Part shown: piece after piece, positions 1 through 64,000 of the stretch
How positions within the stretch are numbered: the first letter of the stretch is position 1
How the letters are laid out: every line of letters starts with the position of its first letter
Source of the DNA: a bacterium
GTDB lineage: Bacteria; Patescibacteriota; Minisyncoccia; UBA6257; JAGOQP01
Reading direction: 5' to 3'
NCBI GenBank assembly: GCA_021814695.1
Contig: JAKAHY010000002.1
Location: 8,920 to 72,919, forward strand
Length of the DNA: 64,000 nt
Program-made: the position numbers and the translations under genes
Notes under the pieces: model-generated
Told to the model about the DNA's origin: nothing
Seen by the model: the letters and a program-made list of their open reading frames with translations, nothing else
Database searches by the model: none

Positions 1-705
1 AAAATAATAACTATTGAAGATCCAATTGAATACCATCTGGAAGGGATAGAACAAACTCAAGTTGACGAAGAGGCGGGATATACGTTTGCCGGAGGTTTGC
101 GTTCGCTGATGAGACAGGACCCGGACGTAATACTCGTTGGTGAAATCAGAGACAGAGAAACTGCCGAGATATCTGTCCAAGCGGCTCTTACGGGACACTT
201 GGTCCTTTCAACTATTCACGCCAATGAAGCTTCCGGAGCCATTCCTCGGCTTTTGGATTTGGGAGTGAAAAATGTCAGTCTTGCTCCTGCGTTAAATCTT
301 TTGATTGCCCAACGTTTGGTGAGGCGTTTGTGCAAATATTGTAAAACGGAATCCGAAATATCCGATGAATTAAGAAAAAATATCGAAACTTTTGTAAATG
401 CAATGCCCGATAGAGTCGATAAAAAACATTATCTGGAGAACATGAAGACGTACAAAGTGGTCGGGTGTGAAAAATGCAACATGACCGGATATAAAGGCAG
501 GGTTGGAATTTATGAATTATTGGAGATAAGCAAAAAAATGCAGGACATGATAGTCCAAGGTTCGGGTCAGCTGGCGATAGAAGAGGAGATAAAAAATACC
601 GATTTTGTAAACGTGCAGCAGGATGGGGTATTGAAATTTATTTCGGGAATAACCACTCTTGAAGAAGTTGAAGGGGTGGCGGGTAAAATAAACTGGAAGG
701 CATAA
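1..705 (+). CDS. Type II/IV secretion ATPase (GspE/PilB family), C-terminal part; gene starts upstream of window
   Basis: Frame-1 translation from nt 1 reads KIITIEDPIEYHLEG...RQDPDVILVGEIRDRETAE...LTGHLVLSTIHAN (GspE Asp/His boxes) plus a C-terminal tetracysteine CKYC...CEKC motif; no start codon in window. Confidence 0.85.
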   Translation, partial: KIITIEDPIEYHLEGIEQTQVDEEAGYTFAGGLRSLMRQDPDVILVGEIRDRETAEISVQAALTGHLVLSTIHANEASGAIPRLLDLGVKNVSLAPALNLLIAQRLVRRLCKYCKTESEISDELRKNIETFVNAMPDRVDKKHYLENMKTYKVVGCEKCNMTGYKGRVGIYELLEISKKMQDMIVQGSGQLAIEEEIKNTDFVNVQQDGVLKFISGITTLEEVEGVAGKINWKA

Positions 706-737
706 AAAAATCCCGACTTTCGTCGGGATTTTTTATT
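706..737. terminator. Bidirectional rho-independent terminator between the PilB-like gene (+) and rplT (-)
   Basis: aaaaaaaTCCCGACtttcGTCGGGAttttttat: 7-bp GC stem flanked by an A-run and a T-run. Confidence 0.6.
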
Positions 738-1077
738 TGACAGCCTTTACTATTTCGGAGAAAACTTTCGGATACTTATTGGCAATTTCGGCCAACACTT
801 TTCTGTCCAGAGCGATGTTGTTTTTCTTTAGGGCATCTATAAATTTACTGTAAGTTGTTCCTTCGGCTCTGACTGCGGCGTTAAGCTGGGTTTGCCATAA
901 TGCGCGGTAGTTCCTTTTGTTTTCTTTTCTTCCTTTGAACATCCGGCTTTGAGCGTGCAGCAAAGCCTCTTTTGCCGCGCGTTCTTTTGACTTGCGGCCC
1001 CATCGGTACCCCTTAACTTTTTTTAGCAGCTTCTCTCTCTTTTTATGGGCGAGAGCTCCTCTTTTGACTCTTGTCAT
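733..1077 (-). CDS. rplT: 50S ribosomal protein L20
   Basis: MTRVKRG..HKKR..LKK.KGYRG....LW...LNAA.R, a canonical bL20 sequence; last gene of the infC-rpmI-rplT operon. Confidence 0.95.
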   Translation of the reverse strand: MTRVKRGALAHKKREKLLKKVKGYRWGRKSKERAAKEALLHAQSRMFKGRKENKRNYRALWQTQLNAAVRAEGTTYSKFIDALKKNNIALDRKVLAEIANKYPKVFSEIVKAVK

Positions 1078-1103
1078 AGCGTTTAGTAATTAGTAAATAA
1101 AAA

Positions 1104-1286
1104 TTATAAACTTCCGGGCTTTTTGAAAATTCTTTCCGAAATGGCGCGAGCTGCCGGATTCATTCCTTGCAATCTGTGAATCTGAGTTGAACTCTTTTTT
1201 GAGCGAAAATGGCACTGTGCCATAGTGCGTCTCATTACCTTTCCGTTTTTTGTTACCCTGAATCTGGTTGTAATTGATTTTTTCAT
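1104..1286 (-). CDS. rpmI: 50S ribosomal protein L35
   Basis: 60-aa basic protein between infC and rplT; the RFRVTKNGKVMRR..HFRSKKS block fits bL35. Confidence 0.8.
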   Translation of the reverse strand: MKKSITTRFRVTKNGKVMRRTMAQCHFRSKKSSTQIHRLQGMNPAARAISERIFKKPGSL

Positions 1287-1289
1287 ATT

Positions 1290-1751
1290 CTATTTTCCTT
1301 TCATTATTTGCATTATGAGGCCTCTTCCTCCCGGTCTTATTGTTGTTGTAACCTGATAATCTGCACTGATCATTTTTATAAAATCGTTGAATCTTTTTCT
1401 GGCCCAATCCTGATTGTATTTCTCCCTGCCCCTTAAGGCCATCATTATTTCAACTTTATTTCCTTTCTCAAGAAATTCTTCCGCCTGGAGTGCTCTGATT
1501 TTAAGATCGTTATCGGCAGCTCTTGGAGTTATTCTTACCTGTTTTAACTCTCCGGTTGGTTTGTGCGCACGCTTCTTCTCCTCTTTTCTTTGTTGATATC
1601 GGAATTTATCGTAGCTGATTATTTTTACTACCGGCGGTTTGATATTAGGTGCGATTTCAACCACATCCAGCCCTTTTTCTTCGGCTAGTGCAAGTGCCTC
1701 AGAGAGTTTCATAACGCCCAAATTAGCTCCTGCTTCGTCAACCACGCGCAC
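1290..1751 (-). CDS. infC: Translation initiation factor IF-3; the true start is probably a non-AUG codon (AUU/AUC) some 10-15 codons upstream (to about 1796)
   Basis: VRVVDEAGANLGVM..LALAEEKGLDVVEIAPN..PPVVKI is conserved IF-3 sequence. The upstream in-frame extension ...YVRINQRITASEV continues the IF-3 N-domain, and the codon at 1749-1751 is GTG. Confidence 0.9.
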   Translation of the reverse strand: MRVVDEAGANLGVMKLSEALALAEEKGLDVVEIAPNIKPPVVKIISYDKFRYQQRKEEKKRAHKPTGELKQVRITPRAADNDLKIRALQAEEFLEKGNKVEIMMALRGREKYNQDWARKRFNDFIKMISADYQVTTTIRPGGRGLIMQIMKGK

Positions 1752-1873
1752 TTCTGATGCCGTAATTCTTTGGTTGATTCTGACGTAGTTATCGATGGTG
1801 AGTGGCGTTACTGTTTTTAACGTCCATTAGATTAACACACAAATAAGCCGTTTGCAATACTTTTGCGGCTGAT

Positions 1874-1902
1874 AAAAAAAGCCCACCGGTGTTCTGGTGG
1901 GG
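1874..1902 (-). terminator. Rho-independent terminator of the GC-rich small gene
   Basis: Minus strand CCCACCagaacaccGGTGGGcttttttt. Confidence 0.6.
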
Positions 1903-1930
1903 CGCCTCGTTGGAGGCGGTTGGGAAGCGC

Positions 1931-2152
1931 TTAGCCGCGCTTCGCTTTGGAGGATGCCGAGACCTTGTGAGTCCCGGCGACGGCCACGCCGCGGTTGGCG
2001 GTGGCCAGGTCGGCCTGAGTCCTCCGCTTGGCCGCCCGGTTCGCGTGCTTGACGCTGTGACGGTCCTTGGGCGCGGTCTTGCCGCAGCGCCCGTTGGGGT
2101 GGCGGTTGCCGCCACCCGAAACCCGACAGTGACACAGTTCGCACACGGCCAT
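1931..2152 (-). CDS. Small basic Cys-containing protein (73 aa) encoded by a 65% GC, GC3-rich ORF; resembles ribosomal protein bL28 (GK...SV.H..R..KRR ... V.V.GT.K....SSKAK)
   Basis: Strong SD GGGAGGTG lies 6 nt upstream of the ATG, with its own promoter and terminator. The sequence MAVCELCHC..CGKTAPKDRHSVKHANRAAKRR..GVAVAGTHKVSASSKAKRG fits bL28 loosely. Two other-frame ORFs over the same DNA are GC-rich artefacts. Confidence 0.5.
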   Translation of the reverse strand: MAVCELCHCRVSGGGNRHPNGRCGKTAPKDRHSVKHANRAAKRRTQADLATANRGVAVAGTHKVSASSKAKRG

Positions 2153-2190
2153 ATTACACCTCCCTTGTCGTTTGATTTACCGCTTTTTAT

Positions 2191-2219
2191 AACATAGCAT
2201 AACTAACTACATTTGTCAA
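2191..2219 (-). promoter_or_regulatory. Sigma70-like promoter (TTGACA-17-TATGTT) for the GC-rich small gene
   Basis: Minus strand reads TTGACAaatgtagttagttatgcTATGTT, about 40 nt upstream of the SD/ATG. Confidence 0.45.
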
Positions 2220-2246
2220 TATTTATGGGAAAACAAAATCACCCGC

Positions 2247-2275
2247 AAGGGGTGATCTTATTTTTGTGGAGATGG
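2247..2275. terminator. Terminator hairpin downstream of the GIY-YIG gene
   Basis: ATCACCCgcaaGGGGTGAT flanked by T-runs on both strands. Confidence 0.5.
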
Positions 2276-2290
2276 GAGAGTTGGCTCCGA

Positions 2291-2530
2291 CTAAACTAAA
2301 TGCTTGTTTCTAAAAGCTATTCCCGAACCACTTTTCAGATATTTTTCAAAGTTGATCGCCTGTTCCTTGTTATGAAAAGTGCAGTGCCAAGCAATAATAA
2401 ATGGCGCTCTACTTGAGCTATATTTGGAACCATAACTATTATGTTCCAATAGTCTTTTCTTAATATCAATTGTGATGCCCGTATAGAAACTCCCATCTTT
2501 TAAACTGCGAAGAATATAGACAAAATACAT
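2291..2530 (-). CDS. GIY-YIG nuclease family protein (small, stand-alone)
   Basis: MYFVYILRSLKDGSFYTGITIDIKKRLLEHN matches the GIY-YIG motif arrangement; 79 aa. Confidence 0.8.
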   Translation of the reverse strand: MYFVYILRSLKDGSFYTGITIDIKKRLLEHNSYGSKYSSSRAPFIIAWHCTFHNKEQAINFEKYLKSGSGIAFRNKHLV

Positions 2531-2596
2531 ATTATCTATAATTATATGGCCCTCCTTCGCATAAAGCTACGGAGGACTCACTACTCGCACCATAAA

Positions 2597-2622
2597 ACTC
2601 CCCAGATGGGGAGTTTTATTGC
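2597..2622 (-). terminator. Rho-independent terminator of the tmRNA
   Basis: Minus strand AAAACTCCCCAtctGGGGAGTTTTAT. Confidence 0.55.
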
Positions 2623-2672
2623 AATGCTTCTTGTGCAAGGAGTGCTTGCACTACGAAGCCTTGGCGAAGTAG

Positions 2673-2988
2673 TGGAGATGGCGAGAGTTGAACTCGCGTC
2701 CAGAAAGAGGGATTGAAAGCGTCTACGGGCGTATCTTCTTTTGGAAGCTGATTTGCTTTCTGATTGTCCCTACGGATACGAAAGCGCTTTCCGTGGGTAA
2801 GCCTCAAATATAACACCGGCGATTTCCCCATGAGACATCGGGAGCCGATGGCTTACGCACGAACTAAAAAGTTCTTAAGCGTATGCAAGTGCTACATTTC
2901 TGTTAGCAGATTTGTTTTGGCGGATTTACAAGTCGCCGCTTGACCCGCAACTTTCAAAGAACTCTATCTGTCAAAGCCCAGCATCCCC
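2673..2988 (-). ncRNA. ssrA: tmRNA (SsrA), about 316 nt, encoding the tag ANRNVALAYA*
   Basis: 5' GGGGAUG pairs with 3' CAUCUCC-A and includes the G3·U Ala identity pair. T-arm is GCGAG-TTCAACT-CTCGC. 5' domain reads CUGGGCUUUGACAG. Tag ORF is GCU AAC AGA AAU GUA GCA CUU GCA UAC GCU UAA, followed by the hairpin GAACUuuuuaGUUC. It lies immediately 3' of smpB. Confidence 0.85.
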
Positions 2989-3426
2989 TTAGGCAATATG
3001 TTTTCTTACTTGGCGCTCGGTTTCCCTTTTTTTAATCGTTTCTCTCTTATCCGTTTTCTTCTTGTGAACGCCCAGTCCTATTTCAAGCTTTATTTTACCG
3101 CGCTTGTTATACAGCTTAAGGGGCACCAGAGTCAAGTTTTTGGATGATGCTTGACCGACAAGAGCGATAATTTCCGACTTTTTTGCCAAAAGTCGGCGCG
3201 ATCGGCGAGGATCGAAATCTTTGGGTGTATTTTTCTCCTGGTAGGGGCCAATTGTTGCGCCAACCAGCCAAAGCTGTCCTCCATAAATTTTAACCAACGA
3301 CCCGACAACACTGGCTTTACCGGAGCGGATAGCTTTAGCCTCATGGCCCAAAAGTTCAATTCCGGCATTTAAAGTGTCGGAAATTTCGTAATCAAAATAG
3401 GCTTTTTTGTTTTGGATTGATTCCAT
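2989..3426 (-). CDS. smpB: SsrA-binding protein SmpB
   Basis: YFDYEI.....GIEL.G.E.K......ASV.GS ... C-terminal basic tail; adjacent to the tmRNA. Confidence 0.95.
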   Translation of the reverse strand: MESIQNKKAYFDYEISDTLNAGIELLGHEAKAIRSGKASVVGSLVKIYGGQLWLVGATIGPYQEKNTPKDFDPRRSRRLLAKKSEIIALVGQASSKNLTLVPLKLYNKRGKIKLEIGLGVHKKKTDKRETIKKRETERQVRKHIA

Positions 3427-3470
3427 CTGTTTATTTATGATAGTGCCTTGTGGGATTTTTTTGCAAGCGA

Positions 3471-3481
3471 TGTGATATAAT
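3471..3481 (+). promoter_or_regulatory. Extended -10 promoter TGTGATATAAT, copy 1 of 4 of a shared motif
   Basis: ttgcaagcgaTGTGATATAATgaaacaaataaaaaactATG, nearly identical to the motifs at 5688, 8367 and 52583. Confidence 0.45.
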
Positions 3482-3498
3482 GAAACAAATAAAAAACT

Positions 3499-5643
3499 AT
3501 GAAAAAATCTTCATTAATCGTGGTCATTTTGCTTGTTGTGGCAAGCGTAGGAATGACCGTCATCTTTTCAAATCAAGTGTCGATAAAGGGATTTCTATCG
3601 AGCGTTTATTCTACTGCATCAGGCAGAAATCATATACAGCTGGCAAACGCTCAGTCCTTGGGACAGGGGGTTGTAGTTTTTAAAGCGCAATTTGGCCATT
3701 TGGAAGCAACCGGCCAAGTTGTCTCCGGTATTTCCGGACTAGCGGGGCTGCCGGTGACAAAATTTGTTCCCGACAGAGACCTTTCGGATTCTGAAAAAAA
3801 GCAGGTTGAAGTAAACATCACCGAAGAGAACACCGTTTTCGGATTTATTGTGGCAAAAAACGTTTCATTAGGGCAGGGAATCGGTTTTAACATTCCCCAA
3901 GGAGAAGTTTATAACTACGGTTTTTATGTGAATTCCGACATCCTTCCTCAAGGATGGACATATAACTCTTCTTGCGTAGAGACGGGAGGAAATATTAAAT
4001 TATCTGCCGGCCAACAAAGCGAATGCACGATAGGTTTTTATCTGAAACCAACGCCTGCGCCGGTTACTCCTCCCGCTTCGACGTCCACTCCCGTCTCACC
4101 TCAGGAAGGAGCGTCAGGTACCGTTATTAGTGAAGATTCCGGTTCTGGATCGCTGCAGTTTGTAAAAAATATTTTGGACTTAAGTACGGGGTGGAAAAAC
4201 CCCGGATCGGATAAAATATTGGACGCAAAAATCGTTGAATTATACGGAAAGAAATTTCTTATTGTTTCGACTCAAAACAAACATTTGCTTGTTTACGATG
4301 CTTCAAACCAGTTTTCGCCGGTTCTTTTGAAAGATAATGATTTATCAGGCAGTAACGTGTCGGCGTTTTATCTTGTGGTTTTAGATAATTTCAATTACGT
4401 ATTTGCCTGGGGAGGAAACTCTGCCAACTACGGATCTTTTAAGATTGAACAAGACGGATCTGCGTCTCTGGTAAAAAGTTACAAACCTGACCAATATAGC
4501 GTTACTCAACCGAATTTGGTTTTCGGGTTGTTTAGAGGGTTAGACGGTAAAGCGTATGGATTTGGAGGGAACGGGGGCGATGGATGGCTAACTATTTATG
4601 ACGTGTCCGATCCGGCAAACATCAGCGAAATTGGATCATATCAAGATGGCTTAGTCGGGAATCACTGCGGCAATTATGGTCTGATTGGATTGGACAGGCC
4701 GCTTCAATGGAATACTTCTCAACAAGGGAACAAGCTTTATCTGGTAACTCATGCGGACCAGTGCGTCCAGCGGCTGCATACTTCCGGAGACGCCAGAATT
4801 TATATTTTTGACGTTTCTGATCCAAAAAATCCGCAGCTTTCCCATCAATATGAGCTTTCCGGTTCTTTTAACCACATACCTTCGGACGCGACTAAGGCCG
4901 AACAGACATTTCTTTTTGGCGGGATCGCCGACATTGCCGTTGATTCAAATTCGGGTAAGGTTTTTGATTTTTACAGGACGGTTTTTGATTGGCAGGGGCC
5001 ATCCTGGTCTCAGATAGCAAACATAGTGCATGGTACTTTGTTTAGATACAGAACCGGACTGGTCACTCTTTCACTGCAATCGGACGGTTCTCTAAAAGAA
5101 TTGTCGCGGGCTTTATTGTGCGAACAAAAGGGCCCAATGTATGATGGTGGCGGTCCGCAATATTATCGATGCGGCGACGTGGATGGAAACGACAAAAATA
5201 CCCAAGGCGGATATGATTATTCGGCAAGAAATTCTCAACAAAATTACAACGGAGTTTTTCTCCTCAGTGGGCCGGGAAATAGCGGTCAGGTGGGCTTACT
5301 AAGGAGTGATAATAGTTTTGTTGTCATTCCCGATACCGCCGGAGAGATGACTAAATTTAAGACGGCTATTAAAGATTCATCTTATTATTCGAATATCTAT
5401 AATCCCGCTATCAATGGTGTTGTGACCCAGGTTGACAGTAAAACATTTGCCATCTATCAATTTGATAGTTATTCGTTAAGCGTCGTTAAGGTTTTGTTGT
5501 CGCAATCTCTTGTGGGGGGATCGAAAAATCCCTCTCCTCCAGTGACCGGAGTTGCGCCTTCGGCAAACGTACCACTAACATCACCCGCATTTTCATTTAA
5601 TGCGCTCCTGAACATCTTCAGAAGGATACTTAACAACTACTAA
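3499..5643 (+). CDS. Cell-surface protein, paralog A: N-terminal signal-anchor, P/T-rich linker, LVIVD-like beta-propeller repeats, conserved C-terminal tail
   Basis: Repeats of the type LTIYDVSDPANISEIGSY and IYIFDVSDPKNPQLSHQY; N-terminal TM MKKSSLIVVILLVVASVGMTVIF; C-terminus ...SPAFSFNALLNIFRRILNNY. Confidence 0.8.
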   Translation: MKKSSLIVVILLVVASVGMTVIFSNQVSIKGFLSSVYSTASGRNHIQLANAQSLGQGVVVFKAQFGHLEATGQVVSGISGLAGLPVTKFVPDRDLSDSEKKQVEVNITEENTVFGFIVAKNVSLGQGIGFNIPQGEVYNYGFYVNSDILPQGWTYNSSCVETGGNIKLSAGQQSECTIGFYLKPTPAPVTPPASTSTPVSPQEGASGTVISEDSGSGSLQFVKNILDLSTGWKNPGSDKILDAKIVELYGKKFLIVSTQNKHLLVYDASNQFSPVLLKDNDLSGSNVSAFYLVVLDNFNYVFAWGGNSANYGSFKIEQDGSASLVKSYKPDQYSVTQPNLVFGLFRGLDGKAYGFGGNGGDGWLTIYDVSDPANISEIGSYQDGLVGNHCGNYGLIGLDRPLQWNTSQQGNKLYLVTHADQCVQRLHTSGDARIYIFDVSDPKNPQLSHQYELSGSFNHIPSDATKAEQTFLFGGIADIAVDSNSGKVFDFYRTVFDWQGPSWSQIANIVHGTLFRYRTGLVTLSLQSDGSLKELSRALLCEQKGPMYDGGGPQYYRCGDVDGNDKNTQGGYDYSARNSQQNYNGVFLLSGPGNSGQVGLLRSDNSFVVIPDTAGEMTKFKTAIKDSSYYSNIYNPAINGVVTQVDSKTFAIYQFDSYSLSVVKVLLSQSLVGGSKNPSPPVTGVAPSANVPLTSPAFSFNALLNIFRRILNNY

Positions 5644-5656
5644 AAATTTAAAATAA

Positions 5657-5685
5657 AGCCCCCTGTAAATACAGGGGGCTTTTTG
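5657..5685 (+). terminator. Rho-independent terminator
   Basis: GCCCCCTGtaaataCAGGGGGCttttt. Confidence 0.7.
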
Positions 5686-5687
5686 AA

Positions 5688-5698
5688 TGTGATATAAT
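5688..5698 (+). promoter_or_regulatory. Extended -10 promoter TGTGATATAAT (copy 2)
   Basis: gaaTGTGATATAATgaaacaaATGaaaaaaac. The first ATG (5697) lies inside the -10 box, so the start at 5709 is preferred. Confidence 0.45.
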
Positions 5699-5708
5699 GA
5701 AACAAATG

Positions 5709-8321
5709 AAAAAAACATTACTCATCGGGTTTATTGTGGTCGGCATTGTAAGCTTTTCGGCATTTACCGCGCATGCTCAGTCGGTCAATTATCTTAGTAA
5801 ATTTTTTGCAGATGTCTACGGAGCGTTTTTTGGGAATTCCCAAACGCAAAAAGTTGACGCCCAAACAGTGGGTAATGGAACACTTACTATTCATGCTCAG
5901 ATATGTCAGACGCTCGGGAATTTCGAAAATCCAAGCAGTGCGACCTGTTCTGGTACTCCTCGCGACCCCAATTCTACGGAGTCTCCGTTATTTGTTTATG
6001 ATGTCCAGCGCATAGTTGGGAATGGAGCGAGCGCTCAAGTTACCACAGTTCTTTCAGGTATCGGTCCCGGACAAAGTTATTCGTTACCGGCGAATACTCC
6101 AAACGCTAGTAATAATAACAGAGATGAGTACGTGATTGTGTTTAAGGGGGCACCGACAAATTATTTGTACGTGAGACAAGGAGGAAATTTTGATTTGCCC
6201 TATAAATTTTCAATTTCTTCCGGACAAAATACTCAAGTAAATATTCCTTATGTTATTTATACGGCGATTGAATCAACGGGTCCTGTTGGCACTACTGTTA
6301 CCGCCGATATTGTTGATGGCAATGGAAATTTTGTCAGAGCGCTGACGGCTTCAGAAATTCAATCGGTATCCTTTGACATCCAGCATTCGGTTCCGGCCAC
6401 CGGAGGATATGTCGGATCGCATGCGAACAATTTTGATACTCAAGTTTCTTCGGGAAAATTAAATACTTCATATCAGCTTGCGACCTATGTCCATTCCGGT
6501 TCAATTTTGACAAATATTAAGCCACCATCCGGTTACGTAGTCAGATCAATTAAGCCGGGAACATATTTTGATCCTACTGATGACGTTACTATTCATTTTA
6601 CCAAGTCTCCTGTTTCGTCTCAGGTTCAAAAAGTTGATCAAATGCTCTATGTTCCTAATGGAATTAGCTATGTAAAAAAAATAGCTCAAACATATTCGGA
6701 CAATGAATACAAATATTCGAATCTTGACGTTGATTTATTTGCTTATTATGGAAACAATAATCGTCCTTTTCCCTTGAACTGGACAGTTGCCAAATATTCG
6801 GGAGTTCCTTATTTGTTTATGAATGGAGCAGGAAAGATAGTTATTTATAATATTTCCGATCCTAAAAATCCCAAACAAGTTAGTGAATATGTTCTTTCCG
6901 GTTTGGAAAAATTTAATCAATACAAAGATCGTCAGGGAAATACTTATGGACAGTGTTCTCCTAACCAAGAAGGTACTCATGATTTTATAACTGGAGCCGG
7001 TAAAGTTTTTGCTCTTGATGATTCCCCTTATCTTTTGATTGACATTCAGAGACCGGGTGGGCCAGGCCCTGGAGGGACGGCAGTTTTGTCCTTAGATCCT
7101 TCAACTATGGCCATAACCGCCTATCCTCAATGGACCGAGTGTAACAGTGGTCAAGATACTCCCGGAACCGCTTTCGGAATGTATAAAGGAAGTGACGGAA
7201 ATACTTATTTTATTTCCCAATTCCCGAATAATGCATATGATACGGGTGGAGTAGATACCGGGAATATTGGTATTTACACAATCAATTCTGCTGGTATTGC
7301 CAATAAAGTTGTCGTTCTCAGCGGAATGTCCGGGATTGCTCCGAGTTTGGATTATTCTAATGGAACAATCTCTGTTGTTTCCGTTGGAAGTAAAAAATAT
7401 CTTATTGGTAATGGAAAATCATCTATCGCAAACATAAATTCGACCAGTGCACCAATTTATATTTACGATATTTCCAATCCAAAAAATATAATCAAAATCA
7501 ATCAACAGATCACGGTGTCTACGTCTGGGTCCGGCAGATTAAAAATTGACGAACAAGCCAATCGTATGTATGTTCAGTCATCCATTCCAAATCCTGCCGC
7601 AACATCAACTTCGTACACCATCCCCAAAACATTACCTATTTGGCAGGTATATGACTTGAGTGTTTTGCCCAGTACTCCAAAATTAATTGCTACTTATAAC
7701 AAACCAACCGACCTACTTAATTCAAGTCAAGTGAATGCTGATTTTTCTCAAATTACCAAGAGATTAAATATTGCATCGTCAGGTAATCTTGTGGATATAA
7801 ATAATTCTTCTTTCACTTACGGCGCCTACGGATATTCTTCTTCACTCCAGTTGATAAATGTTTCAAATAATTTAGCTTATATATCACTGTATACAAACGG
7901 AAAAAACCCTTGGGATACGATTGCCAATCAAGCCGGAGTAACGGACGGAAGCGAATACGGGACCAATGCTATTCAATTTATAGTTGACGTGTCCAATGCG
8001 TCCAGTCCCAAAATACTTGGAATGATATTCGGGCATACGGAATATTCTGCTTACGGACTTTCCGCCGGCGGATGGTTTGATGTTCCTCTTTACGGAAGTA
8101 TCTATAACTATAACGGATATATTTACCGAGCCAATTTCCGCATCGCTGATGTATGGAAATTGGGGAATCCTCCGGCCCAAAGTACGGGAGGTGCTGGAAG
8201 TGGGGCTGGTGCGAGCGGCACTGGAACTACCGAAGGAGGATCTGCGCCATCATCAGTTCAATCTCCATTTTCTTTCAGTTCTCTTTTGAAGATATTCCAG
8301 AGAGTGTTTAATAATCAATAA
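5709..8321 (+). CDS. Cell-surface protein, paralog B: cleavable signal peptide, LVIVD-like repeats, conserved C-terminal tail (the ORF track starts at 5697)
   Basis: Signal peptide MKKTLLIGFIVVGIVSFSAFTAHA|QS; repeats IVIYNISDPKNPKQVSEY and IYIYDISNPKNIIKI; G/S/T-rich linker; C-terminus ...SPFSFSSLLKIFQRVFNNQ. Confidence 0.8.
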   Translation, partial: KKTLLIGFIVVGIVSFSAFTAHAQSVNYLSKFFADVYGAFFGNSQTQKVDAQTVGNGTLTIHAQICQTLGNFENPSSATCSGTPRDPNSTESPLFVYDVQRIVGNGASAQVTTVLSGIGPGQSYSLPANTPNASNNNRDEYVIVFKGAPTNYLYVRQGGNFDLPYKFSISSGQNTQVNIPYVIYTAIESTGPVGTTVTADIVDGNGNFVRALTASEIQSVSFDIQHSVPATGGYVGSHANNFDTQVSSGKLNTSYQLATYVHSGSILTNIKPPSGYVVRSIKPGTYFDPTDDVTIHFTKSPVSSQVQKVDQMLYVPNGISYVKKIAQTYSDNEYKYSNLDVDLFAYYGNNNRPFPLNWTVAKYSGVPYLFMNGAGKIVIYNISDPKNPKQVSEYVLSGLEKFNQYKDRQGNTYGQCSPNQEGTHDFITGAGKVFALDDSPYLLIDIQRPGGPGPGGTAVLSLDPSTMAITAYPQWTECNSGQDTPGTAFGMYKGSDGNTYFISQFPNNAYDTGGVDTGNIGIYTINSAGIANKVVVLSGMSGIAPSLDYSNGTISVVSVGSKKYLIGNGKSSIANINSTSAPIYIYDISNPKNIIKINQQITVSTSGSGRLKIDEQANRMYVQSSIPNPAATSTSYTIPKTLPIWQVYDLSVLPSTPKLIATYNKPTDLLNSSQVNADFSQITKRLNIASSGNLVDINNSSFTYGAYGYSSSLQLINVSNNLAYISLYTNGKNPWDTIANQAGVTDGSEYGTNAIQFIVDVSNASSPKILGMIFGHTEYSAYGLSAGGWFDVPLYGSIYNYNGYIYRANFRIADVWKLGNPPAQSTGGAGSGAGASGTGTTEGGSAPSSVQSPFSFSSLLKIFQRVFNNQ

Positions 8322-8333
8322 TAATTTGAAACA

Positions 8334-8359
8334 ATCCCCCTAGCTGGGGGATTTTTTTG
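8334..8359 (+). terminator. Rho-independent terminator
   Basis: ATCCCCCtagctGGGGGATttttttt. Confidence 0.7.
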
Positions 8360-8366
8360 CAAGCAA

Positions 8367-8377
8367 TGTGATATAAT
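8367..8377 (+). promoter_or_regulatory. Extended -10 promoter TGTGATATAAT (copy 3)
   Basis: tttttttgcaagcaaTGTGATATAATaaaacaaataaaaataaccATG. Confidence 0.45.
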
Positions 8378-8396
8378 AAAACAAATAAAAATAACC

Positions 8397-10580
8397 ATGA
8401 AAAAATATTCATTAATTGTGATTATCTTACTTGTTGTTGCAAGTATAGGGATTACCGCTATCTTTTCAAGTCAAGTGTCGATAACCGGATTTCTTTTGAG
8501 CGTTTACTCAACTGTTTCGGGGAGCAATCAAATACAGAGAGTAAATGCACAAACGACAGGCCAAGGAACCATATTATTCCAAGGCCAATTCGGTCATCTT
8601 GAATCGACCGGAAAGGTCACTACCGGAATTTCGGGCTTATCCGGACTTCCGGTGATGAAATTTGTTAAAGACCGTGACCTATCTAGCGATGAAAAAAATC
8701 AGATTAGAGTGGATGTTATTGAACATAACACTCCTTTTGAATTTGTAGTTGCAAAAAATATTTCGCTTGGAGAGGGTGTTAATTTTAATATTCCCGTAGG
8801 TTCGACATATAGATATAGTTTTTATGTTCACCCCGACTCGATTCCCTCCGGATGGGTTTATTATTCCGGTTGTTTAGAGACCGATGGGAATGTTTCGGTA
8901 CTGGCCGGTCAGCAAAGTACTTGCAGCATAGGATTTTATTTAAAGCCCGAAACAATCTCACCCCCTCCGGTCACATCAACATCTACGATCACGTCTACTC
9001 CTTCGGTAGGTGTTTCGGGAACTGTTGTCGGTGAAGATGCCAGCGCAGGATCGTTGCAGTTTGTAAAAAACGTTTTGGATTTAAGCTCACAAAGAAAGGG
9101 CATTATTTATGGAGTTTTGGACGCAAGAACCGTTAATTTGTATGGAAAAAATCTTCTGATAGTTGCTAGAGGTGGAGCTTACTCTGCTACCACTCCAACC
9201 TGGCATATGCTTGTTTATGATATAACCGATCCGCTTGCCCCGGTTCTTTTGAAGGATAATGATATGTCCGGAAGTGGCATAATCTATAGTTCTCCAATGA
9301 CCGGTTTGGCAGTGCTTGATGGCTTTAATTATGTATTTGTCCGTGGAAATGTCGGTTACGGTTCGTTTAAAATTAATCAGGACGGAACTGCGTCTCTTGT
9401 GAAAAGCTATAAATATTCTGAAGTTCAGCAGATACAGACAGATTTAATCAGGGGATTGTTCAACGGTCTGGATGGAAATATATACGGCTACGGAGGGTTT
9501 GTGCAGGATGGAGGACTCGTGCTTTATAACGTTTCCGATCCCGCTAATATTATTCAAGTTGGAACGTATACTAATGGTCTTGAACCAGCGATTGCCATCT
9601 ATGGACAAATTGGATTGAATCGCCAGAGCACTTGGGGCGTTGTTAAAGAAGGAGGCAAACTTTATCTTATTGCTCATGCGGACCAGTTGGTTCTGCGCCT
9701 TCATACGGATTATGATGGAATGATTTATGTTTTTGATGTGTCCAATCCGGCAAGTCCGCAGCTTTCACATATCTATAAAATGTCCAGCTCCTTTAATCAC
9801 CTTCCTTCCGATATGACTTCGTATGAGAAGATGTTTCTTTACGGAGGAGAAGCTAATATATCGGTTGATCCAATATCAAATAGAGTATTTGATTTTTACA
9901 GAACGGTTTTTGATTGGCAGGGACCCAATCAGCTTAAGATAAAAGACATTCCTAAAGGAGCCTTGTTTCGTTATAGAAATGGAATAGCCGTTCTTTCAAT
10001 AGGAATCGATGGTTCTTTGAAATCAAGTTCCAGTAACATATTATTGTGCGAAAGAATAGCCATTCAAGATAATGGGACGTCAGGCGAAGATAAATGTGAT
10101 ACAAAGAGTCCCGAAACGGTTGGGGGATATTATAGTTCCAGTCTTTATGGAAACAGGAATCCTCAAGAAAATTATAACGGAGTATTTCTTCTTGGCGACG
10201 TGAATAATGTCGGACATGTAGGGCTGTTAAAAAGCGATGGTAGTTTTGTTATCATACCCGATCCAACCGGAGAAATGCTTAAATTCAAATCTGTCTTGGC
10301 TGACCCGTCGTATTATTCCGATCCTGGTTTTCGTTCGTCTCCAATCAATGGCATTGTCACTCAAGTTGATAGCAAAACCTTTGCAATATTTCAGATTGAT
10401 AATTATTCCATAAGTGTTACAAAGCTAAATCTATCACAATCCATAACGAGCGTAACACAAAAATCTTCGCCACCTACCACAAATGCCCCTAGTTCATTAA
10501 ATACATCATCTCCTACTCAGACTCCATTTTCCTTCAGCTCGCTCCTGAGAATATTTCAGAGGGTGTTCAATAGTCAGTAA
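8397..10580 (+). CDS. Cell-surface protein, paralog C (close paralog of A)
   Basis: N-terminal 230 aa nearly collinear with paralog A; repeats VLYNVSDPANIIQVGTY and IYVFDVSNPASPQLSHIY; C-terminus ...TPFSFSSLLRIFQRVFNSQ. Confidence 0.8.
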   Translation: MKKYSLIVIILLVVASIGITAIFSSQVSITGFLLSVYSTVSGSNQIQRVNAQTTGQGTILFQGQFGHLESTGKVTTGISGLSGLPVMKFVKDRDLSSDEKNQIRVDVIEHNTPFEFVVAKNISLGEGVNFNIPVGSTYRYSFYVHPDSIPSGWVYYSGCLETDGNVSVLAGQQSTCSIGFYLKPETISPPPVTSTSTITSTPSVGVSGTVVGEDASAGSLQFVKNVLDLSSQRKGIIYGVLDARTVNLYGKNLLIVARGGAYSATTPTWHMLVYDITDPLAPVLLKDNDMSGSGIIYSSPMTGLAVLDGFNYVFVRGNVGYGSFKINQDGTASLVKSYKYSEVQQIQTDLIRGLFNGLDGNIYGYGGFVQDGGLVLYNVSDPANIIQVGTYTNGLEPAIAIYGQIGLNRQSTWGVVKEGGKLYLIAHADQLVLRLHTDYDGMIYVFDVSNPASPQLSHIYKMSSSFNHLPSDMTSYEKMFLYGGEANISVDPISNRVFDFYRTVFDWQGPNQLKIKDIPKGALFRYRNGIAVLSIGIDGSLKSSSSNILLCERIAIQDNGTSGEDKCDTKSPETVGGYYSSSLYGNRNPQENYNGVFLLGDVNNVGHVGLLKSDGSFVIIPDPTGEMLKFKSVLADPSYYSDPGFRSSPINGIVTQVDSKTFAIFQIDNYSISVTKLNLSQSITSVTQKSSPPTTNAPSSLNTSSPTQTPFSFSSLLRIFQRVFNSQ

Positions 10581-10598
10581 AAATTAAAAATAAAATTG

Positions 10599-10630
10599 CT
10601 CCCATTTTAACGGATGGGGGCTGTTTTTTT
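10599..10630 (+). terminator. Rho-independent terminator
   Basis: CTCCCATtttaacggATGGGGGctgttttttt. Confidence 0.65.
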
Positions 10631-10668
10631 ATCTTTAAATCTCAAAAAAATTGTGATAAAGTAACTTA

Positions 10669-13600
10669 ATGTTGAGAAATCTTAAACACTTTAATCCGCC
10701 GGAAATTGAGGAAAAAGTTTTACAGCTTTGGAAAGAAAAAGGGATATTTCAAAAAACACTCAAAGTTCCAAAAGGAAAAAAGGCCCTGCCTACCGGCAGG
10801 CAGGCAAAAATATTTCGGTTTTGGGAAGGTCCACCGACAGCCAATGGCCGTCCCGGAATTCATCATATTTTAGCCCGTTCTTTTAAGGACGTTGTTTTGC
10901 GTTTTAAAACGATGCAAGGGTATACGGTTCCCCGTAAGGGTGGTTGGGATACTCATGGATTGCCCGTTGAAATCCAGGTTGAAAAGCAGCTCGGATTTAA
11001 AACAAAAAAAGATATAGAAGATTACGGAATAGCCGCATTCAACCAAAAATGTAAAGAATCAGTCTGGCTTTATCAAAGCGAATGGGAAAAATTGACCGAA
11101 CGCATGGGTTTTTGGCTGGATTTGAAAAATCCTTATGTCACATACCACAAAGATTACATAGAGTCGCTTTGGTGGATCATCAAACAAGTTTGGGATAAAG
11201 GGTTGATGTATCAAGGGCATAAAGTGGTTCCTTGGTGTACTCGCTGCGGGACAGCTCTTTCTTCCCATGAATTGGCTCAAGGATACAAAGAGCTTACCGA
11301 TACTTCTGTTTACATAAAATTTAAACTTCTTCCAAAACAAAAAATCGGTTCTTTTATAACCGATGATAAAACATACATCTTATCCTGGACGACGACTCCT
11401 TGGACTTTGCCCGGAAACGTCGCTTTGGCAGTCGGAAATAAAATCAAATATATTGCGGCAAAAATCGGAGGAGAGACTTTTATTATTGCGGAAGATCTTG
11501 CCGGATCGGTTTTGGGATCGGAAAATCATAAAGTTATCAATGAATTTAAAGGCGAGTCGATTTCAGGGAAAGAATACGCCCCACTTTTTGAAATTGCGGC
11601 ATTAAAAAAACCGGAATCGTACAAGGTATATCCGGCTAAATTTGTGACAACCACCGATGGAACGGGGGTGGTGCACACGGCCGTAATGTACGGAGAGGAC
11701 GATTATAACCTGGGAAAAGAAGTCGGACTTCCTCAGCATCATACGGTTACCGAACAAGGAACTTTCACAAAAGACGTTAAAGGATTTGAAGGGATGTACG
11801 TCAAAGCCAAGGAGACCGAGGATAAGATACTAGATTATCTAAAGAAAAATAATTTCCTTTTGCAAACACAGGCTTATACCCATGAATATCCTCATTGCTG
11901 GAGATGTGGAACTCCGCTTTTGTATTACGCGCGCAGTTCATGGTTTGTAGCGATGTCGAAACTGAAAGATAATCTGATCGAAAGCAACCAGGGAACCAAC
12001 TGGGTTCCGGCACATATCAAAGAGGGCAGATATGGAGAATGGCTCTCCGAAATTAAAGATTGGAATTTTTCACGGGAAAGATATTGGGGCACCCCACTGC
12101 CGATCTGGACGTGCGAGAATTGTGGAAACCATAAAGCTGTTGGAAGTTATAAAGAGCTTTCGGAACATCTTCCTTCTAGTACCAACAGATATATTCTTGT
12201 CCGTCATGGAGAAGCGGGGCAAAATGTTTCCAATATAATCAACTGCGACCCCAAAGATAAGGATAAATACCCGTTAACAACCAATGGAATAATCCAGGCG
12301 AAGAGAACTTCCCTGAGCCTCAAGAAAAAAATAAAAAAAATAGACGCGATTATCTCGTCGGATTTTATTCGGACAAAGGAAACCGCAAAAATTATCGGCG
12401 ATGAATTTGGAATAAAGAAAATAATCACCGATCCGCTTTTGAGGGAAGTTAACATGGGAGATTTTAACGGGGACAATGTTTCTCGTTACCACGAGTACTT
12501 TTCTTCGCTTGAAGAAAAATTTATGAAACGGACCCCTAACGGAGAAAACCTCAGAGATCTGGCCGCAAGAAGCTACGATTTTATACAAAAATGTGAAAAA
12601 AAATACAGCGGGAAAACTATTGTTGTGGTAGGGCATGAATATCCGCTGTGGATGGCGGAGACCGTTCTTTCTGGATGGAGTCAGGAAGAATCGGTGTCGG
12701 AAAAAGAAAAAAGAGGTCCCGATTTTATAGAAGTCGGAGGATTTGATTCCGTTACTTTTGTTCCGGCATCAAGAGATGAACAGGGAATCTGTGATTATCA
12801 TAAGCCATATGTGGATTCAATCAGCATCCCTTGCGAAAAATGCGGAAAAAAGATGAATCGAGTTAAAGAAGTTGCCGACGTATGGTTTGATTCGGGGTCA
12901 ATGCCATTTGCCCAAGATCATTATCCTTTTGAGAAGGGTGATAAAGTCGGGAAAGCGCCCCAATCGTTTCCGGCCGATTATATCTGTGAGGCAGTCGATC
13001 AGACCCGCGGGTGGTTTTACACTCTTATGGCCGTCTCTACATTATTGGATTATGAAACGCCGTATAAAAACGTCGTTTGCCTAGGGCATATAAACGACAA
13101 GCATGGACAGAAAATGTCCAAATCAAAAGGGAACATTGTTGATCCATGGATGATAATAGATAAATATGGCATTGATGCCGTTAGGTGGTATTTTTACACC
13201 GTTAATGCTCCGGGGGAGCCGAAGAATTTTGACGAGAATGAGGTTGCTAAAGTACTGAGAAAATTCAGCATGACTCTTTATAATTCGTTCGCGTTTTTGG
13301 CGCTTTATGGAAAACAGAAGGTAAGTATCCAAAAGAAACCTTCATCGCCGAATATTTTGGACAGGTGGATTTTGGCAAGGCTAAATCAAACAACTGTCGG
13401 AGTTTCGGACAAAATGGACGCATATGATTTCTTGGCTACCGGACAAATAATAGAATCGTTTATTGACGATCTTTCCAGATGGTACATTCGCCGATCGAGA
13501 AAGAGATTCCAAAAAATTTCGGATAAATCGGATTGGGGTACGGCGACCGGTGTTTTGGCGTATGTTTTGGCCGAATTTTCAAAAGTGATCGCTCCCTTTA

Positions 13601-14223
13601 CTCCATTTTTCGCCGAAGCTCTTTACAGATCCATAGCCGAATTTTGTTCGTTTAGCGCAAAAGAATCCGTTCATCTCGAATCATGGCCGGAGGGCAGGGT
13701 TTTTAATGACGATGCGGTTATGTCGGAAGCCATGAAACAGATAAGAGACTACGCCAGTGCTGTTTTGGCAAAAAGAGCCGAAGTTGGAATCAAAGTGCGG
13801 CAGCCTTTGAGCTTGTTGAAAATAAGAAGCATTAAGTCTAAAGAAAAAGACTCTAAACAATTATTAGAAGTGTTAAGGGATGAAGTTAACGTCAAAGAAG
13901 TTGTGATTGATCCAAAAATAGAAAATGAATTTGAGTTGGATATCAACATCACTCCGGAACTTAAAGCCGAAGGAATTTTGAGGGAAATAGCCCGGACAAT
14001 TCAGGAATTGAGACAAAGTTCGGCATGTGTTCCCAAGGATAAAATAGAAGTTCGCATTTCCGGACCTGCCGACATTGAAGCGGTGGTCAAAAACGGACAA
14101 GCCACGCTTTGCCAATACGTTAACGCCAAAAATATTCTTTTCGGTAAGAGCGGTAAATTTGATTCCGAAATTGAAACCAAAATTGATTCGTCAAAAATTT
14201 GGATAGGTTTAAGAAAAATATAA
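10669..14223 (+). CDS. ileS: Isoleucyl-tRNA synthetase (1184 aa) with an inserted histidine-phosphatase-like domain
   Basis: HIGH region PTANGRPGIHHILARS; KMSKS motif QKMSKSKGN; CP1/editing region; CxxC..CxxC zinc motifs (CENCG ... CEKCG); about 205 extra residues between the zinc knuckles. Confidence 0.95.
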   Translation: MLRNLKHFNPPEIEEKVLQLWKEKGIFQKTLKVPKGKKALPTGRQAKIFRFWEGPPTANGRPGIHHILARSFKDVVLRFKTMQGYTVPRKGGWDTHGLPVEIQVEKQLGFKTKKDIEDYGIAAFNQKCKESVWLYQSEWEKLTERMGFWLDLKNPYVTYHKDYIESLWWIIKQVWDKGLMYQGHKVVPWCTRCGTALSSHELAQGYKELTDTSVYIKFKLLPKQKIGSFITDDKTYILSWTTTPWTLPGNVALAVGNKIKYIAAKIGGETFIIAEDLAGSVLGSENHKVINEFKGESISGKEYAPLFEIAALKKPESYKVYPAKFVTTTDGTGVVHTAVMYGEDDYNLGKEVGLPQHHTVTEQGTFTKDVKGFEGMYVKAKETEDKILDYLKKNNFLLQTQAYTHEYPHCWRCGTPLLYYARSSWFVAMSKLKDNLIESNQGTNWVPAHIKEGRYGEWLSEIKDWNFSRERYWGTPLPIWTCENCGNHKAVGSYKELSEHLPSSTNRYILVRHGEAGQNVSNIINCDPKDKDKYPLTTNGIIQAKRTSLSLKKKIKKIDAIISSDFIRTKETAKIIGDEFGIKKIITDPLLREVNMGDFNGDNVSRYHEYFSSLEEKFMKRTPNGENLRDLAARSYDFIQKCEKKYSGKTIVVVGHEYPLWMAETVLSGWSQEESVSEKEKRGPDFIEVGGFDSVTFVPASRDEQGICDYHKPYVDSISIPCEKCGKKMNRVKEVADVWFDSGSMPFAQDHYPFEKGDKVGKAPQSFPADYICEAVDQTRGWFYTLMAVSTLLDYETPYKNVVCLGHINDKHGQKMSKSKGNIVDPWMIIDKYGIDAVRWYFYTVNAPGEPKNFDENEVAKVLRKFSMTLYNSFAFLALYGKQKVSIQKKPSSPNILDRWILARLNQTTVGVSDKMDAYDFLATGQIIESFIDDLSRWYIRRSRKRFQKISDKSDWGTATGVLAYVLAEFSKVIAPFTPFFAEALYRSIAEFCSFSAKESVHLESWPEGRVFNDDAVMSEAMKQIRDYASAVLAKRAEVGIKVRQPLSLLKIRSIKSKEKDSKQLLEVLRDEVNVKEVVIDPKIENEFELDINITPELKAEGILREIARTIQELRQSSACVPKDKIEVRISGPADIEAVVKNGQATLCQYVNAKNILFGKSGKFDSEIETKIDSSKIWIGLRKI
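10785..10804. repeat. 20-nt GC-rich near-perfect palindrome CCTGCCTACCGGCAGGCAGG inside ileS (encodes ..ALPTGRQAK..)
   Basis: Inverted-repeat arms CCTGCCTA/CAGGCAGG around CCGG; the same palindrome recurs at 36984..37003 in csaA. Confidence 0.6.
12175..12790 (+). other. Inserted histidine phosphatase (phosphoglycerate-mutase-like, branch 1) domain within IleRS
   Basis: YILVRHGEAGQN (RHG catalytic motif with N at +7) ... VVGHEYPLW (second His); inserted between WTCENCG and YHKPYVDSISIPCEKCG. Confidence 0.6.
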
Positions 14224-14224
14224 A

Positions 14225-15139
14225 ATGACTCCATTTTTTATATCGGTTCCCGTATTCCTGGTGATAATAGCCGGGTGGTTGTTTAAGAAGTACAAAATAG
14301 TAGACGAAGTCTGGATTCATGTTTTAAACCGATTTGTCTATCACGTTTCTCTTCCGGCGCTTATCATTGCCAGTTTTTGGAGTATCAATTTTAGCGACAA
14401 AATTTCATTAATGACCGTTGTATGGAGCGCGTCCTTTATGATTGCTTTTATGATATTAGTCGCAATCGTTTTGTCTTTTTTAAGTCTTCCTCATAAAACA
14501 AAAGCGGCCGCATTTCTAATTATTTGCACAGGAAATACTATTTACATGGGCTTTCCGATAATATCGGATGCATTCGGTGGTGGAGCGATGCCGATGGGGT
14601 CGTTAATAGCCGTTCTATATCTCATTTTACCGATATTGGCGTCGATTTTCATGATCAGAATTTGGGCCAACAGCCATCTTTCGTTATCATCCCAATTTAT
14701 TGAATTTATAAAAAATCCACTTATGATTTCGGCTGTTGCCGGGGTGATGGCAAGTTTTATTCCAAGACAGGCAGTTGGCGTGGAGTTGCTTTATAAAGCA
14801 TTGATTTTGGTTGGAGCGACGGCCTCACCGGTGGCGCTTTTTGCACTGGGGAGCTTTTTGTATAAAAGATTTCTAAAAAGTAATTTTAAACTGGTTTTTT
14901 GGTCGTCTTTTTCAAAAGTTGCCGTATTTCCGGTTGCGGTATTTATTGCAGGAAAACTAATGGGAATTGCCAAGCCGGACTTTGGGCTGATGGTCTTGCT
15001 TGCGGTCATGCCCTCTGCAGTGACTACCTTTATTATCGCCGAGAAATTTTCATTAGATGAAATAGCCGTAGGGAACGCTATATTGCTTTCAACAATCCTT
15101 TCGTTTTTTGTGATTCCTCTGGCGGCTTTAATTATTTAA
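14225..15139 (+). CDS. AEC-family (auxin efflux carrier / malate permease-like) membrane transporter
   Basis: 10-TM profile; N- and C-terminal halves are similar, typical of PF03547-like permeases. Confidence 0.7.
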   Translation: MTPFFISVPVFLVIIAGWLFKKYKIVDEVWIHVLNRFVYHVSLPALIIASFWSINFSDKISLMTVVWSASFMIAFMILVAIVLSFLSLPHKTKAAAFLIICTGNTIYMGFPIISDAFGGGAMPMGSLIAVLYLILPILASIFMIRIWANSHLSLSSQFIEFIKNPLMISAVAGVMASFIPRQAVGVELLYKALILVGATASPVALFALGSFLYKRFLKSNFKLVFWSSFSKVAVFPVAVFIAGKLMGIAKPDFGLMVLLAVMPSAVTTFIIAEKFSLDEIAVGNAILLSTILSFFVIPLAALII

Positions 15140-15142
15140 CAG

Positions 15143-16384
15143 ATGTTTTTGAGATTTCCAAAAGATTTTTTTTGGGGAACAGCCACTTCCGCTCATCAGG
15201 TGGAGGGAAATAACCGCAACGACTGGACCGAATGGGAAAAAGATAATGCTTCTTGCCTTGCCGATGAGTCTCATAGAAAGTGGCAATCTTGGCAGCAAAA
15301 AAAATTTCCGGAAATGTTTAATCCGGACAATTATATTTCGGGAAAAGCCTGTGACCATTACAATCTTTTTGAGAAAGATTTCGATATTGCAAAAAAATTG
15401 GGCCATAATGCCCATAGATTTTCCATTGAGTGGTCTCGGATAGAGCCGGAAGAGGGGAGGTTTAACGAAAAAGAGATTGAGCATTACCGCAAGGTTATTA
15501 CTGCTCTAAAAAAAAGAGAAATGGAGCCGTTAGTAACTTTGTGGCAATTTACCCTGCCGATGTGGATCGCAAATAATGGCGGAGTCAGCCACAGAAAATT
15601 TACGTCGTATTTTGCTCGATATGCGTCAAAAATTGCCAGCGCCTTTCCGGAGGTTAAGTTATGGATTACTTTAAATGAACCAGACGTCTTTGCCGGCCGC
15701 GCCTATCTTAAAGGGTTTTGGCCGCCCGAAAAACATAACGCCTTCTCATATCTGAGGGCGCTTAACAATCTTGTACAAGCTCACAAAGCGGCGCATAAGG
15801 AAATAAAAAAGGTGAATTTGTCGGCGAGGGTTGGGATTGCTAAACACAACGTCTATTTCGAGATGGCAAAAGATACGGCACTGAACCGAATTTTAAAATT
15901 TGGGGCGGATTTATGGTGGAACCGGTACTTCCTGTGGCGGATAAAAAATTATCAGGATTTTATCGGGCTTAACTATTACAATCGTAACCTGATTAATAAC
16001 GGATATTACAAAAATAAAAATATAAAATTAACCGACTTCGGTTGGGAATATTGGCCCTCATCTTTGTACGGCGCTCTAATGGATTTAAAGATGTATAATC
16101 TTCCCGTGTATATAACCGAGAATGGAATTGCCGATTCCGACGACAACCAACGGTCCGAGTTTTTATCAATCACTCTTGAGTCAGCGGCAAAAGCCATTCG
16201 GGACGGAATTGACGTCCGCGGATATTTTTATTGGTCTTTATTGGATAATTTTGAATGGGACAAAGGTTTTTGGCCGAGGTTCGGGTTGGTTGAGGTTGAT
16301 TATAAAACTCAAAAGAGAACTATTCGCAAAAGCGCCGCGTACTATAGAGACATAATTTTAAAAAATGGAGTAGAATTGGGATAA
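15143..16384 (+). CDS. Glycoside hydrolase family 1 beta-glucosidase
   Basis: FPKDFFWGTATSAHQVEG; catalytic acid/base TLNEP and nucleophile ITENG. Confidence 0.9.
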   Translation: MFLRFPKDFFWGTATSAHQVEGNNRNDWTEWEKDNASCLADESHRKWQSWQQKKFPEMFNPDNYISGKACDHYNLFEKDFDIAKKLGHNAHRFSIEWSRIEPEEGRFNEKEIEHYRKVITALKKREMEPLVTLWQFTLPMWIANNGGVSHRKFTSYFARYASKIASAFPEVKLWITLNEPDVFAGRAYLKGFWPPEKHNAFSYLRALNNLVQAHKAAHKEIKKVNLSARVGIAKHNVYFEMAKDTALNRILKFGADLWWNRYFLWRIKNYQDFIGLNYYNRNLINNGYYKNKNIKLTDFGWEYWPSSLYGALMDLKMYNLPVYITENGIADSDDNQRSEFLSITLESAAKAIRDGIDVRGYFYWSLLDNFEWDKGFWPRFGLVEVDYKTQKRTIRKSAAYYRDIILKNGVELG

Positions 16385-16385
16385 T

Positions 16386-17696
16386 ATGATAATTCGTAAT
16401 TACAAATCTCTGGCAACAACGAAACTTCGCAGAGACGGGCTAAAAATTATCGAGAGCGCTTATGAGGCGATTGATATCGAAAAACTTATTAAAAGACGTT
16501 TTTTGCTCAATGGACGAACTCTCGAGGTAAGGGACTTGGCCCAAAAAAACAAAATATTATTGGATAAATATAAGCGGGTTTTTGTAATTGGTTTTGGAAA
16601 GGGGTCATACGCGGCGGTTTCCAAAATGTCGGATATTTTGGGAAAGAAACTTTACGGAGCGATATCGCTTGATATTAATTCTTCGTACAAACCAAAAAGA
16701 CCAAATAAAAAAGTTACAGCTTTTTGGGGGACTCATCCTACGCCATCTAAGGAAAATGTAGAGGCGACAACGACAATAACTTCAATTGCCAGAGATGCGA
16801 ATAAAGACGATTTGATAATTTATTTTATAGGAGGGGGAGGCTCATCTCTTTTGTGCGGTTCTTTGGGAGAGTTGGATTATTCAGGATGGCTTTTTAAAAA
16901 ACTAACCAAGAAGGGAGCGACGATAGAGGAAATCAATACGGTCAGAAAACACATCTCGGAGGTTAAGGGCGGTAATCTGGCCAAGCTTACATATCCGGCA
17001 GACTCCTTTTCACTCATAGTTTCCGATGTTTGCGGCAATTCTTTGGGAACGATCGCTTCGGGCCCCACAATCTATGATAAATCAAAAGTTGAAGATGCTC
17101 TGATGGTGTTGAAAAAATATAAAATACCTGTCGGAAATATCATTTTCACAAAAACTCCCAAAGAAAAGAAATATTTTTCTAAATGTAAGTATTTTCTTCT
17201 GGCTTGTAATCAAGACGCTGTTTTAGCGATGGTAAATACGGCGAGAAAAATCGGATACGATGCTTCCATAGGCTCTCTTCTTGTTAATGGTGAGGCAAGG
17301 AAAGCTATTTTCCCTTTCATTAAAAAAACTAAAGTTGGTCAGGCAACAATTCTTGCCGGTGAAACAACGGTAGTGATAAGAGGAAGGGGAAAGGGCGGCA
17401 GAAATCAGGAGTTGGTACTTTCGGTTATCGCGGCGGCAAGTGATAAAAAAATAGATATGACAGGAACGTTTCTGGCCAGCTTTAATTCGGATGGATTTGA
17501 TAATACTCCGGTTGCCGGAGCGATTGCCGACGATGTTTCGTTTAAAAATTGTAAAAAAAGGAAACTTAATCCTGCCAAATATTTGAATAATAACGACTCG
17601 TTTACTTTCTTCCAAAAAACCGGAGATTTCATCCGGACAGAGAGGAGAGCATTTAATGTTGCCGATTTGATGCTGATTTTGATATCAGATAAATAA
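16386..17696 (+). CDS. Glycerate kinase (MOFRL family, glycerate 2-kinase)
   Basis: IGFGKGSYAAV...YFIGGGGSSLL...EINTVRKHISEVKGGNLAK (MOFRL/DUF4147 signature). Confidence 0.8.
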   Translation: MIIRNYKSLATTKLRRDGLKIIESAYEAIDIEKLIKRRFLLNGRTLEVRDLAQKNKILLDKYKRVFVIGFGKGSYAAVSKMSDILGKKLYGAISLDINSSYKPKRPNKKVTAFWGTHPTPSKENVEATTTITSIARDANKDDLIIYFIGGGGSSLLCGSLGELDYSGWLFKKLTKKGATIEEINTVRKHISEVKGGNLAKLTYPADSFSLIVSDVCGNSLGTIASGPTIYDKSKVEDALMVLKKYKIPVGNIIFTKTPKEKKYFSKCKYFLLACNQDAVLAMVNTARKIGYDASIGSLLVNGEARKAIFPFIKKTKVGQATILAGETTVVIRGRGKGGRNQELVLSVIAAASDKKIDMTGTFLASFNSDGFDNTPVAGAIADDVSFKNCKKRKLNPAKYLNNNDSFTFFQKTGDFIRTERRAFNVADLMLILISDK

Positions 17697-17711
17697 AAAA
17701 ATCGCTTAGTT

Positions 17712-17834
17712 CCGTGGACAACTGTGTGGATGTGAGACCTTTGCCAACAGCAAAGGAGTTCAGAATCTTTCAGAGGTGCACCTCAGCCGGAACCGAGATA
17801 TCCTATGCGTAGAAAAATTCCAAGATTGTCCACG
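17712..17834 (+). ncRNA. Putative structured RNA in the glycerate-kinase/ruvB intergenic region (identity unknown)
   Basis: Closing helix CCGUGGACAA...UUGUCCACG encloses two perfect hairpins, CCUUUGCcaacaGCAAAGG and GAGGUGCACCUC; no ORF with an RBS. Confidence 0.25.
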
Positions 17835-17980
17835 AAACCAAACGATCTTCTATAAGCTAAATATTATCATAAATAATGGAATTTGTCAAGCATGGGAACA
17901 TTCCATTATCTTTAAAATATTTACTTTTATAATGAGCTCTTTTTTGATACAGTTAGGAATAATAGTGGCATAAGTAAATC

Positions 17981-18979
17981 ATGTCAAGTGGAAAAACTGT
18001 GAACAATTCAACACTTCTGTCAAGAGATGAAACTGTAGATTCGGCATTGAGGCCGCTTAATTTTGGCGATTATATAGGACAGGATAGGGTGAAGGGAAAT
18101 CTTAGGATGATGATAGAAGCGGCCAAAAAAAGAACCGAGCCGATAGATCACCTGCTTTTTTACGGTCAGGCGGGGCTTGGCAAAACTACGCTGGCAATGA
18201 TTGTTGCCAAAGAAATGAATGCAAATATAAAAGTTACTTCTGGTCCCGTTCTGGAAAAAACCGGAGATTTGGCAGCGATTCTGTCGACTTTGGACGAAGG
18301 GGATATTCTTTTTATAGACGAAGCTCATAGAATAAACAGAACTATTGAAGAGATGCTTTATCCGGCGATGGAATCAAGAAAGCTTCACTTGGTTATTGGT
18401 AAGGGTCCGGCAGCTCGGATGATGACTCTGGATTTACCGCAATTTACTCTTATTGCGGCGACGACTCGGGTTAATCTTTTAACGTCTCCGCTTCGTTCCC
18501 GATTCGGGGGATTGTTTAAGCTTGATTACTATAATCCGGTAGATATCGAAAAAATTATCGAACGTTCGGCCAAGATATTGGGAGTTTCTATTAGCCCGGA
18601 GGCGATTACCATACTCGCGTCTGCGTCGCGATTTACGCCAAGAATAGCAAACCGTCTTTTAAAACGCGTTCGCGATCTGGTTGAGGTAAGCGATCGAAGA
18701 GTGGTCGACGAAAATGCGGCGCACAAAGTCCTTTCCATGTTTGAGATAGATGAGCTCGGACTCGAAGAGCATGACCGAAAGCTTCTTTACACTATTATAG
18801 AAAGATTTAATGGAGGCCCTGTCGGTCTGGGGTCAATCTCGGCGGCTTTAGGCGAAGACAGGGGGACTATAGAAGACGTCTACGAGCCCTATCTGCTTAA
18901 AATAGGACTTCTCTCCAGGACTTCTCAGGGAAGGATAGCTACAAAAGAGGCTTATAATCATTTAAAAAAAGACAGATAA
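17981..18979 (+). CDS. ruvB: Holliday junction branch migration helicase RuvB
   Basis: Walker A GQAGLGKTTLA; DEAH-like ILFIDEAH; AAA+ sensor motifs. Confidence 0.95.
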   Translation: MSSGKTVNNSTLLSRDETVDSALRPLNFGDYIGQDRVKGNLRMMIEAAKKRTEPIDHLLFYGQAGLGKTTLAMIVAKEMNANIKVTSGPVLEKTGDLAAILSTLDEGDILFIDEAHRINRTIEEMLYPAMESRKLHLVIGKGPAARMMTLDLPQFTLIAATTRVNLLTSPLRSRFGGLFKLDYYNPVDIEKIIERSAKILGVSISPEAITILASASRFTPRIANRLLKRVRDLVEVSDRRVVDENAAHKVLSMFEIDELGLEEHDRKLLYTIIERFNGGPVGLGSISAALGEDRGTIEDVYEPYLLKIGLLSRTSQGRIATKEAYNHLKKDR

Positions 18980-19041
18980 TTCCCCGTTCGAGGCCTCTTG
19001 TGATACAATATAAGCGTTATTAATAACGTTTTTTATTTATT

Positions 19042-21477
19042 ATGGCAAAACCTTTTATTCGTGAGATGGCTTCATTAACAATTAAAGATGTTCCTGAAGC
19101 AGGAGGGAAAAATGCATCACTTGGAGAAATGCTTAAGGTCTTGAGGCCCAAAGGAGTTAACATTCCCGATGGCTTTGTGGTTACAGCCACGGCTTATAGG
19201 CATTTTATAAACGAAGGGATGGTTGTAACCAACGGAGAAAAAGTTAACTTAAAGAAATTTATCAAGGATACCCTTAAAGGACTGGACACTAAAAATGTCA
19301 GGGATTTGTATGCTCGTGGAAAATCAATCAGACAAGCAATTGTTTCGGCGGAACTACCTAAAGATCTACAGCGCCAGATTGTAAATTTTTACAGAAAAAT
19401 GGAAAAACAGTATTTTCCCAACGTCGACGTTGCTGTTCGTTCTTCGGCCACGGCCGAAGATCTTCCAGGGGCATCCTTTGCCGGACAGCAGGAAACTTAT
19501 TTGAACGTAGTCGGAGATGAGAAGTTGCTTGAGGCTGTTAAAAAATGCATCGCTTCTCTTTTTACCGACAGAGCCATATCTTACAGGCAGGATAAGGGAT
19601 TTGATCATCTTAAAATTGCGCTCTCGGTCGGGGTTCAAAAAATGGTTCGTTCGGACAAGGCGGCGTCGGGAGTTATGTTTACTGTCGACACCGAATCGGG
19701 GTTTAAAGACATAGTTATTGTCACGGCTACCTTTGGTTTGGGCGAGTTGATTGTTCAGGGAGAAATAGTCCCGGACGAATATCTGGTACACAAATCTTTT
19801 TTGGGCAAAAAAGACATCGTCCCGATAATCAGCAAAAAACACGGCTCAAAGGACAGAAAAATGATTTATTCGTTTGGCGGAAATAAATCCACAAAAATTA
19901 TCGATACGACTCCTAAAGAGAGAGACTCGTACGTCTTGACCGACGAAGAAATCCTAACTCTTTCAAAGTGGGCAACTCTTGTGGAAGAACATTACACGCG
20001 CGTCAGGAAAACGTGGACGCCCATGGACCTTGAGTGGGCCAAAGACGGCAAAAGCGGGAAACTTTATATAGTTCAGGCAAGGCCCGAGACGGTTCAGGCC
20101 GGGAGAGACTTTTCTAAAATTAAGGAATTTGAACTGTTGGGAAAAGGAAGTTTGCTTTGTAAGGGAACTTCCGTGGGAAGCCAAATTGCATCAGGCAAGG
20201 CCCAGATTATTCTTGATGTAAAACATATTGAATCGTTCAAAGCGGGGGAGGTATTGGTAACGGACATGACCGATCCGGACTGGGAGCCAATAATGAAGAT
20301 TGCGTCGGCAATAATTACGGATAAAGGCGGGCGTACTTCGCATGCGGCAATAGTTTCCCGGGAACTAGGAATTCCCTGTATTGTCGGGACGGAAAATGCC
20401 ACTAAAAAAATAAAAACTGGGCAAGCCGTAACGGTGGATACTACCGGAGGCGAGGGGTATGTGTATGATGGATTGATTAAATTTAAAGTTATCGAGCATG
20501 ACGTAAAACACATCCCTAAACTTAAAACGAAGATAATGATGAACATAGCTACTCCTGATACTGCTTTTGAAAAATCATTTTTACCCAATAGCGGGGTAGG
20601 ATTGGCTCGTGAAGAATTTATTATAGCTTCCGATATCGGAATTCATCCGATGGCCCTGCTCGAATTTCCGGAATTGGAAAAAAGAGCCAAGCGGGATCCA
20701 AAAATAAAGAAAATAGTGACGGAAATAGAAAAGCGGACTCGGGGATGGAAAGATAAAAAGAAATATTATGTTGAGAATTTGGCTTATGGGATTGCAAAAA
20801 TCGCCACAGCTTTTTACCCCAAGGATATTATTGTCAGATTCTCGGATTTTAAGACCAATGAGTATAGGCAACTTGTGGGCGGAGAATTATATGAACCACA
20901 CGAAGAAAATCCGATGATAGGATGGCGCGGAGCTTCCCGATATTATAATCCTTCGTTTGCCCCGGCATTTGCTCTTGAAGTAAAAGCCATAAATAAAGTC
21001 AGGGAGGAAATGGGACTCTCTAATGTCCAGGTGATGATTCCTGTATGCCGAACTGTGGATGAGGGTAAAAAAGTTGTTGCGTTGATGGCAAAATACGGCC
21101 TCAAAAAACACGATGGATTTAAAATCTACGTAATGTGTGAAATTCCATCAAATGTTATCTTGGCGGATGATTTTCTGGATATTTTTGATGGTATGAGCAT
21201 TGGCTCCAACGATCTCACCCAAATGACTTTGGGTCTGGACAGAGACGGAAATGAGCGCATCAGAGGTATTGGGAATGAAAAGAACGAAGCGGTAAAGACT
21301 CTGATTTCTCAGGTAATAAAGCGCTGCAATGCCAGAAAAAAATATATAGGCATCTGCGGACAAGCCCCCAGCGATTATCCTGATTTCGCCAAGTTCCTGG
21401 TGGATGAAGGAATTCAAAGCATGTCACTTAATCCCGACTCAATCGTAAAAACAATTTTGTATTTGGCCAAAAAATAA
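19042..21477 (+). CDS. ppsA: Phosphoenolpyruvate synthase (pyruvate, water dikinase)
   Basis: N-terminal PEP/pyruvate-binding domain; phospho-His domain GGRTSHAAIVSRELGIPCIVG; C-terminal PEP-utilizing TIM barrel. Confidence 0.9.
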   Translation: MAKPFIREMASLTIKDVPEAGGKNASLGEMLKVLRPKGVNIPDGFVVTATAYRHFINEGMVVTNGEKVNLKKFIKDTLKGLDTKNVRDLYARGKSIRQAIVSAELPKDLQRQIVNFYRKMEKQYFPNVDVAVRSSATAEDLPGASFAGQQETYLNVVGDEKLLEAVKKCIASLFTDRAISYRQDKGFDHLKIALSVGVQKMVRSDKAASGVMFTVDTESGFKDIVIVTATFGLGELIVQGEIVPDEYLVHKSFLGKKDIVPIISKKHGSKDRKMIYSFGGNKSTKIIDTTPKERDSYVLTDEEILTLSKWATLVEEHYTRVRKTWTPMDLEWAKDGKSGKLYIVQARPETVQAGRDFSKIKEFELLGKGSLLCKGTSVGSQIASGKAQIILDVKHIESFKAGEVLVTDMTDPDWEPIMKIASAIITDKGGRTSHAAIVSRELGIPCIVGTENATKKIKTGQAVTVDTTGGEGYVYDGLIKFKVIEHDVKHIPKLKTKIMMNIATPDTAFEKSFLPNSGVGLAREEFIIASDIGIHPMALLEFPELEKRAKRDPKIKKIVTEIEKRTRGWKDKKKYYVENLAYGIAKIATAFYPKDIIVRFSDFKTNEYRQLVGGELYEPHEENPMIGWRGASRYYNPSFAPAFALEVKAINKVREEMGLSNVQVMIPVCRTVDEGKKVVALMAKYGLKKHDGFKIYVMCEIPSNVILADDFLDIFDGMSIGSNDLTQMTLGLDRDGNERIRGIGNEKNEAVKTLISQVIKRCNARKKYIGICGQAPSDYPDFAKFLVDEGIQSMSLNPDSIVKTILYLAKK

Positions 21478-22746
21478 ATGATTCTTTCGGAAACAAAAAT
21501 CGTAGCCATTAAAGATTCAAGAGGCAGTCAAACGCTTGAAGCGCACATCACAGCCCATGAAGGCGATAGTAAGGAAATTTCCGTTGTGGCAAGCGTTCCT
21601 GCCGGGAAAAGTACCGGAATTCACGAAGTAAAGTCGTTGAGTCCGGCTCTTGCATTTGAACAGTTTGAAAAAATAAAACGCAATATCATCGGAGTTAACT
21701 TTCATGACCAGCAGGAATTTGATGCTTTGTTGATCGCATTAGACGGAAGTTTGGATAAGCATGTTTTGGGAGGTAATTTAATCCTTGTTTTGTCGGAAGG
21801 ATTTGCGCGGGCTTTTGCTGCAACCCGAGATCTAGGGCTTAACCAATACCTTCATCAGCTGCTTGGGTCAAAACATAAAATTCCGGACCGGTTTCCCAGA
21901 CCTTTATTTAATATAATAAACGGAGGGGCTCATGTGACGATTCCCTCGGACTGGGATAAAAAATTCGGAGTTTCAAAATCTCTGGATATCCAGGAATTTC
22001 AGGTGGTTCCAGCGACAGATGATTTTGCTTTAGGATTAAGTGTGGGAAAAGAATTTTATTCAAAACTTGGATATGAGCTTGGAAAAATATATGGAGCAGA
22101 AAATGTAATCTTAGGGGATGAGGCGGGATATGTCTGTCCGTTTAAAACAAATGAAGAAGCGCTCGAAATTATCCAAGAGCTGATTAATCGGTATTTATAT
22201 CCACTCAAAATAGGGCTGGATGCGGCAGCATCCCAATTTCATAATGATGCCGACGATTCTTATATGATAGAAGGAGCCGAAAGGACCCCAGAAGAGTTGA
22301 CGATGCTTTATTACGACCTTGCTCATGCTTACGAATTGATATCGCTTGAGGATCCTTTTAACGAAGAGGCATTTGATGATTTTGCCGGTCTTCAAGAAAA
22401 AATTCCCAAGACTATTCTTATTACCGACGATCTTACGACAACCAATCCCGAAAGATTATCCAAGGCGATTTCTAAAAAATCGGCCAATGCCATACTTATT
22501 AAACCCAATCAAATCGGAACAATAACAGAAACGATTGATGTTATTTCTATGGCTTATGAAAACGGATGGAAGACAATAGTCAGTCACCGGAGCGGTGAAA
22601 CCAAAGATGATTTTATCGCCGACTTAGCTGTTGGTGTCGGAGCTTGGGGATTAAAATCCGGAGCGCCGGCGACAGAATACAGAATGGCAAAATATTCCAG
22701 GGCTCTCGATCTATGGCAAAAAATTAACCCTTCCGGCCCCTTTTAA
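21478..22746 (+). CDS. eno: Enolase
   Basis: SHRSGETKDDFIADLAVG and IKPNQIGTITE motifs; the ATG overlaps the ppsA stop (TAAATG). Confidence 0.95.
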   Translation: MILSETKIVAIKDSRGSQTLEAHITAHEGDSKEISVVASVPAGKSTGIHEVKSLSPALAFEQFEKIKRNIIGVNFHDQQEFDALLIALDGSLDKHVLGGNLILVLSEGFARAFAATRDLGLNQYLHQLLGSKHKIPDRFPRPLFNIINGGAHVTIPSDWDKKFGVSKSLDIQEFQVVPATDDFALGLSVGKEFYSKLGYELGKIYGAENVILGDEAGYVCPFKTNEEALEIIQELINRYLYPLKIGLDAAASQFHNDADDSYMIEGAERTPEELTMLYYDLAHAYELISLEDPFNEEAFDDFAGLQEKIPKTILITDDLTTTNPERLSKAISKKSANAILIKPNQIGTITETIDVISMAYENGWKTIVSHRSGETKDDFIADLAVGVGAWGLKSGAPATEYRMAKYSRALDLWQKINPSGPF

Positions 22747-22774
22747 ATATTTTCAGGTATGAGGCGACGGATTT

Positions 22775-22806
22775 CTGCCCTAGCTTTTTTATTGCAAAAG
22801 CTGTTT
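22775..22806. terminator. Bidirectional terminator between eno (+) and gpmI (-)
   Basis: AGCTTTTttattgcAAAAGCT with flanking T/A runs. Confidence 0.5.
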
Positions 22807-24330
22807 TATCAGGCTCTCTCCGGTCATGTCTTGAGGTTTAGGAAGTTCCATTAGTTCAAGAATTGTCGGTCCTATATCGGCCAACATTCCGGACATAAAA
22901 CGCTCCCTTTCTTTTACATCAAATGGATTTTGGGGTTTTTTGTATTTGCTTCCCACTAAGTAAATCGGCACCGGACTCGTGTCATGTTTAGTCTCCGGCT
23001 CTCCGGTAAGAGGATTAAAAAGCCGTTCTATGTTGCCATGGTCGGACGTTATAATAGCCGTTGAATTGTGCTGAAGTATCGTTTGGACGATTTTTCCTAT
23101 TTGCTCATCAATTACTTCGATAGCTTTCATAGAGGCGTCAAAATTTCCGGTATGTGCAACCATATCGGCATTGGCATAGTTAACCAATATAAAATCGAAA
23201 GTTTCTTCTTCAATTGCCTGTAGCAGGCGAGTTGTTATTTCGGGAGCCATCATTACCGGATCCTGGTCCTGCTGAGGGACGATTCTCGATGGAATCAAAA
23301 TTCTATATTCATTTTGAAACGCCTTATCGTTAAGACCATTGAAAAAGAAAGTAACATGAGCATATTTTTGAGTTTCGGCCATTCTGAGCTGGCTTTTCTG
23401 GTTGTCAGCGATAACTTTTCCTACGGGATTATTCACTCGTTGGGGTGGAAAAGCTACGGGGATGGTAAAATCTTCCCTGAGCTGAGTCATGGAAGCGACC
23501 AAAAGATTATCGAACTTTTTTATAGGAAATTGGGTAAATGACGGATTAATAAACCCTTCGGCCAGTTGTCTGGTTCGGTCTTCCCTAAAATTAAAAAAGA
23601 AAATCGAATCTCCGTCTTTGATGGCATTGTCGGCCGAACCAATAAGCGCCGGTAATATAAACTCATCATCCAATTTTTTATCGTAGGCTTGTTGAAGATG
23701 GTTTTTTATCTCCGTAATAGGCATTATTGTTCCGTTACCGACAAGCATTTCATAAGCCCGCTGGGTCAGGTCCCACCTGCTGTCTCTGTCCATTGCATAA
23801 AATCTTCCCGCAATACTTCCGATTTTATCTTGGGGAAGTTTTTCTATAAGTGAAAAGGCCGATTGGGGAGCGCTGTCACGACCGTCGGTTATGACATGAA
23901 TTCTGTAGTCAATTTTGCGCCTATTTGCCAGATCTATTAAAGCTTGGAGGTGTTCCATTGAAGAATGAACATTGGCTTCTCCAACGAGGCCTATTAAATT
24001 TATTTTGGAGTTGTTTTTTTGGGCATGGTCAAAAGCGCCGTTAATCGTCGGATTAGAAAAAAAAGAACCGTCCCGAATCGCCAAGCTTATGCGGGGATAG
24101 TGTTGGTAAATTATTTTCCCCGCCCCCATTGTCAAATGGCCCACTTCGCTGTTACCCTCCTCTCCCCAAGGGAGGCCTACGGCAATGCCGGATGCCTGCA
24201 AGGCTCCGGAAGGAAAGTTGTTTTTTACATATTCTATATTTTTAGGCTTGGCAACATGAATCGGGTTCGAGTCGCCCTCCACTCCAATTCCCCAGCCATC
24301 AAGAACTATAAGAACTACGGTATTTCGCAT
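22789..24330 (-). CDS. gpmI: 2,3-bisphosphoglycerate-independent phosphoglycerate mutase
   Basis: VVLIVLDGWG, metal ligands, and the C-terminal alkaline-phosphatase-like core ITSDHGN. Confidence 0.95.
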   Translation of the reverse strand: MRNTVVLIVLDGWGIGVEGDSNPIHVAKPKNIEYVKNNFPSGALQASGIAVGLPWGEEGNSEVGHLTMGAGKIIYQHYPRISLAIRDGSFFSNPTINGAFDHAQKNNSKINLIGLVGEANVHSSMEHLQALIDLANRRKIDYRIHVITDGRDSAPQSAFSLIEKLPQDKIGSIAGRFYAMDRDSRWDLTQRAYEMLVGNGTIMPITEIKNHLQQAYDKKLDDEFILPALIGSADNAIKDGDSIFFFNFREDRTRQLAEGFINPSFTQFPIKKFDNLLVASMTQLREDFTIPVAFPPQRVNNPVGKVIADNQKSQLRMAETQKYAHVTFFFNGLNDKAFQNEYRILIPSRIVPQQDQDPVMMAPEITTRLLQAIEEETFDFILVNYANADMVAHTGNFDASMKAIEVIDEQIGKIVQTILQHNSTAIITSDHGNIERLFNPLTGEPETKHDTSPVPIYLVGSKYKKPQNPFDVKERERFMSGMLADIGPTILELMELPKPQDMTGESLIKQLLQ

Positions 24331-24513
24331 TCATTAAGTATAACAAATAAAGACTATTTTTCATTATATTGACGTCGCTATTCCACAATAGTATTATAGA
24401 TTTGTGAAACTAAATTAACTTTTGACTTGAGATGAATTCTCGGATTTTATTTGGTCAGCCAATTTCAAAACTGAATAAAGCAGAAGGGAAGAGTCTGCAA
24501 GCCAGCAAAACGT

Positions 24514-26040
24514 ATGAACACGATAGATTTTATGTATCTTGGAATAGCCCTACTTGCGGGAGCGGTAGTCGGCTACATTGTTAGGCAAAACGTCGTTTCA
24601 AAACAAGCGGCGTCGGTCGAAGAAAAAATAAAGCATCAACTTGAGGAAAGTAGGGCCAAATCGAAAGAGGTCATCTTGGAGGCACAGCAAAAATCAGCTC
24701 AAATTCTTGAAGATATAAAACGCGACGAGCGTGACAGGAAGTTGCAGCTGGATAAAGTAGAAGAGAGACTTTTAAAAAAAGAAGAACTCTTGGAACGCGA
24801 AGGGCTTGAGTTGAAGGACAAGGAAAAATCCATACAGACGGATGTCCAAAAATTAATCGACGCCAAAGCTCATATTGAAGAGCTTAAGTCGAATGTTATC
24901 AAGGAGTTGGAAAAAGTATCCGGTCTCAGCGCTGAAGAGGCTAAAAAAATCATTTTAAAGGACGTTGAACAAAAATATCAGCAGGATTTGGCCGAATACG
25001 TCAAAAAAATGATGGGCGAAAGACGGGAAGAAATCGAAAAACAGGCAATCGGAATTTTATCCACGGCAATCCAGCGCTACAGCCGCTCATCGGCAGCTGA
25101 ATTGACAACTACCACCGTTCAGTTACCCGACGAAGAATTTAAGGGTAAAATTATCGGAAAAGAGGGCAGAAACATCCGGACGTTCGAAAAAGTTACGGGC
25201 GTTGAGCTCGTTATCGACGAAACTCCAGATAGTATAGTTATTTCTTCGTTTGATCCGGTCAGAAGAGAAGTGGCCAGGATGGCATTGGAGAAACTTATAA
25301 AAGACGGAAGAATCCAGCCGGCAAAAATCGAGGAAAAAGTGGAAGAGGCTACTCAGGAAATAAACAAAAAAATCGGAGAAGCCGGAGAAGCGGCAGCTTA
25401 TGAAGTCGGAGTTTATGACTTACCCAAAGAAATAATCCAACTTCTCGGTCGGCTTAATTTCAGAACCAGCTATGGTCAAAATGTTCTCAGGCATTCAACG
25501 GAAGTTGCTCATTTTGCCGGAATGATTGCCGAAGAGCTTGGTCTTAATGCCGATATCGCCAAAAAAGGAGCGCTTCTGCATGATATCGGAAAATCGATTG
25601 ACCACGAGGTTGCCGGAAGCCACGTAGACATAGGAAGAAAAATCTTAAAAAAATATGGAGTCAGTGATGTCGTTATCCAGTCAATGGAGGCTCATCATGA
25701 GGAATATCCTTTTGCAATACCCGAAGCGTATGTAGTAGCTGCAGCTGATGCATTATCTGCGGCCAGGCCGGGAGCCAGAAGGGATACTCTTGAAAACTAC
25801 ATCAAACGCCTGGGAGATTTGGAAAATATCGCTTCCGGATTTGAAGGAGTTAAGAATGCATATGCCATTTCTGCGGGAAGAGAGCTTAGGATATTCGTCA
25901 CTCCGGAAAAAATAGACGATTTCGGATCACTCCAATTGGCCCGTGAAATCGCAAAGAAAATAGAGTCGGAATTGAAATATCCCGGAGAAATCAAGGTTGT
26001 AGTTATGAGGGAGACCAGGGCGGTAGAATACGCCAAATAA
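24514..26040 (+). CDS. rny: Ribonuclease Y
   Basis: N-terminal TM, coiled coil, KH domain (GKIIGKEGRNIR), HD domain (LLHDIGK). Confidence 0.9.
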   Translation: MNTIDFMYLGIALLAGAVVGYIVRQNVVSKQAASVEEKIKHQLEESRAKSKEVILEAQQKSAQILEDIKRDERDRKLQLDKVEERLLKKEELLEREGLELKDKEKSIQTDVQKLIDAKAHIEELKSNVIKELEKVSGLSAEEAKKIILKDVEQKYQQDLAEYVKKMMGERREEIEKQAIGILSTAIQRYSRSSAAELTTTTVQLPDEEFKGKIIGKEGRNIRTFEKVTGVELVIDETPDSIVISSFDPVRREVARMALEKLIKDGRIQPAKIEEKVEEATQEINKKIGEAGEAAAYEVGVYDLPKEIIQLLGRLNFRTSYGQNVLRHSTEVAHFAGMIAEELGLNADIAKKGALLHDIGKSIDHEVAGSHVDIGRKILKKYGVSDVVIQSMEAHHEEYPFAIPEAYVVAAADALSAARPGARRDTLENYIKRLGDLENIASGFEGVKNAYAISAGRELRIFVTPEKIDDFGSLQLAREIAKKIESELKYPGEIKVVVMRETRAVEYAK

Positions 26041-26076
26041 AATAATAAGAAAATAAGCCAATTTTGTGTGAATAAC

Positions 26077-26109
26077 CAAAAAACCGGACATTAATTCCGG
26101 TTTTTTGTT
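26077..26109 (+). terminator. Rho-independent terminator after rny
   Basis: AACCGGAcattaatTCCGGTTttttg. Confidence 0.7.
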
Positions 26110-26258
26110 ATAAAAAAGTGAGTATTTAAGCGGTTTTTTGCTATTTCACAGGAAATGCACAAAACACCGCATATTTGCTTGTTTTTTTAAAACAGTATCT
26201 GCTACAATTATCTAAAGTAATAAAAGGTCGTTTATTTAGCGCGTAAAATGTGTTTAAT

Positions 26259-26534
26259 ATGAAAAAGCCAGAATTAGTAGAAGCAGTAATGAAAGCGGCT
26301 GGACTCGAAGTGAAAAAGCAAGCGACAGAAGCCGTTGAAGCTGTATTCGATACTATCTCAAAGGTTTTGAGCAAGGGAGAAGAGGTTGCTATTTCGGGAT
26401 TTGGAACTTTTAAAGTCGCCAAGAGAGCGGCTCGCGAAGGAATCAATCCTCGAACCGGAGAAAAAATCCAGATTGCAGCTTCAATCAAGCCCAAGTTCAG
26501 AGCAGCAAAAGCACTTAAGGAAGCTGTCAAATAA
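26259..26534 (+). CDS. hup: DNA-binding protein HU
   Basis: MKKPELVEAV...ISGFGTF.V..R.AR.GRNP.TGE.I.I; the ORF track's start at 26250 adds MFN. Confidence 0.9.
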   Translation: MKKPELVEAVMKAAGLEVKKQATEAVEAVFDTISKVLSKGEEVAISGFGTFKVAKRAAREGINPRTGEKIQIAASIKPKFRAAKALKEAVK

Positions 26535-26610
26535 TCGTTTCTATAGAAATATAAAAATAACCCTAAGGTGAGGTCTTTGGGGTTATTTTTTATATACAAA
26601 GACAAACAAA

Positions 26611-26640
26611 AAACCGCTTTCAGCGGCTTTTTAGAAAAGA
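26611..26640. terminator. Bidirectional terminator
   Basis: aaaaaaCCGCTttcAGCGGcttttt. Confidence 0.6.
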
Positions 26641-26643
26641 TGT

Positions 26644-27585
26644 TTATTGAAGATATTTTTTAACGTTGACGCTCATATTGATGAATGTATCGTAAGCGTT
26701 CTTTATGTTGTTGTATGCTTCCGAAACGGTGTTTGCGATGTAAGAATCTATATCATCCTGGGTAACTCTAATGGTTGAGGTGTCCGTAAGGGGATACTGA
26801 GCTTCAATTGAGGATATTTTTTGGGAAAGTATTTTTTCCTTAAGTGTAGCCACAAATTCGTCAGTTGAGGTGGTGGTTGTGCTCGTATAAAGATTCAGTA
26901 TTGCCTGGCTTGAATCGTCGTTGAGTGCGTGGGCATTCTTTAGATTTTCGGCCGCTTGATTATAAAGGTTTCTGAGCGCCTGATTTTGGGTCAATTTATT
27001 CGAATAAATTCTATTAACGTCGATTCCTACCTTGGACAATCTGTCATCGGCCACCGAAAGGACGCTATTTATATTAACTGCCGCCAAGACATTGTTGGCT
27101 CTCGCTACGTCTTTGTCTATGTTGTTGGATTTCATCGCCTCAAGAGCTCTGGCAAAGCTTTTCAGATCCGCAGCCGTCATATCCTGATTATCTTGGAGTG
27201 AGGATTGGGTATTGTCGTAGTAGGATGAGTCTTGATTTAAAATGTTCAAAAGGTAATTACGAACGTTATTCCATTCGTCGTTTTTCGGAAGAGTGCTGCT
27301 GGAAAGTTGATTCTGGACATCTGAAAGTTGGGATTGAGCGACATCAATTACATTGGATATGATTTCGCGCCTGAGATCAATTTCCATCTTTTGTTTAGGT
27401 CCCGTGGGGATAGTCATGTCGTCCTGAATCTTGAGAAGCTTGGCTACATCATCTTTAGTCTGGGAAAGCTTTGCGTTTATTGAGTCGTCGGCAAACGCCG
27501 ATTTTGTACCGGCTAAGGTCGTTAAAATTAATACTGTCACGAACAATACGACCAGGACATGTTTTGTTTTATAAAAAATTTTCAT
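26644..27585 (-). CDS. Secreted hypothetical protein (signal peptide, Q/N/D-rich helical); last gene of the ECF sigma operon
   Basis: Signal peptide MKIFYKTKHVLVVLFVTVLILTTLAGTKSAFA|DD. Confidence 0.65.
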   Translation of the reverse strand: MKIFYKTKHVLVVLFVTVLILTTLAGTKSAFADDSINAKLSQTKDDVAKLLKIQDDMTIPTGPKQKMEIDLRREIISNVIDVAQSQLSDVQNQLSSSTLPKNDEWNNVRNYLLNILNQDSSYYDNTQSSLQDNQDMTAADLKSFARALEAMKSNNIDKDVARANNVLAAVNINSVLSVADDRLSKVGIDVNRIYSNKLTQNQALRNLYNQAAENLKNAHALNDDSSQAILNLYTSTTTTSTDEFVATLKEKILSQKISSIEAQYPLTDTSTIRVTQDDIDSYIANTVSEAYNNIKNAYDTFINMSVNVKKYLQ

Positions 27586-27587
27586 AT

Positions 27588-28133
27588 TTATTTAGTAATT
27601 GAATTTAAAATATCATTCACGTCGCTTGTAGTAGATGACGTCGAATCGGATGGATTTGCCGAATTTATCTTTGTTTGCTCCCCTTTAATCACGGACTCGC
27701 TTAAATGAGCGGGGGTGTTGGCAGCTACCTCTTTAAGGGCTGACGCGCTTTCGCTCGCGTCTTGTTCAAAGCGTTGTATATGTGAAAGTTGAACGTCTAT
27801 TGATGCGTTTATCATATCGGCCTCCGCTACAACTCCGCGCTGGTTTAATCCGGGCAAAAATAGGGGAGAAAGCTGGGAGGTGGCCAAATAAATTATTATA
27901 AATAAGCCGACGGTTGCAGTTGCAACGGCTAATCCGCGCCACACATTTTGGAACAAAGAAGTGAATGAAATCGTTCTCAAATCTGCGGTAGCAGCGGCAA
28001 ATGACGGGCTTTCCTGGATAGTGGGTGTAAATGGAGTAGCCAGAATTATATTTTTGGAACGCTCCGAATACGCCTTATCGGGCGTTATGGTTCTGAATTG
28101 TTCCAATATTTTTATAATTTGATTATGCTTCAT
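27588..28133 (-). CDS. Putative anti-sigma factor (single-pass membrane protein)
   Basis: Translationally coupled to the ECF sigma (overlap 28123-28133); central TM GLAVATATVGLFIIIYLA. Confidence 0.55.
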   Translation of the reverse strand: MKHNQIIKILEQFRTITPDKAYSERSKNIILATPFTPTIQESPSFAAATADLRTISFTSLFQNVWRGLAVATATVGLFIIIYLATSQLSPLFLPGLNQRGVVAEADMINASIDVQLSHIQRFEQDASESASALKEVAANTPAHLSESVIKGEQTKINSANPSDSTSSTTSDVNDILNSITK

Positions 28134-28683
28134 ATTTTTCCAGTTCCTTTTTCAGTTGCCGGAGCGCCCTGAATTGCAGCACGCGTACGGCGCCATGGTT
28201 TTTTCCGGTGATTTTAGCTATTTCTTTGGGAGATAGTCCTTCTACGAACCTCATAAGTATAATTTCCTGATAATCCGATGGTAGTCGCTTGATTGTTTTG
28301 TAAACCGTTTCCACCTCTAATTTATTGGAGAGCATTTCCTCGCTGCTTTTTGTGGTCAGTGACAAAACTTCATCGGGGATATCATCAATGTTGGTTATTT
28401 GTTTTTTTGTCCTATAAAAATCAATGACCTTATTTCTGGCAATTTTATATAACCAACTTGCCATAGGAAGGCCCTGATCCTGAAACATCTCAATGTTCTG
28501 CCAAGCACTTAAAAATACCTGATGGGTGAGGTCCTCAGCTTCCTCACGCTGGCTTACTTTTAGGAATATAAACCGAAATAGTTTCGGTTGATATTTGTCG
28601 TAAAGCAAGCCAAAAGCCGAGGCCTCACCCCGGATAGCGCGCTCTAGTAAGTCTCTTTCGTTGTCTATGCGCTCATCTTTCAT
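28123..28683 (-). CDS. ECF (sigma-70 family, group 4) RNA polymerase sigma factor
   Basis: Region 2 LTHQVFLSAWQN..F.....WLYKIARNKVIDFYR and region 4 HTH EIAKITGKNHGAVRV. Confidence 0.9.
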   Translation of the reverse strand: MKDERIDNERDLLERAIRGEASAFGLLYDKYQPKLFRFIFLKVSQREEAEDLTHQVFLSAWQNIEMFQDQGLPMASWLYKIARNKVIDFYRTKKQITNIDDIPDEVLSLTTKSSEEMLSNKLEVETVYKTIKRLPSDYQEIILMRFVEGLSPKEIAKITGKNHGAVRVLQFRALRQLKKELEKYEA

Positions 28684-28846
28684 AATAAACGAATAAGAAT
28701 GCCTTGTGTTTCAGTTGTTTTAGCAGGCATTCTCGTAGTTTTAAGCCCCCTTTTCTGGGGGCATACCACATTATGGCATATATCCTTGAGAAAGGGAAGG
28801 AATATTCAAAGGATGGCTACTTTAGTAACCGAACGGAATAGTAGTA

Positions 28847-28875
28847 TTGACTAATATGTTATATTATGTTAATAT
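28847..28875 (+). promoter_or_regulatory. Sigma70-like promoter TTGACT-17-TAATAT for the GC-rich small membrane-protein gene
   Basis: TTGACTaatatgttatattatgtTAATAT; SD AAAGGAG lies 7 nt before the ATG at 28898. Confidence 0.45.
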
Positions 28876-28897
28876 TATGGCAGAAAGGAGATTGCCC

Positions 28898-29116
28898 ATG
28901 AACAGCACGAATAAGCGGAGGGGTTGGATCGGCGTGATCGGGGCGGCGGGGTTGGCGGTTCTGTTATACGCCAACACTCTCAATGTTGTGGCTCATATGG
29001 CCAGCGGCCGCGGCTCGTTGGGTTTGGGCATCCCGCTCGCCCTCATATTCGGTGGCGGGACCTACTTCTTCGGGGACATCGCGCTCAAGAAGGCGAGGTA
29101 TCTCGCCAGCCACTAG
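28898..29116 (+). CDS. Small 2-TM membrane peptide (72 aa) encoded by about 63% GC, GC3-rich DNA (the ORF track's longer ORF starts inside the promoter)
   Basis: MNSTNKRRGWIGVIGAAGLAVLLYANTL...GLGIPLALIFGGGTYFFGDIALKKARYLASH; own promoter, SD and terminator. Confidence 0.5.
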   Translation: MNSTNKRRGWIGVIGAAGLAVLLYANTLNVVAHMASGRGSLGLGIPLALIFGGGTYFFGDIALKKARYLASH

Positions 29117-29140
29117 CAGTTCTTTGTTTCGTTCGACGTG

Positions 29141-29170
29141 AACGGTTCTACGGAGCCGTTCCTTTTTTTA
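29141..29170 (+). terminator. Rho-independent terminator
   Basis: AACGGttctacggagCCGTTccttttttta. Confidence 0.65.
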
Positions 29171-29233
29171 TCCCACACCTTTTATTTGCAAATAAAAGAT
29201 GCGGGATTTTATAAACCCTGGTAATATGAGGCA

Positions 29234-30157
29234 ATGCTTTTTTCGCGAATAACAAAAAAAGATATTTTGATATTTATCGTCGTTTTCCTGGTTTTGGGCG
29301 CTATTTTTGTTTTACATAAGCCCACATCGTTTATCGGAGATAATTATGCCGTTGTGGAAAATTCGAGCATCCCCAAACTTCAGGTGGCTACCTCATTTCC
29401 ATTGGCGGCTGATTGGATAAATTCCGTCGGCAAAGACCGGGTTCAGGTACAGGTTTTTGCATCACCCACGGATGATGGGCTGATTCAGTGGCTAAAAAAG
29501 CCCTCTTCGGATGCTCCACAGGAGACCAAAGTTTTTGTTTCTATGGGAAATAATTTTGACCAATGGGCCCAAGAACTGTCCGGGGGAGATCCCAAAATAA
29601 AAATTGATGTTATGATTTTGAGTAATTTTGCGTCTCCGGTTAAAACATATCCTACTTTATCGGGTTCTTCTAAGAACGCTGAAAATTCCTCACCTTACTA
29701 TTGGCTTTCACTTGAGAATGTCCGGGAGTCAGTTCAGGGCATTGCCCGGGAATTTGGAAAAGTTGATGCTGCCGATAGGGAATATTTTATAAACAATGCA
29801 TATGAATATTCTGTCAGACTCGATTCGCTGCTGCACGAAACTGTGGATGTTTTGGGAAGTATCAGAAATACCGCAGTGGCACTTGATGGCGCCAGATGGG
29901 CTCCTTTTGTAGACAGTTTGCAGTTGCGGGTTGTCGGGTTGTTTGATTCAAACTCCACAGAAGACATCAAGGCTATTCTTAAAAAAAATAAAATCACCAC
30001 AGTTGTGACCGATAGCGATTCGAACGGCCGATTTTTGGAACCGGCATTATCCGGGACGACCGTATCGGTTGCTGTCATAGATCCCTGGGGACTTAATAGC
30101 AATAACTACGTGGATTTTATGCGCTCTAATATTTCGGAACTGATGAAAGCGCTTTAG
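29234..30157 (+). CDS. ZnuA/TroA-family substrate-binding protein homolog with degenerate metal site
   Basis: Collinear with the ZnuA at 43054 (ATSFPLAADWINSVG ~ ATTIFPVFDIARNIVG; SPYYWLSLEN ~ DPHYWLALNN), but His/Asp ligands are replaced (DPH to SPY). Confidence 0.65.
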   Translation: MLFSRITKKDILIFIVVFLVLGAIFVLHKPTSFIGDNYAVVENSSIPKLQVATSFPLAADWINSVGKDRVQVQVFASPTDDGLIQWLKKPSSDAPQETKVFVSMGNNFDQWAQELSGGDPKIKIDVMILSNFASPVKTYPTLSGSSKNAENSSPYYWLSLENVRESVQGIAREFGKVDAADREYFINNAYEYSVRLDSLLHETVDVLGSIRNTAVALDGARWAPFVDSLQLRVVGLFDSNSTEDIKAILKKNKITTVVTDSDSNGRFLEPALSGTTVSVAVIDPWGLNSNNYVDFMRSNISELMKAL

Positions 30158-30227
30158 TTTTTATAAAAAAGTTTATTAACATGATGGACTTTTTTTAAAA
30201 ATCACGATAACATAAACTCACAAATTT

Positions 30228-30299
30228 GCGGGTATCGTATAGCGGCTATTATACTTCCTTGCCAAGGAAGAGATACGGGTCCGACTCCCGTTACCCGCT
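30228..30299 (+). tRNA. tRNA-Gly (GCC)
   Basis: Acceptor GCGGGTA/TACCCGC; anticodon arm CTTCC-TTGCCAA-GGAAG; T-arm ACGGG-TCCGACT-CCCGT. Confidence 0.9.
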
Positions 30300-30302
30300 C
30301 AA

Positions 30303-30337
30303 AAACAAAAATTACCCAAACGGGTAATTTTTGTTTT
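30303..30337. terminator. Perfect 11-bp hairpin terminator after tRNA-Gly
   Basis: AAAAATTACCCaaaCGGGTAATTTTTgtttt. Confidence 0.6.
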
Positions 30338-30466
30338 GGGTGTTGACGGGGTAGGATGCGGGGTGGTCGAGGGGCTGCAAGCCCCTCGTGTTGGAAATTA
30401 TTCAAAACCGAGGGTTTTGAAGGAGCGAATATAATGAGCGACGTCCGATTTCCCGTTACCCGCTCA
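30336..30466 (+). repeat. tRNA-trailer structured element, copy E1, ending in a duplicate of the tRNA-Gly(GCC) 3' end
   Basis: GGGGTGGTCGAGGGGctgcaaGCCCCTCGTGTTGGAAATTA-TTCAAAACCgagGGTTTTGAAGGAG-CGAATATAATGAGCGACGTCCGATTTCCC followed by GTTACCCGCTCA (= tRNA 3' end). Confidence 0.6.
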
Positions 30467-30502
30467 AAAACAAAAAGCACCACAAGGGTGTTTTTTGTTT
30501 TC

Positions 30503-30650
30503 TGTCCGCCCGGAAGGGAGTCTCACGTCGCTCCGACATTGCGTCGGAGCTCCCAAGACACCCTCGGTTTCTTGACGCTCCTCCGGAGCTTTTTCCTACA
30601 CGGGAGATTAAGCATCTCCCGACCCCTCTCTATTCAATTCCTTGTTGACG
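30503..30650 (-). repeat. tRNA-trailer structured element, copy E2 (minus strand), fused to a duplicate of the tRNA-Lys 3' end
   Basis: Minus strand GGAATTGAATAGAGAG-GGGTCGGGAGATgcttaATCTCCCGTGTAGGAAAAAG-CTCCggaGGAG-CGTCAAGAAACCGAGGGTGTCTTGGGAG-CTCCGACgcaatGTCGGAG-CGACGTGAGACTCCC-TTCCGGGCGGACA. Confidence 0.6.
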
Positions 30651-30689
30651 AACAAAACAAAAAATATTCACAAAGGATATTTCTTATTT

Positions 30690-30826
30690 TGTCCGCCCGG
30701 AAGGGAATCTCACGTCGCTCCGACCTTGCGTCGGAGCTCCTTAAAACCATTCGGTTTTAATATTTCCTCCACGGAAAACCTTCGGTTTCCCGACCCCATC
30801 CGATTTGATTCCTTTACTGACGAATA
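30690..30826 (-). repeat. tRNA-trailer structured element, copy E3 (minus strand), fused to a second duplicate of the tRNA-Lys 3' end
   Basis: Minus strand GGAATCAAATCGGAT-GGGGTCGGGAAACCgaagGTTTTCCGTGGAGGAAATA-TTAAAACCgaatGGTTTTAA-GGAG-CTCCGACgcaagGTCGGAG-CGACGTGAGATTCCC-TTCCGGGCGGACA. Confidence 0.6.
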
Positions 30827-30865
30827 TAAAACAAAAAGCACCACAAGGGTGTTTTTTGTTTTCTG

Positions 30866-30938
30866 TCCGCCCGGAAGGGATCGAACCTTCGACCGTCTCC
30901 TTAAGAGGGAGCTGCTCTACCAGCTGAGCTACGGGCGG
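30866..30938 (-). tRNA. tRNA-Lys (CTT)
   Basis: Minus strand CCGCCCG-TA-GCTCAGCTGGTAGAGC-A-GCTCC-CTCTTAA-GGAGA-CGGTC-GAAGG-TTCGATC-CCTTC-CGGGCGG-A. Confidence 0.9.
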
Positions 30939-30978
30939 TACGAAACCATTCTGCCATCAAAAAAATAATTTTGCAATC

Positions 30979-31920
30979 TTATGGCTGAAAAATCGGTTGG
31001 GTTTGTCCATCAATTGAAAGCGTTATGGATTTTATTGTTGGAAATTGAAGGAGTGTTTGTTTTATTTGTGCCACACGCATTGCCATGGAACATGAACCGC
31101 CCCCAGATTCTGTTAGCGAATTAAAATCGGCATGCGCATTGTCGTTGCTGTCTATGGAAAGAGAATTTAAATCAGAACCTGGTGGCAAGGAGCTTGTATA
31201 TCCGGAATCACTTTCGTCTTGAGTTGGCCCGGCAAAAAGCAATTCCAGTGCTGCCGTCGCTATTTTGGGAGTGGTTATTATCTGTCTTTCTACGGGAACA
31301 ACTTCTTTGCAGGTTTTTTCCGGCTTTATTTTATTGTTGGCAAAATAAACCTTGATTGAAACGAATTCCGGCATGGACGATTTGGAAGAGCTTACTTGTA
31401 AAGATTGGATAATTTTTAATGATTCATCAACCGGTTTCTTCAGATGAGCAATGACAAAACCGGGTGTTTGGGCAAAAATTATCCATTCGTCGGTAATATT
31501 TGAATAAGTAGCAACATCATTCGTCTTATAAGAAAAATTATTTAAAGAAGGTAAACAATCCGGACATTGTGACTTATATTGATTTTCCCAAAAATCTTTT
31601 GCCGAAGGGAAACCGGCAGCACCGTTATAGAAAAAAGAAACCGTATTTATCTGATTATTTGAAAGATTTTCTATGGTAACAAGCGATGGCAATGTAACTT
31701 TTGACTTAAGAGAAAATTTATCTTTGGGGTATGAAAATTGGTAAGCGATATTTTGAAAATCGCCTTCATATCCGACAACGTAAGAGTTTGAGAAGGTTGC
31801 CAGTTCCGGAGAAGGAGATGGGGCATTAACGGTTGAAATGGGATTATTTTTTATGAATCCAAAATAAGCGGCTATTGTCGCCAATAAAAATAATAAAATA
31901 AAAATAATTGTTTTCTTCAT
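30979..31920 (-). CDS. Secreted or lipoprotein-like protein with C-terminal GerMN-like (sporulation/germination, Gmad2-type) domain
   Basis: Signal peptide MKKTIIFILLFLLATIAA; C-terminal LLFAGPTQDE..GYTSSLPPG...AHADFNSLTESGGGSCSMAMRVAQIKQTLLQFPTIKSITLSIDGQ. Confidence 0.65.
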   Translation of the reverse strand: MKKTIIFILLFLLATIAAYFGFIKNNPISTVNAPSPSPELATFSNSYVVGYEGDFQNIAYQFSYPKDKFSLKSKVTLPSLVTIENLSNNQINTVSFFYNGAAGFPSAKDFWENQYKSQCPDCLPSLNNFSYKTNDVATYSNITDEWIIFAQTPGFVIAHLKKPVDESLKIIQSLQVSSSKSSMPEFVSIKVYFANNKIKPEKTCKEVVPVERQIITTPKIATAALELLFAGPTQDESDSGYTSSLPPGSDLNSLSIDSNDNAHADFNSLTESGGGSCSMAMRVAQIKQTLLQFPTIKSITLSIDGQTQPIFQP

Positions 31921-31925
31921 TGTTG

Positions 31926-31997
31926 TGCCCCCGCCAGGATTTGAACCCGGAATTCATGGTTCGAAGCCATGCGTGATATCCATTTCACTACAGGGGC
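31926..31997 (-). tRNA. tRNA-Arg (TCG)
   Basis: Minus strand GCCCCTG...CATGG-CTTCGAA-CCATG...CCGGG-TTCAAAT-CCTGG-CGGGGGC-A. Confidence 0.85.
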
Positions 31998-32149
31998 AAA
32001 TTTCGGCGGGCAGGGAAGCCAGATATTCTACCTGCCCCGTTAAAATTGCTATGCAATTTTTTCGGGGTCCGTTGAAATAAGGGGGCTTATTTTTTTCAGT
32101 AATTTTACTATGCCAGTATGGTATGATTTAATCAATACCTCTTATTAAT

Positions 32150-33643
32150 ATGGATACTAACCTGAAAATTCCCAAAGAAATTTTAGAAATAGTAGGAACG
32201 CTCGGAAAAGCGGGTTTTGAGGCATATCCGGTAGGAGGATGTGTTAGGGATTTACTTATTAAAAAAGAACCTAAAGATTGGGATGTTGCCACCAATGCCA
32301 GACCAGAGGAAATCCAAAAAATATTTCCGGATAGTGTTTATGAGAATAATTTTGGCACTGTTGGAATCAAAACCAGATCCGATGAATCATCCTTAAAAAT
32401 CGTTGAGGTTACTACATTCAGAATTGAAGGGGGGTATAGCGATAGCCGTCACCCGGATTTGGTTAAATTTGCGGACAATTTACAAGACGACCTTTCCAGG
32501 CGTGACTTTACAATAAATGCGCTTGCATTGGAAATTCAAAATGAAAATATCAGAAATAAAAATAGTAATCAAAAATTCAAAATTATTGATCCGTATGAAG
32601 GGGGGACGGATATAAAGAATAAAATCATTAAAGCCGTAGGAGACCCGAATAAAAGGTTTGGAGAGGATGCTTTAAGAATGCTTAGAGCTGTCAGACTTGC
32701 TTGTCAGCTTGAGTTTGATATAGAGAAAAAAACGGAAGAAGAGATAAGGGAAAATGCTCACCTACTCAAAAAAATATCTAAAGAAAGAATAAGGGATGAA
32801 TTTTCTAAAATCATAATGACCGATTATGCCGAGCGGGGAGTTCGAATGCTCCAAAATCTTGGATTGATGAAATTTATTATCCCCGAGTTAATTGAGGGCG
32901 TCGGCGTTGCACAAAATAAACACCATATTTATACGGTTTGGGAACATAACGTTTTGGCATTGGGATACTCTGTTGCCAAGAGATATTCGTTTGAAGTCAG
33001 ATTGGCATCTCTTTTGCACGATGTCGGCAAACCGAGAACAAAACAAGGAGAGGGGCCCGATTCCACTTTTTATCAGCATGAATATGTCGGGGCCAAGATG
33101 ACAAGAAAAATTTTGGAAGATCTTAAATTTCCAAAACACATTGTTGATTATGTAACTCATCTGGTTAAATCACATCTTTTTTATTACAATGTCGGCGAAG
33201 TAACCGAGGCCGGAGTCAGAAGATTTTTGGCCAGAGTTGGACCGGAAAATGTTGACGACCTTATAAAGGTCAGAGAGGCGGACAGAATCGGTTCGGGCGT
33301 CCCCAAAGCATTCCCTTATAAATTGAGACATCTCCTTTTTATGATAGACAAGGTTAGACGGGACCCGATTTCTCCAAAAATGCTTAAAATAAACGGCAAT
33401 GATTTGATGAAAATCCTATCAATCGATCCCGGACCAAAAATCGGCCACATTCTCAATGCTCTTTTGGAAGAAGTTATTGAAGACCCGGAAAAAAACTCAA
33501 AAAAATATCTGGAAAAAAGAGCCGGAGAGTTAAATCGGCTTTCTGTTAAAGAACTTGAAAATTTGAGAAAAAGAGCAGAGAATGCCAAAGAAGAATTTGA
33601 GACGGGTATTGAAAAGGAAATGAAGCGCAGACATCACGTTTAA
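32150..33643 (+). CDS. cca: CCA-adding tRNA nucleotidyltransferase with HD domain
   Basis: Pol-beta nucleotidyltransferase head GGCVRDLLIKKEPKDWDVAT; HD motif LLHDVGK. Confidence 0.9.
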   Translation: MDTNLKIPKEILEIVGTLGKAGFEAYPVGGCVRDLLIKKEPKDWDVATNARPEEIQKIFPDSVYENNFGTVGIKTRSDESSLKIVEVTTFRIEGGYSDSRHPDLVKFADNLQDDLSRRDFTINALALEIQNENIRNKNSNQKFKIIDPYEGGTDIKNKIIKAVGDPNKRFGEDALRMLRAVRLACQLEFDIEKKTEEEIRENAHLLKKISKERIRDEFSKIIMTDYAERGVRMLQNLGLMKFIIPELIEGVGVAQNKHHIYTVWEHNVLALGYSVAKRYSFEVRLASLLHDVGKPRTKQGEGPDSTFYQHEYVGAKMTRKILEDLKFPKHIVDYVTHLVKSHLFYYNVGEVTEAGVRRFLARVGPENVDDLIKVREADRIGSGVPKAFPYKLRHLLFMIDKVRRDPISPKMLKINGNDLMKILSIDPGPKIGHILNALLEEVIEDPEKNSKKYLEKRAGELNRLSVKELENLRKRAENAKEEFETGIEKEMKRRHHV

Positions 33644-33677
33644 ATCTTTTTATTAAATTAAATACAAAATATAGATT

Positions 33678-33956
33678 ATGAAATATGCCAGGCATTTTAT
33701 AGTTACATTGTTGATTTTTTTGGCTCTTTTGGTTGCCGGAATTTTTCTGACCAACCAACCGTCAGTTAGTTATTCCATGTCGCCTGTTTATTCAAAACCG
33801 GTAACAATTGATGTTTGTAATCAAAATATTACAAGGAGCTGGACTGGGGCTTATGAATCGCAAGGATGCGCTACCACGGTTGGTCACGATTGGAACTATT
33901 ATTATCAAAGCACCGTAAACAACGGTTCCGGAACTTATGTTCCGTATATGAATTAA
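33678..33956 (+). CDS. Small secreted hypothetical protein (92 aa, Cys/Tyr-rich)
   Basis: Signal-anchor MKYARHFIVTLLIFLALLVAGIFL; no homology recognised. Confidence 0.45.
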   Translation: MKYARHFIVTLLIFLALLVAGIFLTNQPSVSYSMSPVYSKPVTIDVCNQNITRSWTGAYESQGCATTVGHDWNYYYQSTVNNGSGTYVPYMN

Positions 33957-34022
33957 TGACCGCTCCGGCGGTCTTCTTTTTTTGATCTTTAAATTTTAAA
34001 CTTTCCGCCCTATACTTTATCT

Positions 34023-34340
34023 ATGTTTGATTTTCTTAACTTTCACATTGCTCAACAATGGAGTGAATTTAACTTCATAACTGCAATGCTGGTGTTTGTC
34101 GTCTATATTTTTATTGACGCGCTTTATTCGGGCTATACTTTGAGTGTTGCCGGACACAAACCTTACGCCGCTGCTACTATGGGCTCTTTAATTTATTTTT
34201 TTACCGCGCTCGGAGTAATAAGTTACACACAAAATTATTTGTATATTATTCCCATAGCTGCTGGTTCATGGGTCGGTACGTTTGCGGTAGTATACAACGC
34301 CAGAAAGCATTCAATCAAAAAGAATATAACTGAAAAATAA
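34023..34340 (+). CDS. Small membrane protein (3 TM), hypothetical
   Basis: Hydrophobicity profile; ends one codon before murI. Confidence 0.5.
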   Translation: MFDFLNFHIAQQWSEFNFITAMLVFVVYIFIDALYSGYTLSVAGHKPYAAATMGSLIYFFTALGVISYTQNYLYIIPIAAGSWVGTFAVVYNARKHSIKKNITEK

Positions 34341-34341
34341 C

Positions 34342-35154
34342 ATGCTGGGATTTTTTGATTCGGGACTTGGGGGACTGGCGGTTTTAAAAGAGGTTGAAAA
34401 AGCAATGCCGCAGTATTCGTATATTTATCTTGGAGATAATGCCAGGACTCCTTATGGTTCACATAGCCACGACACGATTTATAAATTTACCAGGCAAGGG
34501 GTGGCTTATTTATTTAAAAAAGGGGCCGAAGTCGTGATATTGGCGTGTAACACGGCATCCTCATCGGCGCTGAGAAGAATCCAGCAGGAATTTTTGCCGA
34601 AATATTATCCCAAAAATAAAGTATTGGGAATTATTATACCGACAGCAGAAGAGGTAATATCCAAAACCAAAACCGGAGAAATCGGAATTTTGGCGACCGA
34701 AGCAACAGTCCACTCCTTTGCTTATCCGAAAGAAATAACCAAGATGGACGAATCTTTAAGAGTTCATCAGCAAGCCGGAACTTTGTTGGTCCCTATAATT
34801 GAGGCGGGAGAATTGGATTGGGACGGACTTGATTCGATTATAAAAAAATACCTAAACGAATTATTTGAAAGAAGTAAAAAAATAGATACTTTAGTTTTGG
34901 CTTGCACTCACTACGCTTTAATTGAAGATAAAATAAGAAAGCATACGCCATCCAAAGTCCAAATTATATCCCAAGGCCAAATTGTTGCACAAAAATTGAA
35001 AGAATATCTTGAAAGGCATCCGGAAATTGAATCCCGATTAAAAAAAAGTAACAGGAGAGATTTTTATTCTACCGAAGATTCCTGGAGAGTAAGAAATCTT
35101 TTTAAGCTTTTTTACGGCAGGCCGGTTGAGATAAAAAAGATTTCTCTTGAGTGA
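34342..35154 (+). CDS. murI: Glutamate racemase
   Basis: FDSGLGGL...LACNTAS...LACTHY (both catalytic Cys motifs). Confidence 0.95.
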   Translation: MLGFFDSGLGGLAVLKEVEKAMPQYSYIYLGDNARTPYGSHSHDTIYKFTRQGVAYLFKKGAEVVILACNTASSSALRRIQQEFLPKYYPKNKVLGIIIPTAEEVISKTKTGEIGILATEATVHSFAYPKEITKMDESLRVHQQAGTLLVPIIEAGELDWDGLDSIIKKYLNELFERSKKIDTLVLACTHYALIEDKIRKHTPSKVQIISQGQIVAQKLKEYLERHPEIESRLKKSNRRDFYSTEDSWRVRNLFKLFYGRPVEIKKISLE

Positions 35155-35394
35155 TTTGATATTTGACGAAGTCAATATATTCTGTTTTTATATTCTTTCG
35201 GACTGGTAATGTGGACAGTTTTCTGAAACAATAAATATGACACTGTGTGGGTGTCGAGCGTTCACGTTCTTTGTTTTAATTATCTATCGGTCTTGAGCCG
35301 AAGAGTTTTTTACACGCATTTATTTGTTTATTTGAATTAAAATTGGAAATTGGTATTTTTTCTTGTATTTCACCCGTGGTGAGGCATAGTATGT

Positions 35395-35425
35395 CGGTAG
35401 TACGTGCATTCGTTACGTTAGATAA
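35395..35425 (+). other. Degenerate partial copy of the tRNA-Pro 5' half (D-arm plus altered anticodon arm) immediately upstream of the tRNA
   Basis: TAGTATGTCGGTAGTACGTGCATTCGTTACGT versus tRNA TAGTATACCGGTAGTACGTGCGCTTCGGGTGCGT. Confidence 0.3.
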
Positions 35426-35429
35426 ATAT

Positions 35430-35500
35430 CGGGCTGTAGTATACCGGTAGTACGTGCGCTTCGGGTGCGTAAAGACCGGGTTCGATTCCCGGCAGCCCGA
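35430..35500 (+). tRNA. tRNA-Pro (CGG)
   Basis: CGGGCTG-TA-GTAT-ACCGGTA-GTAC-G-TGCGC-TTCGGGT-GCGTA-AAGA-CCGGG-TTCGATT-CCCGG-CAGCCCG-A. Confidence 0.9.
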
Positions 35501-35544
35501 CTAAAATAGAAATCCCATTCGGGATTTTTATTTTTGCTTGGACT

Positions 35545-35680
35545 CCGGAAATTGAATCAGAAGGGGTCGGGGAACCTGTGGTTCCCCGTGTAGGAAAAAG
35601 TCCGCCCTGGGCGGACGTCAAGAAACCGAGGGTGTTTTGGGAGGAGTGAAACGACGACGTGAGATTCCCGGCAGCCCGAC
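35545..35680 (+). repeat. tRNA-trailer structured element, copy E4, fused to a duplicate of the tRNA-Pro 3' end (GATTCCCGGCAGCCCGAC)
   Basis: GGAAATTGAATCAGAAG-GGGTCGGGGAACCtgtGGTTCCCCGTGTAGGAAAAAG-TCCGCCCtggGGCGGA-CGTCAAGAAACCGAGGGTGTTTTGGGAGGAGTGAAACGACGACGTGAGATTCCC-GGCAGCCCGAC. It is followed by a second copy of the tRNA flank and the first 16 nt of a further element (GGAATTGAATCGGAAG). Confidence 0.6.
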
Positions 35681-35772
35681 GAAAATAAAATTCCCCTTTA
35701 GGGGAGTTTTATTTATGTTTGGGTTTCAGGGGAATTGAATCGGAAGAAAAATGTTCTTAAATTTGATATACT

Positions 35773-36822
35773 TTGTTTATGTCTTCGAATAAATCTCAAT
35801 CTATTCTGATAGTTCTTTTGCTGGTTTTTTTGCTGGCTATTTCTTTTTTTGTTATTGAACCATATTTAACCTCTATAATATTGGCAACGGTTTTTGCCAT
35901 TGTTTTTTGGCCGGTTTACAGACGGCTTTCTGGAATTATCAAGCTCGGGGGATTTGATGCGTTGATAATGGTCTTTCTTGTACTTGTCGTTTTTTTAATA
36001 CCTCTTACTTTTGTCGGTTCGAGGGTTTTAAGTGAAGCTTACAGCGCCTATAATTCAATTTTTAATGCAAACGGAAATGCTCAAATAACCTCCACTATCA
36101 GCTGGCTAAATCAAAAGATAAATGAATCAGCCCCGACTTTTATCGGTCCAATTGATTTGACTGGATATGCCAAGTCAATATTGGAATGGTTTTTGGGAAA
36201 TCTTGGCACAATCTTTACTGGAGTTGCCAGGGGATTATTTACTTTTGTTCTAAGCTTGTTTATGCTCTTTTATTTTTTCAGGGATGGAAACAAAATAAAA
36301 AAATTTCTTATTGAACATAGTCCGCTGAACGAACCTTACAATACCCGGCTTATAGAAAAAATACGGGAAGCAATTAATTCGGTAGTGAGAGGATCGCTTA
36401 TTGTGGCTTTGCTTCAAAGTATCGTGAGCGGAATCGGATTTTATATATTTGGAGTTCCCAATCCGTCTTTATGGGGAGGTCTGACTTTTGTTGCCGCTTT
36501 CGTTCCAACACTCGGGACTTCTTTAGTAATCGTTCCGGTGATTGTTTATATGTTTTTTGCATCAAACACTCTGATGGCCTTAGGTCTTGCCGTCTGGGGA
36601 ATACTTGCCGTTGGTTTGATAGATAATACTTTAGGGCCGATACTTGTCGGAAGGGGAATGAAAATCCATCCCTTGGTTGTCTTTATTGGAGTTTTGGGAG
36701 GAGTCAGTTTGTTTGGGCCGATAGGTTTTATTGTGGGACCGATAGTTTTTGCTCTTCTATACGCAGTATCGGATATTTATTTTGAATTTATAAAAAAAGA
36801 CAATCAATCCTCCGAAACTTGA
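35773..36822 (+). CDS. AI-2E family transporter (PerM/YhhT-like, UPF0118)
   Basis: 8-TM topology with the characteristic long first periplasmic loop. Confidence 0.8.
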   Translation: MFMSSNKSQSILIVLLLVFLLAISFFVIEPYLTSIILATVFAIVFWPVYRRLSGIIKLGGFDALIMVFLVLVVFLIPLTFVGSRVLSEAYSAYNSIFNANGNAQITSTISWLNQKINESAPTFIGPIDLTGYAKSILEWFLGNLGTIFTGVARGLFTFVLSLFMLFYFFRDGNKIKKFLIEHSPLNEPYNTRLIEKIREAINSVVRGSLIVALLQSIVSGIGFYIFGVPNPSLWGGLTFVAAFVPTLGTSLVIVPVIVYMFFASNTLMALGLAVWGILAVGLIDNTLGPILVGRGMKIHPLVVFIGVLGGVSLFGPIGFIVGPIVFALLYAVSDIYFEFIKKDNQSSET

Positions 36823-36855
36823 TTTTGCCCTTAAATTCAATAGAATTGAAACGTT

Positions 36856-37200
36856 ATGATAAATTATGAAACTTTTAAACAAGTTGAGTTAAAAGTCGCT
36901 AAAGTTTTAGAGGCCGAAAGAGTTGAGGGTTCCGAGAAGCTTTTAAAACTCAGGGTGTCTTTGGGAGCGGAGGAAGAAGCGGACCTGCCTGCCGGCAGGC
37001 AGGTTATTGCCGGTGTCGGAATCAAGTATCAGCCGGAAAATTTGGTCGGCAAAAACATTATTATTGTCGCCAACTTGGAACCGAGAAAGCTTATGGGATT
37101 GGAAAGCCAGGGGATGCTTTTGGCGGCAAGCAACGAAAATGAAGGGCCGATATTGTTGACGACAATGGAAGATATTTTGCCCGGTTCAAATATAAATTGA
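36856..37200 (+). CDS. csaA: tRNA-binding protein (CsaA/Trbp111-type OB-fold domain)
   Basis: FKQVELKVAKVLEAERVEGSEKLLKLRVSLG....IAGVGIKYQPENLVGKNIIIVANLEPRKLMG.ESQGMLLAA. Confidence 0.85.
   Translation: MINYETFKQVELKVAKVLEAERVEGSEKLLKLRVSLGAEEEADLPAGRQVIAGVGIKYQPENLVGKNIIIVANLEPRKLMGLESQGMLLAASNENEGPILLTTMEDILPGSNIN
36984..37003. repeat. 20-nt perfect GC-rich palindrome CCTGCCTGCCGGCAGGCAGG inside csaA (encodes ..DLPAGRQVI.., an apparent 5-7-aa insertion relative to the family consensus)
   Basis: Exact inverted repeat, 22 nt with the A/T flank; the same element occurs at 10785..10804 in ileS. Confidence 0.6.
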
Positions 37201-37281
37201 TCCAGAAATTACTAAATTCCGATTATAAAAATTTTGGTATTTGAATATTGAAGTTTGGAATTTGCCACATTTGTGGCTTTT

Positions 37282-37355
37282 GGGCCTGTAGTAAAACGGT
37301 ATTACGCAGCATTCGCATTGCTGAAGTAGGGGTTCAATTCCCCTCAGGTCCACCA
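37282..37355 (+). tRNA. tRNA-Ala (CGC), CCA encoded
   Basis: GGGCCTG (G3·U70) ... CAGCA-TTCGCAT-TGCTG ... AGGGG-TTCAATT-CCCCT-CAGGTCC-A-CCA. Confidence 0.9.
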
Positions 37356-37359
37356 AAAT

Positions 37360-37406
37360 TATAGTGACATTGCATGAGTGTGGGTTCGGTTCTCGCTGGA
37401 TCTACC
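37360..37406 (+). other. tRNA-like 3' fragment (T-arm-like plus ..CTACCA) immediately downstream of tRNA-Ala(CGC)
   Basis: ATAGTGACATTGCATGAGTGTGGGTTCGGTTCTCGCTGGATCTACCA, which is not the 3' end of the adjacent tRNA. Confidence 0.3.
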
Positions 37407-37491
37407 AAAAACAAATCCCCCCTTAGTTATCTAGTTGACTTTCGGATAACTTTTGATTACTATATCAATATAAATTGATATAGTTTATCAT

Positions 37492-37833
37492 TTGCATATG
37501 AATAAAATAAAAAAATTAACTTCTGCGACAGTCATGTCGGAATGCTGCCTTCCTGGAAAAACTTTAAAAAAAGTCAAAAAAACATCCGATCTTTTGAAAA
37601 TAATTTCCGAAGCCAATCGTCTGAAGATTCTGTGTATTCTAAAAAGGGGTGAGCGATGTGCCTGCGATATTGCTCGTGATATTGGTGTTTCTCAAAATCT
37701 GGCATCGCACCACTTAAAGACATTAAAAGAAGGGGGGGTGGTTGAATCGCGTCGAAAGGGTCTCGAAATTATTTATCGCTTAAGAAAAGAATCACTAAAC
37801 AAATTTAATTCAATATTAAACAATCTTTTTTAA
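37492..37833 (+). CDS. ArsR/SmtB family metalloregulator
   Basis: wHTH block ILKRGERCACDIARDIGVSQNLASHHLKTLKEGGVV with a Cys pair in helix a3. Confidence 0.85.
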   Translation: MHMNKIKKLTSATVMSECCLPGKTLKKVKKTSDLLKIISEANRLKILCILKRGERCACDIARDIGVSQNLASHHLKTLKEGGVVESRRKGLEIIYRLRKESLNKFNSILNNLF

Positions 37834-37837
37834 TTTT

Positions 37838-38086
37838 ATGGAAAATAACATTATTCAGGTTCTGGGTTCCGGTTGTCCCACTTGCCAAAAACTTTATGAA
37901 ATAACTAAAAAAACAGTAGGCGAGCTTGGGCTGAATATAGAAGTTGATTATATTACCGACGTTCAAAAAATATTGGATATGGGGCTTATGCAAAGTCCGG
38001 TTTTGGCGATAAATGGCAAGCCGGCTATGGTTGGCTTTACACCCGATATGGCGAAAATAAAAAAAATAATTAAGGACAACCTATAG
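37838..38086 (+). CDS. Thioredoxin-fold protein (redox-active disulfide protein 2 family)
   Basis: QVLGSGCPTCQKLYE (CPxC) in an 82-aa protein; typical partner of ArsR/permease operons. Confidence 0.75.
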   Translation: MENNIIQVLGSGCPTCQKLYEITKKTVGELGLNIEVDYITDVQKILDMGLMQSPVLAINGKPAMVGFTPDMAKIKKIIKDNL

Positions 38087-38090
38087 TTTT

Positions 38091-38990
38091 ATGGAAAATC
38101 ATAAACACACATCTTCTCCAAAAAATCTCGTTGTCGCAATCGTCATAAATGCTGTAATTGTTGTGACAGAAATCATCTTCGGTGTAATTGCCAGAAGCAT
38201 GGCTTTAATTTCCGAAGCACTGCACAATTTTACCGATATCGGTTCTATGACCTTAAGTTGGTATGGTGAAAAGGTGACTAACAGGCCAAAAACAAGCACA
38301 AAAACTTACGGCTATAAACGTGCGGAAGTTATTATTGCTTTTGTTAATGGTGGCGTACTTTTGGGGGTGAGTGGCTGGGTTTTGATTGAATCGGTCATGA
38401 GAATATTTAACCCGGAACCGGTTGGCGGATTTATTATGCTCGTCGTGGCCATTATATCGCTTTTAGGCAACGGTCTGGCCGCATATATTCTTGAGAGAGA
38501 TTCTAAAAAGAACCTGAATCTAAAAAGTACCTGGCTTCATTCATTGCAAGACGCTCTGTTTTCACTTGGCGTTGTCATGGCGGCCGTTATTATCTACTAC
38601 ACCGGATGGAATATTGTTGACCCCATTGTTTCCATCGTGGTGTCGCTATTTCTGCTCAAGGAGGTTTACAAAATTTTGTCAGAGTCGGTTAGTATGCTTT
38701 TGGACTCGGTACCGGACGATTTGGATTTTGAGGAGATTAAAGAAGCCCTGAAAAAATTTGATGGAGTGACAAATATCAATGATTTACATATATGGCAGAC
38801 GGGATCGCATGATCGTTTTTTGAGCGTGCACATGGTCATTAGCGAAATGCCGGAAGCGGAAAGAGTAAAAATTCTGGCTAAGGTCATGGTTTTACTAAAA
38901 GATAAATACAACATCCAACATCCAACGCTTCAGATGGTATCGGCACGGGAAATAAAAGAGATCGGACTGGAACGTGAGCATTGCAATTAG
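38091..38990 (+). CDS. Cation diffusion facilitator family transporter (CzcD-like)
   Basis: 6 TM; HxxxD-type motifs in TM2/TM5 (EALHNFTD; LHSLQDALFS); C-terminal cytoplasmic domain. Confidence 0.9.
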   Translation: MENHKHTSSPKNLVVAIVINAVIVVTEIIFGVIARSMALISEALHNFTDIGSMTLSWYGEKVTNRPKTSTKTYGYKRAEVIIAFVNGGVLLGVSGWVLIESVMRIFNPEPVGGFIMLVVAIISLLGNGLAAYILERDSKKNLNLKSTWLHSLQDALFSLGVVMAAVIIYYTGWNIVDPIVSIVVSLFLLKEVYKILSESVSMLLDSVPDDLDFEEIKEALKKFDGVTNINDLHIWQTGSHDRFLSVHMVISEMPEAERVKILAKVMVLLKDKYNIQHPTLQMVSAREIKEIGLEREHCN

Positions 38991-39019
38991 AATTAACATT
39001 AATTTGACTGATAAGGATT

Positions 39020-39799
39020 ATGTCTCTTATTACAATTATTATTTTAAGCTCAATCGTTGGTATTATCACCGCCGGTCTTTCTATTAGATTTGACCGATTT
39101 TTTGTCATGCTTCTGCTATTGTTTTTGGCTGGTGTGGAAATAAAAAATGCAGTTAATATTTTTTTGATAATTATTTTTTTGGGTGCGGCGATGATCTTAG
39201 TTGAAAACAAGGAAAATTTAAGAAAAATACCGGCTGAAAATATAACTAAATTTTTGACAATTATACCAATGCTTACATGGCTCTTCTCTTTTTTAGGGAC
39301 GTGGGCATTTATGAGCGTTTCCTCGGTAACATTAATCGCAACGTTTGGTGTGCTGACTTTTTTTTATGGCCTGCGCATGACTCTCATACATTTCAAGGAG
39401 GAAGAAAAAAATCACATACACGGAATGCCGGTAATGCAAAAATTTTGCGGATTGGCTGGACCTATGATCAGCGGATTTTTTGTGGGTTTTATTGGCACCT
39501 CGCTTAAATCGCTTAAGATCCCATTTGCGGTAAAGTTTGGGAAAATGAATTTGTCGCAAGTATATATCGGAAACGCTATTACGGCTGCATATGCGTCTTT
39601 GTTTGCTATTATGTGGCGTTTTGTTTTTGGTATTGGCAATGTTTTATTTCTGTTATATGGCGTGGCGATTTGGGGTACGATCCATGGAGTTTCGGATTTA
39701 GTCTCGCCGGTATTCCCAGGGCGTTGGAAAAAGGGTTTTCAAATTATCGTCGGTCTAGCTTTGTTAATCGCGGCAGTTAAGGTTTTCAAACTGATATAA
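39020..39799 (+). CDS. Polytopic membrane protein, hypothetical
   Basis: 8 predicted TM segments. Confidence 0.55.
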   Translation: MSLITIIILSSIVGIITAGLSIRFDRFFVMLLLLFLAGVEIKNAVNIFLIIIFLGAAMILVENKENLRKIPAENITKFLTIIPMLTWLFSFLGTWAFMSVSSVTLIATFGVLTFFYGLRMTLIHFKEEEKNHIHGMPVMQKFCGLAGPMISGFFVGFIGTSLKSLKIPFAVKFGKMNLSQVYIGNAITAAYASLFAIMWRFVFGIGNVLFLLYGVAIWGTIHGVSDLVSPVFPGRWKKGFQIIVGLALLIAAVKVFKLI

Positions 39800-39813
39800 A
39801 ATTAAAAATAACT

Positions 39814-40239
39814 ATGGAAAAGATATTTAATGTAAGAGTAAGGCAAATAAATGGAGGTCGAGTCGAATCCGAAGCGCATGGACAGAAAATAATTCTTTCT
39901 ACAAATGGCAATGATCCAAATTTGGGGATTACAGCTCCGGAAACTGTTTTGGCGGCTTTGGGAACTTGTATTGTCTCTAATATAAATAAAATTGCCAGTG
40001 AGTTGGGATTAAAAATTGACGACGTAGTCATTACGTTTGAGGCAAAAAAACGTTTGGATCCTTTGGGAATTAAAGATTTATACTACACGGTTAAAATTCA
40101 AAGTCCGGAACCGGTAGAAAAATTGCAGACATTGTATGAAATGGCGACTACTAATGGGACCGCTACCAATGCTCTCTTGGAGGGGATTGAGCCTATTGGA
40201 AAATTATTAATAAATGTAGCAAGTAATGCCGTGCAATAA
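39814..40239 (+). CDS. OsmC/Ohr family peroxiredoxin-like protein
   Basis: Length, ...LAALGTC... and the second Cys region fit the OsmC family. Confidence 0.7.
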   Translation: MEKIFNVRVRQINGGRVESEAHGQKIILSTNGNDPNLGITAPETVLAALGTCIVSNINKIASELGLKIDDVVITFEAKKRLDPLGIKDLYYTVKIQSPEPVEKLQTLYEMATTNGTATNALLEGIEPIGKLLINVASNAVQ

Positions 40240-40254
40240 TAGCACAACGTAGTT

Positions 40255-41457
40255 ATGAAAAAACCAACCCTATCGGAACTTTTTAAAACAGCTCTTTATA
40301 TAGGTGCTATCGGCTACGGCGGAGCAGCAAATTTGGCACTGATGAAAAAGACCTTTGTACATGAAAAGGAATGGATCTCAGAAAAGGATTTTATGGAAGC
40401 GCTTAGTTTATCGCAGATTATTCCAGGTTCTACGGGGGTTAGTTTGATGGGAAATATTGGATTTAGATTTCACCGCATATTGGGTGGCATTTTAATCCCA
40501 CTTGCATTTATGTTCCCGGCAACTATCGCGATTCTTATTCTTTCGTGGGCATATTTTTATTTTGGCAACACTTCATTTGTTCAGTCGTTATTTCTCGGTT
40601 TGGGCGCGCTGGTAGTAGCGCTTCTGGTTAATGCGACGTGGATGTTGGGTAAATCGGTTTTTAAAAAGGTATCTATTAATGATTGGAAAGGTTTCTTTAT
40701 TACTATAATTACCTTTGTTGGTGTTTTTTTTATTAAGGTTAATGTGATTTATCTTATTCTAACCGCTGGATTGTTGGGTTTTGTATTTTATTATTTTACT
40801 AAAGAATTTGAAGGTGAAAAGACAAAAGAGGGAAAATCAATTTTATCCGAACCGACGATATCGGCATGGAAATTAATGAGTGTTGAAGATTGGGGTGCGT
40901 TGTCCATATTACTCATTCTTGTTGTTATTGGATTTATCTTTCCATTAGTTAGTAAATTGTTTGCGACATTCGTTAAAATCGGGCTCTTTGCTTTTGGTGG
41001 AGGATTTGCGGTTATCCCTCTTATTCAGAATCAGGTTGTTGCCGTTCATGGCTGGATGACCACTAAAGAATTTATCGACGGAATCGCGCTGGGACAAGTA
41101 ACGCCGGGACCGGTATTGGTAACCGCAACGTTTGTGGGGTATCGCGTGGCCGGAATTTTGGGTGCGCTGTTTTCTACATTGGCTATATTTTTGATTCCGA
41201 TTCTTTCAGTGATCGCTCTCGCCGATATTCATGCAAAAGTCCGTAATTTAAAAGCGGTAAAAGTTGTCGTAAAGGGATTTTTGTCTGGTTTTATTGGATT
41301 ATTGATTGCCATAACTTTACAATTTGCCTCCAAATCTTTATTGGGTTGGCAAACGTGGCTAATTTTTATCGCGTCATTGGTGTGGATCATGTATTTAAAA
41401 AAAGATTCCATTTGGGCGATATTGGGAACGATCGCGCTATCGTTATTAATATTTTAA
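40255..41457 (+). CDS. chrA: Chromate transporter (ChrA, CHR family, two-domain form)
   Basis: Duplicated CHR halves: GYGGAANLALMKKTFVHEKEWISEKDF... and FGGGFAVIPLIQNQVVAVHGWMTTKEF... Confidence 0.85.
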   Translation: MKKPTLSELFKTALYIGAIGYGGAANLALMKKTFVHEKEWISEKDFMEALSLSQIIPGSTGVSLMGNIGFRFHRILGGILIPLAFMFPATIAILILSWAYFYFGNTSFVQSLFLGLGALVVALLVNATWMLGKSVFKKVSINDWKGFFITIITFVGVFFIKVNVIYLILTAGLLGFVFYYFTKEFEGEKTKEGKSILSEPTISAWKLMSVEDWGALSILLILVVIGFIFPLVSKLFATFVKIGLFAFGGGFAVIPLIQNQVVAVHGWMTTKEFIDGIALGQVTPGPVLVTATFVGYRVAGILGALFSTLAIFLIPILSVIALADIHAKVRNLKAVKVVVKGFLSGFIGLLIAITLQFASKSLLGWQTWLIFIASLVWIMYLKKDSIWAILGTIALSLLIF

Positions 41458-41467
41458 AAATAATTTT

Positions 41468-42436
41468 ATGGACATTTTTTATCCTTTACAGGCGCTTGCC
41501 GATTGGCTGACTTATTCGGTTTTCGGTATTATTCCCAAAACGCTTCTGGCCAGCGCGGTAAATTTTTTTATTTTTGACACGACAAAGATATTAGTTCTTT
41601 TGTCGGTGATTATATTTTTTGTTTCAATTATCCGCTCATATCTGCCACCGGAAAAAATCAGGGCTGTTTTGGCACACAAAAATGAATTTGTTGGGAATAT
41701 TTTAGCGTCTCTCTTGGGGATAATTACTCCGTTTTGTTCCTGCTCGGCCATCCCGCTTTTTTTGGGATTTGTTCAGGCTGGAGTTCCATTGGGGACAACT
41801 TTTTCTTTTTTGGTTTCTTCGCCTATGGTCAACGAGGTGGCCTTGGTAATGCTTCTTGGACTTTTTGGCTGGAAAATTGCCCTAATTTATATTATCAGCG
41901 GACTGATTATTGCCATTTTTTCCGGAATTGTTATTGGAAAAATGAAAATGGAAAATTTAGTTGAGCCATTTGTTTATCAGAACGCTCTTAGTGGTGACAG
42001 CATTGATTTTCCGAGAATGTCTTGTAAGGAAAGAATAATTTACGCCAAAGATTACACGTTGGATATTTTAAAAAAAGTTTGGTTGTATGTTTTAATCGGT
42101 ATTGGTATGGGAGCTTGGATACATGGTTATGTGCCAGCAGATTTTTTGGCACAATACGCCGGATCGGGAAAGTGGTATGCAGTTCCATTGGCGGTACTGA
42201 TTGGCATTCCGCTTTATTCCAATGCCGCCGGAGTAATTCCACTGGTTAGTGCTTTAACCGAAAAAGGAGTGGCAATGGGAACAACGTTGGCTTTCATGAT
42301 GTCGGTAACGGCACTTTCGTTGCCGGAGTTTATGATTTTAAAAAAAGTTATGAAAGTCAGGTTAATTTTGATTTTTGCTGGAATTGTTGGTATTGGAATT
42401 ATGCTCATCGGATTTTTGTTTAACTGGATTTTGTAA
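41468..42436 (+). CDS. Predicted permease (DUF318/COG0701 family, often linked to ArsR and thioredoxin-like genes)
   Basis: ITPFCSCSAIPLFLGF motif; 8-TM inverted-repeat topology. Confidence 0.7.
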   Translation: MDIFYPLQALADWLTYSVFGIIPKTLLASAVNFFIFDTTKILVLLSVIIFFVSIIRSYLPPEKIRAVLAHKNEFVGNILASLLGIITPFCSCSAIPLFLGFVQAGVPLGTTFSFLVSSPMVNEVALVMLLGLFGWKIALIYIISGLIIAIFSGIVIGKMKMENLVEPFVYQNALSGDSIDFPRMSCKERIIYAKDYTLDILKKVWLYVLIGIGMGAWIHGYVPADFLAQYAGSGKWYAVPLAVLIGIPLYSNAAGVIPLVSALTEKGVAMGTTLAFMMSVTALSLPEFMILKKVMKVRLILIFAGIVGIGIMLIGFLFNWIL

Positions 42437-42519
42437 TTTAATTAAATTTTAAACCCTTGCCAGTCGTTCATTTTTGACGTATTGTTTGGTTAGTATTTTT
42501 CAAACGAAAGGAGACAATA

Positions 42520-43005
42520 ATGGACGCCGACGATGTTGTTATCAATGATAGTATGGAAGTCGTTTATGAAGATGATTATCACATCAAGAAATGCCCGACT
42601 GATGGATTTATCCAATTCAGCGAAGTGGTTGAATTAGAAGACCAGAAAATTTACAGATCGGTTCTTTTGGATGAATCTAAAAAAGAGATAGCGGTCGGAT
42701 TTTTCCACCGTTCGGAAATTAAACCATTTGATGCGGTTTATGTAAAAATCATGGACGAAAAAAAGGGTGGATATTTGGTTTATTACAATGCCACATCCCA
42801 AAGCTATGGGTTTATGCAGGGGGGCGCTGTCTGGATTCCCAAGGATTTGTTATCGGTAATGACAAATCGCACAATCAGAGGTATTGTCGATGGCAGAATG
42901 GTAACTCTCAAGTGCAAATGCGGGGAAGAACTGGTGATGGCTGCTGGCCTGCCGAGAACTTTGGCCGCGTGTCCCAAGTGCAAACGTGCTGATCATGTTG
43001 TTTAA
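42520..43005 (+). CDS. Hypothetical protein with C-terminal zinc ribbon
   Basis: SD GAAAGGAG; C-terminal CKCG...CPKCK. Confidence 0.55.
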   Translation: MDADDVVINDSMEVVYEDDYHIKKCPTDGFIQFSEVVELEDQKIYRSVLLDESKKEIAVGFFHRSEIKPFDAVYVKIMDEKKGGYLVYYNATSQSYGFMQGGAVWIPKDLLSVMTNRTIRGIVDGRMVTLKCKCGEELVMAAGLPRTLAACPKCKRADHVV

Positions 43006-43053
43006 TTAATATATTTTTGGGCGCGAAGCGCCCTTTTTTGTTACAATAAAATA

Positions 43054-43938
43054 ATGAGAAAAACATTTTATATTATCTTAATCATACTGCCGGTTGTATT
43101 CGCAGTAGCCATTTATTTATTTTCAAGAAGTTCCACTTCAAAAGAAAGCGGATTAAAAATAGCGACGACTATTTTCCCTGTTTTTGACATCGCAAGAAAT
43201 ATTGTTGGCGATAAAATTCAGGTTATTCAGGTAGTTCCTCCGGGAGCCAGTCCGCATACTTTTGAGGTAACTCCCCAAACGGCATTGGAACTGCAAGGCG
43301 TCAAGGCGATATTTAAAATAGGAAATGGGCTTGATGACTGGATTGACGGCGTTGCCCAAAGCGGCGCCCCAAACGCTCGGATTTTTACGCTCTCGCAAGG
43401 AATAGATTTGAGGAAATTTTCAGACGGCAGTGTTGATCCTCACTACTGGCTGGCGTTAAATAATGCGCAAATAATCGCTCAAAATATTTTTCAGGATGTT
43501 TTGGAAATTGATCCTGCCAATAAAGATTATTATCAATCTAATCTGGATGCTTACTTGAAAAAACTTGATACTGCCGACAAAAAGATATCGGCAACTTTGG
43601 CCGACGTTTCTCAAAAAAACATCGCCACTTTCCATGATGCTTGGTATTATTTTGCCCAAAGATATGGACTTAACGTTATCACCGCTTTTGAGCCGTTTCC
43701 CGGAAAAGAACCCACCCCCCAATATCTTTCGCAATTTATAAACGATATAAAAAAATATAATTTGAAAGTTGTTTTTATAGAACCTCAATTTTCGTCTCAA
43801 AGTTTGGAACAAATCGCTAAAGACCAGGGAGTTAATTTGGTCTTAATCAATCCGGCTGATGGCGGAGCTTCGGGAAATGACGATTTGATAACGCTGCTTG
43901 AAAATGATGCTCAAATAATGGCTTCCGTGCTAAAATAG
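43054..43938 (+). CDS. znuA: Zinc/manganese ABC transporter substrate-binding protein
   Basis: TroA-like: TTIFPVFDIARNIVGDKI..V..PGASPHTFE, DPHYWL, FHDAWYYF. Confidence 0.85.
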   Translation: MRKTFYIILIILPVVFAVAIYLFSRSSTSKESGLKIATTIFPVFDIARNIVGDKIQVIQVVPPGASPHTFEVTPQTALELQGVKAIFKIGNGLDDWIDGVAQSGAPNARIFTLSQGIDLRKFSDGSVDPHYWLALNNAQIIAQNIFQDVLEIDPANKDYYQSNLDAYLKKLDTADKKISATLADVSQKNIATFHDAWYYFAQRYGLNVITAFEPFPGKEPTPQYLSQFINDIKKYNLKVVFIEPQFSSQSLEQIAKDQGVNLVLINPADGGASGNDDLITLLENDAQIMASVLK

Positions 43939-43942
43939 AAAA

Positions 43943-44653
43943 ATGGATCCGCTACTGGATGTTAAAAATTTATCGGTAAAATTTGGTGATGTTTCCGTCT
44001 TGGAAAACGTCAATTTTTCTTTGAACAAGGGAGATATCTTGACGATTATCGGTCCTAACGGAGCCGGCAAAACGGTATTGGTAAAATCCATACTCGGATT
44101 AATTAGTCACGAGGGAATAGTTGAATTTAACGGCCGACCGGTTTTGTCCCAACTTTCAAAAATAGGTTATGTTCCTCAGCGGCTTGATTTTGACCGGACA
44201 TTTCCGATTACCGCCAAAGAATTACTGGATTTGGTTTCAAAAAAAACAACTTCCGAAGAAACAAAAACCGTTTGTCAGCATCTTGAAATAGAAAATATTC
44301 TTTCAAAAAAGATTGGAACGCTTTCAGGTGGTCAAATGCAAAGAGTTTTAATCGCTCGGGCGGTTATGGGTGGTCCCGAACTTTTGATTATGGATGAGCC
44401 GACGGCGGGAGTGGATATCGGCGGCGTTAAAAATTTTTACGACATAGTCGGTCATTTAAACAAAGAACACGGGATGACGATTATATTAATATCCCATGAA
44501 ATAAATATGGTCTATTCGCTGGCAAGCAAGGTTTTGTGTTTGAATAAACAAATGCTTTGCGTTGGAACTCCCAAGCAGGCGATTACCAGAAAAATTTTGG
44601 ATAAGCTTTATGGAGGAAGTGTCGGCCCCAGGGAACATAATCACTTAAATTAG
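43943..44653 (+). CDS. znuC: Metal ABC transporter ATP-binding protein
   Basis: Walker A GPNGAGKT; signature LSGGQMQRV; Walker B LLIMDEP. Confidence 0.9.
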   Translation: MDPLLDVKNLSVKFGDVSVLENVNFSLNKGDILTIIGPNGAGKTVLVKSILGLISHEGIVEFNGRPVLSQLSKIGYVPQRLDFDRTFPITAKELLDLVSKKTTSEETKTVCQHLEIENILSKKIGTLSGGQMQRVLIARAVMGGPELLIMDEPTAGVDIGGVKNFYDIVGHLNKEHGMTIILISHEINMVYSLASKVLCLNKQMLCVGTPKQAITRKILDKLYGGSVGPREHNHLN

Positions 44654-44677
44654 CAAGCAATAATCGATATTCGATAA

Positions 44678-45487
44678 ATGGAAAACATAATCAATCTAAT
44701 TTCATATCCGTTTGTTTTGAGGGCAATATTTGCCGGAATTGTTACTGCGGCACTGCTGGCTTTCTTAGGGGTTTTTGTGGTGTTAAGAAAAATGTCTTTT
44801 TACAGCGACGGTATCGCGCATGCGTCTTTGGCCGGAGTGGCGGCGGGAATTTTGCTTTCCAGCCAGCCGCTTTTGTGGGCAATGATTGTTGGAATTATTT
44901 TTGCGATTTTGGTTTTTTGGCTGGAAAAAAGAACTTCGGTTTCGGTTGATGCGATTATCGGAGTTTTGTTTACCGCTAGTTTGGCCTTGGGTGTGGTTTT
45001 GATGAATTTCAAATCGGGATATCAGCCAGATTTAATCAGTTTTCTTTTTGGAAATATTCTGACGATTCAATATTCGGATATCTGGCTTATTTTAATTATC
45101 GCTTTAATTACCGGAATTTTTATGACAATTAATTACAAAAAATATTTGCTTTTATCGTTAAATAAGGACTTGGCTTATCTTTCGGGAATAAATCTTTCTT
45201 TATATCAATTGTTGTTTTATATCGCCTTATCGGTTTCGGTTATTTTGGGAATAAAAATTGTAGGAGTGGTTTTGGTTAGTGCTTTAGTGATTATTCCCGT
45301 TTCTATCGCGAAACTTTTTTCGGTCTCAGCAAAGTCCTTGGTAGTTTGGAGCATTGTCTTATCGGAAATAATTATGCTTTTAGGCGTAATGCTGTCTTTA
45401 ATATTTAATTTGCCTACCGGAGCGACAATCGTTCTTGTTGGAGCAGTTATATTTTTTGGAGGAGTTTTAATTTTAAAAAAATTATAA
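44678..45487 (+). CDS. znuB: Metal ABC transporter permease
   Basis: ABC-3 family, 8 TM. Confidence 0.9.
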   Translation: MENIINLISYPFVLRAIFAGIVTAALLAFLGVFVVLRKMSFYSDGIAHASLAGVAAGILLSSQPLLWAMIVGIIFAILVFWLEKRTSVSVDAIIGVLFTASLALGVVLMNFKSGYQPDLISFLFGNILTIQYSDIWLILIIALITGIFMTINYKKYLLLSLNKDLAYLSGINLSLYQLLFYIALSVSVILGIKIVGVVLVSALVIIPVSIAKLFSVSAKSLVVWSIVLSEIIMLLGVMLSLIFNLPTGATIVLVGAVIFFGGVLILKKL

Positions 45488-45539
45488 TTTTAACCGGCTG
45501 GAAATGCCGGAGCACAAGTGTATAATCAAGTTAATTTTT

Positions 45540-46055
45540 ATGAATAAGAAAAAATTTTTACCGGCAGCTATAGTGGCTTTTTTTGTGGGAATTTTCTGGG
45601 CATTTCCCGCTCAAGCCGTATGTCCCGTTTGCACCGTTGCCGTTGGGGCGGGCGTGGGATTGGCGAGGTATCTTGGAGTTGACGATACAATTACCGGAAC
45701 TTGGATAGGAGGATTAATGATTTCGTTAATATTTTGGACTCTCAGTTGGTTTGATAAAAAAAAGATATTCTTTAAAGGCAAAGTCGCACTAACGGTAGTC
45801 TTGTATTACGGATTGGTTGTCGTTCCTCTCGTCTGGATAGATGTCATTGGCCACCCTCTCAATAAATTATGGGGTTTTGACAAATTATTGCTTGGGATAA
45901 CATTCGGCAGCGCGGTATTTCTCGCGGCGAATTATTTGTACGAAATATTAAAAAGAAAAAACGGAGGGAGGGCTTGGTTTCCATTCCAAAAAATAATTAT
46001 GCCTGTTTTAGCTCTTATAATAACAAGCGGAATATTTTATTTTATAACCAAATAA
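45540..46055 (+). CDS. Membrane protein, hypothetical (signal peptide plus 4 TM); the ORF track starts at 45504
   Basis: MNKKKFLPAAIVAFFVGIFWAFPAQA signal-like N-terminus. Confidence 0.55.
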   Translation: MNKKKFLPAAIVAFFVGIFWAFPAQAVCPVCTVAVGAGVGLARYLGVDDTITGTWIGGLMISLIFWTLSWFDKKKIFFKGKVALTVVLYYGLVVVPLVWIDVIGHPLNKLWGFDKLLLGITFGSAVFLAANYLYEILKRKNGGRAWFPFQKIIMPVLALIITSGIFYFITK

Positions 46056-46059
46056 ATCT

Positions 46060-46590
46060 ATGAATAATCCGATAAAAAACGTTGACGAGTTCATAAAAAA
46101 AGTCGGTGAAATGAAAAAACAAGACAAGTTCGATTTGTCTTCGGACGAAGACCTGTCTATTGCGGTCATGAATCTGGTTAGTATAGAGGAGCATTTTTTC
46201 TTTACGGCCGAGAAAACCGGCAGGAGTGAATATTTTGACCTGCTCAAGGAGGTGAGAGAAATGCGCAAAGAACTCCTTAAGAAATTAATAAAAGAATATG
46301 AAGGCGAAGTCTGGTGTATTTCAAAACATTTATTGGCTGCTTCTATGCGATTAATGGAGGTTGGCACAAAACAGCTTGGGGCCGGAAATAAAAAGGAGGC
46401 AAGAGAACTTTTTGAAAAGGCCTACAATCTTTATTCGTTGTTCTGGGGAGTAAATATGAAATTAATCGGTTCCAAGGATTTGAAAAAAATAGACGATAAC
46501 GCCTTAAATCGTCATGATTCCAAAAAAAGCGGATTCATGGGCAAACTAGGAGAATTGGTCAAAAAAGCGATTGATTGTTGCATTGAATAA
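46060..46590 (+). CDS. Hypothetical cytoplasmic protein
   Basis: ORF with reasonable codon usage; no recognised motif. Confidence 0.5.
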   Translation: MNNPIKNVDEFIKKVGEMKKQDKFDLSSDEDLSIAVMNLVSIEEHFFFTAEKTGRSEYFDLLKEVREMRKELLKKLIKEYEGEVWCISKHLLAASMRLMEVGTKQLGAGNKKEARELFEKAYNLYSLFWGVNMKLIGSKDLKKIDDNALNRHDSKKSGFMGKLGELVKKAIDCCIE

Positions 46591-46672
46591 AACCTCCAGT
46601 GAGTAGCCACAGATAAATACGGATTAAACAGATTTATGCGGATAATAAAAAAGAGTCGCTAACAGCGATTCT

Positions 46673-46993
46673 TTATTTTTTGGATTTATTTGCGGCTCGG
46701 CGCAGCTGCCAATTGATGTGACGGTAAAAACGGGGAAGGTGCTTACGATCAGTTGCGCGAAGCAAGGATTCCAACCCCCGTTTATCAAGAGACAATCCCA
46801 AGCATCTGAATTTATTCAGCAAAGCGGCATCTTCCTTATAGCCGCACGGATAAAAATTTAATACGCGCTTGAATTGTTTAAATGTTTCAACAAGTTCAAT
46901 GAGCCGTATGATTCTTGGGTCGTTTTTGTCCAATAACGGGATTTGGCTTGTGTGGATATTGCGCAGTTGTTTTCCGAAGGCAGTAGGAACCAC
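46673..46993 (-). CDS. Hypothetical basic protein (106 aa)
   Basis: ORF in the higher-GC islet; no recognised motif. Confidence 0.45.
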   Translation of the reverse strand: MVPTAFGKQLRNIHTSQIPLLDKNDPRIIRLIELVETFKQFKRVLNFYPCGYKEDAALLNKFRCLGLSLDKRGLESLLRATDRKHLPRFYRHINWQLRRAANKSKK

Positions 46994-47125
46994 AAGACCT
47001 CCTTGTGATAAGTTCTAACGGGTAGTATCTGATATTTTTGGATATGAATCAAGTATTTGGTCCAATTGTTTATCGGGATAATTATTGACATTATTCTTTT
47101 ATAGTGGTATAAAATAATCAGCAGC

Positions 47126-47791
47126 TTGATTCAAATACGGCTGCGGAAAAGGACGGACATACACATGTCCGAAGAAGCTATCCGCATCAGCAACACCGCA
47201 GGGATTTTTCTGGTTATTCTTCCATCTTCAGGCGAGACGGAAGTGAAGACGGTATTGGTATTGGGAAAGTCTGAATTGGTAGAGCAGAGCAACGGCACTG
47301 TTTTTTCCAAGCCGCGCATGTGGGGATTGCCCAAGGGAAGGATGAAGTCCGATACGGATGAAGACGTTGTCACAACCGCCCTCCGAGAGTTTCAGGAGGA
47401 AACCGGAATCACCGAGATTTCCAAGGGTATGATCAATTGGGAGTTGTCCGTAACGGAGAAGGAATGTTCACTCCGTCCGGGCTCAGACGAACATCACAAG
47501 ACGTTTTTCCTGGTGGTTATGAAGAAAACGCCCAAGATCGGAATTCCTGTCGATCCCAAGATTGAGAAAGCCCAGATTTTTTCCATCAGCGAACTTCCCA
47601 TCACGGGCGGAACAAAGTTGGCCAAAAGTCATGCTCGGGCCATGAGCGCACTTCTGGAAAAGTGCCGGCCACAGCTTTTGGCAGAAGGCGTCCATCCCAT
47701 GGTTTTGGCTATGTGCGAGGTAGGCCTGTCCCACAAGCCGGGAGAAAATAAACCCGATGACGAAAAGAACAATTTCCGCAATCAGCGGTAA
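47126..47791 (+). CDS. NUDIX hydrolase
   Basis: Nudix box GLPKGRMKSDTDEDVVTTALREFQEETGI; about 52% GC; the start may be the internal Met at 47165. Confidence 0.8.
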   Translation: MIQIRLRKRTDIHMSEEAIRISNTAGIFLVILPSSGETEVKTVLVLGKSELVEQSNGTVFSKPRMWGLPKGRMKSDTDEDVVTTALREFQEETGITEISKGMINWELSVTEKECSLRPGSDEHHKTFFLVVMKKTPKIGIPVDPKIEKAQIFSISELPITGGTKLAKSHARAMSALLEKCRPQLLAEGVHPMVLAMCEVGLSHKPGENKPDDEKNNFRNQR

Positions 47792-47792
47792 C

Positions 47793-47819
47793 TCCGAGCA
47801 TGTCTCGGAGATTTTTTTA
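47793..47819 (+). terminator. Rho-independent terminator
   Basis: CTCCGAGcatgtCTCGGAGattttttt. Confidence 0.7.
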
Positions 47820-47832
47820 ATCAAAAAATAAT

Positions 47833-47960
47833 ATTTGAAAATATCCCGACAAGTGAGGGGATTTTGTATAGTCCTTCTTCGCATAAAGCTTCGAAGGACA
47901 CTTTTCGTCTGGCTTGCACTTCGTAGCTCGCCAGGGCGAAGAAGTGAGCGGGTAAGGGGA
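47833..47960. repeat. Direct repeat copy a (about 128 bp): tRNA-Gly(TCC) downstream flank plus the 16-nt tRNA 3' end
   Basis: Near-identical to 48061..48188 (offset 228 bp); ends in ..GTGAGCGGGTAAGGGGA, the reverse complement of the tRNA 3' end. Confidence 0.8.
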
Positions 47961-48061
47961 AGTCTTACGCTCACCCCCGACCCCCGCTTAAGAAACCTTC
48001 GGGTTTCTTACGTCCCTATTTTCCAACACGGGGGTTCGCATTCGACTCCCAAACTCACCCA
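47961..48061 (-). repeat. Divergent copy (E5) of the tRNA-trailer element between the two direct repeats
   Basis: Minus strand GGGAGTCGAATGCGAACCCCCGTGTTGGAAAATAGG-GACGTAAGAAACCcgaagGGTTTCTTAAG-CGGGGGTCGGGGGTGAGCGTAAGACTTCCCC followed by TTACCCGCTCA. Confidence 0.45.
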
Positions 48062-48188
48062 CAAAAAAATATCCCGACAAGTGAGGGGATTTTGTATAGT
48101 CCTTCTTCGCATAAAGCTTCGAAGGACACTTTTCGTCTGGCTTGCACTTCGTAGCTCGCCAGGGCGAAGAAGTGAGCGGGTAAGGGGA
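48061..48188. repeat. Direct repeat copy b (overlaps the 3' end of the intact tRNA-Gly(TCC))
   Basis: See copy a. Confidence 0.8.
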
Positions 48189-48245
48189 GTCGGACCCCTC
48201 TCATCAGCTTGGAAAGCTGAGGTAATACCGATATACGATACCCGC
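48175..48245 (-). tRNA. tRNA-Gly (TCC)
   Basis: Minus strand GCGGGTA-TC-GTAT..-TCAGC-TTTCCAA-GCTGA-TGAG-AGGGG-TCCGACT-CCCCT-TACCCGC-T. Confidence 0.85.
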
Positions 48246-48307
48246 TTAATGTGAATAAAGGTAACAAATTTTCTTGATTTTTTCAATAACTCAGGTAATC
48301 TGAGCGT

Positions 48308-48922
48308 ATGTTTTTGGACAGGTTCGATAGATTGCCTAAAAAAATTAGAAGGACCGCATGGGTTGTTATCGGATTGGTGGTTTTGATGTTGATTGCATAT
48401 TTGGCGTGGAGTTACTTCGGTTCCCATGTGCCGGGAGATTTCAACGAGGCCAGGATAGCGGCGTCCGTGGAAGCTAAAACGATTGCCGATACCCTGAAAG
48501 ATTCTCCTGAGAATCTTCAAAAAATACAACAACTTCAGGAAAAGTGGAAAGACGATCAGGCGCTGACACTTTTGGTTGCGGAGTTCCAAAAAAACCAGGC
48601 AGCCAGAGATGCATCGGTTAAACTTGCGGGAGAACTGGAAAGAATGGCTCAGGCCATTCCCGACATTCGTCCCAAAAAATCCGCCGAAAATGCTTTAGTT
48701 GCAATAACTACCGAAACTCAGTTGATTTATAAACTGGTCTCGTTTAATGATGATATGAGTCAGTTGCTTAAGTTGATGCAGGATAAAATTACGAATAAAA
48801 TCTACGGGGTGGATAAAGTAAATCAATTAGTGGATGCCATTAATTCCGAAGTCGATTCGATAAATCAGCTCAATAATCAGTTTGAAGATTATCTGAAAAC
48901 GTTTGACGGGTCGTTTAATTAA
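48308..48922 (+). CDS. Membrane-anchored coiled-coil hypothetical protein
   Basis: N-terminal TM RRTAWVVIGLVVLMLIAYLAW; helical remainder. Confidence 0.6.
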   Translation: MFLDRFDRLPKKIRRTAWVVIGLVVLMLIAYLAWSYFGSHVPGDFNEARIAASVEAKTIADTLKDSPENLQKIQQLQEKWKDDQALTLLVAEFQKNQAARDASVKLAGELERMAQAIPDIRPKKSAENALVAITTETQLIYKLVSFNDDMSQLLKLMQDKITNKIYGVDKVNQLVDAINSEVDSINQLNNQFEDYLKTFDGSFN

Positions 48923-48941
48923 TTTAGGTTTTTATAAAATT

Positions 48942-49014
48942 GGGCCGTTAGCTTAGTTGGTAGAGCGCCTCGTTTGCAACGAGGAGGTCACCGGTTCGAA
49001 TCCGGTACGGTCCA
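48942..49014 (+). tRNA. tRNA-Ala (TGC)
   Basis: GGGCCGT (G3·U70)-TA-GCTT-AGTTGGTA-GAGC-G-CCTCG-TTTGCAA-CGAGG-AGGTC-ACCGG-TTCGAAT-CCGGT-ACGGTCC-A. Confidence 0.9.
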
Positions 49015-49020
49015 CATAAC

Positions 49021-49047
49021 AAAAAAATTGCCTAGCGCAATTTTTTT
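49021..49047. terminator. Hairpin terminator after tRNA-Ala
   Basis: AAAAAAATTGCctagcGCAATTTTTTT. Confidence 0.55.
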
Positions 49048-49054
49048 GTTATGA

Positions 49055-49184
49055 TGAATCAGGGTCGGTTTGAATATTTAGGGGTCGGGGTATTTGTAAA
49101 TACCCCGAGTAAGAAAATTTGAGAAACCGTGGGTTTCTCACGAACGAATGAAATGAGTGAGGTGAGATTCCGGTACGGTCCACA
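49055..49184 (+). repeat. tRNA-trailer structured element, copy E6, fused to a duplicate of the tRNA-Ala(TGC) 3' end
   Basis: GGTTTGAATATTTAG-GGGTCGGGGTATTTgtaAATACCCCGAGTAAGAAAAT-TTGAGAAACCgtgGGTTTCTCA-CGAACGAATGAAATGAGTGAG-GTGAGATTCC-GGTACGGTCCACA. Confidence 0.6.
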
Positions 49185-49188
49185 AAAT

Positions 49189-49500
49189 ATGAAAAAATCA
49201 GAATATCTTTTGAGAAGTTTTATAAATGCGGCTGGAGTATTTGTTTATGTAGCATTGATTGCCTGGCTGGGTTTTAACAGCAAAACAATTTTTGGAGAAG
49301 CTCCAAGTTTTATTGCGCCATTGTTTATGCTTCTTTTGTTTGTCGTGTCGGCTTGTATAACGGGCCTATTGGTCTTGGGTAAGCCAATTCTTATGTATTT
49401 GAACAATCAGAGAAGAGAGGCCATTGTTTTATTTTCGGTTACTCTTAGCTGGCTCGTATTGTTTTTGGCGATTATCGCGACTGCTCTTGCCTTAAGATAA
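49189..49500 (+). CDS. Small membrane protein (3 TM); the ORF track's longer ORF (49129) runs through the repeat element
   Basis: MKKSEYLLRSFINAAGVFVYVALIAWLGF... Confidence 0.55.
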   Translation: MKKSEYLLRSFINAAGVFVYVALIAWLGFNSKTIFGEAPSFIAPLFMLLLFVVSACITGLLVLGKPILMYLNNQRREAIVLFSVTLSWLVLFLAIIATALALR

Positions 49501-49569
49501 ATTAATATAGAAGGCGGTTAATTTGCATTTGGAAAAAAGTGCGCTATTTTATAACCAGAACGCAAAGAG

Positions 49570-50097
49570 GTGAGCGTGCGCGCTCTTTCCCATCCGATAT
49601 CCGTTTTTGTTTGCGGTTTTGAGGAACTGGACGAACAGGAGCAGGCGTTACTGCTTGTAGCGGCGGATGCTATGACTAAGGCTCAAGCGCCGTATTCGCA
49701 TTATCTGGTTGGTGCTGCCGTGTTGGATGGTGACGGCCACATAACTGCCGGATGTAACGTTGAGCGGTGTACGTATACGCAGACGACGCATGCGGAACAG
49801 GCGGCCGTGGATGCGATGGTTGTTCATGGCAAATCCAGAAAAATTCAAGCGGTTGCGGTTGTCGGGGGACCGGATGGCACGATCAATGGACCCATTGAGA
49901 GATTTCCCAAAGGAGAAGTTGTTGCTTCTTTTGATGAAATTCCGGCGCCATCTTGCGGGCATTGCCTTCAGATTATCTGGGAGAATTGCCGGGGCGATAA
50001 CAAGGTTAAGTTGTATTCCTGGGCCGATGGCTGGGTTTACATCACGACCATTGGTGATGCGCTTCCGATGAAGTTCGGGCCCAATGATTTGTTGTAA
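49570..50097 (+). CDS. Cytidine/deoxycytidylate deaminase-fold zinc enzyme (cytidine deaminase-like)
   Basis: HAEQAAV ... PCGHCLQ zinc-binding motifs; about 55% GC. Confidence 0.75.
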   Translation: MSVRALSHPISVFVCGFEELDEQEQALLLVAADAMTKAQAPYSHYLVGAAVLDGDGHITAGCNVERCTYTQTTHAEQAAVDAMVVHGKSRKIQAVAVVGGPDGTINGPIERFPKGEVVASFDEIPAPSCGHCLQIIWENCRGDNKVKLYSWADGWVYITTIGDALPMKFGPNDLL

Positions 50098-50104
50098 TTT
50101 GCGA

Positions 50105-50140
50105 GTGCTCTTGTTTGGAGCACTTTTTCTTTGACTGAAT
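50105..50140 (+). terminator. Rho-independent terminator
   Basis: GAGTGCTCttgtttgGAGCACTttttctttg. Confidence 0.6.
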
Positions 50141-50171
50141 TTCGGGTATCGTGTATAAAAGTAACATTACT

Positions 50172-50258
50172 GGAGGGGTGTGTGAGTGGTTGAAACAAAC
50201 GGTCTTGAAAACCGTTATGCCCGCAAGGGCATCGCGAGTTCGAATCTCGCCCCCTCCG
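50172..50258 (+). tRNA. tRNA-Ser (TGA), class II long variable arm
   Basis: GGAGGGG...ACGGT-CTTGAAA-ACCGT-TATGCCCGCAAGGGCAT-CGCGAG-TTCGAAT-CTCGC-CCCCTCC-G. Confidence 0.9.
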
Positions 50259-50342
50259 CTTTGTGCGGAAAATAAAATATCACCATTTTTTTGACAGTTG
50301 TATTTTATATGATATCTTTTTGTCAGTACTAAAAAACATGGA

Positions 50343-50960
50343 GTGACCGTGCCTGACAACTGCGTGTTTTGCGATCGGGTGAAGGTTGAAGAAAGAATCG
50401 TCGGAGAGACTGCCGATTTCTTTATTGTTGCAACTATTGGCCAGATCAGTGACGGGGGATATCTTCTTTTGATCCCCAAGCGTCATGTGGCATGCATTGC
50501 CGCAATGAGTGAACCGGAAATTCGTCTTGCTTATTACGCGATTCAAGAAGTGCGCACGGCAGTTTCATGGGAATATTCATTCGCGCCAGTGACGATTTTT
50601 GAACATGGGATTGTCGGACAAACGGTAGAGCATGCGCACATTCATTTTGTTCCTGCTGCGTGCGACATTACCGCCAGAGTTAGAAAGGATTTTCCGGATT
50701 GCAGAATCATCTCTCCGATAACGCTGGAGGAAATCCGACATTCTTATTTGATTGATCCTCGTCCGTATTTGATGTGGCGGGACCAGAATTTTAACATCAG
50801 TGTTTGCTGGAATCCTCCTGCTCCGCCAATGTACTTTAGGATTGTTGTCGCCGAAGCGCTTGGGCGTCCCGAAAGAGCCAACTGGCGCACGATGGACAGG
50901 GAAGTCGATAATCGTCTGGTCTCTGAAACTATTGCCCATTTGAAGCCGTATTTTTCATAA
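50343..50960 (+). CDS. HIT (histidine triad) family hydrolase; GTG start
   Basis: N-terminal CVFC zinc motif; HIT motif EHAHIHFVP. Confidence 0.8.
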   Translation: MTVPDNCVFCDRVKVEERIVGETADFFIVATIGQISDGGYLLLIPKRHVACIAAMSEPEIRLAYYAIQEVRTAVSWEYSFAPVTIFEHGIVGQTVEHAHIHFVPAACDITARVRKDFPDCRIISPITLEEIRHSYLIDPRPYLMWRDQNFNISVCWNPPAPPMYFRIVVAEALGRPERANWRTMDREVDNRLVSETIAHLKPYFS

Positions 50961-50990
50961 GCCCGCATATTTGGGGCTTTTATTTTAGAG
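50961..50990 (+). terminator. Rho-independent terminator
   Basis: AAGCCCgcatatttgGGGCTTttatttt. Confidence 0.6.
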
Positions 50991-51099
50991 CCATAATATT
51001 TGACAAAAATATAAATATGTATTATCTTATAAATATCTTTAGTGAGAATCCTGCACATAGTAGCAATAAAAGGTTCTTACCCGAGGATTTTTTATTTCT

Positions 51100-52479
51100 A
51101 TGAACAACAGATTCGGCAACAAAAGGCCCGTTCACGGGCACAGTAATCACGCAGGCTCGTCTCATTCTTCCAGCTCATATCCGCAGCATAATGCCGGCGG
51201 CAGTTCGAGGCGGAGAAATTTCGGTCGTGGCCGCGGCGCATCGTCAAAAAGCCAAAGGATCAATGAAACGCGATTTATAAACAAATCAAGCGTTGTAAAC
51301 TCGACTCTTGCTTATGAACCCAAAAATTCTTTTGCCGATTTTGAAATCGACGGCCGCTTAAAAGAAAATATTGCCAAAAAAGGATTTACAAAACCGACTT
51401 CAATCCAGGACAAAACCATCCCGGAGATTTTATCCGGCAAGGATGTTGCGGGACTGGCAGATACCGGCACCGGAAAAACCGCAGCTTTTCTTATTCCATT
51501 AATAAATAAAATACTTAAAGATAAAAACCAGAGAATATTGATTTTGGCTCCGACAAGAGAGTTGGCGTTACAGATAAATGCCGAGTCAATGGATTTTTGC
51601 AGAGGGTTGGGAATTTATTCAGTTGAGGCTGTGGGAGGCGAAAGCATCCGCGAACAAATATACCAGATAAGGAGGGGATTCAACCTGCTTATAGGCACTC
51701 CCGGAAGACTTCGGGATTTGGCCGACCGCAAAGCGGTGAACTTGGGAATTTTTCAAAACGTTGTATTGGATGAAGCCGATAGAATGTTGGATATGGGATT
51801 TTTGCCGGATGTTAAATTTTTACTCGGCTTATTGAGAAAGGAGCGGCAAACCGTATTTTTCTCGGCGACATTTTCTCAGGAGATTAGCGACCTGACCAAA
51901 CAATTTTCTCAAAATCCGATAAAGATAGAAACCAAGATCAGAGATACCTCATCCGATGTTGACCAGGATATAGTACGTGTCGGGCTTTCTGATAATAAAA
52001 TAGAGATATTGGAAGAATTATTGAACAAGAAAGAATTTCAAAAAGTTCTGATCTTCGGAAAAACAAAAGTCGGCGTTCAGCACGTGGCCGATGAATTGAA
52101 AAAACATGGATTTGCTGCAGAGGCTATTCATGGAGATAAGTATCAGGCCAGTAGAGAAAAAACCCTCCGCGCCTTCAAGCAGGGGAGATTTAACATTCTT
52201 GTAGCAACCGATGTGGCCGCCAGAGGACTGGATATTCCCGATGTCACTCATGTAATAAACTATGACATTCCATCGACATATGAAGATTATATTCATCGTA
52301 TCGGTAGAACTGGGCGTGCGGGTAAGAAAGGAATGGCGCTCACTTTTATCGGCGGGAAAGAGCATCGTCACGATCTAAGGGCTCAAGGGGGAAATAAAAA
52401 GTTTTTCGGATCAAGTCACGGGCATCCGGGAAGGCGGCCGTTTTCCAAAAGAGGCCGCAGAGATAGAAGGGGAAGATAG
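51100..52479 (+). CDS. DEAD-box ATP-dependent RNA helicase with R/G/S-rich N- and C-terminal tails
   Basis: Q-motif; Walker A AQTGTGKT variant (ADTGTGKTAAF); DEAD; SAT; HRIGRTGRAG. Confidence 0.9.
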   Translation: MNNRFGNKRPVHGHSNHAGSSHSSSSYPQHNAGGSSRRRNFGRGRGASSKSQRINETRFINKSSVVNSTLAYEPKNSFADFEIDGRLKENIAKKGFTKPTSIQDKTIPEILSGKDVAGLADTGTGKTAAFLIPLINKILKDKNQRILILAPTRELALQINAESMDFCRGLGIYSVEAVGGESIREQIYQIRRGFNLLIGTPGRLRDLADRKAVNLGIFQNVVLDEADRMLDMGFLPDVKFLLGLLRKERQTVFFSATFSQEISDLTKQFSQNPIKIETKIRDTSSDVDQDIVRVGLSDNKIEILEELLNKKEFQKVLIFGKTKVGVQHVADELKKHGFAAEAIHGDKYQASREKTLRAFKQGRFNILVATDVAARGLDIPDVTHVINYDIPSTYEDYIHRIGRTGRAGKKGMALTFIGGKEHRHDLRAQGGNKKFFGSSHGHPGRRPFSKRGRRDRRGR

Positions 52480-52515
52480 GCGCAAAGCCTTGCTGCGGGA
52501 GTCAGTATACCAAGG

Positions 52516-52550
52516 GTGGCGGGAATTTTTCCGCCACTTGTTTTTATCGG
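52516..52550 (+). terminator. Rho-independent terminator
   Basis: GTGGCGGgaatttttCCGCCACttgtttttat. Confidence 0.65.
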
Positions 52551-52582
52551 ATGAATTTTGACCTAAGCTATTAAGGCAATAA

Positions 52583-52593
52583 TGTGATATAAT
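52583..52593 (+). promoter_or_regulatory. Extended -10 promoter TGTGATATAAT (copy 4)
   Basis: aaggcaataaTGTGATATAATaataactt... 33 nt upstream of the ATG at 52626. Confidence 0.4.
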
Positions 52594-52625
52594 AATAACT
52601 TAGGATAATAATTAAAAAAACAAAC

Positions 52626-53384
52626 ATGAGAAACAAATTATTTGTATTATTCGTAGCAGTGGCTCTTGTTTTCGGTGGAATATACTATGCTTTCGCTCAA
52701 GAAAGCGGAGGAGCAAAAGTCCAACTACAAGGACAAGTCGAGACCCAAAACAGTGGGGGAGAAGTCCAGGTTCAGGTCCAATCCCGGAACGAGGTACAAA
52801 GTGGGAATGACAGCGAAAAGAATTCTACCGGCACCGAGTCCGAGATGAACCAGAAAAACGAAATTCAAGGCCAGAATGAGATTAAGGGAGAAAATGAAAT
52901 TGAAGCAACGAGCTCACAGGAAGGAACGAGCAGCGATCAGGAAGTCGAAAAAACCGAGCCGGTAAAAATGGCCGAGCAAACCAGAAGCGAAGTCGCTAAC
53001 GCAGTTCAGGAAATGCTTAGCGTTGCCGACAGAGCCGGAGGAATCGGAAGCGAAATCAAAGTTATTGCACAAGCCCAAAATGAAAATCAGCTGAAAATAG
53101 AAAACAGCATAAAAAATATTGAAGGGCGAAACGGCTTCGTTAAATTTTTGATAGGTCCGGACTACAATGAAGTTGATAATGCCCAAAAGGCCTTGAGCCA
53201 AAACAAGGAACAAATTACCCAACTCAACCAAATTAAGGCTAAAATTACCAATCAGGCCGATCAGCAGGTGTTGGCTAACCAAATCTCCATTCTTGAAAAA
53301 GCCAACGTGAATATTGAAACGTCTCTGAATCAATCGCAAGGAGGTTTTAGTCTTTTTGGCTGGCTGTTTAGGATAGTTAAATAA
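52626..53384 (+). CDS. Secreted low-complexity (Q/N/E/S-rich) hypothetical protein
   Basis: Signal peptide MRNKLFVLFVAVALVFGGIYYAFA|QE; repeated NEIQGQNEIKGENEIE; C-terminus GGFSLFGWLFRIVK. Confidence 0.65.
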   Translation: MRNKLFVLFVAVALVFGGIYYAFAQESGGAKVQLQGQVETQNSGGEVQVQVQSRNEVQSGNDSEKNSTGTESEMNQKNEIQGQNEIKGENEIEATSSQEGTSSDQEVEKTEPVKMAEQTRSEVANAVQEMLSVADRAGGIGSEIKVIAQAQNENQLKIENSIKNIEGRNGFVKFLIGPDYNEVDNAQKALSQNKEQITQLNQIKAKITNQADQQVLANQISILEKANVNIETSLNQSQGGFSLFGWLFRIVK

Positions 53385-53394
53385 TAGCGAACAA

Positions 53395-53440
53395 AAAAGC
53401 CGCGAAAGATAAATGTCCGAGCGGCTTTTTGTTTTATCGG
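53395..53440 (+). terminator. Rho-independent terminator
   Basis: AGCCGCgaaagataaatgtccgaGCGGCTttttgtttt. Confidence 0.6.
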
Positions 53441-53765
53441 CGGGTATTGTAATGAATATATGAAAAATATAATTATAAGCGTTGTTATAACGCCGTTGGT
53501 TGTGGCAGCGGGTTTTTCGCTTGGCAGTATTTTACAAATAAAAACCAAGCGCCGTTTATGATATAAACTCAAAAACTTATCAGACGCCAGAAACGTCATT
53601 TCCGATGGAACTTAAGACGGGGGCAATATCGGATGTGGTACTTTGTCCCAGCAGGTGGGAGTATATGAATACAAATTATATCTGGACAATATTCTCGTGG
53701 AGATTATTCCGTTTCGGGTTAAATAGATTATAATAAGCAAAAGGTCATAAAATTAGAAAAATAAT

Positions 53766-54158
53766 ATGAGTATTACAGATGCGATTTTTCTTATCGGCCG
53801 GATAATTTACGGCGGGTATCTTATAAAAAGTTCCTGGAACCATTTTGCCCATCATAAAGATTTGGTCGGATACGCTTCGTCAAAAAATGTCCCGATGCCA
53901 AATATTTCTGTCTTGTTAGCGGGGATATTTTTACTACTTGGTGGATTGGGAATAGTATTTGGGGTTTATGTGCAATGGGCGGTTATCTCTATCGCATTAT
54001 TCTTTATTCCGGTGACATTTATGATGCACCAATATTGGAAAGAGCAGGATGGCCAAAGAATGTCGGATAATGTCAATTTTTACAAAAACTTGGCATTGCT
54101 TGGAGCAGCGCTGATATTTTTGGCGATTCCGCTCCCTTGGCCGTTGGCGTTATTTTAA
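53766..54158 (+). CDS. DoxX family membrane protein
   Basis: 4-TM 130-aa protein; IIYGGYLIKSSWNHF...LLLGGLGIV fits the DoxX profile. Confidence 0.8.
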   Translation: MSITDAIFLIGRIIYGGYLIKSSWNHFAHHKDLVGYASSKNVPMPNISVLLAGIFLLLGGLGIVFGVYVQWAVISIALFFIPVTFMMHQYWKEQDGQRMSDNVNFYKNLALLGAALIFLAIPLPWPLALF

Positions 54159-54189
54159 AGCTGTCAGTTATCAGGATATTATGCGGATA

Positions 54190-54235
54190 AAAACACCCCA
54201 AATAATTTGGGGTGTTTTCCACTTTTTATTTTGTA
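54190..54235 (+). terminator. Rho-independent terminator
   Basis: ACACCCCAAAtaatTTGGGGTGTtttccactttttatttt. Confidence 0.65.
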
Positions 54236-54261
54236 TAAAAAGGTACAATTAAAGGAAAACT

Positions 54262-54495
54262 ATGTCTACTAAAAAAACAACAATTGTGATTATTCTCCTG
54301 GTTATACTGGTGGCAGCAGCCATTCTTGCATATTCCTGGTATACAAAGAAAGCTTCGGTTTCTACTACAGAAACATCTACCGCGCCCACATCCGGATTGG
54401 GTAGTCAATTATATCAGCAGACAGGAGCTCCGGCAGCCAGCCCGCTTCAAAATACCAACCCCTTCGACAAGGTAAAAACTAATCCTTTTGAGTAA
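54262..54495 (+). CDS. Small membrane-anchored protein (77 aa)
   Basis: TM TTIVIILLVILVAAAILAYSWY followed by an S/T-rich tail. Confidence 0.5.
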   Translation: MSTKKTTIVIILLVILVAAAILAYSWYTKKASVSTTETSTAPTSGLGSQLYQQTGAPAASPLQNTNPFDKVKTNPFE

Positions 54496-54496
54496 T

Positions 54497-56239
54497 ATGA
54501 AAAAAAATATCTTACGGCACCTTCCTCATTTGATTATTTTTTCCGCAATCATTATTTCGGGGATAATTATCGGAGGGGCTGCTTATGCTCAACAAGTAAG
54601 TTCGACATCGACATCAAATATAACTTTTCCGATAGCGGAATTGGGAAATTGTACTGATCAGGTAGCTTGTAAGGCGTATTGTGATATTGATGCCAATAAG
54701 ATTGCCTGCGTCAATTACGCTCAATCTCATGGACTAATGTCTTCTGATGATACCAATCGTGCCAAAAAATTTCTGCAGGCCGGTCCGGGACCGGGAGGCT
54801 GTACCGATGCCCAAACTTGTCGTTCGTATTGTTCCGATATTAATCATATCGATGAATGTTTAGCTTATGCCAAGAAAACGGGAATCCTTTCGAGTAGTGA
54901 ATTGGACGAAGCCCAAAAAATCGCCAGCGCACTTTCTCAAGGCGCACAACTTCCGGGCGGGTGCACCACTAAGGATCAATGCGAGGCTTATTGTAAAGAC
55001 TCGTCTCATTTAACCGAATGCGTTGCCTTTGCCGAAAAGGCGGGAATGATTTCCCAGCAAGAGGCCGACATAGTCCGTAAAACCGGAGGCAAGGGTCCCG
55101 GCGGATGTGATTCACAACAATCGTGTGATGCCTATTGTAACAATAAAGATAATGCCAATACGTGTTTCGCATTTGCCCAGGAACACGGATTGATATCACA
55201 AGATCAGATTGACCAAATGAAAGAAGGAATGACTCGTCTACGAGCGGGATTAACTCAGGCTCCTGAGGAAGTTGTCCAGTGTCTAAAAGATGCTTTGGGC
55301 TCGGATATTATAGGGAAAATAGAGTCGGGAAATTTTACTCCGACACAATCGGACGGACAGACAATCCAAAATTGCTTCAATCAGTTTAAGAGTCAATCAA
55401 CACAAAAAATGTTGGAAGGATTTAATCAGGTTCCTGGCGCTGAGGCGTGTATTCAAAATAAATTAGGCACCAGCACTCTTGACCAAATAAAACAGGGGAA
55501 TATGCCAAATGACCCCAATATTGGAGATCAAATCCGATCCTGTTTTGAAGAAAATGCAAAAGAGGCCCAACAAAAAGGATTGGAGCAGATAAAAAATGCC
55601 CTTGAAAACGCTCCCGAATCGGTCAAGGCGTGTCTTCAAGATGCGATAGGAGCTGACGGTCTTGCCAAAATTCAACAGGGAGATTCATCGGTTTTAACTC
55701 AAGATTCGGAAAATAAAATCAAACTGTGTTTTTCCCAGATGCAGCAACAGGGAGTTAACCAACTACAAAGCGCCCCCGCCGAGATTCAAAGTTGCCTCAA
55801 AGAACAAATGGGTAGTGAGAGATACGGCAGAATTATAAGCGGCCAGGGAACAGCCGAAGACCAAAAAGAAATGCCTCAGGCAATCCAGGAATGCACAAAA
55901 AAATATCAGGAACAAATGCAGAATCAGATTCAGGAAAGAATGCAGCAAATCCCCGGATCCGGAGAGGGATTGCCGGGAATGCCGATTAACGGACTTAATG
56001 TTATTCAGAATCAGGGAGGGTCCGGCACTCAGGGAATGATGCCTCCGCAAGGACAGCAAGGAATAACCGGCCAGCAAGTTCCTTCGTTTCCCAGTGGTGT
56101 AAAAGATTGTTTGGAACAAGTATATGGAAGCGATATAGTGGATAAAATTCAAAGCGGACAGTCTCAACTTCCGGCTGATTATATGCAAAAGATAGGCTCT
56201 TGCATGGCTCAAAAAATGGGAGCTCCGAGCGGTAATTAG
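54497..56239 (+). CDS. Secreted repetitive Cys-rich protein (four roughly 45-aa 4-Cys repeats plus five roughly 40-aa 2-Cys repeats); the ORF track's 54488 start is a TTG
   Basis: Signal peptide; repeats GGCTDAQTCRSYCSDINHIDECLAYAKKTGILS / GGCTTKDQCEAYCKDSSHLTECVAFAEKAGMIS / GGCDSQQSCDAYCNNKDNANTCFAFAQEHGLIS, then xCLKDALGSDIIGKIESG...QNCF-type repeats. Confidence 0.7.
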   Translation: MKKNILRHLPHLIIFSAIIISGIIIGGAAYAQQVSSTSTSNITFPIAELGNCTDQVACKAYCDIDANKIACVNYAQSHGLMSSDDTNRAKKFLQAGPGPGGCTDAQTCRSYCSDINHIDECLAYAKKTGILSSSELDEAQKIASALSQGAQLPGGCTTKDQCEAYCKDSSHLTECVAFAEKAGMISQQEADIVRKTGGKGPGGCDSQQSCDAYCNNKDNANTCFAFAQEHGLISQDQIDQMKEGMTRLRAGLTQAPEEVVQCLKDALGSDIIGKIESGNFTPTQSDGQTIQNCFNQFKSQSTQKMLEGFNQVPGAEACIQNKLGTSTLDQIKQGNMPNDPNIGDQIRSCFEENAKEAQQKGLEQIKNALENAPESVKACLQDAIGADGLAKIQQGDSSVLTQDSENKIKLCFSQMQQQGVNQLQSAPAEIQSCLKEQMGSERYGRIISGQGTAEDQKEMPQAIQECTKKYQEQMQNQIQERMQQIPGSGEGLPGMPINGLNVIQNQGGSGTQGMMPPQGQQGITGQQVPSFPSGVKDCLEQVYGSDIVDKIQSGQSQLPADYMQKIGSCMAQKMGAPSGN

Positions 56240-56279
56240 TGATGAGTAAAAAATATCCCGAATCGATTCGGGATATTTT

Positions 56280-56978
56280 TTATGCCTTTGCCACCACTAA
56301 GCCGATTATTTTTTGGGCGCCATATTTTTTAAGAAGAAGAGAAATTTCGTTAAGCGTTGCCCCTGATGTTGAAACGTCATCTATCAGGATAATGTTTTTG
56401 CCCGAAACCGACTCCGGGCCGGTAATTTGAAAACATTCGGAAATATTTTTTATTCTTTCGGAAAAATCTTTGGTTTTGGCCTGGGGTGGATTATTTTTTA
56501 CTCTTTTCAGGACATCAAGACAGGGGAGAGAAAAATAATCCGAAACAACAGAGGCAATAATTTGCGCCTGATTGAATCCTCGGGCGCGAAATTTGGATTT
56601 ATGAAGGGGAACGAATGTTATAACATATCGGCTCAAATCGATTCCGGTTTCTTTAAGATATGAAATTAACATGGCACATAATATTGTTCCTATGCCCTCT
56701 ATTTTTTTATATTTAAATGTATGGATCAGGGACGGTATGGGTGCTTCAAATCTGCTTGCGGGCGCCAAGACATAGCTTGTGTCGTGGCATTTATCTGTCC
56801 CCGGCAGGCGGGACATACACTTCGGGCAATAAAGAGCCGAGTTGAGACGTATTTCATCAAAGCATGATTGGCAAAGAAATTGTTTCTGATCGGGAATGGA
56901 GGATTTGCAGTTTACGCATACAGGAGGAAAAACGGTGTCCGAGGCTAATTTATTCAATTGAGCGATGATTTTTATCAT
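56280..56978 (-). CDS. comFC: ComF family protein (ComFC-like phosphoribosyltransferase with N-terminal 4-Cys zinc finger)
   Basis: CVNCKS...CQSC zinc finger; PRTase motif IILIDDVSTSGATL. Confidence 0.85.
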   Translation of the reverse strand: MIKIIAQLNKLASDTVFPPVCVNCKSSIPDQKQFLCQSCFDEIRLNSALYCPKCMSRLPGTDKCHDTSYVLAPASRFEAPIPSLIHTFKYKKIEGIGTILCAMLISYLKETGIDLSRYVITFVPLHKSKFRARGFNQAQIIASVVSDYFSLPCLDVLKRVKNNPPQAKTKDFSERIKNISECFQITGPESVSGKNIILIDDVSTSGATLNEISLLLKKYGAQKIIGLVVAKA

Positions 56979-57047
56979 AAATTCGGATATAATAATTATA
57001 AAAGATAGAGGTTACCGGTTTCCAGATCTTCGTGATCGGCAATCTTT

Positions 57048-58142
57048 TTGTCTTATACGACCATGTTTGATCTCTTAAAAAAAATTATTCCCGGACGATC
57101 TTCTTATCTTGGCGTTGATATCGGGACTACCTCAATTAAAGCTGTCGAACTTACCAAAGGAGCGCAAAATCCGACTCTGACGAATTACGGACTTTTGGAA
57201 AGTTATGGCCACTTTGAGCGTGCTAATAATGTCATACAGGCCAACGCCCTTAAGCTTTCAGAAAAAGAGACAACGTTTATGCTTAAGACTCTTGTAAAAC
57301 AATCGGGATTTAAAACCAGCGCGGCGATTGCATCCATTCCTTCGTTTGCTTCTTTCATAACAATGATTGAAATGCCCTCCATGTCAGAAGAAGAGACTAA
57401 TAAAGCTATGGGATTTCAGATAAGACAGAGCGTTCCTCTGCCCCTATCGGAAATTGCCGTAGATTGGATTAGGGTCGGCGAACGCAATGATGAAAACGGG
57501 TTTGCTAAACAGCAGATGGTTCTCATCGCAATTCCAAACGAAACGGTTTCCAGATATAAATCTATTTTCAAGGGAGCGGGACTTTCTTTAAAAGCGCTCG
57601 AAGTGGAAAGCCTGTCCTATATACGATCGGTTATTGGAGGAGATAAAACTCCTTCGATGATTATTGATATCGGTGCGCGCTCCACAAACATCACTGTCGT
57701 TGACCAGGGATTTTTGAAACATAATTCTCAGATAGATTATGCCGGAGATTCTTTAACGCAAGCGATTACCAAGGGACTGGGTATAAGCTACAAGAGAGCC
57801 GAGGAGCTCAAGAAACAACGGGGCATAAGCGGAGGGTCCGGAGAATATGAGTTATCCACATTGGAACTACCTTTCATAGATGTTATAATTAGTGAGGTAA
57901 ATAAGGTTAAGGACAATTTTGAGTCCAATTTTGGCTTAAAAATTCAGCGGGCCATACTCATAGGGGGAGGCTCAAGCTTGATAGGAATAGATAAATATTT
58001 TGAAAGCCAAATGCAAATAACCTCAGTGTTGGGCAATGGATTACTTTTTGTGAATACTCCAAGTCAGTTGAACGTTGTTGAAAAAGAGTTGCAGGTAAGA
58101 TTTGCGACAGCGATAGGGCTTGCGATAAAGAATTTCGTTTAG
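57048..58142 (+). CDS. pilM: Type IV pilus assembly protein PilM (actin-like ATPase)
   Basis: LGVDIGTTSIKAVEL...IIDIGARSTNI...LIGGGS. Confidence 0.85.
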   Translation: MSYTTMFDLLKKIIPGRSSYLGVDIGTTSIKAVELTKGAQNPTLTNYGLLESYGHFERANNVIQANALKLSEKETTFMLKTLVKQSGFKTSAAIASIPSFASFITMIEMPSMSEEETNKAMGFQIRQSVPLPLSEIAVDWIRVGERNDENGFAKQQMVLIAIPNETVSRYKSIFKGAGLSLKALEVESLSYIRSVIGGDKTPSMIIDIGARSTNITVVDQGFLKHNSQIDYAGDSLTQAITKGLGISYKRAEELKKQRGISGGSGEYELSTLELPFIDVIISEVNKVKDNFESNFGLKIQRAILIGGGSSLIGIDKYFESQMQITSVLGNGLLFVNTPSQLNVVEKELQVRFATAIGLAIKNFV

Positions 58143-58155
58143 TTTTAAATTTTTC

Positions 58156-58719
58156 ATGGCAGATTTAAATACAACAGTAAATCGAGCGCGAGCGGCAGGA
58201 GCGGCATCCGCCGGTTTTCCTTGGCGGCTTTTAATTATATCTTTCGTTGTGTTCGGGCTGACGATTCTTGTCTGGGCCGGAATTCAATTTGGATACATTC
58301 CGTTTTTGAATTCCCAGTTATCGAACGCTATGGCTAATTTTAATTCCCTTTCCGGAAAAATCAGCGAGCAACAGCAGAAAGACCTGACCGGTTTTTATTC
58401 TCAGCTCTATAATATTCAGTCTTTGCAAGCGTCACATATTTATTCCGCGAAACTGTTTGATTTTTTGGAGAAAAATATTTATCCCAACGTTGTTTTAACC
58501 AGTTTTCAGGCGAGCCTTACCGGAGGAAGTATCCGTTTTGATGGAATTGCTTCCGACTACTCTACCCTAACTAACGAGCTGGCAATACTTAAATCCGATC
58601 CGAACGTAACTTTGGTAACGCTGGATTCGTCGCGCCAAAAAGATGTTAAAGAAGGAGGGGGAGTGGCATTTACAATAAGCGTATCCATTTCGCCAAAATT
58701 ATTTGATTCCGCCCAATAA
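58156..58719 (+). CDS. pilN: PilN-like type IV pilus assembly protein
   Basis: Single N-terminal TM; position after pilM. Confidence 0.55.
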   Translation: MADLNTTVNRARAAGAASAGFPWRLLIISFVVFGLTILVWAGIQFGYIPFLNSQLSNAMANFNSLSGKISEQQQKDLTGFYSQLYNIQSLQASHIYSAKLFDFLEKNIYPNVVLTSFQASLTGGSIRFDGIASDYSTLTNELAILKSDPNVTLVTLDSSRQKDVKEGGGVAFTISVSISPKLFDSAQ

Positions 58720-59305
58720 TATGAAAACAAGCTCCAGAAGAATTCTATTTGTCATATTATCTCTAACCTTGGTTATTGCGGCTGCTTTTGTATATTCCTC
58801 TTTTATTTCTCCGGCCTATGACAATGTCATGACTTTAAGAAGCCAAATTGCGTCCCAGAACTCCGTTATTCAGAGATTCCAGATTACATTCGGAAAGGTG
58901 CAAAAACTTTTATCGGATCTTCAGACCGCTCCGGATGTCCAAAAACAGGTATCTCTGATTCTCCCGACGTCCCGTGACGTGAGTTATTTGGTCGGCCAGA
59001 TTTCAGGACTTGCCGAAGCAAACGGAATGACGCTTTCGCTTCTTTCAACAAATGTTCTTCCGGTTCAGCCGGCACAATCCAAAGTTATTCAGTCTGTGGG
59101 AAAATTGCGAGCGGATATCAAGTTGAACGGAAGTTATGCCGGATTCAAATCTTTTCTGAGGCAATTGCAATCAAATATTCTTCTGCTTGATGTGACGGAT
59201 ATTAAAATAGACAGCAGCGTGGTCAGTGGCACTACCGGTAGGGCCGGCTCAACATCTTTATCGTATTCCATATCTGTAAATAGTTATTATCAAACGAGTC
59301 AATAA
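58703..59305 (+). CDS. pilO: PilO-like type IV pilus assembly protein
   Basis: N-terminal TM, coiled coil; overlaps pilN by 17 nt. Confidence 0.5.
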   Translation: MIPPNNMKTSSRRILFVILSLTLVIAAAFVYSSFISPAYDNVMTLRSQIASQNSVIQRFQITFGKVQKLLSDLQTAPDVQKQVSLILPTSRDVSYLVGQISGLAEANGMTLSLLSTNVLPVQPAQSKVIQSVGKLRADIKLNGSYAGFKSFLRQLQSNILLLDVTDIKIDSSVVSGTTGRAGSTSLSYSISVNSYYQTSQ

Positions 59306-59308
59306 TTT

Positions 59309-59605
59309 ATGGCAATTTTTATTGAAGAAGAAAAAAAGGGAGGTGGCAGGTGGTTTGGTTTCGGGATAATATTTATTTCCCTCATAATTGTTGGGGCAGC
59401 GGTTTATTATCTGTTTTTTGTACAGACTCAATTATTCAACGTAGTCCTTCCGATAAAACTTCAATCCATTGACGAACTGACAAAGATCGCGAATTTTGAC
59501 CCTCAGACGGTTATCAACAGCGATTTTTATAAAAGTCTAAGACAGGTGATTCCGCCGCCGAGTCCTCCTCCGGCCGGCAACGCATCCCCATTTAATGTTT
59601 TTTAG
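59309..59605 (+). CDS. Small single-TM protein with proline-rich C-terminus within the pilus operon
   Basis: TM WFGFGIIFISLIIVGAAVYYLFF; C-terminus PPPSPPPAG. Confidence 0.45.
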   Translation: MAIFIEEEKKGGGRWFGFGIIFISLIIVGAAVYYLFFVQTQLFNVVLPIKLQSIDELTKIANFDPQTVINSDFYKSLRQVIPPPSPPPAGNASPFNVF

Positions 59606-59607
59606 AT

Positions 59608-61344
59608 ATGGAGAACAAAGTTCTCATTGACAAGTTAATTGCATCGGGCGCACTGAGTCAGGATAACGGGCAGAAGCTTCTTCAAGAAGCTTCTTTTGCC
59701 AAACGACCAGTGGAAGAACTCATGTACGAAAGGAGAATTATTCCCGAACAAGCGCTGATGGATGCAAAGAGCCAGCTTCTTAAAGCGCCGTATAAAAAAA
59801 TTGACCCGCAGTCTATTACCGACCAAGTTTTGAAAACAATTCCGGAAACTACCGTAAGAAATTTTAAAGTTGTTCCGATTGAGTTAAAAGAAGATCTGTT
59901 AGTTGTCGGTATGGTTAATCCCGACGATGAGAAGGCCCAGGATGCGCTAAAATTCATAGCCAGGCAACTGAGGGTGAATCTTGGAATATATCTTATTCCC
60001 ATGTCTTTGTGGGACACGATCCTGAGAAGATATTCTCCATACCGGAGTGAAGTTGAAGCGGCAGTGAAATCTATTTCGGCTTTTGGTAAAAAAATGACGC
60101 CGGCATCCCAGATTGTTCAATTGGAAGCTGGCCAGACCGGAGCGGAAGATGCTCCAATCATCCGCATAGTGGCATCAACTTTAAAAGAAGCGGTTTTTGA
60201 GCAGGCGTCAGATATACATATAGAGCCTCAGCGTAATCGACTGCGTATTCGTTTCAGGCTTGATGGGGAATTGAGGGAAGTGGCCTCAATGCCTCTTGAG
60301 CTTTATCAGCCAATCGTTTCGCGCATAAAAGTCCTTTCGGATTTGAAAATAGACGAGACTCGTGTTCCTCAAGATGGGCGCTTTAGGACAATGTTAATGG
60401 GAAGGGATATAGACTTTCGTGTTGCGACATTTCCGACTCCGGTAGGGGAAAAAGTAGCAATACGTGTTTTGGACCCGACTGTCGGGCTGAAGGGGCTTAA
60501 GGAGCTGGGGCTTATGGGAAGAAATTTGGATATTATTCAGCAGGGAATAGAAAAGCCTTACGGCATGGTACTTATCACCGGACCAACCGGTTCGGGTAAA
60601 ACAACGACGCTGTATGCTTTGATGCAGGGACTTAACAACGATTCGGTTAATATCGTCAGCTTGGAAGATCCTGTGGAATATTATATGGACGGATTAAACC
60701 AGTCCCAAGTACACCCCGAAATAGGATACGACTTTGCTTCCGGACTCAGACAGATTCTAAGACAAGATCCCGATATTATTATGGTCGGTGAAATTCGCGA
60801 TAATGAAACTGCGGCACTGGCCGTTCATGCGGCTCTGACCGGACACATTGTTCTATCGACGCTGCACACCAATAACGCAGTCGGAGTTATTCCTCGTCTT
60901 TTGGATATGAAAGTCGATTCATTCCTTATCCCGGCATCGCTAAACTTGATGGTTGGCCAGCGCCTGATTCCAAAACTTTGCCAGCAATGCAAAGAAGAGA
61001 AGCAACTCACTCCGGATTTAACCAGAGAAATGGAAGCTACTCTTAAGGAAATATCCGAAGAGGACAAAAAATCTTTTGGTATAGAAGCTCCTTATAAAGT
61101 TTACGAATCCAAGGGTTGCTCCGCGTGTAAGGGCAAAGGAATTTCCGGACGTATAGCAATGTTTGAAATATTAAGAATGACTCGGGAATTGGCGGAAGTC
61201 ATCAGTCGTAAGGGAACCGAGGGCGATATTGTTAAGGAGGCGGAGCGACAACATATGATTACTTTGCGCCAGGATGGGGTGATGAAGGCGGTTAAAGGTT
61301 TGGTATCTTTGGAAACCGTTCTTCGTGAAACGGAATTGATGTAA
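59608..61344 (+). CDS. pilB: Type IV pilus assembly ATPase PilB
   Basis: N-terminal GSPII_E_N domain; Walker A GPTGSGKTTT; Asp/His boxes; CQQC...CSAC zinc motif. Confidence 0.9.
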   Translation: MENKVLIDKLIASGALSQDNGQKLLQEASFAKRPVEELMYERRIIPEQALMDAKSQLLKAPYKKIDPQSITDQVLKTIPETTVRNFKVVPIELKEDLLVVGMVNPDDEKAQDALKFIARQLRVNLGIYLIPMSLWDTILRRYSPYRSEVEAAVKSISAFGKKMTPASQIVQLEAGQTGAEDAPIIRIVASTLKEAVFEQASDIHIEPQRNRLRIRFRLDGELREVASMPLELYQPIVSRIKVLSDLKIDETRVPQDGRFRTMLMGRDIDFRVATFPTPVGEKVAIRVLDPTVGLKGLKELGLMGRNLDIIQQGIEKPYGMVLITGPTGSGKTTTLYALMQGLNNDSVNIVSLEDPVEYYMDGLNQSQVHPEIGYDFASGLRQILRQDPDIIMVGEIRDNETAALAVHAALTGHIVLSTLHTNNAVGVIPRLLDMKVDSFLIPASLNLMVGQRLIPKLCQQCKEEKQLTPDLTREMEATLKEISEEDKKSFGIEAPYKVYESKGCSACKGKGISGRIAMFEILRMTRELAEVISRKGTEGDIVKEAERQHMITLRQDGVMKAVKGLVSLETVLRETELM

Positions 61345-61382
61345 ATTAGCCAATAAATATTCGATAAGTTATACTTAAATAT

Positions 61383-62453
61383 ATGACTGACTACAAACAG
61401 AAACTGAACGATCTTTTGTTGATGTGCGCCAAACAAGATGCTTCCGACCTGCATATTGCCGTTGGGCGCCACCCGACTTTGCGTATAGACGGAGCATTGG
61501 TTCCGCTGACAAAAGAATTAATATTGACACCCCAGGATGCCGAAGGCCTTGTTTTGGCTTTATTGACCGAATCTCAGAAGGGCGAACTTGCCTTGAAAAA
61601 ACAAGTCGACTTTTCTTATTCCTATGAAGACAAAGCGCGGTTCAGGGTAAATACTTATTATCAGCGCGGATATATGGCTGCGGCTTTGCGTTTAATTCCG
61701 GCCCAAATCAGAACAATTGAGGAACTTAAATTACCTCCGATACTGCATGATTTTGCCAATCTGTCACAGGGATTCGTGCTTGTTGTGGGTCCGGCGGGAC
61801 ACGGCAAGTCAACGACGCTGGCCGCCGTTTTGGATGAGGTAAACCATAATCGCACGGAACACATTGTCACCATTGAAGATCCGATAGAATATATTTTCGT
61901 TCAGGATAAAAGTATCGTTTCCCAAAGAGAGGTGCGGACCGATGCTATGGATTTTTCGCAGGCATTGAGATCGCTTCTCAGACAGGACCCGGACGTAGTT
62001 ATGATAGGAGAAATGCGCGATACGGAATCTATTGCAACTGCCTTAACCGCAGCCGAAACCGGACACTTGGTTCTTTCAACTCTTCACACCAACTCCGCTT
62101 CTCAAACAATCGACAGAATCATAGACAGCTTTCCGGCCGAACAGCAAAGTCAGATAGCTTCTCAACTTGCGGCAACGCTTGTGGGAATCGTTTCCGAGCG
62201 TCTTATTCCACGAATCGAAGGAGGCCGTGTTCCGACTTGTGAAATTATGATAGCCAATCCGGCCATAAGAAATTTAATTCGGGAAAGAAAAACCTATCAG
62301 ATAGATTTGGTTATAGAAACTAATGCTCAAGAAGGAATGATCACGCTCAATCGTTCGTTGGCGGATTTGGTGCGCCGCAGGGAAATAAGCTTGGAAAATG
62401 CCGAGTTGTACTCTCTCAATCCTTCCGAGTTAAGAATCCTTTTGGAAAAATAA
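61383..62453 (+). CDS. pilT: Twitching-motility/retraction ATPase PilT
   Basis: Walker A GPAGHGKSTT; PilT signature AIRNLIRE. Confidence 0.9.
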   Translation: MTDYKQKLNDLLLMCAKQDASDLHIAVGRHPTLRIDGALVPLTKELILTPQDAEGLVLALLTESQKGELALKKQVDFSYSYEDKARFRVNTYYQRGYMAAALRLIPAQIRTIEELKLPPILHDFANLSQGFVLVVGPAGHGKSTTLAAVLDEVNHNRTEHIVTIEDPIEYIFVQDKSIVSQREVRTDAMDFSQALRSLLRQDPDVVMIGEMRDTESIATALTAAETGHLVLSTLHTNSASQTIDRIIDSFPAEQQSQIASQLAATLVGIVSERLIPRIEGGRVPTCEIMIANPAIRNLIRERKTYQIDLVIETNAQEGMITLNRSLADLVRRREISLENAELYSLNPSELRILLEK

Positions 62454-62459
62454 ATAGAA

Positions 62460-63674
62460 ATGAAGTTCAAATATCAAGCCAGAAATAAAACAGGGGAATT
62501 ACAGGTGGGATTTGTTGAGGCTACCACGAGAGATGCGGCTTCCAACACCCTTACTTCCCATGACCTCTACGTTCTTAGCATTGAATCGGCGGAGAAAAAG
62601 AGCGTCTTTGACGCACTAACCAAAGTTTTCAAGAGAGTAAAAACAAAAGACCTGATGATATTTACCAGACAGCTGGCGACTCTTTTGGAATCCCAAATGC
62701 CTCTTAATAATGCACTGCAATCTTTGTATCAGCAGACTAATAACGAAACACTCAAAGAGTCGGTTTTTTTGATACTTCAGGACGTAGAAGCGGGACTTTC
62801 TTTGTCACAAGCTCTTGAGAGGCAGCGGCCGATATTTTCCGAATTTTATGTGAGCATGGTACGTTCGGCCGAAGTCACCGGACGTCTTGAGGAGGCGATG
62901 ACTTTTTTGGCTTATTACATAGAACGCGAAGCTAAATGGAAAGGAAAAATCGGCAATGCTCTTATTTATCCGGCAGTTCTTTTGGGTATGTTTGTCATAG
63001 TTGCCGGAATTATGGTTGCGGTGGTATTTCCTAAAATTCAGCCTGTTTTTACCGAAAGCAATGTCCAGCTTCCGTTTGTCACCCAGGCTTTAATGTCCGG
63101 GGGACAGTTAATTAGCAATTGGTGGTGGTTGGTGATTTTGGTTATGGCGGGCATAGTTTTTATTATCGTCGACTATCTTAGGAGCAATGAAGGAAAGGCG
63201 GTGGGCAACCAGCTGATATTGGTCATCCCCGTATTTGGAGAGCTTTTTAAAAAAATATATATCGCCCGTTTTTGCCAATCCCTTAGCGTTTTAATCAAAG
63301 GAGGCATTCCCATAACTCAGGCAATCGAAATAGCATCTTCTACTATTAACAACGTTATATACGAAGAAGTATTAAAACAAATAGCCGAAGGCGTCAGAGG
63401 TGGCGCGCTGTTTTCCCAGCTTCTGGGGGACAACATTAAATATTTTCCGATAATGGTCAGTCAAATGGCGGCAGTAGGAGAAACTACCGGCAGAGTGGAC
63501 GAAATGATGAATAAAATCGCGGATTTTTATGACAGCGAAGTAAACGATATGATGGCCAATCTTTCGGAATTAATTCAACCTATTTTAATTCTTATTATCG
63601 GCGTATTAATTGCCCTGCTATTTGCCGCCATTCTTCTTCCTATTTACAATATGGCCCAAACATTTAAAATATAA
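62460..63674 (+). CDS. pilC: Type IV pilus platform protein PilC (GspF family)
   Basis: Two T2SF domains; 3 TM. Confidence 0.9.
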   Translation: MKFKYQARNKTGELQVGFVEATTRDAASNTLTSHDLYVLSIESAEKKSVFDALTKVFKRVKTKDLMIFTRQLATLLESQMPLNNALQSLYQQTNNETLKESVFLILQDVEAGLSLSQALERQRPIFSEFYVSMVRSAEVTGRLEEAMTFLAYYIEREAKWKGKIGNALIYPAVLLGMFVIVAGIMVAVVFPKIQPVFTESNVQLPFVTQALMSGGQLISNWWWLVILVMAGIVFIIVDYLRSNEGKAVGNQLILVIPVFGELFKKIYIARFCQSLSVLIKGGIPITQAIEIASSTINNVIYEEVLKQIAEGVRGGALFSQLLGDNIKYFPIMVSQMAAVGETTGRVDEMMNKIADFYDSEVNDMMANLSELIQPILILIIGVLIALLFAAILLPIYNMAQTFKI

Positions 63675-63699
63675 TTATAAATTTATAAATAAAATAAGT

Positions 63700-64000
63700 A
63701 TGAAAAAAATATTTTTATCGGCATCGGGATTCACTTTGATCGAAATGATGGTCGTTATCGCAATTATCGCAATTTTGGCGTCCATCTTCCTGGTGGGACT
63801 GGGAGGATTTAGAAGCAGCGCTTACGACACCAGAAGGATTTCCGACTTACAACACGTCCAAAGCTATCTTGAGCTTTATTATAATAGCGCTCATCATTAT
63901 CCGTCATCTGTGGACTATACGGCTCTTGGCACGGATTTGATTGGGGCCGGAATTGGAGTTACGGCATTGCCTCAAGATCCTCAATACAGTAATGGAACCG
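63700..64000 (+). CDS. Type IV pilin (prepilin, class III signal); continues beyond the window
   Basis: MKKIFLSASG|FTLIEMMVVIAIIAILASI, a prepilin peptidase site with Glu+5. Confidence 0.8.
   Translation, partial: MKKIFLSASGFTLIEMMVVIAIIAILASIFLVGLGGFRSSAYDTRRISDLQHVQSYLELYYNSAHHYPSSVDYTALGTDLIGAGIGVTALPQDPQYSNGT

Follow-up and report, generated by a model that had tools for sequence, protein, structure and literature searches.

Four identical copies of an 11-nt box, TGTGATATAAT, lie in the 64-kb stretch of DNA analysed here (the window), and we assign a probability of about 80% to the reading that they would be strong promoters read by the primary (housekeeping) sigma factor, working independently of a -35 element and of any dedicated regulator, with three of the copies having arisen by duplication and the one at 52583 independently. 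To all appearances they are real promoters of a kind already known. The first-pass annotation had proposed either a small co-regulated surface regulon, possibly under an ECF sigma factor encoded nearby, or a promoter cassette duplicated together with its genes; our analysis leaves the regulon and ECF control without support and supports the duplication. The earlier view is thereby corrected in one respect, namely that identical promoter boxes are here no sign of a regulon or of ECF control.

The exact box was found at 3471-3481, 5688-5698, 8367-8377 and 52583-52593, always on the + strand, as annotated, and with up to one mismatch allowed it occurs at 6 sites of the window against 1.6 expected, a count reached in none of 100 shuffles. 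Each of the ORFs downstream of the four exact sites (genes 1 to 4, in order of position) starts with an N-terminal signal or transmembrane segment, in agreement with the annotation of the boxes as preceding secreted-protein genes. All four copies are intergenic and in sense orientation, 7-32 nt 5' of start codons (7, 17, 19 and 32 nt from the end of the box to the ATG over the four genes), and sites 2, 3 and 4 directly follow terminator hairpins, while site 1 follows a relic only. This arrangement, together with the 28-fold enrichment of the motif class in intergenic DNA and the conservation of the box in two related loci, L006 and L007, makes it scarcely conceivable that the boxes are chance A/T-rich strings devoid of promoter function, with transcription coming from elsewhere, for example by read-through from upstream.

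Matched letter by letter, TGTGATATAAT corresponds in full to the extended -10 consensus T-17R-16T-15G-14 n T-12ATAAT-7 of primary sigma factors. The -10 hexamer TATAAT is matched 6/6 at four of four sites, each time preceded by T-17 G-16 T-15 G-14 and one base (TGTG-A-TATAAT); the element is defined by T-15 G-14 one base 5' of the hexamer, with T-17 R-16 as an optional part (PMC6212719). No usable -35 was detected at any of the four sites, where at 15-19 bp spacing TTGACA was matched in no more than 2-3/6 positions (2/6 upstream of gene 4), and a two-hexamer promoter scanner called none of them; at sites 2 and 3 the -35 position falls within the terminator hairpin of the preceding gene. An element of the form T-17R-16T-15G-14 n TATAAT is read by sigma domain 3 and bypasses the -35 contact (PMC6212719), and TRTG is common in Firmicutes, with the TSS centred 7 bp past the -10 (PMC12641261). 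In the mechanism that we propose, sigma domain 3 would read TGTG and domain 2 would read TATAAT, and therefore the -35 contact would not be needed; transcription would begin ~7 nt 3' of the box and each gene would be transcribed as a monocistronic unit with an intrinsic terminator on either side. What the boxes share would then be the form of the "best possible generic promoter", probably one that keeps the expression of abundant envelope proteins high and constitutive. The letters TGTGA are also the consensus half-site of CRP, whose full site is the inverted repeat TGTGA-N6-TCACA, and on that ground a CRP/FNR-type half-site overlapping the -10 might be considered. However, at all four sites the right half agrees with TCACA at 6-bp spacing in only 1/5 positions, and the extended -10 by itself accounts fully for TGTG at -17 to -14, so that we give a CRP/FNR site almost no credence and keep to the primary-sigma promoter.

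Boxes of this type are widespread in the window. Counting both strands, 5,291 intergenic bases contain 15 copies of TRTGNTANNNT and 58,709 coding bases contain 6, a density of 2.84 versus 0.10 per kb that corresponds to the 28-fold enrichment, and TGNTANNNT has 32 intergenic versus 86 coding occurrences in the window. A near-identical box, TGTGATAAAGT (10652..10662, + strand), ends 6 nt before the ATG (10669) of the housekeeping gene IleRS and is conserved in L006, where the IleRS promoter consists of TTGTGATAAAGT followed by 6 nt and the ATG. Another, TGTGATACAAT (18999..19009, + strand), lies upstream of the 811-aa gene at 19042, whose product would be a cytoplasmic PEP-utilising-enzyme-like protein, an assignment made from its N-terminal sequence only. 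TRTGnTAnnnT-type boxes also precede further genes for non-secreted products, at 24330 (- strand), 29234, 32150, 35779, 43054, 49129 and 50343. The caveat that had accompanied the annotation, that the motif could simply be how promoters generally look in this organism, is thus, as far as sequence goes, essentially borne out by the intergenic enrichment and by the boxes before IleRS and other unrelated genes.

From 19 other candidate promoters of the window a column consensus was derived, T-R-T-G-(A/T)-T-A-T-A-A-T, which agrees with the same element, although both this consensus and the matrix built on it are partly circular because the rule by which these promoters were picked rewards TG and TATAAT; the intergenic-versus-coding enrichment is not circular. 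Under this partly circular matrix the probability of an exact TGTGATATAAT is ~0.8% per promoter, so that a further exact copy is nothing unusual among the few dozen transcription units that the window contains. In 64 other Patescibacteria loci (368,647 bases) the exact box occurs 6 times versus 0.67 expected, all six in promoter position and before diverse genes (with one for which no ORF was found downstream); TRTGnTATAAT and TRTGnTAnnnT were counted 27 and 130 times in these loci. We also scanned metagenomes with a 20-nt version of the motif, ATGTGATATAATN{1,3}AACAAATR, which gave 112 matches; the 80 loci inspected came from unrelated organisms, many of them in gut metagenomes, with the motif before unrelated genes, and none of these 80 encoded an FSF..LL tail. 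All that can be read from this metagenome scan is how common the string is as a promoter sequence.

Genes 1 to 3 are arranged in tandem. The first extended -10 (3471..3481, + strand) is followed by a leader at 3482-3498, of which ~10 nt would be transcribed, and by gene 1 (3499..5643, + strand), which encodes a 714-aa secreted LVIVD/beta-propeller-like protein with the C-terminal tail FSFNALLNIFRRILNNY. Its terminator, a hairpin of 12 bp (7 GC) with a T-run (5655..5687, + strand), directly adjoins the second promoter (5688..5698, + strand), whose TATAAT at 5693-5698 ends 7 nt before the ATG of gene 2 (5706..8321, + strand), encoding 871 aa with the N-terminal layout of the first paralog and the C-terminal tail FSFSSLLKIFQRVFNNQ. 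The terminator hairpin of gene 2 with TTTTTTTGCAAGCAA (8333..8366, + strand) is in turn followed by the third promoter (8367..8377, + strand), a leader at 8378-8396 and gene 3 (8397..10580, + strand), encoding 727 aa with the C-terminal tail FSFSSLLRIFQRVFNSQ. The mechanical ORF start of gene 2, at 5697, lies inside TATAAT, and the true start is most likely ATG 5706 (MKKTLL...), in agreement with the public gene call of 871 aa. All three products had been described as LVIVD proteins, which holds for genes 1 and 3, the only ones with Pfam LVIVD matches (E=2.5e-6 and 1.7e-4); the gene 2 protein has no match in Pfam or NCBIfam and is a distant paralog, ~24% identical to protein 1, while proteins 1 and 3 are 54% identical.

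For these three tandem paralogs the duplication of a promoter cassette together with the genes is supported by a nearly identical 26-nt block and by half a terminator shared between sites 1 and 3. The block, ATGTGATATAATRAAACAAATRAAAA, fits at 3470, 5687 and 8366 with 0 mismatches and is 24-25/26 identical among the three promoters; in the flanks, identity is 47-61% over the 50 nt upstream and 57-82% over the first 120 nt of coding sequence. Two of the copies had also been noted to share upstream sequence, and indeed GGGATTTTTTTGCAAGCRA stands immediately 5' of sites 1 and 3, where the terminator tail TTTTTTTGCAAGCRA is duplicated. The same two sites have TGGGGGATTTTTTTGCAAGCRA in common, which at site 3 forms the 3' arm and T-tail of the gene 2 terminator. 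Its counterpart at site 1 is a terminator relic, TGGGATTTTTTTGCAAGCGA (3' arm and T-tail; 3451..3470, + strand), which is homologous to 8346-8366 and is a mark of duplication, not a -35; the 5' arm is missing there because the upstream gene, smpB, is divergent. On this comparison the shared TGGGGGATTTTTTTGCAAGCRA is the footprint of a duplicated terminator-promoter-gene unit: tandem duplication would have carried a piece of the upstream terminator along, and the 26-nt promoter/initiation block would then have been kept nearly invariant.

Two processes could have kept the tandem copies identical, purifying selection on the one hand and gene conversion or recent homogenisation on the other. Gene conversion would account for the contrast between a block with 24-25/26 identity and proteins 1 and 2 with only 24%, for the presence of the block in three genes in tandem within 7 kb, and for a C-terminal tail region more similar than the sequence preceding it (49/63 vs 56/130 between genes 2 and 3). 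It fits less well with a block that is very short and has sharp ends on both sides, the adjoining signal-peptide coding sequence of genes 1 and 2 being at background (74/129), and with the finding that a different organism, the closer relative L007, whose protein is ~50% identical, keeps almost the same promoter and leader, which points to selection. L007 retains TGTGATATAATaaaaacaaatagaaacttATG, and because it also retains the terminator and TGTGATATAATaaaaacaaatagaaacttATGaaaaaa, the promoter and initiation region seem to be under constraint in this paralog family; moreover, the 15 nt 3' of the -10 (RAAACAAATRAAAAA) are conserved in the paralogs and in L007 beyond the needs of a -10 element. 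In L006, which is syntenic (smpB, three paralogs, then IleRS), the paralogs are preceded by TTGTGATATAAT, TCTGATACAAT and TCTGGTATAAT and their leaders are different. For the near-invariance of the trio's promoters selection thus appears likelier than gene conversion, which we consider unlikely and which would alter only the reason why the copies remain identical, not their nature.

The fourth gene stands apart from this array. An intrinsic terminator-like hairpin with a T-run (52514..52545, + strand), belonging to the upstream DEAD-box helicase gene, isolates it as its own transcription unit. Its extended -10, TGTG-A-TATAAT (52583..52593, + strand), is followed by an A/T-rich discriminator and a predicted ~25-nt leader (52594..52625, + strand) with a putative TSS near 52600, and in this segment there is no SD at functional distance and no significant structure (z=+0.3). 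Gene 4 itself (52626..53384, + strand) encodes 252 aa comprising a signal peptide, a Q/E/N-rich variable region and a conserved C-terminal domain that ends in an invariant FSLFGW tail. No family model for it was found in Pfam and NCBIfam. Its 103 detectable homologs bear the labels Candidatus Paceibacterota, Pacebacteria, Campbellbacteria and Patescibacteria group, and its loci from the genome collection are mostly labelled as Patescibacteria or Parcubacteria-group MAGs, the family being widespread in Paceibacteria/Patescibacteria. These labels place the window in a CPR/Patescibacteria bacterium, with which its type IV pilus genes and small-genome content are in keeping.

A promoter and leader consensus common to all four genes had been proposed, and it has to be restricted to the three tandem sites, since ATGTGATATAATRAAACAAATRAAAA finds no match at 52582 even with 3 mismatches allowed. 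The similarity described among the A-rich leaders likewise stands for the three paralogs, which share the 26-nt block, and does not extend to site 4, which shares only AATGTGATATAATAA (~15 nt) with site 3, the resemblance beyond it being A/T richness. In the closest orthologs of gene 4 (56-59% identical) TATAAT is kept and the TGTG extension is lost, so the exact box at 52583 is not a conserved signature that would tie gene 4 to the tandem paralogs. A box of the TGnTAnnnT type lies 30-60 nt upstream in most of 62 more distant orthologs, of which two carry the exact 11-mer. The fourth copy is probably an independent match to the consensus.

These observations bear directly on the proposed surface-protein regulon, in which AATGTGATATAATRA would be the target of a specific regulator, or of an alternative or ECF sigma factor, for four secreted proteins. 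Its appeal lies in the distribution of the box, since within 84 kb (the window plus 10 kb on each side) the exact copies are these four only and all of them precede genes for secreted proteins, which end in similar, related tails (FSFxxLLxIFxR and FSLFGWLFR), and in the presence of an ECF sigma operon inside the window, where the ECF-type sigma gene previously reported nearby was confirmed at 28123-28683 on the - strand. ECF promoters have a -35 "AAC" and a -10 "CGT" (or GTC) some 16-17 nt apart, as in the TGAAAC-N16-CGTA of B. subtilis SigW promoters. In the 150 nt upstream of each of the four genes no AAC-N14-19-CGT/GTC was found, and control by the ECF sigma factor is therefore not supported. 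GAAAC-N15-17-CGT occurs in the window about as often as expected (7 vs 5.5), and its sole intergenic match is at the ECF gene itself, upstream of which a candidate ECF-type promoter, TGAAAC-N16-CGTT, was located at 28689-28712 (- strand). The box is instead the extended -10 consensus of the primary sigma factor, generic in this genome and present in near-identical form before IleRS and gene 19042; the exact 11-mer stands before unrelated genes in other Patescibacteria, the L006 paralogs have variant boxes, and the gene 4 orthologs lack the TGTG extension.

The site suggested for an upstream regulator or sigma factor, TTGCAAGC, was rejected both as a -35 and as a regulator site. It lies 9 nt from TATAAT, which is the wrong spacing, it is absent from sites 2 and 4 as well as from L006 and L007, and it is explained without a regulator because it is part of the duplicated terminator tail. 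Taken together, we judge a dedicated regulon to be very improbable, with some room left for a functional grouping of the four genes since the exact box is confined to them within the 84 kb, and retain generic promoters of the primary sigma factor as the explanation of the four boxes.

The absence of an obvious SD at the four genes, also noted earlier, is true and at the same time nothing special. SD-like 4-mers at -18 to -4 were found in 9/70 ORFs of the window versus 6.0 in shuffles and 7.8 in random genomic 15-mers, and from this chance level across 70 ORFs we infer that SD is absent genome-wide. The four leaders are A-rich and show no significant structure, with fold z-scores from -0.7 to +0.3. 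An Rfam scan of the window at gathering score detected nothing in them, and found only tmRNA and 8 tRNAs. Neither the primary sigma gene nor the 16S rRNA 3' end lies in the window. In at least 8 genes (5706, 10669, 24330 on the - strand, 29234, 34023, 35779, 43054 and 61383) the -10 hexamer ends 6-7 nt before the ATG, and because of this distance the TSS would coincide with the start codon, so that these genes are predicted to give leaderless transcripts. Of the four genes under study, gene 5706 would be leaderless, 3499 and 8397 would have a leader of ~10-12 nt and 52626 one of ~25 nt. Where transcription starts, which transcripts are leaderless, how strong the promoters are and which sigma factor they use are all predictions made from sequence.

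The C-terminal tails of the trio (FSFxxLLxIFxR) and of the gene 4 family (FSLFGWLFK/R) are related and conserved across species. A Pfam/NCBIfam search of the tails returned no family, and a search of the literature found no C-terminal sorting signal of this type described. A speculative proposal, which we regard as doubtful, is that RAAACAAATRAAAAA might act as a translation-initiation enhancer or regulator site that sets the expression of a Paceibacteria-specific envelope module, composed of the LVIVD-like trio and the FSLFGW family, whose proteins would share the previously undescribed tail FS[FL]xx[LW][LF][KR]x[FL] as a sorting or anchoring signal.

With generic promoters as the preferred reading, the window provides a clean in silico picture of expression signals in an uncultured Paceibacteria genome, consisting of -35-less TRTGnTATAAT promoters, frequent predicted leaderless transcripts and SD motifs at chance level, which may guide the annotation of start codons and operons in CPR genomes. 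Four envelope proteins also stand out from it as likely to be highly and constitutively expressed.

Several features of this picture have counterparts in known systems. Leaderless mRNAs have been reported for Deinococcus and Actinobacteria, and those of Mycobacterium tuberculosis were reportedly mapped genome-wide by Cortes et al. in 2013 (cited in PMC12641261). The -10-to-ATG geometry of such mRNAs is matched by gene 5706 and at least 7 other genes of the window, whereas among the four genes only 5706 has this predicted leaderless geometry. Translation initiation independent of SD, with weak or absent use of the anti-SD, is known from Bacteroidota. In a subgroup of Parcubacteria the anti-SD motif is frequently lost (PMC9297842), and the A-rich, unstructured leaders without SD and the SD-like motifs at chance level described here are of the same kind. 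In contrast to the promoters recognised by ECF factors such as SigW of B. subtilis, the four sites combine TATAAT with TGTG and have neither an AAC/CGT pair nor a -35, likeness to ECF promoters being confined to the candidate at 28689-28712 (- strand) before the ECF sigma gene. Extended -10 promoters ("TGn", or a -16 region "TRTGn") are said to have been described by Voskuil and Chambliss in 1998 (cited in PMC6212719 and PMC12641261). The four boxes share with sigma-A promoters of B. subtilis such as sinP3, and with galP1-type promoters of E. coli, the same T-17G-16T-15G-14, one base and TATAAT, and the same want of a recognisable -35, and in those bacteria too such promoters lie just upstream of genes; the class likewise serves many genes of this genome. 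Two differences stand out: the host here is an uncultured member of the Paceibacteria (CPR), for which we can only infer recognition by its sigma factor, and in this window the extended -10 style looks more like the rule than like a minority class.

In the window, the -10 hexamer ends only 6-7 nt before the ATG at no fewer than eight genes (starts at 5706, 10669, 24330 on the reverse strand, 29234, 34023, 35779, 43054 and 61383), a spacing that suggests frequent leaderless mRNAs in this Patescibacteria genome. Before start codons, SD-like motifs are about as frequent as chance would give (9/70 observed vs 6-8 expected). In the three tandem genes encoding secreted LVIVD-like proteins (the trio), the leaders of paralogs 1 and 3 (3489-3498 and 8385-8396) read ATAAAAAAC and ATAAAAATA and align with the start of paralog 2, ATGAAAAAAAC (5706-5714), while the true ATGAAAAAA of paralogs 1 and 3 stands 10-12 nt downstream of these strings. 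This looks like the remnant of a leaderless start in an ancestor, after which the start region underwent a small duplication.

Upstream of the orthologs of gene 4, which encodes a secreted protein of 252 amino acids, AGGTCG was found in 10 of 62 regions vs 0.2 in shuffles, and the shorter AGGTC in 15 of 62 vs 1.2 (loci L012-L075). In many of these orthologs the motif follows the -10 by 3-9 nt, which places it at or close to the predicted TSS, with the ATG 27-54 nt further on; gene 4 of the window carries only ttAGGATAat at this position (52607-52616). The ECF sigma gene (28123-28683, reverse strand) is directly preceded by TGAAAC-N16-CGTT (28689-28712, reverse strand), a candidate for a typical autoregulatory ECF-type promoter; only ~4 nt separate its CGTT from the annotated ATG, which puts a query over the start codon or the TSS geometry.

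The surroundings of the trio were compared with locus L006, from a relative found in another metagenome (JGI 3300036761), whose positions 1-13657 show the same gene order as 700-11000 of the window: L20, IF3, smpB, three tandem genes for tail-bearing surface proteins and IleRS. Because this order is kept in L006, we infer that the trio is an old and stable feature of this lineage. In a 5.8-billion-protein index, however, only four members of the LVIVD-like family could be detected. Adjoining smpB (2989-3426, reverse strand) is a tmRNA gene (2670-2988, reverse strand; Rfam, 114.6 bits) with an unusual tag peptide predicted by ARAGORN, EAYPRKALSYP*, which could stem from a wrongly placed resume codon or be a tag peculiar to this lineage. 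The IleRS-like class I tRNA synthetase (10669-14223, forward strand; 1184 aa) carries tRNA-synt_1, Anticodon_1 and DUF5915 domains, and its catalytic-domain match is split in two by an inserted histidine-phosphatase domain (PF00300, His_Phos_1, E=4e-28, aa 509-673); precomputed Pfam annotation repeats the order tRNA-synt_1/His_Phos_1/tRNA-synt_1 for the IleRS-like gene on a contig of another assembly.

Similar short C-terminal tails were also observed on two unrelated families of secreted proteins, encoded at 5584-5643, 8262-8321, 10521-10580 and 53340-53384 in the window and at 7600-7666, 9860-9923 and 12150-12214 in L006. The LVIVD-like trio and its relatives end in (P/T)FSF(N/S/E)(A/S)LL(N/K/R)IF(R/Q/K)R...., and the 252-aa family in GFSLFGW(L/M)F(K/R)xF, invariant across 23 aligned homologs. 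For the tails of either family, no matching model exists in Pfam or NCBIfam and no counterpart was found in the literature. They may serve this lineage as a C-terminal anchor or sorting signal of its own.
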